Assembly: GCA_030704615.1 (NCBI GenBank)
Contig: CM060734.1
Location: forward strand, 16,244,001 to 16,308,000
Source of the DNA: Takakia lepidozioides
Lineage: Eukaryota; Plantae; Bryophyta
Direction: 5' to 3'
Length of the DNA: 64,000 nt
Part shown: piece by piece, positions 1-64,000 of the stretch
How positions within the stretch are numbered: the first letter of the stretch is position 1
Layout: every line of letters starts with the position of its first letter
The notes under the pieces: generated by a model
Databases searched by the model: none
What the model was told of the DNA's origin: nothing
Seen by the model: the letters and a program-made list of their open reading frames with translations, nothing else
Program-made: the position numbers and the translations under genes

Positions 1-2460
1 CTTCCGGCATTTGTTTCTGCCGTTAGAGCAACCTCAGAGTCCAGATCCACGTACGTGCCTCCGACTTATCACAATCTCCGCACAGGATTGCTAGAAGACG
101 CCATGACCGAGCTTACCCAAAAGGTCAACGATAGGACGGGCGAGTGCATCAGAAAATATGGAAGCACTATATGTGCCGATGGTTGGAGTTTTGTTACAAA
201 CAGACCGTTGTTCAATGTCATGCTCGTATGTCCAGCTGGGGAACAATTCTTGGGATCGGTCGCCACTAGCGGTGAGAATAAAGATGGAAGTTATCAATGC
301 CAACTATTGACGGAGTTCATCGAACAGGTCGGAAGTGATAGAATCGTGCAAATATGCACAGACAATGCCACTAGCATGAGAAACACTGCAGACATGTTGT
401 TGGCACGTTATCCCCATATGTACTATCAAGGTTGTGCTGCTCATATCTTTGACCTCCTTTTGGAAGATTGGGGAAAAGAACAATGGGTGAAATAACTTGT
501 CAAGCGAGCGAAGACTGTTGTGTCGTTCATCCGCACACACCACATCCCTTTGACAATATATAGGAGACACGAACCCAAATACAGCCTCCGCAATCCAGGC
601 GAAACTCGTTTTGTCACTAACTTCTTGATGGTGGATTGGTTGGTGACGGTGAAGAGCAGTCTGGAGCACACCATCATCGATCCTCAATGAGATGCGTACA
701 CACGGACATTGCGGGACTCCAGAAAAGCCAAGTCATCGGGCAAAAGTCGAAAAGTTCGAAATAACATTCATAGCGATGATTTCTGGAAGAAATGTGAAAA
801 CTTTGTTTATATGGTTGAGCCGGTGTTAATCGTCTTGCGGGAGTTTGATGGAAAGCAACCAGTAATGGGCAAGGCATGGTTACTAATGCAAAATTTTGAG
901 AAGCACGTCCAATCCTTGAGGCATCCTCCCTTCTCATTGGAATCTGAACTTGCGGATAGTGCTGAGGATGCATTTTACAACCGTCATTCAATGGTTTGAA
1001 CGGACTTGCATTCAATCCATTCTTGCTCGACAATACCATGCTCCGAGACGATGCTGATGCCAAGGCCGGCCTCGTGCGAGTGCTCATGCGACTGGCTCCG
1101 CCAAACCATGCAGAGAGAGCTATATCCGAGTACCAATGCTTCTCAGATCGCCGCGACCCTTTTGAGGACATGCCAGATCCAAAAGAGCTCAATATGCTGC
1201 CACATGAATGGTGGGATCTGATTGGAGCTGGAGTAAGAACATTGGCTCCCATTGCGAAGCGTATTCTTGCTCAAGTGTGCTCTGCCTCATCTTGCGAACG
1301 CAATTGGAGCAGTTACGCATTTGTTCACAACAAGATTCGCAACAAGTTGAATCCCCGCGAGGGTTGACAAATTGGTGTATGTGTATACCAATTGTCGACT
1401 GCTACGTGAGAGGGCAGCGGATGATGTTGCAGCATGGTATGAGAGGAATTTGCATTCCGAAGACTCTGCTTCTGAGGCTGATTCGATGAGTGACGATACT
1501 GAGTCTCAGAGGGAATCATCTGCCTCCGATAGTGAAGATGGATTCGATGATGCTCCTGAAAATGCGTATGACCCGTTTACATTCACAGATGAGGATGCTT
1601 ATATCCAATCGATCTTTGATGACCTTCTTGAAGAAGTGCGTATCGCAGATGAAGGTGAAGCTGCAATCGTATCATCCCCAGAACATGGTCCTCAAAATGA
1701 AGTTGGGGTCGACCCTCGCCCCCCACTACACGCTGAAGCCACCGGTAGTGCCCCAATGGAGCTTAGGGGTGATGTACTGCCAGGACCGATCGACGTACGC
1801 AACCCAGTTCATACAAACGATGGTGTCGAACCCATTGTACAGTCAACGGGACGGGATCATGCCTCACCGATACGACCAGCTCCACCACAATGCCAAAACC
1901 GATCCAGTTCCCCATCAACACAGCGGGCATTAAGGAGCAACAGGGTTGATCTGTTTTCCACACGCATGCATCATTCTGCTGCATTGGACCGGGCGGAAGT
2001 TGAAGCCTCGGATAATGACAACCTGCCACTACAATTCCACCTTAACCGACGTGTTGCGCAGCAGACCCGTGGTTCCTCACATGTCGGACCATCTAATGCC
2101 GATCCATCTCGGGCAGTCCCCCCTCCGGTACCTCCTTCGAGACCACCTTTGATTGCGTCCCAAGTCCATAAACGACAGAGAACAGTCCAACCTTTTGTAG
2201 GCGATCGGCCCACAAACAGGCCAGATACCGTGGATGGTATTCAAGACCGGAGCGGGAGTCAACCTCAGAGAGAACCAAATGTGGTTCGAGGTCGCTTGCA
2301 GATTCAAAGGCCTGGACATATGAGGTCGGACAGGGAGGACGATTCCAGAACTGATCATGGCAACGGTGGTGAAGTCGAGGGTGACCCGGATTTTCAACCC
2401 ATCGGAGCATTAGGATTAGGATCTTCTTCGTCCCGCCGTCGAAGCAGTAGAAAGAATTGA
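1..2460 (+). pseudogene. hAT transposase pseudogene (DUF659-type core plus hATC dimerisation domain) with long acidic/low-complexity C-terminal extension
   Basis: Motifs ICADGWS, QICTDNA, CAAHIFDLLLED, ETRF, WWDLIG..LAPIAKRILAQVCSASSCERNWS, LVYVYTN. Stops at 493-495 and 688-690, frameshifts near 999 and 1367. Confidence 0.9.
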
Positions 2461-2724
2461 AGCAAAACAGCTGTAGGCATGCATCAGCACTTTTTAGTGG
2501 ACATGTTTATATTTCTGTATTGCAGTAATACCAATGTGATCATTGTTACTATGAGTATTTGTATTGCTGTTGTGTATATGTTGGAAAATAAAAAATGTTG
2601 CCCATGTGTATACCAGCCAAAATGTGGCCAAAGGCCCCGTCACTTGCTCATGTTTGTGTTCGGTGATTTGCTTGTGGAATGAAGAACAATTGTGCCATGC
2701 TGCCAACTGTGCATTCATATTTAT

Positions 2725-4411
2725 TTGAATGGAGCGACCGCCAAGGTGGCGGTCGCTTCTACAAGGTCTGCCCTCCGCGTGGAGCGAGGAATGAGGGGGG
2801 GGGGGGGGGGCATATAAGCTCCCAGTCATTATTTTGGAAATGAAACGACCGCCGTTACTGGCGGTCGCTCCATTTCCAGCCAAAATTCAACAAAAGCGAC
2901 CGCCATTAGGGGCGGTCGTAGTTATTGTTGTTTTTTGTAATTGCAGCGACCGCCATTAGTGGCGGTCGCTTTTATTGAATTTTGGTTGGAAATGGAGCGA
3001 CCGCCATTTATGGCGGTCGCTTCTACGAAGTGTGCCCTGCGCATGAAGCGAAGAGTGAGGCGGGGGGAAGGGGGGCATATAAGCTCCGGGACATTCTCCC
3101 CTCACTTCGCTTGAAGTTCTTTTTTGTTTTTATAAATGTAGCGATCGCCATTACTGGCGGTCGTTTTTTTTTTTTTTTTTGGCAATTTGGAGCGACCGCC
3201 ATTTGTGGCGGTTCTACGAGGTCTGCCCTGCGCGTGGAGCGAGGAATGAGGCGGGGGGGCATATAAGCCCCAGTCATTCTCCCCTCACTTCCATTACTGG
3301 CAGTTTTTGTTTTTACAAAATGCAGCGACTGCCATTTCTGGCGGTCGCTGTAATGGTTATTTCTTAAGATGCAGCGACCGCCATTACTGGCGGTCGCTTT
3401 TATTTTACTTATTTTGGAAATGAAGCGACCGCCTATGTTGGCGGTCGCTTATTTATTTTAAATGTTTTGAAAATGAAGCGACCGCCTATCCCGGCGGTCA
3501 CTTATTTATTTTAAATGTTTTTTAAATGAAGCGACCGCCTATGTTGGCGGTTGCTTATTTATTTTAAAGTTTTTGAAAATGAAACGACCGCCTATGCTGG
3601 CGGTCGCTTATTTTTTTTTAATTTTTTAAAAAATGAAGCGAACGCCTATGTAAGCAGTCGCTTATTTATTTTAAATGTTTTGAAAATGAAGCGACCGCCT
3701 ATGTTGGCGGTCGCTTATTTATTTTAAAGTTTTTGAAAATGAAGCGACCGCCTATGGTGGCGGTCGCTTATTTTTTTAATTTTTTTTTAAATGAAGCGAA
3801 CGCCTCTGTAAGCAGTCGCTTATTTATTTTAAATGTTTTGAAAATGAAGTGACCGCCTATGCTGGCGGTCGTTTATTTATTTTAAATGTTTGAAGTTACC
3901 GCCTATGTTGGCGGTCGGTTTTTTTGTTTTTAAGTTTTTTTAATGAAGCGACCGCCTATGTTGGCAGTCGCTTATTTATTTTAAATGTTTTGAAAATGAA
4001 GCGACCGCCGATGTTGGCGGTCGCTTATTTATTTTAAATGTTTTGAAAATGAAGCGACCGCCCATGCTTGCCGTCGCTTATTTATTTTAAATTGTTTTTA
4101 AATGAAGAGACCGCCTATGTTCACGGTCGTTTTTTTTTTTTAAAGTTTCTGAAAATGAAGCGACTGCCTATGTTGGCGGTCGCTTATTTATTTTAAATGT
4201 TACCGCTATGTCGGCGGTCGCGTATTTTTTTTTAAGTTTTTGAAAATGAACCAACTGCCTATGTTGGCGGTCTCTTATTTATTTTAAAGTTTTGGAAAAT
4301 GAAGCGACTGCCTATGCTGGCGGTCGCTTATTTTTTTTAATTTTTTTTTTAAGGAAGCGACCGCCTATGTTGGCGGTCGGCTTTTTTGTTTTTAAGTTTT
4401 TGAAAATTAAG
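2725..4411. repeat. Array of ~60-bp units, each a GCGACCGCC-N6-GGCGGTCGC hairpin separated by AT-rich linkers (hAT subterminal repeats)
   Basis: More than 20 copies such as AAGCGACCGCCTATGTTGGCGGTCGCTT. Linkers are near-identical (ATTTATTTTAAATGTTTTGAAAAT). Confidence 0.9.
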
Positions 4412-5951
4412 CGATGGCTCAACGGATGGTTGGCCATCAAAATGATTTTGGTTCGCTTTGAGACTTGGCCACTATGTTCAATGTGCCATGTTAGAGGCCC
4501 CAAAGTAATATGAGATTAATCGAAATTTGTTCAATGGGCCAACGGATGGTTGCCCATCCAAATGATTTTCGTTCACTTTGAAACTTGGCCAGTGTGTTCA
4601 ATGTACCCTCTGATACGTCCTAGTGTAATACGAGATCAATCGAAAATCGTTCAATTGTCCAATGAGGCGTTCACTTGTCATCTGGTTTTTGTTCAATGCC
4701 TACAATGCGTGCACGGCTATTGCACCCATTGAACGGATGTGGTTGAAGCCCCTCTTTTGCCCGCATGTGCTTGAACATGTGTGCGACACATGTGCGGAGA
4801 CACAACAGACGAATAAATCATTTGTCTCCCCATCGACGCGCTCCCCCCTCAAGCCATTCCACAATTTAATTGAACTTAAATTTATTTTAAGCCAATAAAT
4901 AGGTTTGCACTGCCTTTCAGTGGGGGTTTCTGGCACGTATCGATTTTGTTTTTTACTCAATTTTGTTCTGCGGCTTCTAGCATCCCACGGCTACTCCCCC
5001 GCCAAAATTTGGACCAATCAAAAATGCCCCAAAAAAAAATGTTCTCTTCGCTCACTATTGGAGAACTCTCTATGAAGAGTGCACAAAGTAGAACACAAAT
5101 CAAGTTTGGAGTGCAAAACAGGGAAGAAACTATGGTTTTGGGTCCAAATGAATTTTGATCGCTCCCAAATTTGGCACGCACGTTGCATATGGCTACATTA
5201 CACGCCCCATTCAAAAACGGAATGAAAAACAAATCGTGAGCACGCGAAACACAGTCCAACAGGTCCCAAAGCAATAACAGCTCCAATAGAATACAATCAA
5301 CGGGTGAACGGATGGTTGCCCATCCAAATCATTTTTGTTAGCTTCCAAACTTTGCCAGCACGTTCCAGACACCCTCTCACAAGTCCCGGAATAATATCAG
5401 ATCAATCGAAATTCATTCGATGGCTCAATGGATGGTTGGCCATCGAAATGATTTTGGTTCGCTTTGAGACTTGGCCACTATGTTCAATGTGCCATGTAAG
5501 AAGCCCCAGAGTAATATGAGATTAATCGAAATTTGTTCAATGGGTCAACGGATGGTTGCCCATCCAAATGATTTTCGTTCGCTTTGAATCTTGGCCAGTG
5601 TGTTCAATGTACCCTCTGATACATCCCAGTGCAATACGAGATCAATCGAAAATCGTTCAATTGTCCAATGAGGCGTTTACTTGTCATCTGGTTTTTGTTC
5701 AATGCGAAGAAAAAAAATCCTGCAATGCGTGCACGGCTATTGCACCCATTGAACGGATGTGGTTGAAGCCCCTCTTTTGCCCGCATGTGCTTGAACATGT
5801 GTGCGACACATGTGCGGAGACACAACAGACGAATAAATCATTTGTCTCCCCATCGACGCGCTCCCCCCTCAAGCCATTCCACAATTTAATTGAACTTAAA
5901 TTTATTTTAAGCCAATAAATAGGTTTGCACTGCCTTTCAGTGGGGGGTTCT
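4412..5951. repeat. Direct duplication (4412-4931 ~ 5418-5951) built on a ~130-bp internal repeat; dispersed repeat family
   Basis: The two segments are near-identical. AACGGATGGTTG(G/C)CCATC recurs about 5 times, and an inverted copy lies at about 44488-44590. Confidence 0.85.
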
Positions 5952-6047
5952 AAGTTTGACTTCCAAACTTCTTCTTCACTTGACGGCCACTTTTATGACG
6001 TTAACCCGCGTCCACCTGTCACTGACCCAATACATTGTGTAACCCGC

Positions 6048-6267
6048 ATGGGCTGTGTTGGGCTGTGACAGGTTGTGTCTAACTTTGGTGAACTGTGATA
6101 GGCTGTGTGACACTGTGATGGGCTGTGATAAGTTGTGTCACGCTATGATGGGCTGTGATAGGCTGTGTCACGCTGTGATGGGCTGTGTGCACTGTGATTG
6201 GCTGTGATAGGCCGTGTCACGCTATGATAGGTTGTGATAAGCTGTGTCACGCTGTGATGGGCTGTGT
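6048..6267. repeat. GGCTGTGA-type 10-bp minisatellite
   Basis: Runs of (G)GGCTGTGAT(A/G) and GGCTGTGTCA. Confidence 0.85.
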
Positions 6268-6520
6268 CGTTTCATTTATAAATAAATAAATTACGGGCGA
6301 CCGCCAATATGGACAGTCGCTTCATTTATAAATAAATAAATTACCGGCGACCGCCAATATGGGCGGTCGCTTCATTTATAAATAAATAAATTACCGGCGA
6401 CCGCCAATACTGGCGGTCGCTTAATTTAACAAAATATTAAATTACAAGCGACCGCCAATATGGGCGGTCGCTTTTATTTAAAATAATAAATTATATGCAA
6501 CTGCCAATATAGGCGGACTC
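6268..6520. repeat. Second block of GCGACCGCC/GGCGGTCGC hairpin repeats (50-bp unit)
   Basis: TTCATTTATAAATAAATAAATTACCGGCGACCGCCAATATGGGCGGTCGC repeated about 4-5 times. Confidence 0.85.
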
Positions 6521-6736
6521 ATTTTTTTAGAAGAATTAATAAATATTAATAATTGGCCACGTCTGTTTTACACCATGGCTGCCATGTCATTACAAAGGGT
6601 AGAAGTAAATCGTAAAAGTCAAATGTATAAAAAATTACATGGATAAACGTCCGGATTCGACGTGACGTGACGTGACGCACGTTGGACATGACGGCCGACG
6701 TGTCAGCGCCACGTCACGTCATGAATGATAACTAGG

Positions 6737-8588
6737 CCTTAGATCTCTCCCCTCGTGGCTGATCTTTTTCCTGTACCAAATCCCTTAATCTTTCTTGTAA
6801 AGAATAAGAAGGAGTGACATCCAACTCTGGTTCCTCCAGTATGGATGATGTACTCTTCGATCTTAATGGTGTGAGAGGTCCAGATGATTCTCCTATGTCT
6901 ATTCCTCTCTCCCAAAGATATGGATAATTAGCTTTCAAATAACTTTATCTTTTTGCTGAATATCTGTGAAGTCTAGCTTCTCTTTCATCACTCATGTCCC
7001 ATGTCTTTCATATCTTCAATGAGGCAATAACCAAAACTCTCTTATGTAGTATCTCTCGTATATGCCTGGGTTTCTTTCAAGCTTCAATGCACCCTTGGCT
7101 ATACTAGAAGTCTTTGTTACCATATAACCATATGGCAAGCACGTCTGAAAAGTTGTTCTTGGTGTCAGTTTGATCCACATGATATCCTTAGGAATCCAAT
7201 TCTTTACTAGTACCAACTCTTCATGCATATGAGTGTAAACATTCACTTTCCGTTCCTCCTTGCCTTCAAACTCCACTCGTTTAATGGATAGCAATGCTAT
7301 CACATAAACCAGCGTTGGTAACCAACTTGCTCTCCCTCTACAGGCCATTTGATAAATCTTTATCACTCCTTTCTCCAGACCCCACTTAGGATCTGCATCA
7401 TGCACTCTCTTAAGAATGTTTTCTTTGCAACCATCTGGCAATTCCAAAAATCTCTGAAAGAATTGCTTGGACAACCTTTCTTTCTCAGTTCCACAAGGAA
7501 TTTGATTCACATCAAATTCTCTAATTCTCCAACCACCATGATCCCACTAGATGCCTGTCACATCTGGTTGTTCTTGACCCAGTTCCCCAGTATGGTCGCC
7601 AAATGTCGAGCGACTTTTACTCACCCATCCCTTCGCTATCCGAGGTGGGAACTCCAAGATAGAAGAGTTAGATATCTCTAAGCACTCAGCCCGCTCAGAA
7701 CAATCAGTCATGACCTACAGCTAGTGAATCATGGTTGTGCTTCTTGTTTGTATTTCTTCTTGCCTTCATGTTAGCAAATTACCTTACTGTGTATACTCAA
7801 GCATCAGATTGCTTCAGTATCTATCAAGTTCCATTCACTCATCTATTCATTCCACAGCTTCACTCAAGTCTCTCTACACAGTGTGATTGTATCGAATAAG
7901 TATGAGATTAAGATTTATCAGGTATCACGCCGAAGCAATGGTGTCTCTAATCTGCTCTACAGTATCACTACAGCTTTGCATATAACGAGCATCTACTGTT
8001 CATCTCTTCTCCTTCACCGTGCTCTCCACCTGTTCTCCTCCCGTGCATGTCCAAGAAGTGCTCCCTCTGAAGTGTCATCTATGATGCTTGCTCTGCCTAT
8101 TTTATCTACAAGCTGTTCTAACCGCCTAACTAACTAACTGTCACCTAAGAAGTAAACACGTTCCATCTGCAGATGTCCCACACAGTCGTTCCCTGCCAAT
8201 GATAACCGTTTCCTATATACGATGTGACGGGCTGTGCCAAACTGTGTCGGGTTGTGACTATACCGAGCTGTGACTGGCTGTATGAAACTGTGTCAAGCTG
8301 TGATAGATTGTGACTAACTGTGATAGGCTGTGATTAACTGTGACAGACTTTGTAAGGCTGTATTGGGCTGTGTAAGGCTGTGTATGGCTGTGATAGACTA
8401 TGATAGGCTGTATACGACTGTGTAAGACTGTGGCCGAGTGTGTAAGCCTATCTACCACCCCTAAAGCCTGTGCCTGTCACCCCTAAGGCCTCTGTTGATC
8501 TAAGTCTACCATCCGTACGTCTGCGCAAAAATTAAGGGTACCCCACAGAACCCATAAAAGTGTCTACGTCCCAGACAACCCTCTAACA
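6737..8588 (-). mobile_element. 5' part of non-chromovirus Ty3/Gypsy element (copy of 54468-56325), including the extra ORF
   Basis: Reverse complement of 54468-56325. Starts TGTTAGAGGG at 8588. ORFs 7016..7510 and 6732..6938 match 55351..56046 and 56067 onward. Confidence 0.9.
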
Positions 8589-9799
8589 GTCGCTTGGTGG
8601 AGGCAGTGATCGCCAAGACTTTCAAGGTAGGCAACTACTCTTGTGAGTTGTATCAGGAGACGGAACATTGCGTAAAGGGAGTCAGTTAATGTTCGTGAGC
8701 GGGATAATTTCCAGAACTAACGTGTAGTTGTTGGTGGACACAAGAGCGTCGCACTCCTTCATGACACCGGCAGCGGCACGGAAGTTGGGGCTCCCGACAA
8801 GTGATGTGGGGGCCTCTATTGAAGTGTGTTCTGCCAAAAGAGAACCACACTTGGCAACGAGGGTGCGTTCGATGCTCCTCTTCAGCTGGGGAGTTGGGAG
8901 GGGAGTGAGAACTTCACCATTGGGGAGATTGATGGAGTGGATCTCATTTTTGGGATGTCCTTTTTGAGCAAATCCGGAGCGGTCATAGATGGCCGCAAGA
9001 GAGTAGTCACGCTACCGTGTGGGAATGGTGGCAAAGTTTTACAAGTGTCGGAAACACCCAACCGAGTGGGAAGGCGAATAAACCTGCTGACAGCAAAGGA
9101 ATGCCACACGAGCCCCAATTTTTGCTTTACATAAGACAAGTGGAAGGAGAAGTCGATAGGGAGCCGAGCCCAGATTGGATCAAGGGGATCCTAGAGAAAT
9201 ACCAGGATGTGATGCCGGAGGATTTACTGAGCGGCTTGCCACTGCGAAGAGGAGTTGACCACAAGATAGAGGTGGTGTCGGGATCGGAGCCGCCTGCCAA
9301 GGCGCCCTACCGGTTGAGCCATAGAGAGTTGGTCGAGCTGAAGGCCCAACTCAAGGATCTAATGGCAAAGCGTACATCCGGCCGAGTAAGTCACCTTACG
9401 GAGCCCCGGTACTATTCGCAGATAAGAAGGATGGGACGCTGCGCCGACTACAGGGCTATGAATAAGGTGACTATAAAAAACCGGTACCCTTTGCCAAGGA
9501 TCGACGACCTCTTCGATCGGTTGGCAGGAGCAAAGTATTTCAGCCGGATCGATTTACGCTAAGGTTACCATCAGATCCGGATAGCGGAAGGAGATGAGGA
9601 AAAGACAGCATGCAGGACAAGGTATGGTTCGTACGAATTTTTGGTGATGCCTTTTGGGCTCACCAACGTGCCAGCAACCTTTAGCACCTTGATGAACTGC
9701 CTCTTTTAGGAGTGGTTGGATAACTTTGTGATCGTGTACATCGACGACATCTTGGTGTACTCAAAAACGAAAGAAGAGCACCTGGAGCATCTCAAAAGG
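8589..9799 (+). pseudogene. pol: Degraded chromovirus Gypsy pol fragment (protease, start of RT)
   Basis: LVDT(R)AS protease motif, [28 protein letters not shown]. Same family as 38192-42720. Stops and frameshifts. Confidence 0.9.
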
Positions 9800-12700
9800 C
9801 TGCATGACTCCAGCAGTATTTGCATGAACGCTGGGGATTTTTCCTTTGCACCTCTCCAGGGAGTGCCATCTGGTCTCTTCAGAGTCTGACTGGACTGCAT
9901 GAAATTGTACAAAATGTCATCGACATGCGGCTCATAGGGGGGGTTGACGAAACAACCCCGGTCAGAAATCTCAAAGCTGCGGATGGAGGATGGTGTCTTT
10001 GAGGTGCGAATCCTCCGCAGGCAGATCGCCTCAAACATCCTCGTCTGCCAAAGATAGCAGGTTAGTGTGGTAAACACAATCTATAGTGGAAGTGTGTACA
10101 TCGGCTATTCAGAACTCAGGCATAAAACAATCATTTTTATCACGAATCGGTGATGATTGGTGTCGATCATGACAGATTCTTCTAGAGTGGAGCTGCAAAG
10201 AACATTGAAACTCATCATGAAAGCACAAGCAGAAGGGAGACGACAAACCAGCTGACCAGGGAAACCCCCTTTCACAAGGTAGAGGCTGTTCACACAATTA
10301 CATGTGCGCAAAACTTCAAACCCTGAAGACTTCAGGTATGATGCCAATGCCCGACGACTATCTTTGTCACATGACTGAAAAAGCAGAAGTGTCCCTGCAT
10401 TAGAGAGGAAATTATTACAGAACCCGAACACCCAACTCCAGTAGTTGTCCTCGAATTTGTTCCAGCCTGGCGTCTTGCGCTTTGGAAGAACTTCTGGTAC
10501 AGCCTGGCCATCCGGGATGTCGAGAATGACAATGTCAGCCGCATATGTTTTCTGCACACCGCACATGAAGGTGGGACCTGTGCTCACCTGCAACAGACAT
10601 GTTTATTTTAAGAACGATGACAAGAATGTTTTCAAAGAACCAGACTGAAATACTGCCAATGAAACTTTCAGAGAAAAGGGAAAGAAACTGGAATTCTCAC
10701 CAGATTGAGGAATGAGATTATGTTGTCCTAGGTAGGCGAAGGCACCCCAGTGTATCATCTCTTTCGACTCTGCATCATCGCCAGCCAACCCTCATTGACA
10801 ATTTTAATCTCTCCTGCCGAATCAGAACGGGAAGGGTGTGGCTTGGCATCGAACACGCACTGAACTGTGCGGGTATATCTTCCAGCAGGGAAGTCTTGCC
10901 CACTCTCCATCTCATTTTCTTTCTCCTTCCCCTTGTCCTTTTCCTTCTCTTTGGACTTGTCTTTGTCCTTTGGCTTTACTGGTGAGATGGCTATGACATC
11001 AAGAGCCTTGTCTTTTGGTTTGCGGCCCGCCTTCTTTCCCTTCTGCGGCGTTCCCTGAGCATCAGGCTCTTTGGCAGCCAATGTTGCTATGTTTCTTTGG
11101 TACTCTTCGTCAGTCAGAGGCGCTAGCATCTCAGCATTATTGTTCAAATATTTCATGTGCTGTTCTTGAAAGGTCGTGTGCTCCGGTGGGCAATCAAGGT
11201 ACCAGCCACAATCTTTGAAGTGAGAAGGACTCTAGTCCTTCAATATCCCTGCAGTATACATGGTTGGATCGTTTGCAGGGTCCGACCACATGTCAAGATA
11301 GTCTGGAATACCGCTCAGGTGATTTCCTTCCATAAGCACATATTTCGTGTACCTGTTAAACAGGAGATAAATCCCAACCCACCAAAGCGCGAAGTGAGTA
11401 AGATGCAAGTAGCACATAATGAAAAAAACATGGAATGAAATGGCTCTGAGAACTGCTCCAAGGACCTTTCAGGACCACGCAACAGCTCCGGATGTGAATG
11501 TCGTCAACGCCATTCAAAAAATTCCATTCAATGATACTGTAAATACACCCTAATCCACGTGAATGCAAACTCTCGCTTTGGAATGACACAAACATAGAAG
11601 TGAATGTCGTCAACGGCATTCACTTTGGATTTGTGAATACACTGCAAATCAAGCCTAATGATTTCTCAAAAGAGGCAAAATCATTGGATGGAAACTGAAT
11701 GTCGGCAACGACATTCAGAAACTCGAGTAAGGAACCCTCCCAAAAAACTCAATGGACATTCATAACGAACATAACACTGAGGACCTCATAATAACACTGG
11801 ATGTGAATGGCGTCAACACCATTCACAAAATTCTGAACAAGGAACCAATTAATACACCCTAAGCTCCTAATCCATGTAAATTCAAATTGTCGCTGGTGAA
11901 TGACACAGACATAGAAGTGAATGTCGTCAACGACATTCACTTTGGATCTCTGATAACACAGCTAATCAAGCCTCAAGATTTCTCGCAAGAAGCAAAAGCA
12001 ATGTAGAACAACTGAATGTCTGCATTGACATTCAACAAACTGAAGTGAGGAACCCTCACTGTAAACTCTATGGACATTACAAAAACTTACATAACTCTGA
12101 GGACCTCTTAACAACTCTGGATGTGAAAGTCGTCAATGCCATTCAAGGACATTATCAATTCTAATCAGGGACACTCTAATTACACCCTAATCTCCTAATC
12201 CAGGTGAATTCAAATTCTCGCTTAAGAATGACTCAGACAAAGAAGTGAGTGTCGTCAACGACATTCAATTTGGATCTATGATTACAATCCTTATGAAGCC
12301 AAATTATTTCCCAAAAAGTGCAGTAGAGTTTCCAGTATGATATTGCACCTGTACACAACTCGCATCATGGCCCACTCTCCTCCAACCTGACTGTCAAAGT
12401 CGTTGGACCGTAAAATGTTACCATCTTTGGAGAACTCCCGAAAAAAACAGTATCTCCAGGTGAGACCTCTCCACTTCCTTATGTATGCCTCCAATGACAT
12501 TTGGGGAGGGGAAACAATCGAAATGTTCAAGTCCTTCAAAGTCTGATCCAGCACAATGACGACGCGCTTTTCGAGCTGCAAATTGTATATTTGTCAGTAT
12601 TGCAAATAAGATACTCATCACATAATTGAAGAAAAGAAAACGGCTTATTTGAATACACACCTGACTCCAAAATGTAGCCTTGTGGAGCCAGTTATCAAAC

Positions 12701-15376
12701 ACCAAATCACTGATTCCTTCCACCTTTGTGCCAAGCTGTATGGTGCTCTTTGGGAACTGATTCAAGTCTTTTACTGTCTGATCTGAGTTCCATATCTCCA
12801 GCCACCTTATTTTTGTTTGTGGGTCGACCATGGATATGGCCAGCCGGTGCAATTTCTCCTGCTGCATCTCCGGATGCACATGCTTGTCATAGTGAGATTT
12901 GATCTGCTGAAGGAACTCAGAACCAAGTCCAGGATCTACTATTCTAAGCTGCTTTCCGAAGGCGGACATCAATTTGGTTCTTCGCATTTCAAACTCCTTT
13001 TTTACTGCTGCTTCCACACCCTTTGATGTCCTTAGTTCCTCTGGTGTAGTGCGGTAATATTCGGATTTTCCCTTCTCAGCTGCCTCTGCCAGTTCTTGCT
13101 GCATTGATTCAAATAGTGATAGCACCGAAGGGACTACAAACATGTATTCAAAAAGTAAACTGAGTACAGACTCGGGCTTACCGCATACATGTACTCCAAA
13201 AACGCCTCTCGAGTCAAAGAATACCAAGTGCCTGCAGCTCTTCATGTTTCGCACTTCTTGATTATATTGGGGGGGAGTACTGTCCAAAAATCATCCAGCT
13301 TCATCAGACCAATCCTCTGAATTCGGAATAGTGTGTGGACCAAGCTTGTTGTCATATGCGATTTCTCTGTCGATCTGCAAAAACATTGGAAACATTGCAT
13401 TCCTTAACACTGTTTTTTTGGGATTAACAAGACACTACAGAGGGAATGAAGTCTCTAGGATGACTTACTTGTTCACGTCGTGCATAGCTGTAAGAAGCCT
13501 AGCGATGTCGTTTCCTGGATCCAAAACCATTGCCTCCACAACAACATGCTTGTCTTTGTCTTTCACATGGTGTTTCTGGATGTATCCCATCCATGCCAGC
13601 AATCGGTGGTTGCCGTCCCAGACGTAGAACATGTGGTTGCAGAATTGTTGGGTGTTCTTTCCTATCATGAGGCCCAGCTCGAACTCCTCATTAGCATCTT
13701 TCCAGCACTCATCCCAGGTATCACTGATCTCTGGAGACACTAATGTATTTTTCCCATTTATATCCGTCAGTGACACATAAAAAACTTGTGCACCAAGTCT
13801 GTATCCATGCACGAAATCACTCTCCAATTTTGTTATGTCATGGGAAAGAGGTGGACGCACAACAGGCATAGATATCATCCGGCACAGAGGGATGTCCAAA
13901 CGCCCTCCAGATACGAGCATGTCCCTTATAACCTCCTGAGAGTTTACCTTCTAGAATGACATGAGTTCTTTCACCTTGTCAAGGTAGTGCACTTCAGATT
14001 CATCTGCTTCATCGTTATTCTCTGAGCTTTTTCCAGACTCGTCCCCATCTCCAGATCCTTTCCCCTCTGATCCTGTAGAGCTTGGACCTCACAGTTTTCT
14101 GCACAGATGCCATTCAAATCTGACTGAGTAATGTGCAAATAGTGAACGGCGGTAACAACCATCACTCTGTCTCGACGAAACTCACAATGAATGGTGTGAA
14201 ACAAATTCAGAACCATCTACACAAGCAAAGCTGATCCTGCCGAATTCAAAACAAAACACTATGATTCTAGGGGACACAGGAACAAAAAGGTTTTGAGCAA
14301 GAGCGAACGGCGTACGACAATCACAAAAGACCAGGACCTGCCGGATCGGTGTTGTGCAATGACATATAGTGTAAGTGATTGGCGGGCAACAGTATAGTTT
14401 AGGGCGGACAGTAAGTTGCAGATTTTCAGATTGACTCCATTGTGATGAACGTCGCAAGCATTCACTGTTTCTTGTCTATGTCAAGAGTACTTTCCAATCG
14501 ATACTCTACCTGAATCTACAGTATTGTCTTCAATCTTTGATTGGTGGTACCGCCTTTCCACTTCTCTATCTGTTCAACCTCAAACAAAGAACATGCATTG
14601 CAATACATTATGACTGAATATTGCCGACTCTCACTCTCTCTTCAAACACATAGGTACATAAATCTCATGAGGAGAATCGAAATGGCGTAACGACGCTCGC
14701 AATTCAGTATACTCAATCACATGTTCCTGCTAAAGAAGGGAAGAGGAAGGACTGCTTGGAAAGGCAATCAGACAGACTGTATGATCTGAACAACAGTGAA
14801 TGACGTACCGTCAGTCACCCACTCATTGTGCGGTAAACCCTTAACAGAGAGTAGAAAGCAAATCACGTTTGTTTCATGTGTTCGGTGGCGGTAGCGACAA
14901 TCCCTTTCTGGGACATTCCACTCAATCTCTACGCAGATCTTCAACAATGAAATGTAAGTTAGAGAAAACTTACTGGCGCCTTCTTAGGTTTTGAAATTGG
15001 ATCCCCTTCTGCAGCTTCCTCTCCCTCTCACATCTGCTGGAATTTATGTCTGCTCTAGGGTTTCTGGACCTTCTCCCGGTTCAGCGTTCCTCGTACTTCA
15101 ACCTCCTTCAGTTTCCCTGCGAGTCATCTCTGCATCCACAGGCTGGTTTCCAACGCGCACTGTTATCGCCGACTGTGTCACAGCCGCTGCCTCAGTCTCG
15201 GTCTGCTCTTGTGAATCAGTCTCCGCGTTCACCTGCTTGCCTTGGCCTGTGTTCTCCAACAAACGACGCCTCGTCATTTGCTCTCTTGCTCTGCGTCTCT
15301 CTCTAAGGGAAGTAAAATAAAGAGACTTTCTTCTCTTTCGTATTGTAGAAGGAACCCTCTCCAGCTTGACTACCAC
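9800..15376 (-). pseudogene. Multi-exon gene: N-terminal ParB/Sulfiredoxin-like domain plus C-terminal beta-class N6-adenine/N4-cytosine DNA methyltransferase-like domain; 3'-truncated
   Basis: 13465..13920: VRP..DITKLESDF..FYVWDGNHRLLAW (ParB/Srx DGxHR). ~10250-10590: ADIVILDIPDG..WN..FLSNAGTLLLF (motif IV-VI-like). ~9800-10024: PWRGAKEKSPAFMQILLESCS (motif X-like). GT-AG introns (donors ~14973, 13468, ~10249; acceptors ~14099, ~13376, ~10025). In-frame stops near 13951 and 14090. Confidence 0.7.
11480..12290. repeat. Intronic tandem repeat, ~105-bp subunit within a ~320-bp unit
   Basis: GTGAATGTCGTCAACG(A/C)CATTCA recurs about 8 times at ~105-bp spacing. Confidence 0.75.
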
Positions 15377-16129
15377 TCTCCCTCTAAGCGCGAAAAGTAG
15401 AAAAACGAAGTGACTCCCGATTTCTTGCGGGATTGCGTGCGTTGTTGCTTGTCTCTAGAAGCATCGGATTCCCTCTCGCGTGACCGTTACACATAGTCGT
15501 TCCCCTTATTAGTGCACATGCCAGCAATTAGTGTACAACAGTTCGTATTCAGTTATCGATGTCTGACGTGTGTCGCCCAAAATAAACGGTGTGTTCTTTA
15601 TTAGAACGGTTTCAATATTTAAAAATAACAACGAATCCCAGAAATCTTGGCGCACAGTCTTAGACAAATATATGTAAATGAACGAGAGTTTGATGACAAA
15701 TTTTGGATATCATACACGGTCATCCTTGTTAGCCAACCCCCGTTCGTTTCACATTTTGAACTTTCCAGGTGCACATGATCATTGGTAGTAGTATTAAGAT
15801 ACATTTACTTAATCTGCAATCCCACCCTTAGATCCTGTGGCATGCTTCCAGGAAGTCGGCTTGTTATTGTGTTTATTGATGAGGTTCTGATTAACGGTTT
15901 AACAGCTGCCGACATTGCTCCTAGGGATACTCTGACCACTGGGCCCACAAGAAAAATAATTAAAATGAACGGCTGCATATCTGGGGAATAACAGAATATG
16001 CACAGTCGTCGTCTGAGCTTCCTCCGCCATATTCTCTGCTCATTCTTCAACTGTGTTCTGGAGACATCAGTAAACCGATTTACACTAAAGGTCTACGATA
16101 GCAAGGTATCAACGTACGCGAGGAAAGAA

Positions 16130-18704
16130 GATGACTTCCTCTGAAGCGGAGTTCTTCTCTGACGACAACCAGTGCCGTTCTCCCAGGAAGTCCTTGACAA
16201 TGGATTTGCAATTGTTCTGGAACATGTCTTGGCTACCCGTTTTCAGCTTTAGAATGGCTCCATCTTTTTGGAGAAAGAGGTGTATGATTTGAAAGGGAAG
16301 TTGCTGAAATACTCTTTCCAAAACCGTGATGAGACGGCTCATGTCAGCCAGTGGAGAGTGCGTCCTGGTCGATACAGAGTACTTGGAGAGCCTCGGCGAA
16401 AGTCCCTTGGGTCATATGTGACGCCGGGACTGCTGCTTCGGTCGTTGAAGACAAGAGGGAGGTGGTGGTGAAAAAGAACAGACGTCCTCACTCCAATCGT
16501 TGAGCTTTCGGATTCGTCCGATGATGACATGAGTGAAACTCCAAATCCAGTCCTTCCTACTGTGGTTGGGAGAAGTTGATGAAGAAGAGATTTGTAGTGT
16601 CATTCCAAAACTACGGGCGATGGAGAGAATGGCTGGATTCAAAAGTGAGTTGCGAGGAATTGATTGGGAATCTTTGAAGCAGGTGCCTGTGAAGTTCTTG
16701 CCAGAGACTTTTGATGGCGATATCCTATTCGAGCTGCCTCCTCCTCCGCGAGTTTGGAGGTGTAACAATCATGATGCATGGAATGGACAAGAAACACGAC
16801 GGGCACCCGTGGTGCAGAACAAAAACATCCAATATTCAGAATGATGACAAGCTTGTTTTCAGGGAGAAACAGTTTGCAATGGACACCTTAGGTGTGATAA
16901 TTTGAATTGCAGACACTTTCTTCAGTCTGGGTCATAATCAAAGCGAATGGGAGGTCTGGCGGAAATCCATTTCAGCCTGGGACTGCCCCACCACCGGCAA
17001 ACACTTTCGTCTGCAAATCTGCAAACTTTGCCATCCTGCTTGGCGCTCTGCAGAGCAAGAATGTACTATGTTGTCCACCGTTTGAAAACAAATGACAAGA
17101 GCTTGTGTGCATTTCGGATTCCATAACCATCCTGTCTCGAAGGGGGATTGCAGGGAGAGTGTTGAGACAGTATTGAGGTTGATTAAACAAGAGTTCGGGA
17201 GAAACCCATCCGTAACAACATCTGCAATTGCTCTTGGCGCAAGCAAGTCCTTCTTGGAAAGCCATATTTTGAGTGAAGGGATTCTGTGGGGACTAAACTT
17301 GACGGTGTAGCATTGGACCTGGTCATGGATCATTTCTCCACTTTGAGTTCACCTAACATTCGGCATCAGATCAATGCATTAAGAATGGGCTCTGGTATCA
17401 GAAGCTACATAGACAACATTTTGGAGTTGAAACGAGTGAGCAAGTACGATTACATCCAGGACAATGTATTCCCAGGTCAAGGTGCCATCAAAGTTTTTTT
17501 TTTCAAAATGTCGACTGTTGGGGAGGGCAGTGGGGTTAGCCTCGTGAAGCAGATGCAGAAGACTGGGGACTTGCATAACTGTTTTCTTATGTTTGATCAT
17601 GTGAAACAAGTGAAGGATTGGACGACAATGGCTTGTCATGTCTACGATCCAGTGTACCAACGAGTTATGACAATTGCAGTTTGTGACATGCAATCCGAGG
17701 ATACAGAATCCCAGAAGCTCATGTGGAATTCCCTGATACGTGTCATGGGTTGCCATGGGCTGCCATCTCCAAATTTTGCAGGTTTCATGGCGGATAGTGC
17801 TCAAGCAAATTTCAATGCTGTTTGTATTGTCTTCGGATCGGGCGACCCAAAAGTGCCAATGCGAGGAAGAGAGCGTACATGTCTATTCCATTGGACACAA
17901 TCTCTGGAAAAACATACAAAGTCAGATATCAAACCAGAGATGCAGACTCAGCACCATAAATTGTGCAAAGAGTACAAAGATGCTAGAACATTGAAGGAGG
18001 CGGACACTTTGTTCAGACAATTCGTGCCTGGTGGTTCTCTTCTGGAGCTGCATCACTTGAGAGTATGAGAGCATTGGAAGATTGGCTGGCGTTTTGGCAC
18101 TTCCGTATAGACAGTGGGGAGCAGCCATGGCAGTGGTACGAGGCTTATATTTCTTGCTTTATTCATACATTTACTTTCCATTTTATTGTCTCATCACTTT
18201 CTTTATGTTGTTTTCTGTTCACTGTTTTGAAGTGTGGTTCTCCACTTTGCAAACATGTCCATTGAGGAAATGGCGGACATGCCATCTTGCAATTGGCAGA
18301 AACTGTGCACAACGCATGGTTGCAGCAGTCAGTCTGGGAAACGAGGTCGGGATTTGTATGTGGCAACAACAGATGATTTGATACGTGCCTTGCAACAACA
18401 AACCCGATACCGTGATTTCTTGCGAGGTGGGGTTGGTGGCAAGGGTCCGGACAATATTGCGTGCTGCAAAAGATCTGGGATCAATCAAGATAGCACGGGC
18501 GGTGAGCATGTATGCCAGGGAACGCACTTGTTTCTAGAGTTCCACATCTTGAAGGGGATGAGAGATTCGGCTCCTGTAAGAGGAAATGGAACACTCCACC
18601 TGGTTCGGATCCGATTCGCCACAGGGCAGACTGTGATAACTTCTCGAAGCCTCGTGTTTCCCTGCATGACAGCTCCATGTCCGGAACCTCCATTGTGGAA
18701 GAAC
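16130..18704 (+). pseudogene. Mutator-like (MULE) transposase with GCM-like Zn domain, N-terminal part; interrupted by the Gypsy insertion
   Basis: GMDKKHDGHPWC..CNGHLRC..HNHP (GCM/WRKY-like), FDH (D1), FMADSAQAN (D2), CLFHW (CxxH), AETVH (E). Removing 18705-30785 restores the frame IVEE-PPTRRQ. Confidence 0.8.
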
Positions 18705-19016
18705 TGTCAAGTTATTTTACCACTAGTGTGAAACTAGCTAGGAAATAGCTATCTTTTACATATTGACATTTGGGATTGGCCCAAGTGTCAATCCAGGGGT
18801 CAAGGCAGATTTAGGCCCTGGACGGCAAGCGCGGGAGGCTCATCTTTCTCGAGTTGAGCCTCACCGCGCCTAGCTATGGCGCCGTAGTGTGGATTCCCCA
18901 TGGCGTGGGGTGCACTTGGCTTGACTTGTATTTGAGTGATGAGGTTATATGCATGAGTTTATGCTTCAGCTTTGTGAGCTCGCATGAGCTCGTGCTTGTA
19001 TTCTTCTTCTTTATCA
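18705..19016 (+). repeat. Terminal repeat A1
   Basis: Matches 30266-30592 except for a 13-bp (GTGGTTATCTTCA) and a 2-bp indel. Confidence 0.92.
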
Positions 19017-20549
19017 CTCGAGAAAGATCAGCTCGTATCTATGAGTGCTAGATACGAGTTAGTTGTAGCACTTGTGGTTTTTGCTTGAGAATGAGAGAAA
19101 CCAAGTTGTTATGCAAGGAGCACCGTGGAGCTCTTGGTTGTTAGAAGCAGGAGGCGATGTGGGTTACGAGGTGGTAAACCTTGGCATTCGATCTTCAGCT
19201 TCAGAGATGAAAGCACCATACTGTAGGTAATTCCAGAGCACCTTGATGGTTTCAGATTGTGTACATGCATGAGCAAGCACGATTGGGAAGAGGACCAGTC
19301 AAGAGCAGGTTATAGTGGCTTTGGTGGCAAAGCTGAGAACTGGACTTGGGAATGCGAGCTGTCATTGTGTGAAGGATTGCAAGACCAAGCGAAAGGGCTG
19401 ATTTGGCTTGGGGCAAATCAGTGCACTTTGTGGAGTATGGTGAGATTGGGTTTCAATCTCGAGCTTCAGCATTGAGAGGCTCTTGTCATGGCAAGAGCAG
19501 GGCTGGAACAGGAGCTAAGAGGTGCGGCAAGGCCATGGAATGTGCACCTAGGGTTTCAGAGCTTGGAAGAAGAGCTCTTGCACCACAAGAGAAGTGTCTT
19601 GTGGCTGGAAATGTAAGCCTTAGGGTTTCAGGAGCTTGGCAAAGGCTATGGAGTGCTTAGTCTTGTCTTAGAGAGCATCAAGGAGCCAAGGAGCCAAGAT
19701 AGGGGCTGATATCTCTTGTGTGAAGAGGTTGCATGTGTGGAGCATGTATTCAACTCATTGAAGCTTCCATCTTCAAGCTTGGAGGGCAAGCAAGGAAGAG
19801 TGGGAAGGGCTAACTTCCCTTATGTGAGGGCAATGCATGTGTGGAGCATGCTATCAGCCTGGTGAAGGCTTGCACTTTTAGGTGTGGGAGTGCAAGGAAT
19901 GAAGGAAGGGGCTGGTTTCCCTGTAGGGCATGTAGAGCATGCTTTCAGCCTGCTGAAGCTTGTATTTTCAGGTTGTGGGTGCAAGAAATGAAGCAAAGGA
20001 GCTGATTCTCTTATGGTGAGAGTGGGGCATGTGTGGAGCATGCCTTCAGCCCATTGAGGCTCTTGTTTTCAAGCCTTAGAGAGCTAGAACGGAAGGTCTA
20101 GGGCTGGTTTCCACTTGGAGTGAAAGAACAGCACTTGTAGGGCCTATGTGAGTTGGGGTTTCAACTTCAAGCTTGAAGGGAGCGCAACTCTTGAAGCAAC
20201 AGGTGTAGAGGGCTGGAATAGCTCTAAGACAGATGCTATGGCCAATGAGGGGAGTGCTTGAATGAGTGCTCACAAGGGCTGGGAACCAGCAGGGCTTGGT
20301 TGTTTGCCATTGAGTTTAGTGGCGTGTTTGGGGAGGCTAAGTGAGAGAAGGCTTGGTTTGTGGCAACCACCTCATGGCTTAGGGCTACTATGGTGGTGTG
20401 TGGGAGCCGAAAGAGCAAGGATACCTTGCTGATTTCCTCACAGCCACCATAGCTCGGTGGAAAGAAGCCTAGAGTCCAAGAGACACAAACCCTAGCTTGG
20501 CGTGGCTAAAACCCCTTGGAGAAATGGCTAACTGCCAGAGCGGCCATGT

Positions 20550-21795
20550 GTGGGGCTGTGACAGGCTGTGGCAAGCTGTGACGGGCTTGCTGTGGCAAGC
20601 TGTGACAGGCTGTGCCATGTGATGGCTGTCAGCTGTGACGGGCTGTGCCCAGTGGCTTTGGGCTGTGACGGGCTGTGCGGGGCTGTGACGGGCTGTGCCC
20701 TGAGGCCTGTGGGGCTGTGATGGGCTGTGACAGGCTGTGCCCAGTGGCCTGTGGGGCTGTGACGGGCTGTGAGGGCCCTGTGGCTGTGTGGGCTGTGATG
20801 GGCTGTGACAGGCTGTGCCCTGTGCCCTGTGGGGCTGTGACGGGCTGTGACAGGCTGTGCCTGAGGCCTTGGGGCTGTGACGGGCTGTGAGGGGCTGTGA
20901 CATGCTGTGCCCTGTGCCTGTGGGGCTGTGACGGGCTGTGTCAGGCTGTGCGAGCTGTGACGGGCTGTGCGGGGGCTGTGACAGGCTGTGCCCTGAGGCC
21001 TATGGGCTGTGACGGGGCTGTGACAGGCTGTGGCGAGCTGTGACAGGCTGTGCCCATGGCCTTTGGGGCTGTGACGGGCTGTGAGGGGCTGTGACAGGCC
21101 GTGCCTGAGGCCTTGAGGCTGTGACGGGCTGTGAGGGGCTGTGACAGGCCGTGCCCATGGCCTTTGGGGCTGTGACGGGCTGTGAGGGGCTGTGACAGGC
21201 CGTGCCTGGGGCCTTTGGGGCTGTGAGGGGCTGTGAGGGGCTGTGACAGGCCGTGCCATGGCCTTTGGGGCTGTGACGGGCTGTGAGGGGCTGTGACAGG
21301 CCGTGCCTGAGGCCTTTGAGGCTGTGAGGGGCTGTGAGGGGCTGTGACAGGCCGTGCCCTAGGCCTTTGAGGCTGTGACGGGCTGTGATGGGCTGTGGCA
21401 AGCTGTGACAGGCTGTGATGGGCTGTGATGGGCTGTGACAGGCTGTGCCCTGTGCCCTGTGAGGCTGTGAGGGGCTGTGACAGGCCGTGCCCATGGCCTT
21501 TGGGGCTATGTGGGATGTGAGGGGCTGTGACAGGCCGTGCCCATGGCCTTTGGGGCTGTGAGGGGCTGTGAGGGGCTGTGACAGGCCGTGCCTGAGGCCT
21601 TTGGGGCTGTGACGGGCTGTGAGGGGCTGTGACAGGCCGTGCCTGAGGCCTTTGAGGCTGTGAGGGGCTGTGAGGGGTGTGACAGGCCGTGCCTGAGGCC
21701 TTTGAGGCTGTGACGGCTGTGAGGGGCTGTGACAGGCTGTGCCCAGTGGCCTGTGGGACTGTGACGGCTGTGACCAGTGAGCTGTGTGGGCTGTG
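20550..21795. repeat. GGCTGTGA minisatellite (10-bp unit, ~50-bp higher-order unit) in the element's long 5' leader
   Basis: About 1.25 kb of GGCTGTGAC/GGGCTGTGAG with recurring GGCCTTTGGGGCTGTGAC. Confidence 0.92.
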
Positions 21796-22512
21796 CTGGT
21801 CTGTGGTGGCCCGTGTTGACCTGTGGACGGCTTGTGCTGACTCGTGGAGGCACTGGTGGACTGCCTAAGGACTGGCATGTGGTCTGGAAGGCCGAATTTT
21901 GAAGCTCGTGGAGGGCGGTTTGAGGAGTATCTTCATGATATTCCCATGGTCATGCAAGTGAGGATAGAGAGGAGAGGCAGAGTGTTGGGATGAGAGCATG
22001 CTGGGGTTAGGCATTGCTTTAGCTTCTCTTCCTCGTAGTTTCCACCCTCTCATTAGGCCAAGACCTTTCCGTAGGTGGAGGCAAGAGTCAGTCCGGGTTT
22101 GGGCTGGGGTGTCCTTGCAGGAGCAACACCGTGGAGTTGTTTTTGGTGTGGGGGAGTTGTGTCGTTCTGATTTCTTGTGTTTGGATCCCCTCCATACCTG
22201 CATGCTTGACTGTGCGCCATGCTAGTTTTGTGTGGGCGCTTGTTTTTATAGGTGATTGGTCCGGATTTGATCACCGGCCAGTCCTAGAGCATGCTGTCGA
22301 TGGTGAGGCTGGGGTGATGACCAGCCAGACCATCATTGTTTCTCCTGTGGTGAGGTTGGAGGTGATGACCAGCCAACCATAGGAGTGCTTGTGGTGGATG
22401 CAGGTACAGGTGTAGGCTATGTTAGGAACTTAGTATTCCAAACCATAAGCCGCAACAGGTTCTCTACCCGGTTACCTTGTGAAGAGGGGGTTAGGGACAT
22501 GTTCATGACCGG

Positions 22513-25070
22513 TTGAGTGTCAACACGGAGGTGCCACTAGTTGCTGGGGACAGTGCCGGTTCGAGCACTAGCGATACTAGTGGGTACACGAGACGAGGTG
22601 TGCGGTTTAGGCCACCTTCACCTCCTGTGTCTTCCACGGAAGTTTCTGATTCGGATTGTGAATCAGGAGGGCTCATACCGGCGGTGCAAGTTGTTTCTTT
22701 GCCATTGTTGTGGGACACAATGGAGGAGATGTATGGAGCTACCAAGGGGCCACGAAGGTACTCTGGGGCGGTGGGCACCATCGAGTTGGATGATTTTATC
22801 CAAGAGTTTGATAGTTGGTGTGATTTGCAGCAAATGCGCAATCCACAACTATTTACGCCTTTCATGGCATGGAAGGGGCTGTTTCAGCACCTTGAGGGGC
22901 CGCCTATGGATGATTACCATGAGTTCAGGCGGGGGCATGAGGTTGAGATCGAGGAGTGGAGGATGTACTGGTCACCCGACTATGTCTCCATCACTAGGGG
23001 CACTAGAGCCACGAGGGCAGTGGCTACACCTGCCGCTGCACCGGCAGCTTCAGCAAGTAGCAGTGGGACTGGTGGTACAGTAGCTACGACATCCACCCAA
23101 GCCACTACCGCACCAGCACTAGCACCCGTGCCTGCCTTCAACCCTGTTGTGGAGTTCTTCGAAGAGTTGAGAGGGAACTACCAAGGGGTGAGGACAGAGA
23201 AGTTGCGGAGCTTGCAAGAGTTCCAACGGAAGCCGACCGAGAGCTTGAGAGAGGCTTTCACTCGCATGAGGCGCTTGATAAATGTAACCCAAGGGGTTAC
23301 GGAAGCTCAGGCAGTCCAATTCTGGTATGGGATATTGGACAAGGAGCTGAGGAGAAGGGTGCGGGATGCAACTCTCCTACAAGCGGCCCAACCCACCTTA
23401 GCAAATGTGTTTTTGCTGGCAGAGCGGATAGAGCTCAACATGGTGGAGGAACGAGTGGTCATGGTGGGATTTGCTAAGGAGACACCACGGGGTAGTGGTG
23501 CTCCTAGCCAACCACTACCTCAACGTGCTCAAGGCAACAAGGGGGCTCAGGTGAAGCTCAGGGAAGGGCAGAGAGGACCTCAGATGCAGGGGTCTCTCCC
23601 TTCATTTGCTGGCCAACAACGGGCGGATGTGGTGTGCTGGACATGTGGAGGACCCCATGTCAAGAAGATTGTCCAGAGGGAGGCAAAGGGTCGGCACATG
23701 CACAGCCTGCACAGTTACAGTGTGGGCATTGTGGCAAACACGGGCATGGAGAGGCTCAGTGTTATGGTTTGCATCCTGAGTTGCGCCCAGGCCAGTTCCA
23801 AGGGAACAATGGTGGCCGGGGGCGAGGTGGAGCAGCCCAGAGAGGACGAGGTGGCCAGCCACGAGGTGCAGGCCAAGGGCAAGCTCAACGTGGCCAAGGA
23901 CGCGGAGGTCAGGGTGTTGACCAAGGCATGGCCAACCGCTTCAGCAGCTAGAGCAGAGGCTCGCTGCCATGGCTACAGCTCAGGTGGTACCGGCTCTAAG
24001 GCCGGATGGTCCACCTCCTGCTCCTGAGGGAGGAGATATGGGAGGCATGGGATTCATGTGTGGAGCAGCACTACCACTAGTGCAGGTGGAGTCTGCTGCA
24101 GCCGTGACTCGAGGAGCAGCACGAGTTCCTGAGCCACGAGGTGCAGAGGTGGAGTTGGATCCACAGCGTGGGGAGGCAAGCCGTCAGGCTAGGCTTCCTC
24201 AGTCATTCACATTGGCGGAGACAGTGTCGACGCCATCCATGGCACCTAGTTCTCGCCCGACTGTTACCGAGGCGGAGGTCACTATGCCATTGGGGAGAGC
24301 TACACGGGTAGCACCACTACCTAGTGTTGCCAAGGCTACGGCAGCTAGTGTGCTGCTAGGAGCGGCCACATCTGTGTGCCAGGCTCCATTGTTCTCGGCT
24401 ACCATGATTGCGACGCCGGGGGTAAGACCAGCTGAGGTGTTCAGGCTGGCAGCTACACTCTGTGAGAGTGGGGAGGTTACTTCATCTTCTGCGGAGATAG
24501 TGGGAGGTGTAGTGCCGGAGGGATCCTCGGATTTGAGGGTCAAGACTGCCACGGCGGCGCCATGGCAAGCTGCAGCTGCCAGGTTGATGGAGCTGCCAGC
24601 TAGGCCAGCCATTGAGCGCGCCATGGTGACACCTGGAGTTGTCATGTTAGACAACCAGGATGGCATTTTCTGTTTGAGTGGACCGGCAGGCAAGAGGTAC
24701 CGGCCACTGCGAGTCTTGTTGGACTCGGGAGCTCAGCCACTGATGCTGGGCAGAGCTGCTATTGCAGGCTTGGGCCTCACGGAGGCGGATATGGAGCCTT
24801 GTCCTTTCCAGATACAGACGTCTCTGGGAGGATCGGAGCAGGCTCGGGGCATGACACGGCATGAGTTGGCTATCAGACTACGGCCGGATCACCCTACAGA
24901 TGGCTCAGTGATGCGAGCCAAGGCCATTGTGACAGACGCAGTCTCATACGATGTCCTGGTTGGTGGGGCAGTGTTGTACCCCATGGGCTTCACCCTGGAT
25001 TTTGGGAGGAGTCAGCTTCCTATAGGCCTGCATGGCAGTCAGGGGAGGGCCGGCGTGTGCAGCTCCCTGT
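22513..25070 (+). CDS. gag: Gag (two Zn knuckles) and aspartic protease, frameshifted
   Basis: Retrotrans-gag-like FQRKPTESLREAFTRM. CWTCGGPHVKKDC and CGHCGKHGHGEAQC knuckles. VLLDSGA and YDVLVG protease motifs. Three single-base frameshifts (~23665, ~23945, ~25003). Confidence 0.85.
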
Positions 25071-25429
25071 GACGTTCATAGGAGGAGTTGCGGTTGCCCA
25101 GCGAGGCAAGATGCCGACACTAGCAGCATTCACAGCGGCAGTGAATTGGCCTAGAGAGTTGCTTGAGGGCAATGCTCATTCAGAGGATGTACCACCTTCG
25201 GGAGAGCAGGATGACATGTATGGTATGGCGGAGTTGCCTACCATGGTTGCTCAGACTCCATTGTGGGGCACGAGCAAGGATTTGCAGCGGGATGCTGATC
25301 GACGGGTGCAACAAGCCTGGGTGGAGGCTTTTGTACCGTCAGGAGAGGAGGAGAGTGTGGGGATTGCACCAGGACCACCTCAATTGTCTCCATTGGACAC
25401 CACACCTATTGTGTGGCAGTCTCCGGATG

Positions 25430-26400
25430 AAGGCATTTGTCTTCTGGACTTGTTTGGCGGGATCAGCACCGGATTGGCTGCTGTGTTACAGGCAGGTGTA
25501 CGAGTTCGGCGTTACCTGTATGTGGAGAGGGATGAGACTGCACGACGCGTTTCACTTCGCCATGTTGCTCAGTTGGTGCAGCGGTACCCTGAGTTGTTGT
25601 CGGTGTCTGCAATTCGTGGATATCAGCAGGCCTTGCCAGCAGACATTTCGTTGCTGGGGGCGCAGGATTTGGAGCGGGTTGGCTCCATTGATCTGGTAGT
25701 GGCAGGTTGGCCCTGCCAAGGGCATTCATCAGCCGGGCATGGCAATGGATTGCGAGACTCGAGGTCGGGTCTGTTTTGGGAGATGGTGCGGGTTTTGCGC
25801 CACTTGCAGCTTCATCAAGCTGTATCTCCAGCATACATCTTGGAGAATGTGCCACTGATGGGCAATTCTCGGGCCAGGGTGATGGCCAGTGTGCATCAAG
25901 TCCGGTCGTGGCTTGGGTCAGCAGTGTTGCTAGATGCAGCTACAGTGGGGTCACGGGCTCATCGTCCACGGCTATGGTGGACTAACATGATGCCACCCGC
26001 ACTGCTCAAGCGTGCATTTGATGGGGTGCAGCGGCCAGCACATCTCACAGTGGATAACATTCTGGACACAGGGAGGCAGTCTCAACGTGTGAGACACGAT
26101 GACCGTTCGCCTTTGGCAGTGGTCAACAAGGTGGGTCAACCACGAGCAGCATTACCTACACTGCTCAGCTTCCCAGGATCGCATGCTTTCCGGGATAGTG
26201 GACCTGGCCTCCTGTGGGATGCTCAGTTGCAGCAGTTAGTGGAGCCTAATGCTGACGAGCGTGAGCGGGCAATGGGTTTTACCACTGGTACCACGGCGGT
26301 GTCGTCTCTTTCTGAGGCATCACGTCGTCAAGTGTTGGGGCAAGCAATGGATCTCAATTGCTTGACCTGGATTATCAGCTTGGCTCTAGCTGAGCAACGC
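25430..26400 (+). CDS. C5 cytosine DNA methyltransferase domain (DNMT3-like) within pol (ORF 25057..26613)
   Basis: Motif I LDLFGGI, II YVERD, III ADI, IV AGWPCQGHS, V SGLFWE, VI YILENV, VIII AHRPRLWWTN, IX ERERAMGF, X RRQVLGQAMD, all in one open frame. Confidence 0.95.
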
Positions 26401-26840
26401 AGAGTGCGGAATACACTTCCCTCAATGGTCTCTCTGCCTACCGAGACGGTACAGGCAGTGAGTGGGGGCGAGCATGTGAGGACCACGGGGTGCATGCATC
26501 CATGGCACACGTGGGAGGTGCTCGAGGTTCAGAGAGAGTTGGCAGCCAAGGCGGCTGTGATGGATGAGGTTGGGGATTCTTCTCAGTTGAGGAGGTCCTC
26601 AAGGATGAGATGATGGGGCAGGATGATGCCTTGTCATTGACTGAGCAGGTAGGGAGTACTGCTCAAGAGGTTGCAGCATAGCAACCACGGGACGCGTCCT
26701 CTACCTCTAAGCCCACTGGACTTAAGGTTGTAGTTACGGAGGACAATTGGGAGCCTGACATTGGACCCATTGTCACCGGAGGAGAGAGACGACGTATACG
26801 GCGGTTCCTGAGGGCTTACAGGAATTGCTTTGCCTTCAGT

Positions 26841-29816
26841 TTGAAGGACTTGGGAGCACTGAAGGGTCAAGAGATCCGTATTGAGTTGGCCACTGACACG
26901 CCAATCTTTCGGAGACCCTATAGATACAGTGACATGGAGAGGTCTTTGATTCAGATGAGGACTCAAGATCTCTGGGAGGCAGGTTTGGTGGAGCTCTCTG
27001 GTGGAGAGTATGCTTCAGCCACAGTGATGCCAGCCAAGAAGGATGTCTATGGCAATTGGACGGAGAGACGTATGTGCGGTGATTACCGGCCTGTAAATCG
27101 TCAGACCAAGTCCGATAAGTATGCCATGCCAACACCAGAGGAGATCTTTGATGCCATCGGGCATGCTAAGGCCTTTAGCACTTTGGATTTACGATCCGGA
27201 TATCACCAGTTGCCAATCAAGGAGGCGGACAAGCAGAAGACGGCATTCTGGGGGATCAATGAGCACGGCAAGGATTGCCTATATCAGTGGCGGTTCTTAC
27301 CATTTGGGCTTAAGAATGCTCCTGCAGAGTTTCAGAGAGTCATGGATAGGATTCTAGCAGGGGTGGACTTTGCTCGGTGCTACATAGATGACATCATCAT
27401 CTTTAGTGTTACGATGGAGGAGCATGAGAGACACCTTCAGGTGGTATTGGAGCGCTTGAGAGCGCACGGATTGAAGTTGCATCCGGGGAAGTGCAAGTTT
27501 TTCCACAACCAGATTGAGTATCTGGGTCACATGATATATCCTGGAGGATTGGGGGTACAGCAGACTAAGGTAGAGGCCATTGCACAAATTCCACGCCCCA
27601 CGGATGTGAGCCGAGTTCGAGCTTTCATGGGGTTGGCAAACTATTATAGACGGTTTGTCAAGGGATTTAGTACCATTGCAAAGGCTCTAACCAAGCTGAC
27701 CAAGGTGGACCAGGAGTGGCAGTGGGAAGATGAGCAGGAACGAGCTTTTCAAGAGCTCAAGGCGAGGTTGACCTCGGCGCCTATCTTGAGACGACCTATC
27801 AGGGGGCGTCCCTTTCAGCTGCATACGGATTGGAGCATGCTGGGGCTTGGAGCGGTGCTCACACAGGTGGATGATGAGGGAAGAGAGTTCGTAGTGGCTT
27901 ACGCTAGCCGCTCGAACAACGCTGCAGAGGCTAAGTACAGCTCATATGAGGGAGAGTGCTTAGCTGCAGTGTGGGCCGTGGCACACTTCAGGTGCTATCT
28001 ATACGGCAATCTTTTCACCCTTGTCACGGATCACCAGCCACTCAAGTGGTTGATGGAGTCAGACAAGCTTACAGGGAAGCTTGCACGGTGGGCACTTATA
28101 CTCCAGGAGTATGACTTTCAGGTTGTGCATCGACCGGGTTTGGTCAATCGGGATGCGGATGGATTGAGTCGCAATCCATGCATGAGCCAGCAGGATGACA
28201 CTGGAGCTCGGTGGCATGGTGAGACGGACGAGGAGATGGTGCCGGGATGGCACGCATCTGCATTTTTGTGTATCTTGGCATCGGGAGGTCAGATTGGACC
28301 TACAACAGGGATGACTGTAGACGGAGTGTCTGAGGACCCTGAGGCTAGTGATGAGCTAGGTGGTGCCAGAGATATACATGAGGATTCGGCTGTGTTGGAC
28401 TACCTCCGCACGGGAGACACGGCAGCCATTGTGACTGCCAGGGAGAGGGATCGGATCCTGCAACGAGCCAAGAGGTTCAAGTGGGAGGGGATACACCTAC
28501 TTCGAGTGTGGGAGGATGGTCGGGTGAGGATTGTGCCTCACCCCACACAGCGTGCACGGTTAGTGCGGCATGCCCATGAGGAGTTGGGGCATTTTGGAGT
28601 GCGACGCACTCACAGTTTACTGCAGGGGCAGTATTGGTGGCGTGGTATGCATACAGAGGTGCAACAGTTTGTGGCTAGGTGCATGGTGTGTGACAGGGTG
28701 CGTGCTTCATTCAACGCCCCTACACCACAGTTGCATCCTTTACCTATCATGGGATTGGGCTACAGGTGGAGTCTTGACTTCGCAGGACCGTTGCCACTGA
28801 CTATGCGCCACCACAGATATGTGTTGGTGATGGTGGAGCACTTCTCCAAGTGGATTGAGTTGGTTCCATTGCCTGACAAGGCTAGTGAGGGGGCTGCGTA
28901 TGCATTCTTGGATCGTGTGCTTAGCCGATTTGGTGCTCCAGCTGAGGTACTCACGGACCAAGGGAGAGAGTTCTTGGGGGAGTTTCAGGCTTTGTGTGAT
29001 AAAGCCTTGATAGACCACCGCACCACTTCTCGGGATCATCCTGAGGCCGATGGCTTAGCAGAGAGAGTTGTTCAGACGGTGAAGAGGGGTTTGCGCAAGT
29101 ATGGCTTGCAGAAGGGACACCTAGGAGATTGGGATCTTCAGGTTCCTTGGTTAGCCATGGGCTACAGGTTCAGCAAACAAGCATCACTTGCCTCCTTCTC
29201 ACCATATTTCCTTCTCTTTGGCCGAGAGCCGGATTTGCCTGCAGCCATTCGTAGGGACACTGCTCAAGTCCTTAACCTTGACGATCCGGACGTGTGGGTA
29301 CGTGCATGTGATCAGCGTGCAGAGTTGTTCAAGAAAGTCATGCCCATGGCTTTTGAGAACCTTGCCATTGCACAGCACCGTGATACGTTGAGGTATGCCA
29401 CTATACGTGGTGGAGGATATCGTCCTGGGGTTCGGAGGTTTAGCCCTGGTGACTATGTTTATTTGCAGCAGACTGCTCCTACGACTCTGGATGTTACTGC
29501 AGGGCGTGTTATTCTGAGGGTTCGAGAGGTGTTGCCCTCAGGGGTCCTGATCTTAGAGGGTCGGGATGGCATGACTTGGAAAGACCATGTGCGTAATTGT
29601 GCGCCATGTCACCTTCCCAATGTCGATGGCAGAGTTGACCCAAACTTGGCAGTGGTACCTGCAGGTTTGAGGTGCATGCTCTGTGGGTCTGCCAAAGGGG
29701 CAGCCACCATGCTGGTGTGTGATCGGTGCTCAAGGGGTTGGCATATGGGATGCTTGACACCACCTCTTGAGAAGGTGCCTGACGGAGATTGGTTGTGTCC
29801 ACACTGCTTGGGATAG
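26841..29816 (+). CDS. pol: Reverse transcriptase, RNase H, integrase and C-terminal PHD finger
   Basis: RT LDLRSGYHQ, LPFGL, YIDD. RH TDWS, ECLA, TDH, DADGLSR. INT H-H-C-C, DFAG, TDQG, AER. PHD C4HC3 CMLC..CDRC..H..C..WLCPHC. 991 aa open. Confidence 0.95.
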   Translation: MKDLGALKGQEIRIELATDTPIFRRPYRYSDMERSLIQMRTQDLWEAGLVELSGGEYASATVMPAKKDVYGNWTERRMCGDYRPVNRQTKSDKYAMPTPEEIFDAIGHAKAFSTLDLRSGYHQLPIKEADKQKTAFWGINEHGKDCLYQWRFLPFGLKNAPAEFQRVMDRILAGVDFARCYIDDIIIFSVTMEEHERHLQVVLERLRAHGLKLHPGKCKFFHNQIEYLGHMIYPGGLGVQQTKVEAIAQIPRPTDVSRVRAFMGLANYYRRFVKGFSTIAKALTKLTKVDQEWQWEDEQERAFQELKARLTSAPILRRPIRGRPFQLHTDWSMLGLGAVLTQVDDEGREFVVAYASRSNNAAEAKYSSYEGECLAAVWAVAHFRCYLYGNLFTLVTDHQPLKWLMESDKLTGKLARWALILQEYDFQVVHRPGLVNRDADGLSRNPCMSQQDDTGARWHGETDEEMVPGWHASAFLCILASGGQIGPTTGMTVDGVSEDPEASDELGGARDIHEDSAVLDYLRTGDTAAIVTARERDRILQRAKRFKWEGIHLLRVWEDGRVRIVPHPTQRARLVRHAHEELGHFGVRRTHSLLQGQYWWRGMHTEVQQFVARCMVCDRVRASFNAPTPQLHPLPIMGLGYRWSLDFAGPLPLTMRHHRYVLVMVEHFSKWIELVPLPDKASEGAAYAFLDRVLSRFGAPAEVLTDQGREFLGEFQALCDKALIDHRTTSRDHPEADGLAERVVQTVKRGLRKYGLQKGHLGDWDLQVPWLAMGYRFSKQASLASFSPYFLLFGREPDLPAAIRRDTAQVLNLDDPDVWVRACDQRAELFKKVMPMAFENLAIAQHRDTLRYATIRGGGYRPGVRRFSPGDYVYLQQTAPTTLDVTAGRVILRVREVLPSGVLILEGRDGMTWKDHVRNCAPCHLPNVDGRVDPNLAVVPAGLRCMLCGSAKGAATMLVCDRCSRGWHMGCLTPPLEKVPDGDWLCPHCLG

Positions 29817-30060
29817 TGGCAGTGGACATGACTGGAGGCAGCTAACAAGACATGGGAGGCCAAGCTCATAGGAGTCAATACATAAGATCCCAAGCTCAAG
29901 TTCACGGTTGCAAGACGGCGACTAACGATGGGGCAACTCTTGCACCCGGCCTCTTGATCTATCGAGTTTGAGTGTAGTAGGGATAGTGGTGGAGGACTTA
30001 GTGAGGCTATGGTCACTATCACATCTTGTGGCTACCTGGACTTAGAGGGACCTAAGCACC

Positions 30061-30074
30061 AGCTAGGGGGGCGA
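30061..30074 (+). promoter_or_regulatory. Polypurine-tract-like site upstream of repeat B1
   Basis: AGCTAGGGGGGCGA immediately before B1. The same sequence precedes B1' in the second copy (32327-32340, minus). Confidence 0.7.
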
Positions 30075-30781
30075 TTGTGTGGACTAGTGACTGCCATAGT
30101 GGGCAGCGTAGTGGCAGCCTAGTGACTGACTAGTTGTAGCCTAGTGGTTGGACTAGTGGCTGGACTAGTGGTAGACTAGTGGTATACTAGTGTGTGGTGT
30201 GCACATGTGTTGTGTGGTTTTGGACAGCGATGTAGTTGTGTAGCGATATGTATGCGCACGACAGCTGTCAAGTTATTTTACCACTAGTGTGAAACTAGCT
30301 AGGAAATAGCTATCTTTTACATATTGACATTTGGGATTGGCCCAAGTGTCAATCCAGGGGTCAAGGCAGATTTAGGCCCTGGAGTGGTTATCTTCACGGC
30401 AAGCGCGGGAGGCTCATCTTTCTCGAGTTGAGCCTCACCGCGCCTAGCTATGGCGCCGTAGTGTGGATTCCCCATGGCGTGGGGTGCACTTGGCTTGACT
30501 TGTATTTGAGTGATGAGGTTATATATGCATGAGTTTATGCTTCAGCTTTGTGAGCTCGCATGAGCTCGTGCTTGTATTCTTCTTCTTTATCATTGTGTGG
30601 ACTAGTGACTGCCATAGTGGGCAGCGTAGTGGCAGCCTAGTGACTGACTAGTTGTAGCCTAGTGGTTGGACTAGTGGCTGGACTAGTGGTAGACTAGTGG
30701 TATACTAGTGTGTGGTGTGCACATGTGTTGTGTGGTTTTGGACAGCGATGTAGTTGTGTAGCGATATGTATGCGCACGACA
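30075..30781 (+). repeat. 3' terminal B1 (30075-30263)-GC-A2 (30266-30592)-B2 (30593-30781)
   Basis: B1 equals B2 (189 bp, no differences seen). The junction GACAGCTGTC is a perfect palindrome. Confidence 0.92.
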
Positions 30782-30785
30782 GAAC

Positions 30786-31540
30786 CTCCAACACGACGGC
30801 AAGCTCCAGCATCAAACACTGCCACTGAAATGGTGCAGGAGAGAAACAACCCCCTTGATGTGCTTGAGTCCGCATGCCCCGACCACGTTTGGCACATAGA
30901 ACGCACGAGTGTAGGGTCTCGTGTGAAATGTACAGCGATCAGGGCAACTAATTTCGAGAAGTGCACTTCATCTATATCCAGAGGTGGTGCCCGAACTCCT
31001 GCTCCGACTTTCACGGGTTTGATGCGTCCATACGGTCAACCAGAAGCCAAGAACCACAAGTTCTGGTTCTGCGCAGATGATTGTGCCAGATGTGTGCATG
31101 GAACTGTGCGTCCTTCCGTAGTGATGAAGCCATCTCCTCCAACCGTTTGGCCCATGAAGGTGGGAACACATCTCATATTTCAAGAGATTGAAATGCTGGA
31201 GGAGGCAGGCTTTTCCCTTGCGAGACAACCCCAACTCCATGCATGTGCTACTACTTCTACGTCCTCCCGGGTCCCCCCGGCAAATCCTGACTTGTGGCCA
31301 ACCAAACGAGATGGAAAGTTCGTTCGGCGTTTCCCTCCAACTGCTGAACACTTTGGCAAAATGGAGTCCGCAAGAATGCTCCAAGCTCGTGTTGGAAGCA
31401 CCACGGAAGTACCCGATCTAGGATATGGTCGGGTATTCACAATCATCACTTCCACATCTGCTGTTCATGACAGGACCTACGACATCACGGTTTCCAATTT
31501 CCCCAATTGCACATGTCCTGATTTTGTGAATATGCTATCT
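30786..31540 (+). pseudogene. MULE transposase C-terminal part with Cys-rich region and truncated SWIM finger
   Basis: KFWFCADDCARC, YDITVSNFPNCTCPDF. In frame with 18512..18704 and homologous to 51065..51661. Confidence 0.8.
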
Positions 31541-31794
31541 GTCGAATGGCTTTTACTCACCCATCCCTTCGCTATCCGAGGTGGAAACTCCAAGATAGAA
31601 GAGTTGGATATTTCTAAGCACTCAGCCCGCTCAGTACAATCAGTCATGACCTACAGCTAGTGAATCATGGTTGTGCTTCCCAATTGTATTCCTTCTTGCC
31701 TTCATGTTATCAATTCACCTTATCTGATATTGAAGCATCAGATTACTTCAGTATCTACTTAATTCCAATTAATCATGCATTCATTTCACAGCTT
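31541..31794 (-). mobile_element. Fragment of the non-chromovirus Gypsy 5' region
   Basis: Matches 7605-7860 and the reverse complement of about 55200-55457. Confidence 0.85.
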
Positions 31795-32999
31795 TGTCGT
31801 GCGCATACATATCGCTACACAACTACATCGCTGTCCAAACCACACCACACATATATGCACAATAAAGTAGTCTGCCACAATGGATAAGAAAACTAGATAA
31901 ACACACTGTTTACACAAGAAAACAACATGAATCCAACAGCATCACTCTTTAAGATAATAGTTGAGCCAGGGGCACCCCAAGCTATGGGGACTCCACCCCA
32001 CAACAACCTACACTCTCATCATAAGCACACTCAGATCTGAAGCGATGAAGGAGCTCGGTCGCGCAGGCTCAACTCGAGAGAGATGAGCTGCGCGACTGCC
32101 GCTCTCGTGAAGATAAGACGGACCAGGTGTCAAACTAAACTTGACACCTGATTTAACACTTGACCTAAATCCAAGTGTTAAATACAAATAACTAGTTTTA
32201 TTCTAGCTGTTTTCACACTGTGCTTATTTAACTTGACAGCTGTCATGCGCATACATATCGCTACACAACTACATCGCTGTCCAAACCACACCACACATAT
32301 ATGCACAATAAAGTAGTCTGCCACAATCGCCCCCCTAGCTGGTGGATAGGTCCCTCTACCTCCAGATAGCTACAAGATGTAATAGCCACAGCCGTACTAA
32401 GTCCTCTATCACTGTCCCTATTGTACTCAAACTCTATAGACCAAGAGGCCGGGTACAAGAGTAGCCCCATCGTTAGTCGTCGTCTTGCAATCTGTGAACT
32501 TGAGCCAGGATCTCGTGTGTTCAAGGTCTCCTAGTAGCTGGGCCTTGCGTTTCTTGTTAGCCTTCCATGGTTGTATCCACTCCCACTATCCAATGCAATG
32601 TGGACATAACCAATCCCCATCTGGAACCATCTCAAGAGGTGGAGTCAAGCATCCCATATGCCAACCTCTAGAGCATCGATCACACACCAGCATGGTGGCT
32701 GCCCCTTTAGCAGACCCACACAACATGCACCTCAAACCTGCAGATACCACTGCCAGGTTTGGGTCAATCCTGCCATCGACATTCGGAAGGTGACATGGCG
32801 CACAATTACGCACATGGTCCTTCCAAGTTATGCCATCCCGACCCTCCAAGACCAAGACGCCTGAGGGCAAGACCTCTCGAACCCTCAAAATAACACGTCC
32901 TGCAGTCACATCCAGGGTCATAGGAGCAGTCTGCTGCAGATAGACATAGTCACCAGGGTTGAATCTCCGAACCCCAGGACGATAGCCCCCACCACGTAT
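31795..32999 (-). mobile_element. 3' end of a second, diverged member of the PHD/split-repeat Gypsy family
   Basis: Integrase C-terminus and PHD (32586-32999) near-identical in protein to 29400-29816. B1' 32241-32326, GC, A2' 31881-32238, B2' 31795-31880. Junction TGACAGCTGTCA. Confidence 0.9.
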
Positions 33000-35022
33000 T
33001 GTCGCGGCCCATTGCCTTGAGGGCAGGGGGTCAGGACACATGAGGGGCTGCCCCTGTGGTGGGGGCAGCGGCAGCGATAGGTATGGGGGGCTGAAGCACC
33101 CTTGAGTGCCCAAGGCACTCAGGGAAGCGAAGGCGCTCACTAGGTGGAGCCCCGCACACCGGGTTGCGGTGGGGGTGGCTCCATAAGGGGTGGTGGTAGC
33201 TTAGCGGGACTTAGTGGGGGTGGCATAGGACTCACCATGGGAGCGGAGACCTCGTGGTGGGAGTCGTGGGGAGTCTTGGGACTCATCGCGGTCCATAGGG
33301 GCCGTGGTGAGCGGGCCAAGACTCACCGCGACTCATCACCGGGAGTCGAGGGTTTTCGTGGTGGTTCGCCATAAAATGGCATGGCTGGTTGTGAAACCCC
33401 CGCGGACACCTACAGAAGTATATATAGGGAGTAGTAACCCCGAGAACGGTGCAAGCCCGTTGGTGACCAAAAACTAGTGAGTAAGCGAGCGAGCCGGAAA
33501 GCGACCAAAGAGTGGGGAGCTGTTCCGGACTGCCATCTACCAAAGGGAATTCTCCTAGTCCCAAATAGGTGGAGGGTTTAGTGGGAAGCGAAGGGGGACC
33601 GTTATGTCCCGGTGAGCAGCCGAAGCTCCAAGTTGGCCCGGGCGGCCAGGTTGGGAGTCAGGTGCGCGCATCAAAGCGAGTAACTATGACTTGAAGGGGA
33701 GCTTACCAAAGTGAGGTGCGCGACACTTGGTATCAGAGCTTAGAGTTTAGTACGCGATTGTCCTTGGGATTGGCCTCATCATGGGGTCGGGCAAGCCGAA
33801 GCGAAAGCGGAACGGCCCAAAAGATGATGATCCCGGTGAGCCCGATGGGGGCGGCGTGTCACCGAGGCGGCCGTTTGAGGAAGCGATGCATGTTTCCAAA
33901 AACGAGGCCGCCCAAGAGCGGGAGGAATCCGAGGAGTCGGAGCCCGAGGAATCCTTGAGAGCTCCGACAAACCAAGAGATGCCTCCCATGCCGGCAGCCT
34001 TGTGGGAAGGGTTGTTGGCGCAGTTTGGCGGGACGTTGAAAGACGTGTTGAAGGCGGCTAATGCCACTTCCGCTAAGGCAAAGTTTAAGGTGAAGCCTAA
34101 GGAACCCGGCACCTTCGAGGGCGTCCGAAATCGGAAGGCACTCAACACCTGGCTCCTGGAGCTAGAGCAGTACTTCCGGGCGGCCAAGTTGAGTGACGAG
34201 GATCGGGTGGAAGTGGCTCCCACCTATTTGAGGGGCTATGCTCAACAATGGTGGCAGAAACGCCTTCATGACCGAGGCCCAAGCCCGGAAACCTTGAACT
34301 GGAGTGGGTTCAAGGAATTGATGAAGAGACAATTTGTGCCCTCAACGCGTCCTGGCTCGCCCGGGACAAGATGAGGAATTTGAAGCAAACAGATGACATT
34401 CGGGGATATGTCCAGGCTTTCAATGTGATGTTGCTCGAAGTTGCGGACATGGCAGAACCAGAAATGGTCTTCAACTTTGTGGCGGGACTGGCCCCATGGG
34501 CCAGGTGGAAGTTGGAGGAGAAGCCACCCAAGACTTTGAACGAGGCTATTGAGAGGGCTGAATGTTTCTCAGATGTCCCTAGGGGTGAAAGACAAGGCCG
34601 TACGGAGCTGAACCACAAGAAAATTCGGCGGGAAGGTGACTCCTTCCGACCGGAAAAGAAGTGGGATAGGCCACGTGGCAAAAATGGCACGTGGAAATCG
34701 AAGGGAGGGCCTTCACACGTCAAGGCGGCACCCGGTGCTTCGAAAGGAAAAGCGGGTGGAGCGGCTTATGGCGGACAGAAGGCGACCTTTGATGGAGTGT
34801 GTTTCAATTGCGGGGAGCCCGGGCACATGGCCAAGAAGTGCACGAAGCCCCGACAATTGAACATGACTCGAGCGACCACGGAGCTGTCGGAAGATACCAT
34901 CAGTCGCTTGGTGGAAGCGGTGGTCGCCAGGACTTGCAAGGTAGGCAAATTTTCTTGTGAGTTGTATCAGGAAACTGGCGCCTTACGAAAAGGGAGTCAG
35001 TTATTGTTCGTGGATGGGATAA
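33000..35022 (+). mobile_element. Chromovirus Gypsy 5' LTR (33000-33725), PBS-Met and gag; 3'-truncated
   Basis: TGTCGCG...CGCGACA LTR. TGGTATCAGAGC at 33728-33739. Gag ORFs 33781..34374 and 34371 onward, with CFNCGEPGHMAKKC. Confidence 0.92.
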
Positions 35023-35205
35023 AACATTGCCGAACCTCCTTCATCGGGAGGTCCTTCTCCCCCTATGACCGTGAAACCCTAAACCCTATTCCCGCGGACA
35101 CTCATTTCCGGAAAATAGTCCCGCTCATGTTTTTTTCGACACTTACGACTCTGCTCATGGCTCATGCCGCTCATGGCTCATGGTTCATGAAATAGCAGCC
35201 CCCCT
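35023..35205. mobile_element. Terminus of a MULE-like element (similar to 52600-52850)
   Basis: GCTCATG repeats ending CATGAAATAGCAGCCCCC, versus CATGGAATAGCAACCCCC at 52833-52850. Confidence 0.5.
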
Positions 35206-35209
35206 CCCT

Positions 35210-35770
35210 AGATGCTCCTGAGGTACATGTCTGCATCACAGAATGTAACCCGGATAAAGACATCCTACACATCTCCCCCATTTTACGTCTTGGCAAACGT
35301 CTGTCCAAGCTATATGCCCCCCAAGGTCGCTATATGGGACTCATCCCGAATGACCGACTCACTTGGCTCTGGCACAGATATTCTACTTCAAGCCCACCAT
35401 CCAGCCAGCTCACGCCAGATAGGCAAGACTTTGCCATAGAAGTCTGCTGGCTCGTAGACCGCTATCTGATTGATACCCCTCCCAAAAAACCTCGCTCCAC
35501 CCTCAAGCTCACACAAGCCTAGTCTCTTACTACCCTCCCCCCAGACGTTCTTGCACTCCTTATAGATTCCTTCCAAATCACGCACTCTTACTACTCGAGC
35601 CCACTTACTGCCCCATGCTCCTCTCATCATACTCCAGCTCGCACCCCGCGACTGCCTATTTGGAGCCACTGGCTCTGCCTCCCAACACACCTGGGCCGGC
35701 CGCGGTTATGCACACCCGCCCCCAGGCTCTTCCACGCATGACGCTTTGCAATGGGCCCACCTCGCGGCTC
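35210..35770 (+). pseudogene. Dualen/RandI-like LINE, post-RT region with PCIF1-like methyltransferase remnant
   Basis: ECNPDKDI, RLTWLW. Frameshift-corrected SPLT..YSSSHPRDCLFGATGSA..WAGRGYAHPP. Confidence 0.55.
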
Positions 35771-37565
35771 AATAAGTCGAGGAGGTTCAAGAACCGAGAA
35801 ACGGAGTATCTCGTCAAATGGAAGGGCTATCATCATGTGGAGGCATCTTGGGTGCGTGCCTCAGAAATGGGAAACGCATCCGAGGCGGTTGCAATTTTCG
35901 AAGGGCGACCTCAAAAACGGAAGCAGCGTTGATGGGGACATCAACCTTGGAGCATGGGGGAGGAAATGCATGCTTAGCCCGACTTAGCTAGCTTAGGAAT
36001 CCGATTGCAAAAACTTGTATTGTACAAAAATTTGTTATAAAGGAAATGGGTTCCAAATGTTGTGCGTCCTATTTTGTTTGGAATGGTGATGCATGGTGTG
36101 GTTGGCTAGTGTGTAGAATGCATGCTAGCTTACAAAAGTGGGAGAGGTAAATTGGGTTAATTGTGTGTTTGCGCAGTGCCGAAATCGGGTGACTTCCATC
36201 CAAAGGGGCAAGGAAACTTGCGCCTTCTTTAGGAGTTCACGTGCTAGTGCGCACCTGGCGCGTGCGCATACTATAACTGCGCTACCGAGGGGGTTGCTTT
36301 GTAGTGCGGGCTAACGCGGAAGCTACGTGCTTCCGTTCACGTACTCGTGTAGCCTCGGGATGAAGTCGTAGTGCGGCTTCGGCGTGTTCCCGTACCTCAG
36401 GCCAGCATTCCAAGGCGGACCCAATTGTAGTGATTGGGGCGCGCGGTTGGTTCAAGGTTATCTTCCTAGTCAAAGAGGGTTTGAGGTGAACCCTTGCTCA
36501 AGGTGATGCCAAAAGCGGCATCATGAGCAGTCGCAAGCAATGTTGTTGCAATAAGGCGATTCAATCCTCGGGGAGGATCGTTCCTTGGCCTTGAAGTAGG
36601 CCAAGAAGAGTGCACTGGGAGAAGCTTGAGAGGCTCCACCCTTGGCCGGGACTTGGAGGAAGTCGGCCGAACTAGCTAGTGAAGAGTAGAGTCAAGTGTG
36701 GGGTTTGGTTATTTCCCATGGGACGCCATGGTACGGAAACAAACTCCTTGATGTGGGACGCCACAACTTGGATGTTCGTTTCCACAAAATGTACAAGCCG
36801 ATGAGGACATCGACTCCCTGTTGGTAGGGGTGTGTGTCGCGGCCATTTGCCTTGAGGGCACGGGGTCGGGACACAAGAGGGGCTGCCCCTGTGGTGGGGG
36901 CAGTGGCAGTGGCAGCGATAGGTATGGGGGGCTGAAGCACCCTTGAGTGCCCAAAGCACTCAAGGAGGCGGAGGCGCTCATTAGGTGGAGCCCCGCACAC
37001 CGGGTTGCGGTGGGGGTGGCTCCACAAGGGGTGGTGGTAGCTTAGCGGGACTTAGTGGGGGTGGCATAGGACTCACCCTGGGGCGGAGACCTCGTGGTGG
37101 GAGTCGTGGGGAGTCTTGGGACTCATCACGGTCCATAGGGGCCGTGGTGTGTGGGCCAAGACTCACCGCGACTCATCACCGGGAGTCGAGGGTGTTCGTG
37201 GTGGTTCGCCATAAAATGGCATGGTTGTTTGTGAAATCCCCGCGGACAGCTACAGAAGTATATATAGGGAGTAGTAACCCCGAGAACGGTGCAAGCCCAT
37301 TGGTGACCAAAAGCTAGTGAATAAGCGAGCGAGCCGGAAAGCGACCAAAGAGTGGGGAGCTGTTCCGGACTGCCAACTACCAAAGGGAATTTCGCTGGTT
37401 CTAAATCGTTGGAGGGTTCTTTGGGAGATCAAGGGGGGACCGTTATGTCCCGGTGAGCAGCCAAAGCTCCAAGTTGGCCCGGCGGTCAGGTTGGGAGTTA
37501 GGCGCGCGCATCAAGCGAGTAACTATGACTTGAGGGGGGAGCTTACCGAAGTGAGGTGCGCGACA
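35771..37565 (+). mobile_element. Inverted 3' part of chromovirus element: chromodomain C-half, 3' UTR, PPT and 3' LTR (36835-37565)
   Basis: ETEYLVKWKGYHHVEASWV chromodomain. LTR matches 33000-33725 and 42724-43447. Flank CAGTG is the reverse complement of CACTG at 43448. Confidence 0.88.
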
Positions 37566-38191
37566 CAGTGTGTGAACGAACTTTAAGAAAGTAGATGGGT
37601 TGGTTTATGGAAATAGCGAGATGAACTATAGCACTAGCGATGAGGTTTCGGTCTGAGTGGTGGTGGTGAGAGGAGGGTCGGGAGAGGTGGTTCCAGATGA
37701 GGAAGGGTGAGGTCAAACTGTCGGTGAAGATATAGTGAGGTGGGGAGAATGAGGAGAGCTGGGTGAGGGCATCATGTATTGCCATGAGCTCGGCACGGAG
37801 GATGGTGGCCAGGCCAGGAAGGCGTAGAGAGACGCCTTGGTTGGTAGCGGTGTGGTAGATACCATAGCCCGCCCGGGGGCCGGCTATTAGGGATCCGTCG
37901 GTGTAGTGGGAGTTGGCAGGTGGGTATCTAAGGGGGAGGTCCATCTGGGTTGTCGGGGGTTTGGTGCGGACAGTGATGGGGGGGGGGGGGGGGGAGGGGG
38001 CTGGGCGGGCGATCATACGAGGCCATGTTTTGGAGTTGGGCATTTTAGGGTAGAGGCGAGAGGTAGGAGTTTGGTGAGGGGGGGGTAGGGAATGTGGTGG
38101 CCTTCATGCCATGTGTATCTGTTAGGAGGGGGTGCGGGTTATTAGGGAGTTGTTGGTGTGTTAGTAGCAGAATGGTGGCAGTAGAGCGGGA
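37566..38191 (-). pseudogene. LINE RNase H domain (N-part), inverted
   Basis: YTDGS, RAELMAI, IFTDSL, FLKVRSHT. Continues at 43448 as GITNNDMAD. Confidence 0.85.
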
Positions 38192-41100
38192 GAGTACTAC
38201 CTCCACCTCATACTCAGGTTCATTTTCATGATCTAACAACACAGGTGGCGGACGCAACACTTGATGCCGATTCGGACGCGCTTCATCTTTGAAGTAAGGC
38301 TTCAAAAGGGAGACGTGGAATACTGGATGCACCTTGCTGTTTGCCGACAGCTCCAATTCATACACATCCTCATTCATAATCTTCCGGATGCGAAAGGGTC
38401 CCGCATATGGAGGTACGAACTTTGGACTCACCAGTCGGAAATTCTTGATGTTCAACCGGACCTCCGTGCCTGCCTCAAACGTCACTTCCCTCCGCTTCTG
38501 ATTCGTCTGCCTTTCATACCGTTTCCTAGCTTTGGCAATGTTGTACTTTGCGAGCTTCAACAAACGCTCGCGTTCTTCCAGTACCACCGCTACTGCCGGT
38601 TCCTCAACGTCCTGGGCGGCCCAACTTGCTTTTCCATAGACCAATACGAAAGGGGAAACTCCCGTTGCGGAGTGTTCTGTGTTATTATAACAGAACTCTG
38701 CCGCGTCTAAGTGTTCCACCCAGTCTGTTTGGTCTGCCGACACGTAATTCTGCAAGATCTGCTTCACTACGGAATTCACTCTTTCCGTTTGGCCGTCGGT
38801 CGTAGGTCGGAAGGCGGTGCTCATCTTCAGCCTCGTCCCCATCTTCTTCCAAAGTGCCCTCCAAAATTTACTTGTAAACTTTGGATCGCGGTCCGAGACA
38901 ATATCCTTCGGGACTCCATGATGCTTTAAGACGTGGGCGAAGTAAAGTCGCCCTGTTTCCTGTGCCGTTGCCGTCTCCTTGGTGGGGATGAAATGGCCCA
39001 TTTTACTGAACCTATCCACCACCACCATGATTGCATCGAATCATTTTGACAGCGGCATAACAGTCCTGAAATCCATCGAGACGCTTTCCCAAGTCCCCTC
39101 TGGAATCGGCAAGGGTTGTAACACCCCCACTTGTTTTTTGTACTCGCTCCGGTTTTGTTTGGCATGTGGTGCATGTCTTGACATACTCCTCTGCCTCCAT
39201 CAGTTTGGGCCAGAAATACTCTTTCTTCAAGAGTGCCGCAGTGCGCTTGGCTCCGCCGTGGCCTGCAAGCGGGCTATCATGGCATTCTCTCAAGAGGCTA
39301 TTTCTGATCCCTCCCTTCGGCACGTAGAGACGCTTTTGCTTATACCGGAACAGTCCATTTTGCAAGTGGAACTGCGATTTAACCCCCATCCTCAAGTCTT
39401 GCATCACGGACTTCGCCAGCTCATCCTTTCGGCAAGCCTTCCGGATCTTCCTTTGGAGCGCCGTCTCGCCCCTGTACACCAACAAAAGCTGCTGCTTTCT
39501 ACTTAAGGCATCGGCCACCACGTTGTCCCGTCCCGGTTTGTACTGGATATCCACGTCGAACACCGCCAAAGTATCTTGCCACCTAAGTTGTTTTAAGGAC
39601 AACTTGGGCTGCGTGGCAAAATACTTCACCGTGACATTGCCCGTGAACACCTTCACTGGGTTGGAACCAACATAGTGGCGCCAAAGCTCAAGACAGTGCA
39701 CCACCGCCTTCATCTCTTTCTCGTGCGTCGGCCACCATCGCTCCACTTCATTCAGTTTCTTACTTTCGTAAGCCACTGGGCATCCATCTTGCATCAGTAC
39801 ACCCCCAATCGCGAAGTCTGACGCATCTGTATGAATCTCGAACGGACGATCGAACTCCGGGATTTTCAAGACTGGAGCTTCCGCCATCCGCTGCTTCAAT
39901 TCAGCAAAAACTTGGCCACAAAAGGTGTTCCATGCCCAGACTTTGGATTTACACAGAAGGTTTGACAGCGGCCCCACGATCTTGGCGAAATTTCTCACAT
40001 ACTTCCGGTAGTAGGAGGCGAGTCCTAGGAAGGATCGCACTCCCGGGACCAAAGTCGGAGGCTCCCAGTCCAAGATTGCCCTCACCTTCCTGTCATCCAT
40101 TTTGATCCCATCCTGCGTAATCACATGCCCCAGGAACTCCACTTTTGTGACCCCGAATTCGCACTTTGAAGCTTTGGCATACAGCTTCCCTTCCCGCAAT
40201 TTCTGGAACACCCTTTTGAGGTGCTCCAGGTGCTCCTCCTTTGTTTTCGAATACACCAAGATGTCGTAGATGTACACGATCACAAAGTCATCCAACCACT
40301 CCTGGAAAAGGCTGTTCATCAGCGTGCTAAAGGTCGCGGGAGAGTTGGTGAGTCCAAAAGGCATCACCAAGAACTCATATGAACCATACCTTGTCCTGCA
40401 CGTGGTCTTCTCCTCATCTCCTTCCGCCACTCGAATTTGATGATAGTCGGAGCGCAGATCGATCCGGCTGAAATACTTCGCTCCTGCCAACCGAGCGAAA
40501 AGGTCGTCGATCCTTGGCAAAGGGTACCGGTTTTTTATAGTCACCTTATTCAAAGCCCTGTAATCGACACACATCCGCAGCGTCCCATCCTTCTTGTCTG
40601 CGAATAGCACCGGGGCTCCGTAAGGTGACTTACTCGGCCGTATGTACCCCTTTGACATTAGATCTTTGAGCTGAGTCTTCAGCTCGACCAACTCTCTGTG
40701 GCTCAACCGGTAGGGCGCCTTGGCAGGCTGTTTCGATCCCGGTATCACCTCAATCTTGTGGTCAACTCCTCTTCGCGGTGGCAAGCCGCTTGGTAAATCC
40801 TCCGGCATCACATCCTGGTATTTCTCCAAAATCCCCTTGATCCAATCTGGGCTCAGCTCCCCATCGCCTTTTCTTCTTGTGGCATCAATCCTTCCACAAA
40901 AAGGCCCATTTGCATATGGTCAGGAATATTATGGTTATTCCATCGCCGGAGGATATCTTCCAATTGTCCCGCAAAGTTCACTTCTCTAATATAGAGCAAA
41001 AACTGGGGCTCGTGTGCCTCCTCCACGGCCCACTCCCTTGCTGACAGGAGGTTTATTCGCCCTCCCACGGGTTTGGGCGTTTCCGACACTCGTAAGACCT

Positions 41101-43447
41101 CGCCACCATTCCCACATGGCAGCGTGACTACTCTCTTGCGGCCATCTATGACCACTCCGGATTTGCTCAAAAAGGTCATCCCCAAAATGAGATCCACTCC
41201 ATCGATCTCGTAGATGGTGAAGTTCTCACGTCCCTCCCAACTCCCTAGTTGAAGAGGAACATCAAACGCCAACCTTGTCGCCAATTGCGGTTCTCCTTTG
41301 GCAGAACGCACCTCAATAGAGGCCCCCACGTCACTTGTCGGGAGTCCCAGCTTTTGTGCTGTTGCCGGTGTCATGAAGGAGTGTGACGCTCCTGTGTCCA
41401 CCAACAACGACACGTTAGTTCCGGATATTATCCCATCCACGAACAATAACTGACTCCCTTTACGTAAGGCGCCAGTTTCCTGATACAACTCACAAGAAAA
41501 TTTGCCTACCTTGCAAGTCCTGGCGACCACCGCTTCCACCAAGCGACTGATGGTATCTTCCGACAACTCTGTGGTCGCCCGAGTCATGTTCAATTGCCGG
41601 GGCTTCGTGCACTTCTTGGCCATGTGCCCGGGCTCCCCGCAATTGAAACACACTCCATCAAAGGTCGCCTTCTATCCGCCATAAGCCGCTCCACCCGCTT
41701 TTCCTTTCGAAGCACCGGGTGTCGCCTTGACTTGTGAAGGCCCTCCCTTCAATTTCCACGTGCCATTGTTGCCACGTGGCCTATCCCACTTCTTTTCCGA
41801 TCGGAAGGAGTCACCTTCCCGCCGGGTCTTCTTGTGGTTCAGCTCCGTACGGCCTTGTCTTTCACCCTTAGGGACATCCGAGAAACATTCAGCCCTCTCA
41901 ATTGCCTCGTTCAAAGTCTTAGGTGGCTTCTCCTCCAACTTCCGCCTGGCCCATGGGGCCAGTCCCGCCACAAAGTTGAAGACCATTTCTGGTTCTGCCA
42001 TGTCCGCGACTTCGAGCAACATCACATTGAAAGCCTGGACATATCCCCGAATGTCATCTGTTTGCTTCAAATTCCTCATCTTGTCCCGGGCGAGCCAGGA
42101 CGCGTTGAGGGGCACAAACTGCCTCTTCATCAATTCCTTGAACCCACTCCAGTTCAAGGTTTCCGGCTTGGACCTCGGTCGTGAAGCATTTCTGCCACCA
42201 TTGTTGAGCATAGCCCCTCAAATAGGTGGGAGCCACTTCCACCCGATCCTCGTCACTCAACTTGGCCGCCCGGAAGTACTGCTCCAGCTCCAAGAGCTAG
42301 GTGTTGAGTGCCTTCCGATTTCGGACGCCCTTGAAGGGGTCGGGTTCCTTCGGCTTCACCTTTAACTTTGCCTTAGTGGAAGTGGTATTAGCCGCCTTCA
42401 ACACGTCTTTCAACGTCCCGCCAAATTGCGCCAACAACCCTTCCTAAAAGGCTGCCGGCATGGGAGGCATCTGTTGGTCGGTCGGAGCTCTCAAGGATTC
42501 CTCAGGCTCCGACTCCTCAGATTCCTCCCGCTCTTGAGCGGCCTCGTTTTCGGAAACATGCATCACTTCCTCAAACGGCCGCCTCGGTGACACGTCGCCC
42601 CCATCGGGCTCACCAGGATCATCATCTTTTGGGCCGTTCCGCTTTTGCTTTGGCTTGCCCGACCCCATGATGAGGCCTATCCCAAGGACGATCGCGCACT
42701 GAACTCTAAGCTCTGATACCAAGTGTCGCGCACCTCACTTCGGTAAGCTCCCCCCTCAAGTCATAGTTACTCGCTTGATGCGCGCGCCTAACTCCCAACC
42801 TGGCCGCCGGGCCAACTTGGAGCTTTCGGCTGCTCACCGGGACATAACGGTCCCCCCTTGACTCCCAAAGAACCCTCCAACGATTTAGAACCAGCGAAAT
42901 TCCCTTTGGTAGTTGGCAGTCCGGAACAGCTCCCCACTCTTTGGTCGCTTTCCGGCTCGCTCGCTTACTCACTAGCTTTTGGTCACCAACGGGCTTGCAC
43001 CGTTCTCGGGTTACTACTCCCTATATATACTTCTGTAGCTGTCCGCGGGGGTTTCACAAACAACCATGCCATTTTATGGCGAACCACCACGAACACCCTC
43101 GACTCCCGGTGATGAGTCGCGGTGAGTCTTGGCCCACTCACCACGGCCCCTATGGACCGTGATGAGTCCCAAGACTCCCCACGACTCCCACCACGAGGTC
43201 TCCGCCCCAGGGTGAGTCCTATGCCACCCCCACTAAGTCCCGCTAAGCTACCACCACCCCTTGTGGAGCCACCCCCACCGCAACCCGGTGTGCGGGGCTC
43301 CACCTAATGAGCGCCTCCGCCTCCTTGAGTGCTTTGGGCACTCAAGGGTGCTTCAGCCCCCCATACCTATCGCTGCCACTGCCCCCACCACAGGGGCAGC
43401 CCCTCTTGTGTCCCGACCCCCTGCCCTCAAGGCAAAGGGCCGCGACA
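38192..43447 (-). mobile_element. Chromovirus Ty3/Gypsy: 5' LTR (42724-43447), PBS-Met (42710-42721), gag-PR-RT-RH-INT and chromodomain N-half
   Basis: ORFs 41672..42211, 40853..41653 (LVDTGAS), 39012..40829 (RT VYIYD, RH TDASD), 38045..39028 (SDRD, TER, GPF, EYEVEVVL). Several stops and frameshifts. Confidence 0.93.
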
Positions 43448-44075
43448 CACTGGCATCACAAACAACGACATGGCTGACTTCTTTGCCCAGCAAGGAGCCA
43501 CACGACCTGAGGTAGATCCCACCACGGATCCCATACATGTGGCCCATATACACCCATTCTGGTTCATACACCCAGTCCCTGGCCCCACGGAGCCCCGCCC
43601 CGTCCACAACCTAAAAACTACCATTACACGAGAAGTCGACAAACAAGCCCGGACATCCCATGGTCACTCTAAACTGCATGTCCAGAAATGGACACAATCC
43701 AAGGTGCTCCACCATAAGCTGTCTAATCACTTCTGGTACACTCGCCTAGCCACCGATGCCCAAATCAGACAAACTCTCAAATCCCGATACGCCCAATACA
43801 TGGGTCACCAGCGCAAACACGTCTTTTTGGCCCCGCCTTTATCCTCTCCAAACTGCCCCCTTTGTGCTAGCACTCACTCGGCCCGCGACACTTGGCCACA
43901 CCTTCTCAGTCAATGCGTCATCCATGGCCTCCGTATTACCCGGCATAATCAAGCTATCTGGAAAACTACTCTTACGCCGCCCTGAGACATGCTGGTTTTC
44001 ACTCATCAATGCCGGAACCTACCAGGGGAGGCCCCCTGACCATACGATACCCCACTGGCTCCTACCCTGTACATG
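43448..44075 (+). pseudogene. LINE C-terminal part: end of RNase H, CCHC knuckle and RHN motif preceding a restriction-like endonuclease
   Basis: GITNNDMAD..CPLC..HLLSQC..RITRHNQAI. Cut by the CACTA end at 44076. Confidence 0.7.
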
Positions 44076-44589
44076 CACTAGAGGAAAAACGCGGAATAAC
44101 CACTGGCCCTTTAACCACTACTGTCTTTTTCCACTCTATAAACCACTAGTAACCACTTGCCAGTGGTTAATCCCGATGAAATGCCACGGTGGCATCACAT
44201 ACAGTGGTTGGAAGTGGTTTCAACCACTGAGTAGTCCACGTGTAATAATTTATTTTTATTTTTTATTTTTTATTTGGTAATATATTTGAGTTAATAAATA
44301 TAATATTCCACGTGGACGGGTGCAGTGGTACATTGTGAGTGGTTATAGACACCTCAGTGATGGGAAGTGGTTGAAACCACTTGCTACTCCACGTGTAATA
44401 ATTCAAATTTTATTTGATTTGGAAATTTATTTTAATTAATAAATATAATATTCCACGTGGACGGGGACAGTGCACGTTGATCTTGACTGGCCAAGTCTCA
44501 AAGCGAACCAAAATCATTTCGATGGCCAACCATCCGTTGAGCCATCGAATGAATTTCGATTGATCTCATATTAGTCCGGGACCTGTGAG

Positions 44590-44965
44590 AGGATACCCTG
44601 CAAGCATCGCACTCCACGACACCACATCTCGTTCAGCCATAGTGTCAAACACTCCCTTTGCATCCTAGATGCTCCCACATTTTGCAAACATGTTCACCAG
44701 GGTATTGTTCAGAATGACATATGATACAATTCCAGCTCTGAAGATGACGCCATGGACCTCTTTCCCCTTTTCCAAAGCTGCCAGGGCAGTGTTCAGATTG
44801 ACATTTGGCACAATTCCAGCTTTGATGATATCCCCATGCACCTCTTGCCCTTCTCCAGGGTTGCCAGGCTTGCAAATGCACACAAACATGATGTGCTTCC
44901 CCCATCCTTTGCTCATAGGTCTCCAAAGCCTCCATCCCATGTCCCTGCCGTGCATACCCTGGACC
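44590..44965 (-). pseudogene. PLS-class PPR gene fragment
   Basis: GKEVHGVIFRAGI..NNTLVNMFAKCGSI*DAKGVFDTMAERDVV.WSAML. Confidence 0.8.
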
Positions 44966-46118
44966 AAGCTGACTCTCCCAAGAACCTTGTAAACATCAGC
45001 GAGGACTTAAGTGCGCAGCAGCGATAGGGCTTAGTGGGGCTTAGTGGGGCTTAGTGCATGAGGGGAAAAAAAAATGTCAGATTGGTCCATGTGAACCACC
45101 ATGGTGCAGCTAAGCGAGCAGAGATTGAAACACGACCTGCTAAGACCAAGCTGACTCTCCCAAGAACCTTGTAAATATCAGGAAGAATACCAAATCATGG
45201 TACTAACAGGAGCCAAAAGCCCACATTTGCAGGATGGACAAACTTCTTCACATCCTACATTAAGAAAAAAGCCACACCTTGCGATTGCGATTGTCCCACC
45301 ATCGTGAAGGATATGTAAAAAACTCAAGCGAGCTCTGCTCCGTGCTGCAAATTCAGGGCCGAGTCTGATGAGAGGGAAAAACAGGCTGAAATAGGTCGAA
45401 GAAGAAGTGCCCTCACCACATTGTCGTCGACCTTGTGTCATGACCCATGGAGGATTTGACATACCATGAACCCAAACGGACCTCTTGTGTGTGCTGCTTG
45501 TGTCTATAGTCAGGTAATGTCGGATTGTCCATGAGAACCACCACGGTATAGCTGAGCGAGCAAAGATTGAAACACGACCTGCTAAGACCAACTTGCACGA
45601 GGACTTAGTGTGCACAGCAGTAGGGCTTAGTGGGGCTTAGTGCATGACGGAAAAAAAAAACAACGCGAGGAGTTTGAACCCGCGATGCCGCGACGGGCAG
45701 GAAGAGCCCTAACCAGTACGCTACATACACACATTTGAAATTTTCCCCCAAAATTATGTATATATTGTACATACGTGATGGGCAACTTTTTAAGTTTTTA
45801 ACCTTTTTGCAAACCCTATAAGCAATTTTTTTTTTCAAAAAAATAAATTTTAAAGGAAACCTCAGGCCCTTGAGGAGGGGGAAAAATTAACCCCCTTTCA
45901 TTTATGGGCCATGAGACCTACAGGAGTATCAACGCCCAGACATACCGTCGTCACGAACAATCCCACACACGGGGTAATGCAGAGGGTTTGAACCCCGAAC
46001 CACCAGGGCGACACATTGTGCACTTACCAGCCGATGTGCTTTTTTTAAATCTTTTGCACTTTGATTCTTTTTTTTGTTTTTTCTTAATTCATTTTAGTGG
46101 TCACAAGTGAGCACATAG

Positions 46119-46472
46119 ATGTATTCCATGGAGATAAACAAAATTGTTCATCCGGTGTCTTCACGGTGGATGTATCCCATGGAGCGTTACATGAAAGATC
46201 TTAAGGGATACTTTAGGAATTACGCAAAGCCAGTAGGGAGTATGGCTGCAGGGTATGTTCTTGATGAGGCCATGGGGTTCATGACTGAGTATATGCAATC
46301 ATTTGATGCAACTCAACGGCGGACTTGGGATGCAAATGCGGAGGATGGGGTTGAGGACAAGGTCTTGGAAAGTGTCAGCAAAATGCGGGACATGACCGGA
46401 GCTGAGAGAGATGCAGCACAAATTTTGTATGTACTGAACAATATCAATGTCATGGCTCCTTGGGTGCAGTGA
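46119..46472 (+). pseudogene. CACTA TnpD transposase fragment (DUF4218-like)
   Basis: PVSSRWMYPMERYMKDLKGYFRNYAKPVGSMAAGY..EAMGFMTEY. Confidence 0.85.
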
Positions 46473-47254
46473 GTACTTCTTTTCATTGCACCTTATTCAT
46501 ATCAAGTTCAATTTCAATTCTGACTGTCACCAGTGTAATCAAACCACCCACAAAGTCACAAATGTCAGTGGTTCATCTTGATTATAACCACTGATGTAGT
46601 AACAGAATGTCTGAGTGAGTGACTTGTTGGAAGAGCATGTTCATTTATAAGTCATTCTGCTCACTCCTCCAGTGGTTTGAAACAGTGGTTTTCAAAGTAT
46701 CATTCATGCTAGGTATTTTTTGCTAAGTAATGCAACACTTCATTGCTAACATGTGTCATGCTTGTTGCCATTTTGTGACAAAAAGTATGCAACAGAGAAG
46801 GCACAGTTCGCAGCAGACAGAGAGGCATGTGGTGATGAGTGGCATGCCAATCGACGTCTACCTTATCAGATCAGCCAATATCTAGGTCATTAGATGGTGC
46901 CATGGCTCTAAATAAAGAAGACCTGGCTATGTTGGCTACCATTGAAGCGACATTTGTACAACCAACCACTATTCCAGTTGAGGAAAGTGATTCAGAGGGT
47001 GACGAATATGTTTCAGATTCAAAATAAAGTTTATTGTTGGAACCATTTGTTCAATAGCATCATCCTTCTGGACACTTGTCTGTTTTTCAAAGTCTGTCAC
47101 AGGTGCACAAACCACTTAAAAGTTTTCATGTATCACCACAAAAGTGGTACCAATCACTGTTGTGTAAGCATGAGTGACCACTAGAATAGTGGTTCCCATT
47201 ACTGCAGTGTCTTTCACCACCCACTCTCCACCACTGTAAAAGTGGTACAAATCA

Positions 47255-47620
47255 TGGCGACATCTTCAGAGCTGGAATTGTACCAGATGACATTCTGAAC
47301 AATACCCTGGTGGACATGTTTGCAAAATGTGGGTGCATCTAGGATGCAAAGGGAGTGTTCGACACTATGGTTGAACGACATGTGGTGTCGTGGAGTGCGA
47401 TATGATGTGCTTGCAGGGTATGCACAACAGGGATGTGGAATGGAGGCTTTGGAGAGCTATGAGCAAAGGATGGGGGAAGCACATCATGTTTGTGTGCATT
47501 TGCAAGCATGGCAGCCCTGGAGAAGGGCAAGAGGTGCATGGGGATATCATCAAAGCTGGAATTGTGCCAAATGTCAATCTGAACACTGCCCTGACAACTT
47601 TGGAAAAGGGGAAAGAGGTA
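47255..47620 (+). pseudogene. PPR gene fragment, circularly permuted copy of 44590-44965
   Basis: The same two blocks in swapped order, with a shared stop and deletions. Confidence 0.8.
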
Positions 47621-50600
47621 CGGTGTTTTTGGAAGAGGAGACAAAGGATGCTTATGGGAATTTTCTGGAAAGTGTCGTCATTCTGCATGCAGATTTTGGA
47701 AAGGGCAAAGAGTGGCGGCTCCCAGCTTTTGAATCCATCCGGTATAGTGCAATTGGTGAAATCGTGCCTAAAGAGTTCCCACGCTGGAACTTGGTTGATC
47801 CTCCTTCCACAAGAGGGTCTGGCGTGCAAGATGTGAAGTTTGCCATGAGGGATGTGGGCACCTCTTCACAAGCAAAGAAGCCCAAACATGTGAAAAGGGA
47901 AATGGAGGATTTGCCGCTCCATAGCTCGTCGGTGGGTGCACTTTCCAGGGAAACAGTCATCCACAACTTATCCAGTGACGATGAAGACTGTATGGTCCTT
48001 CCATCGTATGTTTCGAAGTCGTCCGTCAGTAGGAGTGTGTAGATGTTGGCAGACAATGAGCGCACACCCTCAGACTCTACTTCCGTCCGCTCAGTAATCG
48101 ACATATTGCGGAGGATGAAGATAGCGGGTTCCCGCTCCAGTGACATTCTTAGGCTTGATTACGACAAAACTCCAATCCATTCTGTCAAAACTTTGCCTGA
48201 AGTTGTGGATGGGAATGCTATCTACGAGTTCCCTCCAGTGTTGCCGGGCGCAGGCCTAGATGGCATGCTGGCAAGAATGAACAGGAAACATGACGGCCAC
48301 CCATGGTGTGTAACCAAAACTTCATCGTCCAATCTGGGTGATGGAGTTCGAGTGAGATATGTATTGTGTGCTGGACATCTTAAATGTTTCTTGAGCACAT
48401 GTTACCACTACACAAGCAAAGGCACCCGGAATGAGACAGACTAGATTGGAAATTCGTCGACCCCATTTTGGCCTCAAGGTAGAGTTCATGCAGGGACTTT
48501 CAAGTGTGCCCATTGGAAAGTAGGCCCTATGTGCATGGCAGTGTGCAACGCCAAGCAGTACTACGTCGGGACCGTCGGCCCAACGTGCACCAGAGCATGC
48601 ATTCACATCGAAAAGCATGACCACCCCGTCGCCAGAGGCAATTGCAGAGTCGCTTTTCAACAAGCCCACAATATTATCAAGGAGGAGGTGAGGTTGAGGC
48701 CGGGAGCAAAACCAAAGCAGATACAGCTCGCATCCGCACATAGAATTGCAATAGGCAGAATAATGTCGGAGGACGGAAGCACAAGAGAGAAGTTGGGCGA
48801 GGGGGACATGAAGGAGCTGTTGGAAGCTGTCTCCCATGTGTGCAGCCCCAATGTCAGAAACCACATTGTCGGCTGCAAGAAACGAATTGGAAGAGGATCT
48901 GACATGCACTCCATCTTGGAAGTGAAGCGCACATGCGGCTACGACTTCATCCAGGGCAGCTTCTTTCCTGGTCAAGGCTCAGAGACGGACAGGTGCTTCA
49001 TATTTAAGATGTCAACGTGCGGACCAGGGAGCGGTGTTGATTTGGTGAAACAGATGACCACTGGAGACCTCTCAAATTGCTGGGTCATGTTCGACCACAT
49101 CAGGCAAATTACCAACCATGATTGGGTGACAATGGGGGCACATGTATACGACCCACATTGCAGAAAGTTGATGACCATTGCTATCTGCAAAATGAAAGGA
49201 GAAGACACAGATTCGGAGAGCGAAGTTGCCCCCTCCCGATTTTAGGGGCTTCATGGTTGACAATGCCCAGGCGAACTGGGCTGCAGTGAGAAGGGTATAT
49301 GGGGACGACCCAAAGACTCCAATGGAAGTAAGGAGAGATCTTGCAGGTTTCACTTCATGCGGAGTTTGATGCAAAACACGAAAAGGTTCGTGGTGTCACG
49401 CCACCGGCAAGATCATATCAGTATGCGCCTTGTGTGGAAAAATGCGAATTCCATCGACGAGGCGGAGACCGAGTTTGCAACCATACGCGCCTGGTGGGTG
49501 ACTTTAGGAGCAGTGGATGTGAAAGATTAGCCAGAACTGCAAACGTGGCTTGCGTGGTGGCACTGTAGATTCCGCCAGTTTGGAGACTACATGAGACAGG
49601 TAACACATTTCTGTACTTGACAATTGTTCTGTTTTGTGCTTGGACATTCTCCACAATGAGTGACATTTCTAATTTCCTTCAACAGGACATGAGCTTGGAG
49701 GATGACACAGATATGCCGACGACGAACATGGCCGAATCGGTGCACTCTTCCTGGCGTGCTTCCTCTACGGCACATCTCGTTGACATGTTGACAGCAACAA
49801 CAGAAGATATTGTGAGGGCCATCATGCAACAATCTGGTTACTACCAATTTTTGGGAGGAAAGCAATGGGGTATCGGACCAGACAGGCAGGAGATGCTGAT
49901 GAGGGCGACGCATCGTTCGACCGATCCCAAAAAATGGACTGCTGCATTGCGGGAAACAATAAGGTCAACGCCGTTATACAGTCGGGGGAATTGCCTGGAG
50001 GGCGATGTCCGCAGCCGGCCGGTGAAGAGAAGAATTGAGGACATGCCCGGAGGCGACGGCGATTCATGGAGATCAGATATGAACATCCGCACTCAACCTC
50101 GGGGCGCAACGATGTTGCGTCCCACGCCTGGTGAAAACTTCACACGTGGACGGACTGGCTCGGAAAGTGGGGACATTCTCTTGAGGAGGAGGGGAACATA
50201 CGGCCCATTGTGAAAATGTCCTTCTACAAAGGGGGCGCTATCGATAAACACGACATCCTCGTTAGTTTCAACCGGGCGACAAAAACCGCTGACATTTTGT
50301 TCAAATATCGGCACCCGGTCACTCAGGAGGTCCTTGAGAGGCCAGTTCGAGTTCCTTCTTCTTGGGCGAGGGGACCATAGGTCTTGCATGCTAGAGTAGA
50401 CATGTTTCGACTCGCGGACACTCATGGCACATACATTTTGTTTCAGAAATCAAGTAGCTTCCCTGTGCCATATGGGGAATATACATGCTTGGATAATCTT
50501 CTATTGAGGTTTTTTGCAATTCACTGCCAGTATGTTGGGACGTGTCCTTTGTCGTATGGATTGTTGTGTGCACAAGGTGCAGTATGCGAATGCTGGAATG

Positions 50601-52850
50601 TGCAGTAGGACCCTTTCCACTGGGACACAAAACTTGCAATCTTGTAAAGGCATCACATTTGCAGAACATTGTCAATGTATTGGTAGCAAATCGGAGTCTT
50701 CTCATAAAGGTGAACAAAAACGCCAGGATGGGCTGCGAAACCATAAAATGAATGAAGAGCAGTAACAAGGAAGCACTATGCAGTATACAGACCAATAACG
50801 GCGCTGAAATAGGCCACAATGCCCGTGTATCTCCACACAATGTATGCTTTCTTCGGATCCATTAATAGACATAACCAAAATAGAAAAAGCATGCCCATGC
50901 CATTTACGACCAAAAACCATATTCTCATGTATTGCGGCACCGAAATGCACCTGAAGCCATGGCGGTGCGGCACCACCAAGTGTATAATTCCTCAAAAAAA
51001 AAAAAAAGGTGCAAGAAGATGAATGTAATATAATTGCCACTTTCTCTTTCCCGAATGTGGAATGTCAAGCAGTCCGACCTGTATCCTGCCATAAGGCCTT
51101 GTGCAGCTCATTGAAGCTCAGTGTTGGAGCATGGATGAAGACGTCCACTGTGGATATGCAACTCATGCGCTTCAGAAAAATGTAATAAAGGTGTTTGCAG
51201 GGGACGTATGCTGCATTCTTCGATTCCATAACAAAGAAGTCATCACAGTTGCAGGCTGGGTACTGAGAAACCGTGATTGCATACACGACACTGCGTGCAG
51301 CAGACCCGGCTGTTGACAACTGAAATATGCGCCCCATCCCGGGGTGAGGAACATCCCTGCAACCTTGCACTATGCAGGGCATTGCAAGAGCGTTGGCCAT
51401 CCTGGTGTCGTTAGCCTTTGTTGGTGGCCGCCGTCTTTTCAGTTTCCCCCACCGATGGGTGGGCCAAGCTGCGGGGTCTCCCACCGGTATGCGGGGTGAA
51501 GAGCTTCTCATGGGAGGAGGATGACGACTAGGAATTGGATTTCGTGGAACGTCTGCACTCATTATACGTCCACTCGCAACAGTTCCAGTGATACAGCAAC
51601 GCTGTGCGTGATCTGTTCGGCTCCCAGTCAAGCAGAAAGTCCAGTTCCATGATGCGCAGGAACCACCTGCTCCCCAGCCGGGGTCCAGGAGAATCGTGCA
51701 ATCCTGGAAGAAACTCCATTGCTCTCAGCTGGACAAGACGAGGATTGTCCGTGTAAACATCTAGGAAGACAATGATGTCGTCTGCTTTCGGGACAATGAG
51801 TCCCGTCTGGCGTCGATACATGTGATTCGGGCACGACATGGCCTCACGACACAGCAAGAACACAGAGCAGGGAGGAGATGGGCACAGAAGAGAAGAGTGA
51901 AGAGCAAAATGAGGGCAAGGCCGGCGGAAGAGGGATATATCATTGCTGCACTGCCAATGTCGTATGCGACAGAACTTGAATTTTCTCCCACATGTGTGCT
52001 TTTATTAGACAAATCCGCACCAGTTTCAGGACAGTTTGCATGTGGCACTCGTCGGCCCTATCCTCAATTTCGGCGCCATTATTGGCAAAACTCTGTCGCC
52101 GTAAGCCGGGTATTTGCTCTTCGGAGCCCGATTTTGGCGCCGTTATTGGATGGACTGCGGAAGCTTTAGCCGGGAATTTGGTTTCCGGAGCCCAATTTCG
52201 GCGCCGTTATTGGTTGCACTCCGGAGGCTTCAGCCGGGTATTTGGTTTCCGGACCCCAATTTCGGCGCCGTTATTGGCTGCACTCCGGAGGCTTCAGCCG
52301 AGTATCTGGATTCTGGACCCCAATTTCGGCGCCGATATTGGCTGCACTCCGGAGGCTTCAGCCGAGTATTTGGTTGGCGGATTTTGGCAACGTTATTGGC
52401 TTCACTCCCGAGCCTTCAGCCGGCTATTTCTTTTCTTGTGCCCAATTACGGCGCCGTTATACCCAACCATCCTGCACTTCTTCAACAGTACTATCCACGG
52501 TTATAGGTCGCCATTGCGTTTTCGGAGTCTGCAAACTCGGATCCTAATTCTGCTTGCGCCCCTTCCTTTGGGGTAATTTCGGTGCCGTTATTGGCCAAAA
52601 TTCTGTTTTTCTATGACCTGGCCTGGCGGTCCATGAGCTTGGGCTCCAAGTCATGAGCGGATACTAGTACTTATGAGCGGAGTGCTTCCAGTATGAGCGC
52701 GGAAATCTTCGAAAACCTTATCTTCTTATACTACTTTCGATTATTTTATCGTTTTGGGCCCGAAAAAAACCTGCCGAAATTCGTAGTGTATTACTTGGCG
52801 GCTCATGGGTGAGCCATGCGTGCTCATGAGCTCATGGAATAGCAACCCCC
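47621..52850 (+). mobile_element. Second GCM/SWIM Mutator-like element (diverged), with internal inversion 50133-51661 and right terminus near 52850
   Basis: RKHDGHPWC..CAGHLKC..HDHP, FIFKMST, MFDH, FMVDNAQAN, C.FHF, TTNMAESVH. SWIM CNC..CKH at 51065..51661 (minus). Terminus ...AATAGCAACCCCC. Confidence 0.8.
52060..52600. repeat. ~60-bp tandem repeat (MULE subterminal)
   Basis: CCAATTTCGGCGCCGTTATTGGCTGCACTCCGGAGGCTTCAGCCG repeated about 7-8 times. Confidence 0.85.
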
Positions 52851-52854
52851 TTTA

Positions 52855-53815
52855 GGATGTGAGACTTCAAATTGTGAAGAAAAGGGGCTGTTACGCCATG
52901 CGAGTCCAAGTGGGGATATAGAGGTGGTGTATCCAGGGAGATCGGTATGAACGCTTATCTTCATTTGGCGGAGGATGAGAAGGGTGCGGGCGGTGGGGGA
53001 GTGAAGGCGGGATTGCGGGTGGATTGTAGGGAGGGAAAATAGTCCATTATATTTGATGGCAAGGTGTTTGAGTAACCCCTTGAAAATATGCCCCAAGGCG
53101 GCCCTGGGTCATTGAGGGCTTCTAGAAGTTGTGTGCCAAGCGTATGAGCGTATGAGATAATAAGGGGGGTGGAGCCTATGCCGTAGTTGTCTTGGGGGAG
53201 TTGGGTGAGAACGTTGGGTGTACTGGTGGGCAGGCCGCATATACGTTTTGTGAGTTGTATAATGTTTTGGTCTAGCTGTCTAATATCACGTAAGGAGAAA
53301 GGGGCTGCATGGAAGGCGTATTGGATTTGTGGGTGAAGGACTTTTTGTATGATAGCTAGTTTGGGCCGTATGGAGATAGGGGATTTGAGAAGGGCGGAGC
53401 TTCTATTTTGTAATCTGGAGATGGTTGATTGTTTTTGTATGTGCCAGGTGAGCGAGAGGACAAGTTGGATGCCGAGGTAGGTGTAGGGTTCGTCAGGTCC
53501 CAAAAATTGAAACGGTTTTTGTTGGCAGTGGATATGGAGCTTACAGTGGGAGGCTATCGTAGCTTTGGTGAATTTGCTACGATGTGTGGCGGCCGTGACT
53601 GCGCATTTGTGTAGACTTAATTCCATGCCGGACCATTGGTTAAAGCGGAAGAGTTTATCTACCTGTCGGTTGAGGTTTTGTGGCTTATGTGCGATAATGG
53701 TGAGGTCGTCTGCATAAGCGGCTGCAGAGATTTTGTTTGTGGAGGTTTTGTATTGGTACCCTAGATTGCCCCGGGCGAGCCATCGGAGCAATGGTTCAAG
53801 GAAAATGATGAAGAC
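52855..53815 (-). pseudogene. LINE reverse transcriptase fragment
   Basis: FIIFLEPLLRWL, AYADDL, LSLHKC, YTYLGI. Confidence 0.9.
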
Positions 53816-54589
53816 GCAGCTGGGCCACGGTTGCCTCCACGCTTAAGTAATTGAGTACCTAGCTTCTAGGCGCAGCACCCAGGCTCCTCCTGGGTTCCTC
53901 CCGGGCTGCTCACGGCTATGGGCCAGCTGCTATCAAGCAAATTTAGCCCGCCCAAACCCCAAAACAAAAAAATAACAACTCCCCCCTCCCCTAGGCCGCC
54001 ACGGCTTGCTTGGGGGGGGACAAATTAGTACATAACGGGCTTGATGGTGGCCTTAAATCCCAGCTCCAGCCTGCTGTCCTCTTTTCTAGAGCAGACTATA
54101 TTCCAAATTAGTAACAAATCACCAGACTCTTTCTTCAGTGACTTCAAATATAAGCTTCAAAAGCTCTCAATTCAAATGGACTTATGGGACCAACCCCTTG
54201 TCAATCATAGATTTGAAATAGTGGAACTCCACAATGCATGCTCCTCCTTTAGAGGGCCTAAATCAGATTTTCAACTTCAAACTTTTGCTTGGAGAAGAAA
54301 TGAATCAAAAAGATAAATGGTGAATGGTAAGATAGGGTCAACCTTCCAATGTGTGAGTGCTTGGGATGCTCTATCGATTCGTGTAATGGTACTCTACGCG
54401 GTCCACTCTTGGGTACTCGTCTCTAGGTCCATACCGGCCGTCCCTACTTGTCCTCAAGTTGCCTTCTTGTTAGAGGGCTGTCTGGGACTTAGACAGTTTT
54501 ATGGGGTTCTGTGGGGTACCCTTAATTTTTGCGCAGACTTACGGATGGTAGACTTAGACCAACATAGGCATTAGGGGTGGTAGACAGGC

Positions 54590-54830
54590 TTACACAATCA
54601 GTCACAGCTTGACACAACTTGTCACAGTCTGACACAGCCTTATACAGCTTGTCGCAGTCTGACACAGCCTTACACAGCTTGTCACAACTTGTCACAGCCT
54701 TACACAGCCTATCACAGTCTATCACAGCCCGACACAGCCCGACACAGCCCGACACAGTCAACCACAGTCCAACACAGCTTCACACAGCCAGTCACAGCAT
54801 TCACAGTTTGACACAGCCTGTCACAGCATT
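54590..54830. repeat. TCACAGCC/ACACAGCC 10-bp minisatellite within the element's 5' end (also at 8222-8450)
   Basis: Reverse complement of the GGCTGTG(A/T) motif. Confidence 0.8.
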
Positions 54831-55350
54831 TACAGGGAACGGTTACCATGGCAGGGAACGACTGTGTGGGAACGACATCTATAGAGGGAACGTACATTCT
54901 GTCTGGATGACAGTTAGTTAGTTAGGCGGTTAGAACAGCTTGCAGGTAGAATAGGCAGAGTAGCAACAAGGAGATGGCTTCTTGGATCACAACTTGGTCA
55001 TCGGGGGGAGAAAGACAATCTGGAGCTGAGGGATGGAGAGCGCAATGGAGGAGGAGACACGAATTGTTGATGCTTCATTCATGCAAGCTGTAGAGTTGTA
55101 CTGTAGAGCAGACTAGAGACACCATGGCTTCGGCCTGATACTTGATAGATATTAATCTCATACATATTTCATACTCACATTGTGTAGAGAGACATGAGTG
55201 AAGTTGTGGAATGATTGGATGAGTGATTGGAACCTGGTGGATTGCTGAAGAAATCTGATACTTAAACATAGACAGTAAGGTAACATGCTAATATGAAAGT
55301 GAGAAGGAATACAAATAGGAAGTACCCCCATGATACACTAGCTGTAGGTC

Positions 55351-56046
55351 ATGACTGATTGTTCTGAGCGGGCTGAGTGTTTAGAGATATCCAACTCTTC
55401 TATCTTGGAGTTTCCACCTTGGATAGCAAAGGGATGGGTGAGTAAAAGCCGCTCGACATTTGGCAACCATACTGGGGAACTGGGTCAAGAACAACCAGAT
55501 GTGACGGGCATCTGGTGGGATCATGGTGGTTGGAGAAACAAAGAATTTGATGTGAATCAAATTCCCCGTGGAACTGAGAAGGAAAGATTGTCCAAACAAT
55601 TCTTTAAGAGGTTCTTGGAATTGCCAGACGGTTGTAAAGAAAACATTCTTAAGAGAGTGCATGATGCTGATCCTGAGTGGGGTCTGGAGAAAGGAGTGAT
55701 AAAGATTTATCAAGTGGCCTGTAGGGGGAGAGCAAGTTGGTTACCAACACTGGTTTATGTGATAGCGTTGCTATCCATTAAACGAGTGGAGTTTGAAGGC
55801 TGGGAGGAACGTAAAGTGAATGTTTACACTCATATGCATGAAGAACTTGTACTGGTAAAGAATTGGATTCCTAAGGATATCCTGTGGATTAAACTTACAC
55901 CAAGGACAACTTTTCAGACGTGCTTGCCATATGGTTATATGGTAATGGAGACTTCTAGTATAGCCAAGGGTGCATTAAAGCTTGAAAGAAATCCAGGCAT
56001 ATATGAGAAATACTACAGAAGAGAGTTTTGGTTATTGCCTCATTAA
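55351..56046 (+). CDS. Extra ORF of unknown function upstream of gag (231 aa)
   Basis: Open ATG-TAA frame. Conserved in the 7016..7712 copy. Diverged homolog at 60715-61120. Confidence 0.75.
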   Translation: MTDCSERAECLEISNSSILEFPPWIAKGWVSKSRSTFGNHTGELGQEQPDVTGIWWDHGGWRNKEFDVNQIPRGTEKERLSKQFFKRFLELPDGCKENILKRVHDADPEWGLEKGVIKIYQVACRGRASWLPTLVYVIALLSIKRVEFEGWEERKVNVYTHMHEELVLVKNWIPKDILWIKLTPRTTFQTCLPYGYMVMETSSIAKGALKLERNPGIYEKYYRREFWLLPH

Positions 56047-59000
56047 AGATATGAAAGACATGGGACATGAGTGATGAAAGAGAAGCTAGACTCCACAGAT
56101 ATTCAGCGAAAAGAGAAAGTTATTTAAAAGCTAATTATCCATATCTTTGGGAGAGAGGAATAGACATAGGGGAATCATCTGGACCTCTCACACCATTAAG
56201 ACTAGAGAGTACATCACCCATACCGGAAGAACTAGAGTTGGGCGCCACTCCTTCTTATTCTTTACAAGAAAGATTAAGGGATTTGGTACAGGAAGAAGAT
56301 CAGCCACGAGGGGAGAGATCTGAGGTACATCCCTGGATTAAAGATTTGACAAAAATCTTTGATCAGAGTTGGCATGGGACACCAAAGGCAGGAACTCCAG
56401 TTTCTGAATCACAAGACAAAGAAGGAGAGGAAGATGTGGCAGAGCCAACGGAGAGTTCAGACTCTCCAACACCACTTCAGTTGAGTTATATGAGTGAGGA
56501 AGAGGAAATCCAAGAGAAGAACTTGGAAGATGAAAACAGAAAAAAGAATTTGGAAGATGAAGAGTATGAAGAAGTAGACCCAACAATTGAGGTTGAGACT
56601 ACAACCAGGACATCCCAACCTGTTGGACCTGGATCAAGTGGAGCACTTGGATCACAGGCCAACAAAGGTGTCGGCTCAGGGGGATCAGGCGGGCAGCTTG
56701 GATCTGGCTCTGGGGGGACAGGGAGTATAGGAAGTAGTGCAACTATAGCTAGGAATACTGTAAGTACAGAAGGGCCAGTAGCAGGGAGTGCTCAGGGGCC
56801 AACACTTGGTGGGAGTTCCACCACTACAACAGTAGGTCCTCAAGGACTAGCACCAACAGGAGGACCAGCACCTGTCAGTGGGCAAGGTGGAGGGCCACAG
56901 ATGGCGGTACCTCCAACACGGGCAAAACCACATTTTCCAATATATGCAGGAAAAGGGGATCCTGATGTACACATTAGCCAATTTGAGCACATGTGTATTG
57001 TGAACAATGAGAATGGTGATGATGCCAAGATGAGACTGTTTCTTTGTTCACTTATCAAGAAAGCAAGTGAATGGTATGCAAGATTTCCTAATAATCATTT
57101 CCTAACCTAAAATGGCCTTAGTACAACATTCCGGAACAGGTTCAGGACAAGCAAAACTGAGGATGAAGTGTATGGGAGTTTACAACAGTTAAGGCAAAAG
57201 AAGCATGAAACTGTTGAAGAGTACATGGAAAAGATGAAGTTAATGATGGAAAAACTGGCTGTTGTACCAGCACCAGGATTACAGAAGACCTGGTTTGTGA
57301 GTGGACTAAGACCTGAATTCCAAAGAAAGTGGATATGTTACCCCATAATACAGTGGAAGAGACATTCAAAACAGCCAACAGAATTGAGCAATTGGGAATG
57401 CTCAGGAGAGATAAAAGGGGTGATGAGGACTCTGAAGATGAGTCAGATGAGGAAGAAGAGCAAGAGCTCAAGAGGAAGAGTAAGAAGAAGAAAAAGTTGA
57501 AGAGGGACAACTATGAGAAAAGACTAGAAGAAATCTTGAAGAAGTATGCCACAAAGGCTGCAACACATTGGAGGAATGGTGTTTGGTGTGCAAAATGCCA
57601 GAATGAAGGCCATACCACAGCTGAATGCCACATGAAGGAGAAACACTGTACTATCTGTAAAATGGATAACCATTCTACTGAGAATTGTTATTACAACAAA
57701 AGGACAACTGCAAGAGAATCTAGGCAAGTGAGGGTGCATCAAGTGCAGCCCCAGCCAAGAAGAAACAATGAACATGACCATTATGGTAGGCCTGGTGGAT
57801 ATAACAATGGTGTGGCAGAAAGAGAGGGAATTGGCAATCCCAGAGGCAATTATCAGGATAATCCAAGGGGGAATTACCAGCCAGGGAATCAGGATTATAG
57901 AAATAATCCTAGAATAGACCAAGGGTGAGGACCCAATGGTGAAGAACTGTGTTATTATTGTAACCAGGCAGGACATCGCAAAGCCGCCTGTCCATTCTGG
58001 ATCAGACACCAAAATAATATGAGAGCTCCTGTGAACGAAGGCCCAGTAGTAGCAGCTTACATGGTTAGGCCATGTTTTGTACCAGAAGTAAGTACAATGA
58101 TAGTTACCAGAAGCAAAGCTAAACTAATACCTCCAGTGGATGAGGAAGAAGCTGTGAAGACGACAGCGATGTGCCTGAAGATGTTGAGGCTTGGAGAGAT
58201 GAGAAGGAACTGCACAAGGAAGTGGCTGATACTAGAAGGGAAATGCAGAAGGATACTGACATTCTTATAGCAGATTCTTCTGACTCTGAAAGAGAAGATG
58301 AAGAAAGTGAAGAGGAAGTGAAGCAAGAGGCTTCACAGGTGCAGGATAATGAAGGGACTTTGGCTGAAGTAATATGCCAGTCCAAAGCTGAGATTACCAT
58401 TGGACAACTATTGGCTGTGGCACCTCATTGTAGGTACAGGCTGTATCAAGCAATCAATCAGATTGCTCATGTGACAGAGAACACGACCCGGGCATCAAGG
58501 TGACAAGTTATAATGTGAAGCCTGAAGGGCGAGAAACAGTCATGGACTTTGATGATTCAATGCCAGTAATCCAATTGAGAATTGGAAGACTTGACTGATG
58601 TAGTGATAGATGGAGGCTTAGGAGTGAATATTATGATAAACCAATTAAGGCAGAAGCTTGGTCTAAGTAACATGAAACCAGCCCCATTCACGGTAACAAT
58701 GGCAGATCAACGGAGTGTACAGCCATTAGGCTTGATAAGAGGAGTTAAGATACAGATTCAGAAGATGATCTTTAAGATCACAGTGACTGTGTTGAAAATG
58801 GATGATGTTATGGAAGCTTACTCCTTATTGCTGGGATGACCATGGCTGAAACAGGCCAGGGTATTCCATGACTGGAATTCCCAGTTACTGACTGTGCATG
58901 ATGGGAAGCACAAGATACAGGTCACCACTAAGAAATCTAGTAGGCTACGTGCTACCAGAAGACCTCGGGGAGTCAGAGAGTATGATTGGAGGGGAGGACT

Positions 59001-60714
59001 TGATGAGGAGCAGGAAGCTACCCTGTTTGCTGCACACCCAGAGTGGGAGCAGGTTGCAGAAATGCAACTGGGAGGTCTGAGTTGCTTTAAGGGTATCTGC
59101 TATGGTGCAGTAACAACAACACCAATTGAGGGGGAAACAAGTAGTTATCCCACCACATTTCTATGAGGAAAGAGAGGGAGAAATAGAAATCCTAAAAGAA
59201 CCAGCCACTGTGAGTTTACAGGATGAAGTAGTGGCTGGGTGGACAATTACAGCTGAAGAGCAGGTGAGAGAAGTGAATGTGGGAACTAAGGAGGAACCAA
59301 GAATGGTGAAAGTAGGGGCTGACTTAGAGCCAGAATTCTTTGAGGAAGCTAAGAGCCTGTTTATCAAATACAAAGGTGTATTTGCTTGGAGCTATGAGGA
59401 TCTGAAAGGGATACCACCTGAGATCTGCCAGCATAAGATTGAACTGGAACCAGGGTCAGTACCAATTAAACAGGCAAGGTACAGGATGAATCCTAACTAT
59501 GCACAGAAGGTTGGGAAAGAGATCAAGAAGTTGGCTAAGGCTAAGTTCATATACCCGATAGAGTATACAACTTGGCTATCACCCATTGTGATAGTTCCCA
59601 AGAAGAATGGCAAATTGAGAGTTTGCGTGAACTATAAGAAATTGAATGCTTGTATAAAGAAAGATCCATTTCCTTTGCCATTCACAGAAGCTGTATTAGA
59701 CACTGTGGCAGGCCATGAGATGTACTCATTCATGGATAGCTTCAGTGGGTATAACCAAGTGCAAGTGGCAGAAGAAGACCAGGGAAAGACAGCTTTCATC
59801 ACAGACTGGGGTGCTTATACATACAAAGTCATGTCTTTTGGACTTTGTAATGCACCAGCAACTTTCCAGAGAGTAATAAGTGAATCTTTCCATGAGTATT
59901 TGGATGATTTAATGCAAGTGTTCTTAGATGACTTCAGTGTGTACAGCTCTAAGAATGAGCACTTGCAGAAGTTGGAATTATGTTTGGCCAGATGCAGGAT
60001 GAGAGGTCTTGATCTGAATCCAGAAAAATGTACTTTCTGTGTGAACTCAGGGGTACTACTGGGACACATTGTATGTAAGAAGGTACCGCTTGTGGATCAA
60101 AGACAGAGGCTATTAAAGCCTCACCACCACCAAGTAACGTTAAGGGTCTAAGGAGTTCATTGGACAAACTATTTATTATAGAAAGTTTGTCAGACGATAT
60201 GCACAGATGGCAGCCCCATTGAGCAAGCTTTCGAAGAAGGATGCAGTGTTTGCATGGACAGCTGAATGTCAGCAGGCATTTGAAGCACTTACATTGCCAG
60301 TAACAACTACACCTGTGCTGATTAACCCTCACTGGCATGTAGTATTTCATGTACACTGTGATGCCTCAGGAGAAGCATTGGGAGCTGTGTTAGCCCAAAA
60401 TGTCACATGAAACATAGATTCACCTATATACTATGCTAGCAGATTGTTGAACAGTGCTGAGAAGAACTATAACACAACTGAAAGAGAAGCTTTGGCAATG
60501 ATTTATGCAGTCAAGAAATTCAGGCATTACCTATTGGGAAAGAAGTTTATGTTTTATGTGGATCATCAAGCTTTGATTTATCTGGTGAACAAGCCTTTGA
60601 TAAGTGGCAGGATAACAAGATAGATGATAATCTTGCACGAGTTTGAATTCGAAGTTGTTTACAAGCCTGGCCGTTTGCATCTTGTGGCAGATCACTTGTC
60701 ACGGCTATCAATAG

Positions 60715-61120
60715 GAGACGATAAATGGGGATTAAAGGGAAGAGTGATCGACATTGCACGAGCACCTTGGGAAGAGCACCTTGGGAAACACAACGTGAGT
60801 GAAATTTGACTCTCTCGACTTGCTTTACTGGTTACGTTAGTACCAATCAGCAAAGTATGCTATACCATTTATGTTTTCAAGGAGGGTTGTTCAAATTATG
60901 AATACTGCCATACAATCATAGAGGAAGTAGAATACTGGATTCCCAAAGACTTGCTGCAAGTCAGGTATACAGAAAGGATAAGTGGTATTGTTGTGCCCAC
61001 TAGAAGGCTGGTGATCTAGTTACCCCAATTCCAGTGACAGCAGGCCACATGTGCTAAAAAGGCTTCAGGCGTATAGGGGCTAAAGCATATTATAGACGAT
61101 ACCCTCTAAGACTTCAGATC
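60715..61120 (+). pseudogene. Diverged homolog of the Gypsy extra ORF
   Basis: KWGLKGRVIDI..LVTLVPISKV..EEVEYWIPKDLL..YYRR versus EWGLEKGVIKI..VIALLSIKRV..KNWIPKDIL..YYRR. Confidence 0.6.
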
Positions 61121-61306
61121 AGTGCTTCAAATATCAGCACTTTGTGCACCTTACTTCCGGGACAACCCAGGTTCAATGGTTCCACCGTCCTTAGAACTCC
61201 CACATAGAGTGGACCAATTGCACACCAACTTTGGCTAGTCCAAACTTAAACACTTGGGAGTAATTAAACCCCAACCAAATGGGGACGTATTGGCTTTGTC
61301 TTTCTC

Positions 61307-62133
61307 TCACATGCCTCTCTGCAATATAATCTGGAGATGGCAATCAGAAGTTGGCAGTAGTGCTAATGTTGAAGCATGCAAAGCCTTGTTGAGGGGCAGC
61401 CCAGCCACAGCACTTCCCTCAATTCCGCACTCATTGGTGCCTCGCACAATCCGGAACGAACCATTCTGTGACAATCAAACAAACTCTCAGTTTAAGGTTT
61501 CCAAGGAAGGACATGGTAGATATGTACAGATAACAACCAAAGGGGCAACCTCAACGAGACATAACATATAGTGCCTTAGGCAGTAGACCTGGCAAAGGTA
61601 CTGACTTGTATGGCCGCAGGTGTAGAATACTCGTTTAGTTACCAAGTCAGCAGATCAGCCGTGCTGACATATGCAGTGGCAATAACTTTCTTTAGACAGT
61701 ATAAGCACTGCAGTGAATAACCCAACAAGAGAGACTGACACAGTCTGCAGTAGGCTTATGGCCATATATGCTGTAACCTCTTTTGGAAGACAGAGAGAAA
61801 GACGTCCAGAGTGCAGAAGAACCTACCTCACCCCATGACCGATTCCATGAATTCACAATCAGCTGCACAGATATTACAGCTTAACTCCAATCGGGTCAGA
61901 TATTGTACAACATTGCTTAAACTTTAAAATCACACTTCCAAAGAGCTTATGGGTTGCAAGTAATTAAAATTCACAGATCATGAGCACAGTCAGAACACTT
62001 CATCTAAAATCGCACGCACCCAATAATCAATGCCTTCACAAGTGGTACCCCAGCCAATGAGCTTCACAGCATGGCCTCCCATGTAGTTGCCATCCAAATG
62101 CTTGTACACACCTGTCTTGTAATGAGCAAAGTC
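61307..62133 (-). CDS. Cathepsin B-like papain-family cysteine protease, last three exons (62020-62133, 61827-61862, 61307-61465)
   Basis: [27 protein letters not shown] / [12 protein letters not shown] / [25 protein letters not shown] phase-0 introns. Catalytic His and Asn present. Confidence 0.93.
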
Positions 62134-62552
62134 CTGCCAGTTCAAAGGCATGATGAAAAGCGATTCAACTTGTTGGACAACAAAAAGCACAGCCACTGTC
62201 CATTTTTAGTGAGATGCTGCAATCAGTTTTTTACTACAACAAGACTAGAATTGCAGTAGTCTGCAGTTACAGATGGCACCCACTGTACCAAGTGTAATGT
62301 ATCTGGGATGTCACTCCAAAATCAGCCAGAAATGTAGACTTTCCTGGAACGGTGATTTCAGTACAAAAAGATGTTTAGCTTCCCATGGGCACCCTTTTGG
62401 GAAGCATGCAGCTGTCTGTATGCTGGCAAGGCTCATAATCTCAAATAGTATATCATAACACCATACAGACAGCAACATATGTCCAACATCAGATATCCTA
62501 AGTTAAACAACTCTATATCTTGGAAGCAGGATCACCCTGTCAAACAGGCTAA

Positions 62553-64000
62553 GTCCTGGCGGAAGAGAATGGACTCATAAGACGTTGTTTGCTGTAGCCG
62601 TGTGGCCATTGACCCCTGGCGGAAGAGATTGTATTCATAAGACGTTGTTTGCCGTAGCCTTGTGGCCATTGACCCCGCGCCCAGTTTGAGCGGGAACAAA
62701 AGGGACAGAACCTACCTCTGTCAGGGGCTGACGTTGGTAGTAAGACTTACCTTCATATATAGAATTAATCCGGGTTTTCCAGATATCCTCTAGAAATCCC
62801 TTCGCACAAGCATCAATCTGCTGTGTGTGATTTGCCCAAAAACTAGGCCTCAGGAGGGCCTGGGCTTTTGGCTCAGCCTCGAGACTTTCAAAGCTGGTAA
62901 ACAGGGGTACAGGCACAATTCCTTGATAGAATTGAAGAGAGCGTCTCTTTGGTGAGAGAACCCCGGACAGTGTATCAGAAAATGAATACTGTCTTCAGAT
63001 TGCCCACACAGCGGGCAATTGCACTCTCCCTTTCCTCTCTGCTTCTGTTTGCTGTTCAAAGGTAGGCTTCCTGCCCTGAGTTTAAATTTCAGTCTAGTGC
63101 CGAGAGTGGGTAGACCCTTGAGGTCATCCAAGATGTCCTCCCCCATGTCACTGACTGGAAACAAGGTCAGGGAAGTTTTCTGCCTAACTTCAATTTCATC
63201 AGACAATCTCATGGCAACAGACATGGCTTTGGACACTACAGCCTCTAAGTTAGTCAGATTTATCCAGCAGGGTCAAGACTTGCGGATCCAGGTCCAGGTC
63301 CTTGAGAATCTCTTCTGCCAGGACTGAGCCTGTTTGACAGGACGGATTCATCTCGTCGGGAGCTTAAGGACGGAATGCCAAACTCACCCCGAACAGCCAC
63401 ATTGGCTGTTTTGGAGCATGCTGACATACACTCCTTAAGCACCCCCACTTGAATGGATTCTAGAGACTTAGCCTGGTTGGAGTTATCAACCCATATTGCA
63501 GATCCGTACTCCAAGGCAGGTCTAATAACGCGACAAAGCATGGTTTTCTTAACCTCAGAGTTGACCCCTCTGCAGTGGAAAAATTTAGTGAGCCCAGGAG
63601 CTTTGCCCTTGCCAGTTTGAACAACTTTCCGGATATGTGCATCCCAATTACAATTGGAGGAAAACTCAACGCCCAGGTAAGTGTAGGAAGGGAGGACCGG
63701 GATCTCTTGGCTACCCCACTGCCACTTAAGATCACTTCCTCCCTCTCCTCTGTCGTTGAATGCTCCCACTGCACATTTGCTGACATTAGCCTCTAGCCCC
63801 CAAAAATCAAAGTATCTCTTCGCGCAATCAATCAACTCCTGGAGATTGGTTGGAGTCTCCCCTATGCCTGCGAAGTCAACCGCAAACATAAGGGCTGGTA
63901 TGGTGGTATCACCCACCCTAAACCCAAATCCCTCACTTTCCACATCCTCGAGGAGTTGATTGATGAAAACATTGAAGAGCAGAGGGGAGAGAGTACATCC
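62553..64000 (-). mobile_element. LINE 3' part (RT C-half, CCHC finger), probably within a cathepsin-B intron
   Basis: LSPLLFNVFIN, LMFA(V)DF, NVSKC, YTYLG, RPALEYG, CPLC..HFLIHC. ~60-bp tandem duplication at its 3' end. Confidence 0.88.

Follow-up and report, generated by a model that had tools for sequence, protein, structure and literature searches.

Organization and coding content of the element

The window, which is the whole 64,000-nt stretch of DNA analysed here, contains a retrotransposon with the layout A1-internal-B1-A2-B2 on its forward strand (positions 18705-30781). It is a Ty3/gypsy-type element with reverse transcriptase (RT), RNase H (RH), integrase and a PHD finger, together with a C5 methylase and split repeats. 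The termini are TGTC and GACA, and the element is flanked by the 4-bp target-site duplication (TSD) GAAC. The coding region is split into four open reading frames (ORFs), the methylase frame being separate from pol (Table 1). Repeat A1 is shorter than A2, with 13 nt missing after 18821 and a further 2 nt missing elsewhere. The outer ends of the element correspond to the halves of the palindromic B/A junction without its central 2 nt. At the A2/B2 junction, A runs into B through a single A common to both, and this puts the primer-binding site (PBS) at 19016 or 19017. A methylase match was present in 33 of 73 related loci, and the upstream DNA is missing from many of the rest.

The second-subfamily copy at 31795-33005 carries the primer sequence at 32072-32084, inside a hairpin at about 32061-32094, and its 5' end is outside the window. 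The region at 33000-43450 contains two related ordinary Ty3/gypsy elements in opposite orientations (gag, protease, RT, integrase and SH3_Tf2-1 matches), one of which cuts into the second-subfamily copy at about 33005. A tandem array of the GGCTGTGAC type, with a 10-bp unit, occupies the 5' internal region of the main element (20450-21950), and arrays akin to it were seen in other repeats of the window (6050-6280, 8250-8450 and 54580-54800). Palindromic GCGACCGCC..GGCGGTCGC units are arrayed at 2747-6540, with a spacing of 50-53 nt.

Table 1. Coordinates of the features of the element and of the neighbouring second-subfamily copy, in window positions
Feature	Position	Strand	Remarks
Left TSD GAAC	18701..18704	+	Empty-site contigs from runs X5 and X12 show GAAC once
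Repeat A1	18705..19016	+	Begins TGTC; the last A is also the first base of the PBS and of B
Hairpin	18829..18869	+	Predicted to need transcription of the upstream arm, as in the 3' copy or read-through RNA
Candidate self-primer	18842..18854	+	Predicted transcript 5' end, C/A at 18841/18842
U5-like arm	18934..18944	+	Pairs with 19009-19019; in folding, a competitor for PBS bases 1-4
Primer-binding site (PBS, predicted)	19016..19028	+	Complement of 18842-18854; reaches 19032 with the majority G at 19029
Stem-loop just 3' of the PBS	19032..19058	+	A19041G and T19049C both common
gag-like ORF	22495..24027	+	Position and CxxC motif only; no Pfam match
ORF with DSG protease-like motif	23921..25072	+	No Pfam match
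C5 cytosine DNA methylase ORF	24865..26613	+	PF00145, E 5.9e-13
pol: RT, RNase H, integrase (H2C2 and rve), PHD finger	26682..29816	+	Domain matches
Polypurine tract (PPT), directly 5' of B1	30065..30073	+	G-run at the equivalent place in relatives
Repeat B1	30074..30263	+	Ends GACA
Palindromic B/A junction GACA-GC-TGTC	30260..30269	+	Conserved in relatives
Repeat A2	30266..30592	+	Second primer-sequence copy at 30416-30428
Repeat B2	30593..30781	+	Identical to B1
Right TSD GAAC	30782..30785	+	Flanks the B2 end
Second-subfamily copy, 3' end	31795..33005	-	End of pol with PHD, PPT, B-A-B

Complementarity between repeat A and the primer-binding site

The original prediction described a 13-nt segment at the end of A1 as the exact reverse complement of a segment within the same repeat, and this was confirmed for 19016-19028 and 18842-18854. 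The hairpin surrounding the partner segment exists as well, with folding energies of -30.3 kcal/mol in the A2 copy and -27.1 kcal/mol in the second-subfamily copy, and the stem-loop just downstream of the PBS was present as claimed. No TGG was found after A1, in agreement with the claim that a TGG-type PBS is lacking. The 13-mer had been equated with the hairpin loop; a 12-nt loop was found, but the first base of the 13-mer, A18842, sits in the stem. The second copy in the window had been put forward as a diverged one that keeps the loop and a compensated stem. It does retain the 12-nt loop, with one change, and its stem is altered; however, its PBS is outside the window, and covariation between loop and PBS is invisible there.

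The chance expectation of such a 13-mer in a composition-matched A is 8.7e-6, and none of 1000 dinucleotide shuffles of A gave a 12/12 match. With up to one mismatch, the motif occurs four times in the whole window against 0.15 expected, and each of the four is the PBS or a copy of its partner. The majority allele at 19029 is G (depth 6526/8921 in run X1 and 362/633 in run X5, counted in aligned contigs); with it, the duplex grows to 17 bp and enters the hairpin's 5' arm. Among the rows listed for four runs (contig-depth counts), no substitution was recorded at 18845-18854 or 19016-19028. An Rfam search of 18600-19300 returned no matches.

A contig of run X2 connects the B start with the primer-hairpin region (31881-32064) and skips 182 nt. 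This contig could represent either a deletion variant or a PBS-like complement adjoining B.

Covariation across families

Relatives were collected by contig scans, which gave 73 loci in metagenome contigs and 6 more in genome contigs. Seven families were distinguished, each represented by its best copy: the window family 1, subfamily 2, and families C, D, F, F2 and G. Their pol identity to the window is about 70-76% for C, 43-48% for D, 68-69% for F and F2, and 51% for G, with 46-76% spanned by the representatives of C to G. Families F, F2 and G, which were detected by a complement scan, derive from the 3' ends of collapsed contigs; for F and G, the A end lacks an independent definition. Family E and loci L022, L023, L031, L037, L019, L068 and L077-L079 are without a scorable 5' end. 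Locus L076 has a 12-nt pair in a shifted register with an undefined A end, and it was excluded from the family count. In 30 loci, the DNA upstream of pol was also scanned de novo for complements; this yielded numerous A/T-rich chance pairs and, taken alone, no further family. A search of viral contigs by DNA pattern, pol and alignment gave nothing usable.

Covariation, named at the outset as a check on the pairing, was observed: all seven family representatives pair at 12/12 positions with Watson-Crick pairs, in a register fixed at the last base of A. Each family has a PBS sequence of its own, these differ at up to 9 of the 12 positions, and all 112 pairwise PBS differences over the 12 positions are compensated. 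More than one pair type occurs at 10/12 duplex positions across the seven families. The uninterrupted complement is 12 to 18 nt long depending on the family (15-18 bp in several), with 4e-5 to 4e-4 chance matches expected per family. The pairing score is 12 within a family (11 for L001), 7-10 between families and 11 between subfamilies 1 and 2. The end of the helix is always 0-3 nt from the A/B junction that marks the cDNA end.

The subfamily-2 row of this set is a single 162-nt contig, record 2 of run X12, a run of contigs guessed to be RNA, and is known by its alignments. It carries subfamily-2 A sequence and, 47 nt past it, an 18-nt perfect match to 32072-32089 in reverse; a new stem-loop comes next. 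The change predicted for the PBS of the second subfamily is borne out, in this one contig, as C-G in place of the U-A of family 1. The new stem-loop is an analogue, in different letters, of the one that follows the PBS in the window; families C, D and F showed no stem-loop of this form. Within families, D shows C-G versus U-A, and L017 and L074 differ by two changes.

Copy by copy, 15 rows representing 12 distinct insertions were scored, with 12/12 pairs in five and 11/12 in two. The remaining five distinct copies, all of the old family C, reach only 9-10, which is at the level of shuffles (39-590 of 1000), and deletions extend across the primer in four of them. All five family-C A2 copies are full length over the primer, one with a substitution. 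Differing deletions of the primer hairpin were seen in 4/8 distinct family-C 5' A copies (L005, L007, L034/L035 and L048) versus 0/5 3' A copies, numbers too few for significance.

The U5-like arm at 18934-18944 is a degenerate second copy of the primer sequence. A similar arm is present at 9905-9915 of L016, and similar ones occur in D and F. Its pairing across the end of A with the start of the PBS is possibly a switch or a U5-IR-like stem.

Loci L017, L067 and L074 are collapsed contigs with the order PPT-B-A-PBS, and L074 has a terminal overlap of 127 nt. This is likely repeat collapse, although the sequence would equal that of a one-LTR circle. Loci L074-L079 are eukaryotic retrotransposon contigs placed in prokaryote genome bins.

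Position of the partner relative to the transcript start

Self-priming had originally been proposed to occur by pairing of the hairpin loop with the PBS. Independence from tRNA is well supported by the 7/7 covariation; however, the loop-PBS geometry is not supported. Around the partner, 6/7 families have a hairpin that includes an upstream arm; family D lacks it. In C, F, F2 and G, most of the partner is stem-paired (9-11 of 12-13 bases; 11/12 in L038, 9/13 in L017 and L074, and 10/13 in L067), and in families 1 and 2 the complement continues into the stem arm.

The spacing of TATA-like boxes also bears on the geometry. Twelve rows of families C, D and F were examined; the partner was located in 11 of these, and 10 of the 11 have such a box at -29 to -33, counted from the pyrimidine/A at which the partner begins. 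In C, D and F, the predicted RNA 5' end would accordingly coincide with the partner, and the 5' arm of the hairpin would be left untranscribed. On these sequence grounds, the partner is probably the transcript 5' end. No canonical TATA box is present at that place in families 1, 2, F2 and G; families 1 and 2 instead share a common TTATCTTCACG motif at -28 and -32. The 13-nt deletion in window A1 (at 18821, compared with A2 30384-30396) removes a TTATCTTC motif common to subfamily 2 at the TATA position, and it was not found in other aligned copies. With this motif lost from A1, the promoter of this copy may be impaired.

Folding with an RNA that starts at the partner gave P of about 1 for 9/13 pairs in the window, and nearly the full duplex in L038, L028 and L001. 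When 45 nt of upstream sequence were added, the duplex fell to about 0 in the window, L017, L009, L074 and L067, and persisted in L038, L028 and L001. For families 1 and 2, the P of 0 obtained with the full hairpin does not amount to a test, as ViennaRNA cannot represent kissing loops. At the 3' end of the primer, four pairs have a P of only 0.01-0.02 in the window, being outcompeted by the U5 pairings, and forcing these four priming-end pairs costs 3.6 kcal/mol (3.0 in L017). Help from a protein or branch migration must therefore be assumed. The side helices of the Tf1 "pretzel" were not above shuffles in 11/12 tests (one at 7/300), in a crude comparison with fixed 15-nt windows. The palindrome CTCGAG of the loop was considered as a dimer signal and rejected as not general, as it is absent from C, F, F2 and G.

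Proposed priming mechanism and alternatives

The reading that we favour, at a probability of roughly 0.75, is self-priming of the Tf1 type, in which 18842-18854 would be the 5' end of the RNA and would prime on the complementary PBS. The complement, its fixed register and its covariation are observed; the start site, the cleavage by RNase H and the use of the primer in cis are inferred. Transcription would start at A18842 or a few bases before it, and the first 11-13 bases of the RNA would fold back onto the PBS. RNase H would cut within the duplex and yield a 3'-OH, the strong-stop DNA would jump to A2, and the G-rich tract would prime the plus strand through B1-A2, the real LTR being B+A. 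The hairpin would not itself serve for priming; its formation would be confined to the 3' copy and to RNAs initiated upstream, in which it is likely to hide the spare copy of the primer.

Copying of the primer back into the PBS by the plus strand would make primer and PBS change together, which matches the observed covariation. The A/B junction retains 0 or 1 paired bases in families 1 and C, and 3 in 4/5 family-D junctions; with the predicted +1 of each as the first base, this suggests a primer length of 11-13 nt. The primer of Tf1 is about 11 nt long. According to the title of a reference on Tf1, the Tf1 primer is not removed; were this true of the present elements, each cycle would rewrite the PBS from the primer, and the covariation would be enforced.

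A kissing interaction is a quite unlikely variant, in which the RNA would contain the whole hairpin, the loop would pair with the PBS, perhaps with strand invasion to 17-18 bp, and a cut would produce the primer. The hairpin and the 12-nt loop are retained in subfamilies 1 and 2 despite the changed stem, the complement there runs on into the 5' arm, the loop contains CTCGAG, and in these two families neither a TATA box fixes the start nor does the folding result with the full hairpin count as a test. However, the stem position of the partner in C, F, F2 and G, the lack of an upstream-arm hairpin in D, and the TATA spacing in C, D and F, which leaves the 5' arm outside the transcript, all argue against this geometry. 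Furthermore, the complement in L074 ends exactly at C/A, though the upstream letters are the same as in L017, and X12 contigs of diverged copies show several lower-stem changes. A primer of the same sequence acting in trans, whether a short transcript (capped or abortive), a second packaged RNA with its 5' end or a fragment cut out of the A2 hairpin, is unlikely. It would account for the register and the covariation equally well, and it is consistent with the long complements (15-18 bp) and with the hairpin that flanks the partner in 6/7 families; but the cut position relative to that hairpin is not common across families, the hairpin is missing in D, and most of the duplex is already formed by intramolecular folding.

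It is more improbable still that the pairing is purely structural, as a closing helix of the 5' UTR or a packaging or dimer signal, with priming by a tRNA half or another host RNA. The window and the 73 loci offer no tRNA genes for comparison, and plant copia lineages use half-tRNA priming according to PMC6317226; the use reported in that source is, however, for Ty1/copia only. The seven PBS sequences, up to 9/12 positions apart, each match their own repeat, the helix ends within 0-3 nt of the A/B junction at which the cDNA ends, no other PBS-like site follows A1, and 18600-19300 is without an Rfam match. A tRNA primer is likewise very unlikely to judge from the PBS sequences, as it would require seven different RNAs, each happening to match its own repeat. 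No PBS begins with TGG in any of the seven families, and no tRNA genes were found in the window or the 73 related loci.

Split repeats and integration

As the PBS follows A and the PPT precedes B, the functional LTR is probably B+A. The insertions nevertheless end at the B/A palindrome, which is conserved in relatives down to 42% pol identity. Exact 4-bp duplications flank 4/6 complete related elements, and all six have the arrangement A-internal-B. Among the distinct 3' ends, 19 stop after B1 and 13 have B-A-B in our own tally. Three of about 13 A/B junctions deviate: L021 has filler and two PPT-side bases, and L020 and L075 have 1-2 bases fewer.

These junction patterns fit end-joining followed by integrase cleavage at the palindrome. 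We tentatively propose circle integration as the main route, a reading with slightly less than even odds, in which the linear cDNA primed by the RNA 5' end (LTR B+A) would have its ends joined, and a DDE integrase would open the internal palindrome, in a green-plant and algal lineage apart from Tf1/sushi. The joined A/B junction would sometimes retain PBS- or PPT-side bases or filler; one-LTR circles would give A-internal-B, and two-LTR circles would give A-internal-B-A-B. Against this model, A-internal-B can alternatively be obtained by recombination between B1 and B2. Furthermore, a B before A1, as predicted by symmetric cutting, was present in 0/9 distinct 5' ends, a count possibly biased by short-read assembly.

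Family E includes solo A-B units that lack internal sequence, in L042 (591-903, minus strand) and L016 (1287-1687). Such units are expected from A1-A2 recombination or from cutting at both palindromes of a circle.

If true, the circle route would give a DIRS-like layout without a recombinase. With the positions of the PBS and PPT fixed, the LTR would be redefined as B+A, and the integrase would act at a palindrome inside the LTR, not at the ends of the cDNA. This bears on the old retrovirology question of circles as true integration precursors, and on the regeneration of split direct repeats, those of DIRS-type elements included.

Comparison with known systems

Liverworts supply the closest named relatives of pol (77-79% across a portion of the protein), followed by Closterium and Klebsormidium. 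In a quick tree of 38 rows, calculated with SH-aLRT support, no bootstrap, and F2 (L074), subfamily 2 and named Tf1/Tcn1 references left out, the window RT falls in a 29-row clade with Klebsormidium and Closterium proteins (SH-aLRT 97), and the families are on separate branches of that clade. Two Klebsormidium proteins named "putative retrotransposon protein" join the same clade.

An element of this architecture, KnitGypsy-Dnmt3 of Klebsormidium nitens, is described in PMC5890265 (de Mendoza et al. 2018) as having Gypsy domains, a Dnmt3-like methylase and DIRS-like repeats. The window element resembles it in the order RT-RH-integrase with a C5 methylase (here a Pfam C5 match only) and in the A-coding-B-A-B repeats. 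Unlike that description, a PBS, a PPT, a TSD and a palindromic B/A junction are defined here, and the methylase frame is separate in this copy. The main text of PMC5890265 contains no mention of "primer binding", "PBS", "priming" or "circular". These terms are also lacking from the text of its three supplementary files, which is possibly incomplete, as "KnitGypsy" itself gave no hits there. The part of 10.64898/2026.05.21.726589 that bears on the Gypsy-Dnmt3 group merely names it. Our literature searches, with most subscription papers and Repbase reports outside their scope, returned no description of priming in Gypsy-Dnmt3 elements. The mechanism and the architecture are thus each known, and the link between both was not found in print. 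The present analysis offers a probable primer, hitherto missing, for a published type of retrotransposon that is without a mechanistic explanation, and it adds, with unusually clean covariation, a probable self-priming lineage outside the chromoviruses. These elements would escape LTR finders that demand a tRNA site and equal terminal repeats.

Self-priming from the 5' end of the RNA is described for Tf1 in PMC5341516, PMC4600332 and 10.1101/2022.12.06.519325, the last of which also describes side helices (a three-duplex "pretzel" at the PBS), and the Tf1 cDNA ends are covered in PMC11042837. In the survey of plant LTR elements in PMC6317226, self-priming is predicted for 12%, in the Tcn1 and TAR lineages, and for SM-Tcn1 neither kind of PBS is reported in PMC2864245. 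The elements studied here share with Tf1/Tf2 of Schizosaccharomyces pombe, Tj1, Tosmo1-3 and the Tf1/sushi group, including the moss and club-moss Tcn1 clade, the lack of a tRNA site. They also resemble the Tf1/sushi group in a PBS directly after the 5' repeat that complements a segment inside the repeat, at the predicted RNA 5' end, and in a partner downstream of a TATA box (here in C, D and F only). In contrast to the Tf1/sushi-Tcn1 elements, they have a PHD finger and no chromodomain match, a C5 methylase, and a split A/B in place of two equal LTRs. Compared with Tf1 itself, the pretzel side helices are not above shuffles here, and an upstream-arm hairpin is present at the partner in 6/7 families.

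The A-coding region-B-A-B layout is shared with Ngaro, PAT and SymbioDIRS. Those elements have a tyrosine recombinase, whereas here there are a DDE integrase, a 4-bp TSD, TG..CA ends, and a PBS and PPT at LTR-type positions. Membership in the DIRS order was rejected on the rve and H2C2 matches, the lack of a recombinase match in the four ORFs of the element and the 4-bp TSD. Troyka, which has CG..CG ends, a 3-bp TSD, animal hosts and ordinary LTRs according to PMC12440569, was also considered and rejected, the ends here being TGTC..GACA with a 4-bp TSD.

The integrases of HIV-1 and foamy virus are reported to cleave palindromic junctions of 2-LTR circles (PMC1905944, PMC1180852 and PMC4372172), and a palindromic CA-NN-TG junction is proposed as the integrase substrate here as well. 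In HIV-1 and foamy virus, however, the palindrome consists of ligated cDNA ends and belongs to a side path, whereas here it is a fixed site within the repeat, at which every mapped insertion ends.

Follow-up and report, generated by a model that had tools for sequence, protein, structure and literature searches.

Why would a transposon retain an enzyme that silences transposons? Retrotransposons bearing a DNA methyltransferase (DNMT) have so far been known from algae and dinoflagellates, which are hard to work with. The stretch of Takakia lepidozioides DNA analysed here (the window, 64,000 nucleotides) raises the question in a land plant: a sequence-only reading had found a complete DNMT3-like cytosine methyltransferase in a Gypsy element, knowing of no described land-plant family, and the literature searched likewise yielded no description of a DNMT-bearing Gypsy element from land plants. 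Since relatives occur in Marchantia polymorpha, a genetic model with methylation mutants, the puzzle of the retained enzyme becomes testable. These elements are missed by LTR-finding tools, and in bryophyte annotations they pass for host genes, labelled 'DNA methyltransferase' or hypothetical.

Domain content and selection

The window holds a 12.1-kb DNMT-carrying Ty3/Gypsy element (18705-30781, read on the forward strand), flanked by a 4-bp target-site duplication (TSD). The order protease (PR), reverse transcriptase (RT), RNase H and integrase, with an integrase of the DDE type, is that of Ty3/Gypsy elements (Metaviridae). A long 5' leader (19033-22719), with degenerate repeats of about 100 nt (19703-20095) and a tandem array of 10-nt units (about 20550-21800), precedes gag (22720-23935), which gave a weak PF03732 match below the cut-off and has its CCHC zinc knuckle beyond the frameshift near 23667. 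The aspartic protease lies in an ORF piece at 23921-25072, affected by the frameshifts near 23937 and 24999, with its catalytic DSG at 24722; Asp_protease_2 matches were obtained in relatives P0010, P0015 and P0021. ORF2 (26682-29816) encodes RT (27066-27536), RNase H (27723-28112), the integrase zinc finger and core (28542-29042) and a PHD finger (29673-29807).

All seven C5-methyltransferase motifs lie, as had been read, in one stop-free frame (24865-26613): LFGGI at 25450, YVERD at 25519, WPCQ at 25708, ENV at 25843, AHRPRLWWTN at 25957, ERERAMGF at 26257 and RRQVLGQ at 26323. They stand between the protease DSG and the RT motif YIDD at 27381, which agrees with the earlier placement between protease and RT. 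The span first given, 25057-26613, does contain the intact domain, but its start falls in the PR-DNMT linker, the catalytic domain itself covering approximately 25420-26403. The PF00145 profile, proposed as a check, matched above its cut-off (E 5.9e-13). DNMT3A/B were the nearest solved structures both by sequence (E 1.3e-11) and by fold, as determined by Foldseek with a predicted model of pLDDT 87.6 (E 7e-20, TM 0.73/0.83), and both the linear motif order and the fold agree with DNMT3 methyltransferases. Among 200 full domains the catalytic Cys is kept in 194, the ENV Glu in 199 and the two Arg in 194 and 196. Judged from sequence and model, the domain is a DNMT3-like C5 methyltransferase, with an activity and a substrate that are predicted.

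Its location inside pol did not hold. Gag, PR, DNMT and RT form four ORF pieces in three frames rather than a continuous frame, the window copy being broken near 23667, 23937, 24999 and 26585, and the DNMT is instead the last domain of ORF1 (Gag-PR-DNMT), with a TAG before RT also in unbroken relatives.

Neutral evolution, which the sequence-only reading had proposed to check by dN/dS, was not borne out. For the pair L036/L037 dN/dS is 0.136 for DNMT, 0.121 for PR and 0.176 for RT; a frameshift makes the RT values of pairs involving L003 unreliable. Between families pN is 0.18-0.25 and pS, which is saturated, 0.65-0.78, and decayed L002-type copies have the dN/dS of 0.48-0.93 expected for dead copies. 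By these ratios the DNMT domain is under purifying selection across copies and families. The C-to-T spectrum of 18 L002-type copies (CG 0.14, CHG 0.18, CHH 0.01-0.11) follows the usual plant pattern, with nothing element-specific, and does not separate host from element methylation; nor does the CpG observed/expected ratio of 0.43-0.63 for the element against 0.81 for a neighbouring Gypsy.

On the C-terminal side of the integrase we found a PHD finger and not the chromodomain of chromoviruses. Its best matches are CHD4, KDM5A/B PHD1, ATXR5, PHF21A, UHRF1 and AIRE, which read unmethylated H3K4, and a PHD finger of this reader type echoes the ADD domain of DNMT3A. A regular-expression pattern for the PHD aromatic cage gave 0 matches. 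DIRS, PAT and Ngaro elements are defined by a tyrosine recombinase and the lack of a DDE integrase; here rve and H2C2 are present and a profile search of the element's ORFs gave no tyrosine recombinase match.

Relatives were identified in Marchantia (76% identity over the DNMT domain in M. polymorpha), Riccia, Calypogeia, Sphagnum, Closterium and chlorophytes, in the last of which the DNMT adjoins the integrase. Viral contigs gave one distant match (L081, 36% over 140 aa).

Permuted repeats and putative self-priming

Canonical LTR elements have the same repeat at both ends, whereas this element has a repeat A at the left and B-A-B at the right. After the left TSD, GAAC (18701-18704), follows A1 (18705-19016), which starts with TGTC, ends with TCA and would be the 3' part of a permuted LTR (B+A). 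Directly 3' of A1 lies a putative self-priming primer-binding site (PBS, 19017-19032), complementary in 15/16 nt to a stretch within A (18838-18853) that would mark the RNA 5' end and serve as self-primer; 0/200 shuffles reached its score. At the other end a polypurine-tract-like CAGCTAGGGGGGCGA (30060-30074), a motif recurring in eight related loci, directly precedes B1 (30075-30263), the 5' part of the permuted LTR, which ends in GACA. The internal B/A junction GACA-GC-TGTC (30256-30275), an uncut copy of both integrated ends with a 2-bp spacer, leads into A2 (30266-30592) and B2 (30593-30781), whose GACA is the right end of the element, followed by the right TSD, GAAC (30782-30785). Termini of TGTC...GACA with a GAAC/GAAC duplication conform to the TG...CA ends and 4-6 bp TSD expected of Ty3/Gypsy. 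The two B repeats are identical (190/190 nt) and the TSD is intact, the observations on which the element had been called young; the A repeats show 0 substitutions over 312 nt and differ by indels at two places, 13 and 2 nt long.

The layout recurs in relatives. The B/A junction is the same in L005, L016, L029, L036, L052 and L073, and the second element L052, with TSD AAGG, shares with the window copy the polypurine tract before B, the precise A/B joint, the conserved junction and the 4-bp TSD. Self-priming complementarity was present in four of the five elements tested, L005, L052 and L036 having the layout with different letters and L073 giving no match. A scan for a tRNA-Met PBS found none in the element, while neighbouring elements carry one at 33728 and 42710; no tRNA genes were found within the 64-kb window.

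The element-free flank-to-flank joint was present in contigs of all four sequencing runs examined. It shows the ends rather than an insertion polymorphism, since flank depth is similar to element depth and the flank is probably a repeat; the right-flank ORF, used as a query, returned nothing usable. From two runs, 115,953 and 145,279 contigs aligned along the whole element, a depth that suggests many copies without equalling copy number.

Taken as sequence features, the A...B-A-B repeats, the self-priming site and the CA-NN-TG junction imply a permuted LTR, which would be best explained via integration of a two-LTR circle. To our knowledge a junction of abutted ends is not the integration route of ordinary retroviruses and LTR elements, and the permuted repeats suggest a naturally occurring instance of a DDE integrase inserting a circle.

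A conserved stop and the proposed role of the methyltransferase

The TAG between DNMT and RT (26679-26681) is followed by CAACCA (to 26687), which fits the CARYYA read-through context; CAR YYA after UAG is essential for read-through in TMV, with 6-32% in plants (PMC2754532). Among 47 distinct related loci, drawn from about five divergent families, 46 retain this stop, against a background of stops in at most 7/47 loci at other linker codons. In L036 the single stop across 973-8227 is TAG CAGTTA, at the DNMT-RT boundary, and among 67 long homologues, 19 consist of Gag-PR-DNMT and end 73-164 aa past the domain. The exact CARYYA context occurs in 5/47 loci; CAACCC, departing in its last base, follows 38/46 stops, all of one family. 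Not every relative has the stop: in the algal P0027, P0032 and P0403 and in the land-plant-clade proteins P0026 and P0340 the frame continues from DNMT into RT with no stop between them. Overall the conserved TAG is likely read through. With the DNMT upstream of a likely leaky stop, the methyltransferase would be made in bulk, and the layout predicts far more of it than of RT or integrase.

From the observed domain content, domain order, repeats, TSD and conserved in-frame stop we lean, by a small measure, towards a Ty3/Gypsy element with Gag-PR-DNMT as first frame and RT-RNase H-integrase-PHD made by TAG read-through, whose particles would contain abundant DNMT, predicted to methylate the cDNA newly made from the element. 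Going by the CARYYA context, read-through would range from a few percent to some tens of percent; the protease would free the DNMT for packaging. Self-primed reverse transcription would yield linear B-A...B-A DNA, and the inserted A...B-A-B would result when the DDE integrase opens a two-LTR circle at a single CA-NN-TG junction. The new copy might then arrive pre-methylated, with its chromatin chosen via the PHD finger. More tentative, and in our judgement somewhat short of an even chance, is the wider proposal of an ancient green-plant-wide lineage combining self-priming, DNMT3 at capsid stoichiometry, in-particle cDNA methylation and DDE opening of a closed two-LTR circle, whose DNMT3 may also methylate bryophyte genomes in trans.

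The strongest competitor, although unlikely, is that the methyltransferase, guided by the PHD finger, does its work in the nucleus, either during integration or afterwards on copies already inserted and their flanks. The resemblance of that finger to unmethylated-H3K4 readers is in its favour, as is the position of the DNMT downstream of RT/RNase H, immediately ahead of the integrase, or both, in 82 of the 150 representatives listed, including Monoraphidium P0043. In the window's own branch, however, the stop, RT and RNase H separate DNMT from integrase, and the decay of old copies carries no element-specific mark.

Distinctly less probable is retention for another role, either methylation of element RNA or nucleic-acid binding in the particle. 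Expression at Gag level would fit a structural role, RNA methylation was raised by de Mendoza et al. for a LINE-borne DNMT, and in a yeast assay no methylation was seen with the Klebsormidium domain, nor with human DNMT3B, a result that its authors call inconclusive (PMC5890265). The related SymbioDIRS-Dnmt3 domains, in contrast, are described as methylating CG de novo in yeast (PMC5890265), and fold and sequence are nearest to DNMT3A/B, which are DNA enzymes. The near-invariant catalytic residues exclude a purely structural role, but not activity on RNA.

A shade less probable again is a true terminator, with Pol made from splicing or internal initiation. Marchantia gene models P0003, P0004 and P0007 fuse DNMT and RT while leaving out the stop region, CAACCC rather than CARYYA is the most frequent context, and RNA structure 3' of the stop is weak (z -1.2 to -2.0). 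The junctions of the three models all differ, however, and two lose conserved linker residues, as automated stop-avoiding models do. Frame and CAR-YY context are retained across families despite saturated synonymous sites, and the self-priming element Tj1 is described as needing its stop between gag and pol (PMC4600332).

The four frameshifts might speak for a domain captured once, a neutral passenger, a chimeric assembly or contamination by algal DNA, but all of these are refuted by 80 related loci, 507 clusters at E<=1e-30, the named matches on 18-49 Mb land-plant contigs, the neighbouring Riccia genes R1sor_014310, with the DNMT, and R1sor_014311, with RH-IN, the signs of purifying selection, and the finding of half or more of the sampled words in 10 sequencing runs. 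No RNA run was among those listed as sharing such words, which carries no information about expression.

Comparison with known systems

PAT and Ngaro split-direct-repeat elements share the A...B-A-B layout, which is attributed to circle integration, but use a tyrosine recombinase, of which the present element has none found. Identity with Troyka was rejected: it needs CG...CG ends, a 3-bp TSD and animal hosts (PMC12440569), whereas we found TGTC...GACA and a 4-bp TSD. Tj1 and Tf1 are described with a PBS complementary to part of the 5' LTR and, likewise, an in-frame stop lowering Pol relative to Gag, but with ordinary LTRs, the stop after Gag and no methyltransferase, whereas here the stop follows Gag-PR-DNMT (PMC4600332).

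SymbioDIRS-Dnmt3, in the account available, is also a retrotransposon bearing an active DNMT3, but it is a dinoflagellate tyrosine-recombinase DIRS element, whereas here a DDE integrase makes the TSD (PMC5890265). EpiLTRs/DAM-LTRs are likewise LTR elements with methyltransferase and chromatin-reader domains; theirs, as outlined in the preprint, is DNMT4-related, at the 3' end of pol and accompanied by DAM and a chromodomain, and streptophyte Gypsy-DNMT3 is treated there as a separate acquisition (bioRxiv 10.64898/2026.05.21.726589).

The link to Klebsormidium drawn by the sequence-only reading gained support. Like the present element, KnitGypsy-Dnmt3 of Klebsormidium nitens is described with the Gypsy domain set, repeats laid out as in DIRS elements and a Dnmt3-like domain that is free of introns, non-rearranged, equipped with its key residues and under purifying selection (PMC5890265). 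The portion of that account available made no mention of self-priming, a CA-NN-TG junction, a TSD of 4 bp or an occurrence across green plants that includes an RH-DNMT-IN form (PMC5890265). In our RT tree three K. nitens RTs form part of the sister clade of the window group (support 0.97); 0/4 annotated K. nitens proteins include a DNMT, so they may not be the published elements. The hosts here are land plants, and where KnitGypsy-Dnmt3 is reported to have DNMT and RT in an open Pol frame, here DNMT ends ORF1 before the stop (PMC5890265). Since that stop splits the DNMT and RT frame in nearly every related locus (46/47), we regard the element as a sister variant of KnitGypsy-Dnmt3 and not as the same family.

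Identity and selection of the methyltransferase domain

The DNMT-bearing retrotransposon is a real, selected and green-plant-wide feature. All seven C5-MTase motifs named by the sequence-only reading were recovered at 25450-26343 within a single stop-free frame (24865-26613), and Pfam PF00145 matches with an E-value of 5.9e-13. The proposed DNMT3-like identity was likewise borne out, DNMT3A being the best solved-structure match (E 1.3e-11), followed by DNMT3B/3C, DRM2 and HhaI; in structure, too, the AlphaFold model of the domain (pLDDT 87.6) is closest to DNMT3A/B (Foldseek E 7e-20, TM 0.73/0.83). The catalytic Cys is retained in 194 of 200 full domains, the Glu of ENV in 199, and the two arginines of RxR in 194 and 196. 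For the unsaturated pair of related loci L036/L037, dN/dS of the DNMT is 0.136, which indicates selection, with 0.121 for PR and 0.176 for RT. Comparison of closer families gave pN of 0.18-0.25 and pS of 0.65-0.78, and decayed copies of one family gave dN/dS of 0.48-0.93.

The element spans 18705-30781, has TGTC...GACA ends and is organized as A1 - leader - ORFs - B1 - GC - A2 - B2. The domain had been placed in pol between protease and RT; it does lie between the protease DSG (24722) and the RT YIDD (27381), but does not share a continuous frame with them. Four pieces in three frames make up gag, PR, DNMT and RT-RH-IN-PHD, with breaks near 23667, 23937, 24999 and 26585. At three of these, other copies (contigs of four sequencing runs) show a one-base length difference; at the fourth they give loose ends. 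Over 18500-31000 the window has 12 well-supported 1- or 2-base length differences from other copies, three of which sit at the frameshifts. Long-read errors may therefore be present in the assembly, and the frameshifts may be either mutations or such errors.

The element is young, as had been claimed: B1 and B2 are identical and the GAAC target site duplication is present. Between A1 and A2 there are two indels but not a single substitution, which together with the B1/B2 identity shows the insertion to be recent. Contigs of 4/4 sequencing runs join the flanks across the insertion site, which fixes the element ends but is no proof of polymorphism, since the flank itself is deeply covered. Part of the stretch is contained in 15 sequencing runs (7 studies), ten of which contain at least half its words. 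The insertion target (17277-18731 and 30782-31660) resembles a repeated gene of transposase type that has a SWIM-like Cys motif; it has no Pfam or protein-atlas match. Arrays built from a 10-nt GGCTGTGA-like unit are found inside the element's leader (about 20550-21800) and outside the element (6051-6277, 8213-8450, 54585-54794).

A second, related element is represented by its 3' end (31795-33005, minus strand; 86% DNA identity, PHD 96% at amino acid level), with B-A-B repeats and a GACA-GC-TGTC junction of its own; another insertion truncates it at 33005. A non-autonomous, gag-only LTR element (about 33001-37567, plus strand) has a tRNA-Met PBS at 33728; its LTRs match each other at 675 positions and mismatch at 43. 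An ordinary frameshifted Gypsy (38045-42710, minus strand; gag, PR, RT, RH, IN, SH3; tRNA-Met PBS) served as outgroup. Further decayed RT fragments lie at 9227-9802, 52961-53842 and 59114-60704.

Relatives and descent

The domain is present beyond this copy. Searching for longer proteins yielded 67 matches, the top one from Marchantia polymorpha (76%). Of the 297 matches in a near-length search, the 120 listed include Calypogeia fissa, Sphagnum troendelagicum, S. tenellum, Riccia sorocarpa and M. paleacea. An RT search extends the range to K. nitens, Closterium, Tetraselmis and Tetrabaena. Among the DNMT matches listed there is no name of a fern, lycophyte or seed plant, which does not amount to absence from these groups. 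Judging from these relatives, the window's host is probably a bryophyte-grade land plant. A profile search yielded 507 clusters at E<=1e-30. In 82 of the 150 listed proteins, and in P0028-P0030 and P0043, the DNMT follows RT-RNase H and/or directly precedes the integrase, a second architecture found in Monoraphidium with traces in Tetrabaena; in 13 it follows Gag/PR or precedes RT, and in 55 a BLAST comparison with the domains of the window's element detected nothing besides the DNMT. Marchantia gene models (P0001-P0009, P0394; Mp4g09160, Mp8g17980, Mp6g11220, Mp2g26090, MARPO models) are pieces of this retrotransposon, one carrying the UniRef label DNA cytosine methyltransferase. P0043 has a Tudor-like domain C-terminal of the PHD, P0445 is a Gypsy with a Dam domain plus a PHD before IN, and P0062 is an RT-DNMT-Dam protein.

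Trees were built with FastTree, and the values given are local supports. By RT-RNase H (157 sequences over 407 columns), the window falls together with Calypogeia, Marchantia and loci L004, L024 and L036 (0.93 with proteins P0328-P0340). Its sister group is K. nitens with Closterium (0.91), and the two are united at 0.97; outside them lie Tetraselmis and the elements of RH-DNMT-IN order (0.85, Monoraphidium among them). The DNMT tree (244 sequences, without host DNMT3s) has the same outline, with 0.946 for the window's clade and 0.927 for the relocated form with P0066. Since the second architecture forms one clade in both trees, the DNMT moved within pol. The simplest reading is that the domain was captured once, long ago, was passed on vertically in green plants and later changed its place in pol.

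The window's element is a sister variant, in land plants, of an element already known from algae. KnitGypsy-Dnmt3 of Klebsormidium nitens combines Gypsy domains with DIRS-like repeats and shows Ka/Ks <0.2 (PMC5890265). Later mentions, in the accessible parts of PMC12344493 and bioRxiv 2026.05.21.726589, are of streptophyte elements, land plants unnamed; the accessible parts of PMC6453930, PMC7466625, PMC9033089, PMC2864245, PMC11982613 and PMC9946827 hold nothing on them. That no land-plant family has been described stands for the literature searched, subscription journals, Repbase and Dfam aside, and a catalogue entry is possible. No description of the gene layout and replication signals was found in that literature. 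Identity with Troyka was excluded on the accessible text of PMC12440569.

Expression and function

We lean somewhat towards a model, taken as a whole, in which the DNMT would enter the particle together with Gag, be released by the adjacent protease and methylate the cDNA or circle. Action at target chromatin is unlikely. Composition tests on the element do not separate element from host methylation. An RNA or structural use is still more doubtful. De Mendoza et al. report that the DIRS domains of Symbiodinium have CG activity and that KnitGypsy-Dnmt3 showed none, the latter a result they call inconclusive (PMC5890265).

In the window, a TAG (26679-26681) followed by CAACCA lies in the RT frame. 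We surveyed 82 sequences (81 related loci and the window), of which 55 span the DNMT end and RT start, 47 being distinct at 97%; the loci are mostly one family, with about five independent families (window, L004, L002-type, L036/L037, L040). TAG or TAA with a CAR-YY-type context occurs in 46 of these 47, 179-204 nt upstream of the RT match (CAACCC 38, exact CARYYA 5, others 3), and any other linker codon has at most seven stops. In L036, Gag-PR-DNMT-RT-RH-IN-PHD is one frame interrupted by this single stop, and 19/67 long homologous proteins terminate 73-164 aa past the DNMT. In the accessible text of the respective sources, the TMV read-through signal is CAR YYA after UAG, with 6-32% in plants (PMC2754532), and self-priming Tj1 needs its gag-pol stop (PMC4600332). 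Proteins P0026, P0027, P0032, P0340 and P0403 run through the region without a stop, and three Marchantia gene models bypass it by predicted splicing, both counting against generality. Production of Pol by splicing is improbable. We infer Gag-level production of DNMT and PR and a several-fold lower output of RT/IN.

Priming and integration

A polypurine-like tract lies 5' of B1 in the window and likewise in 8 loci. In four elements A ends in TCA, and the 15-22 nt immediately after it are complementary to a segment within A (window 15/16, L005 16/17, L052 21/22, L036 15/15; three different sequences), and none of 200 shuffles reached the window's score. No such complementarity was found in L073. 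A hairpin with an 11-bp stem (19032-19060) lies directly 3' of the primer-binding site. With the element lacking a tRNA-Met PBS, the tract and the complementarity imply that reverse transcription should define B+A as LTR, and its product would be B-A...B-A. The inserted ends fall mid-way within the B+A unit, the CA-NN-TG B|A junction is kept in L005, L016, L029, L036, L052 and L073, and L052 has a 4-bp TSD, AAGG. A two-LTR circle opened at one of its two junctions would give the A...B-A-B insertion. The integrase has a C-terminal PHD finger whose closest matches are CHD4, KDM5 PHD1, ATXR5, PHF21A and UHRF1, which are readers of unmethylated H3K4. Although a domain search of the ORFs found no recombinase in the element itself, this proposed route resembles known systems: abutted-end circles are known in IS3/IS30 elements, and circle integration in PAT/Ngaro.
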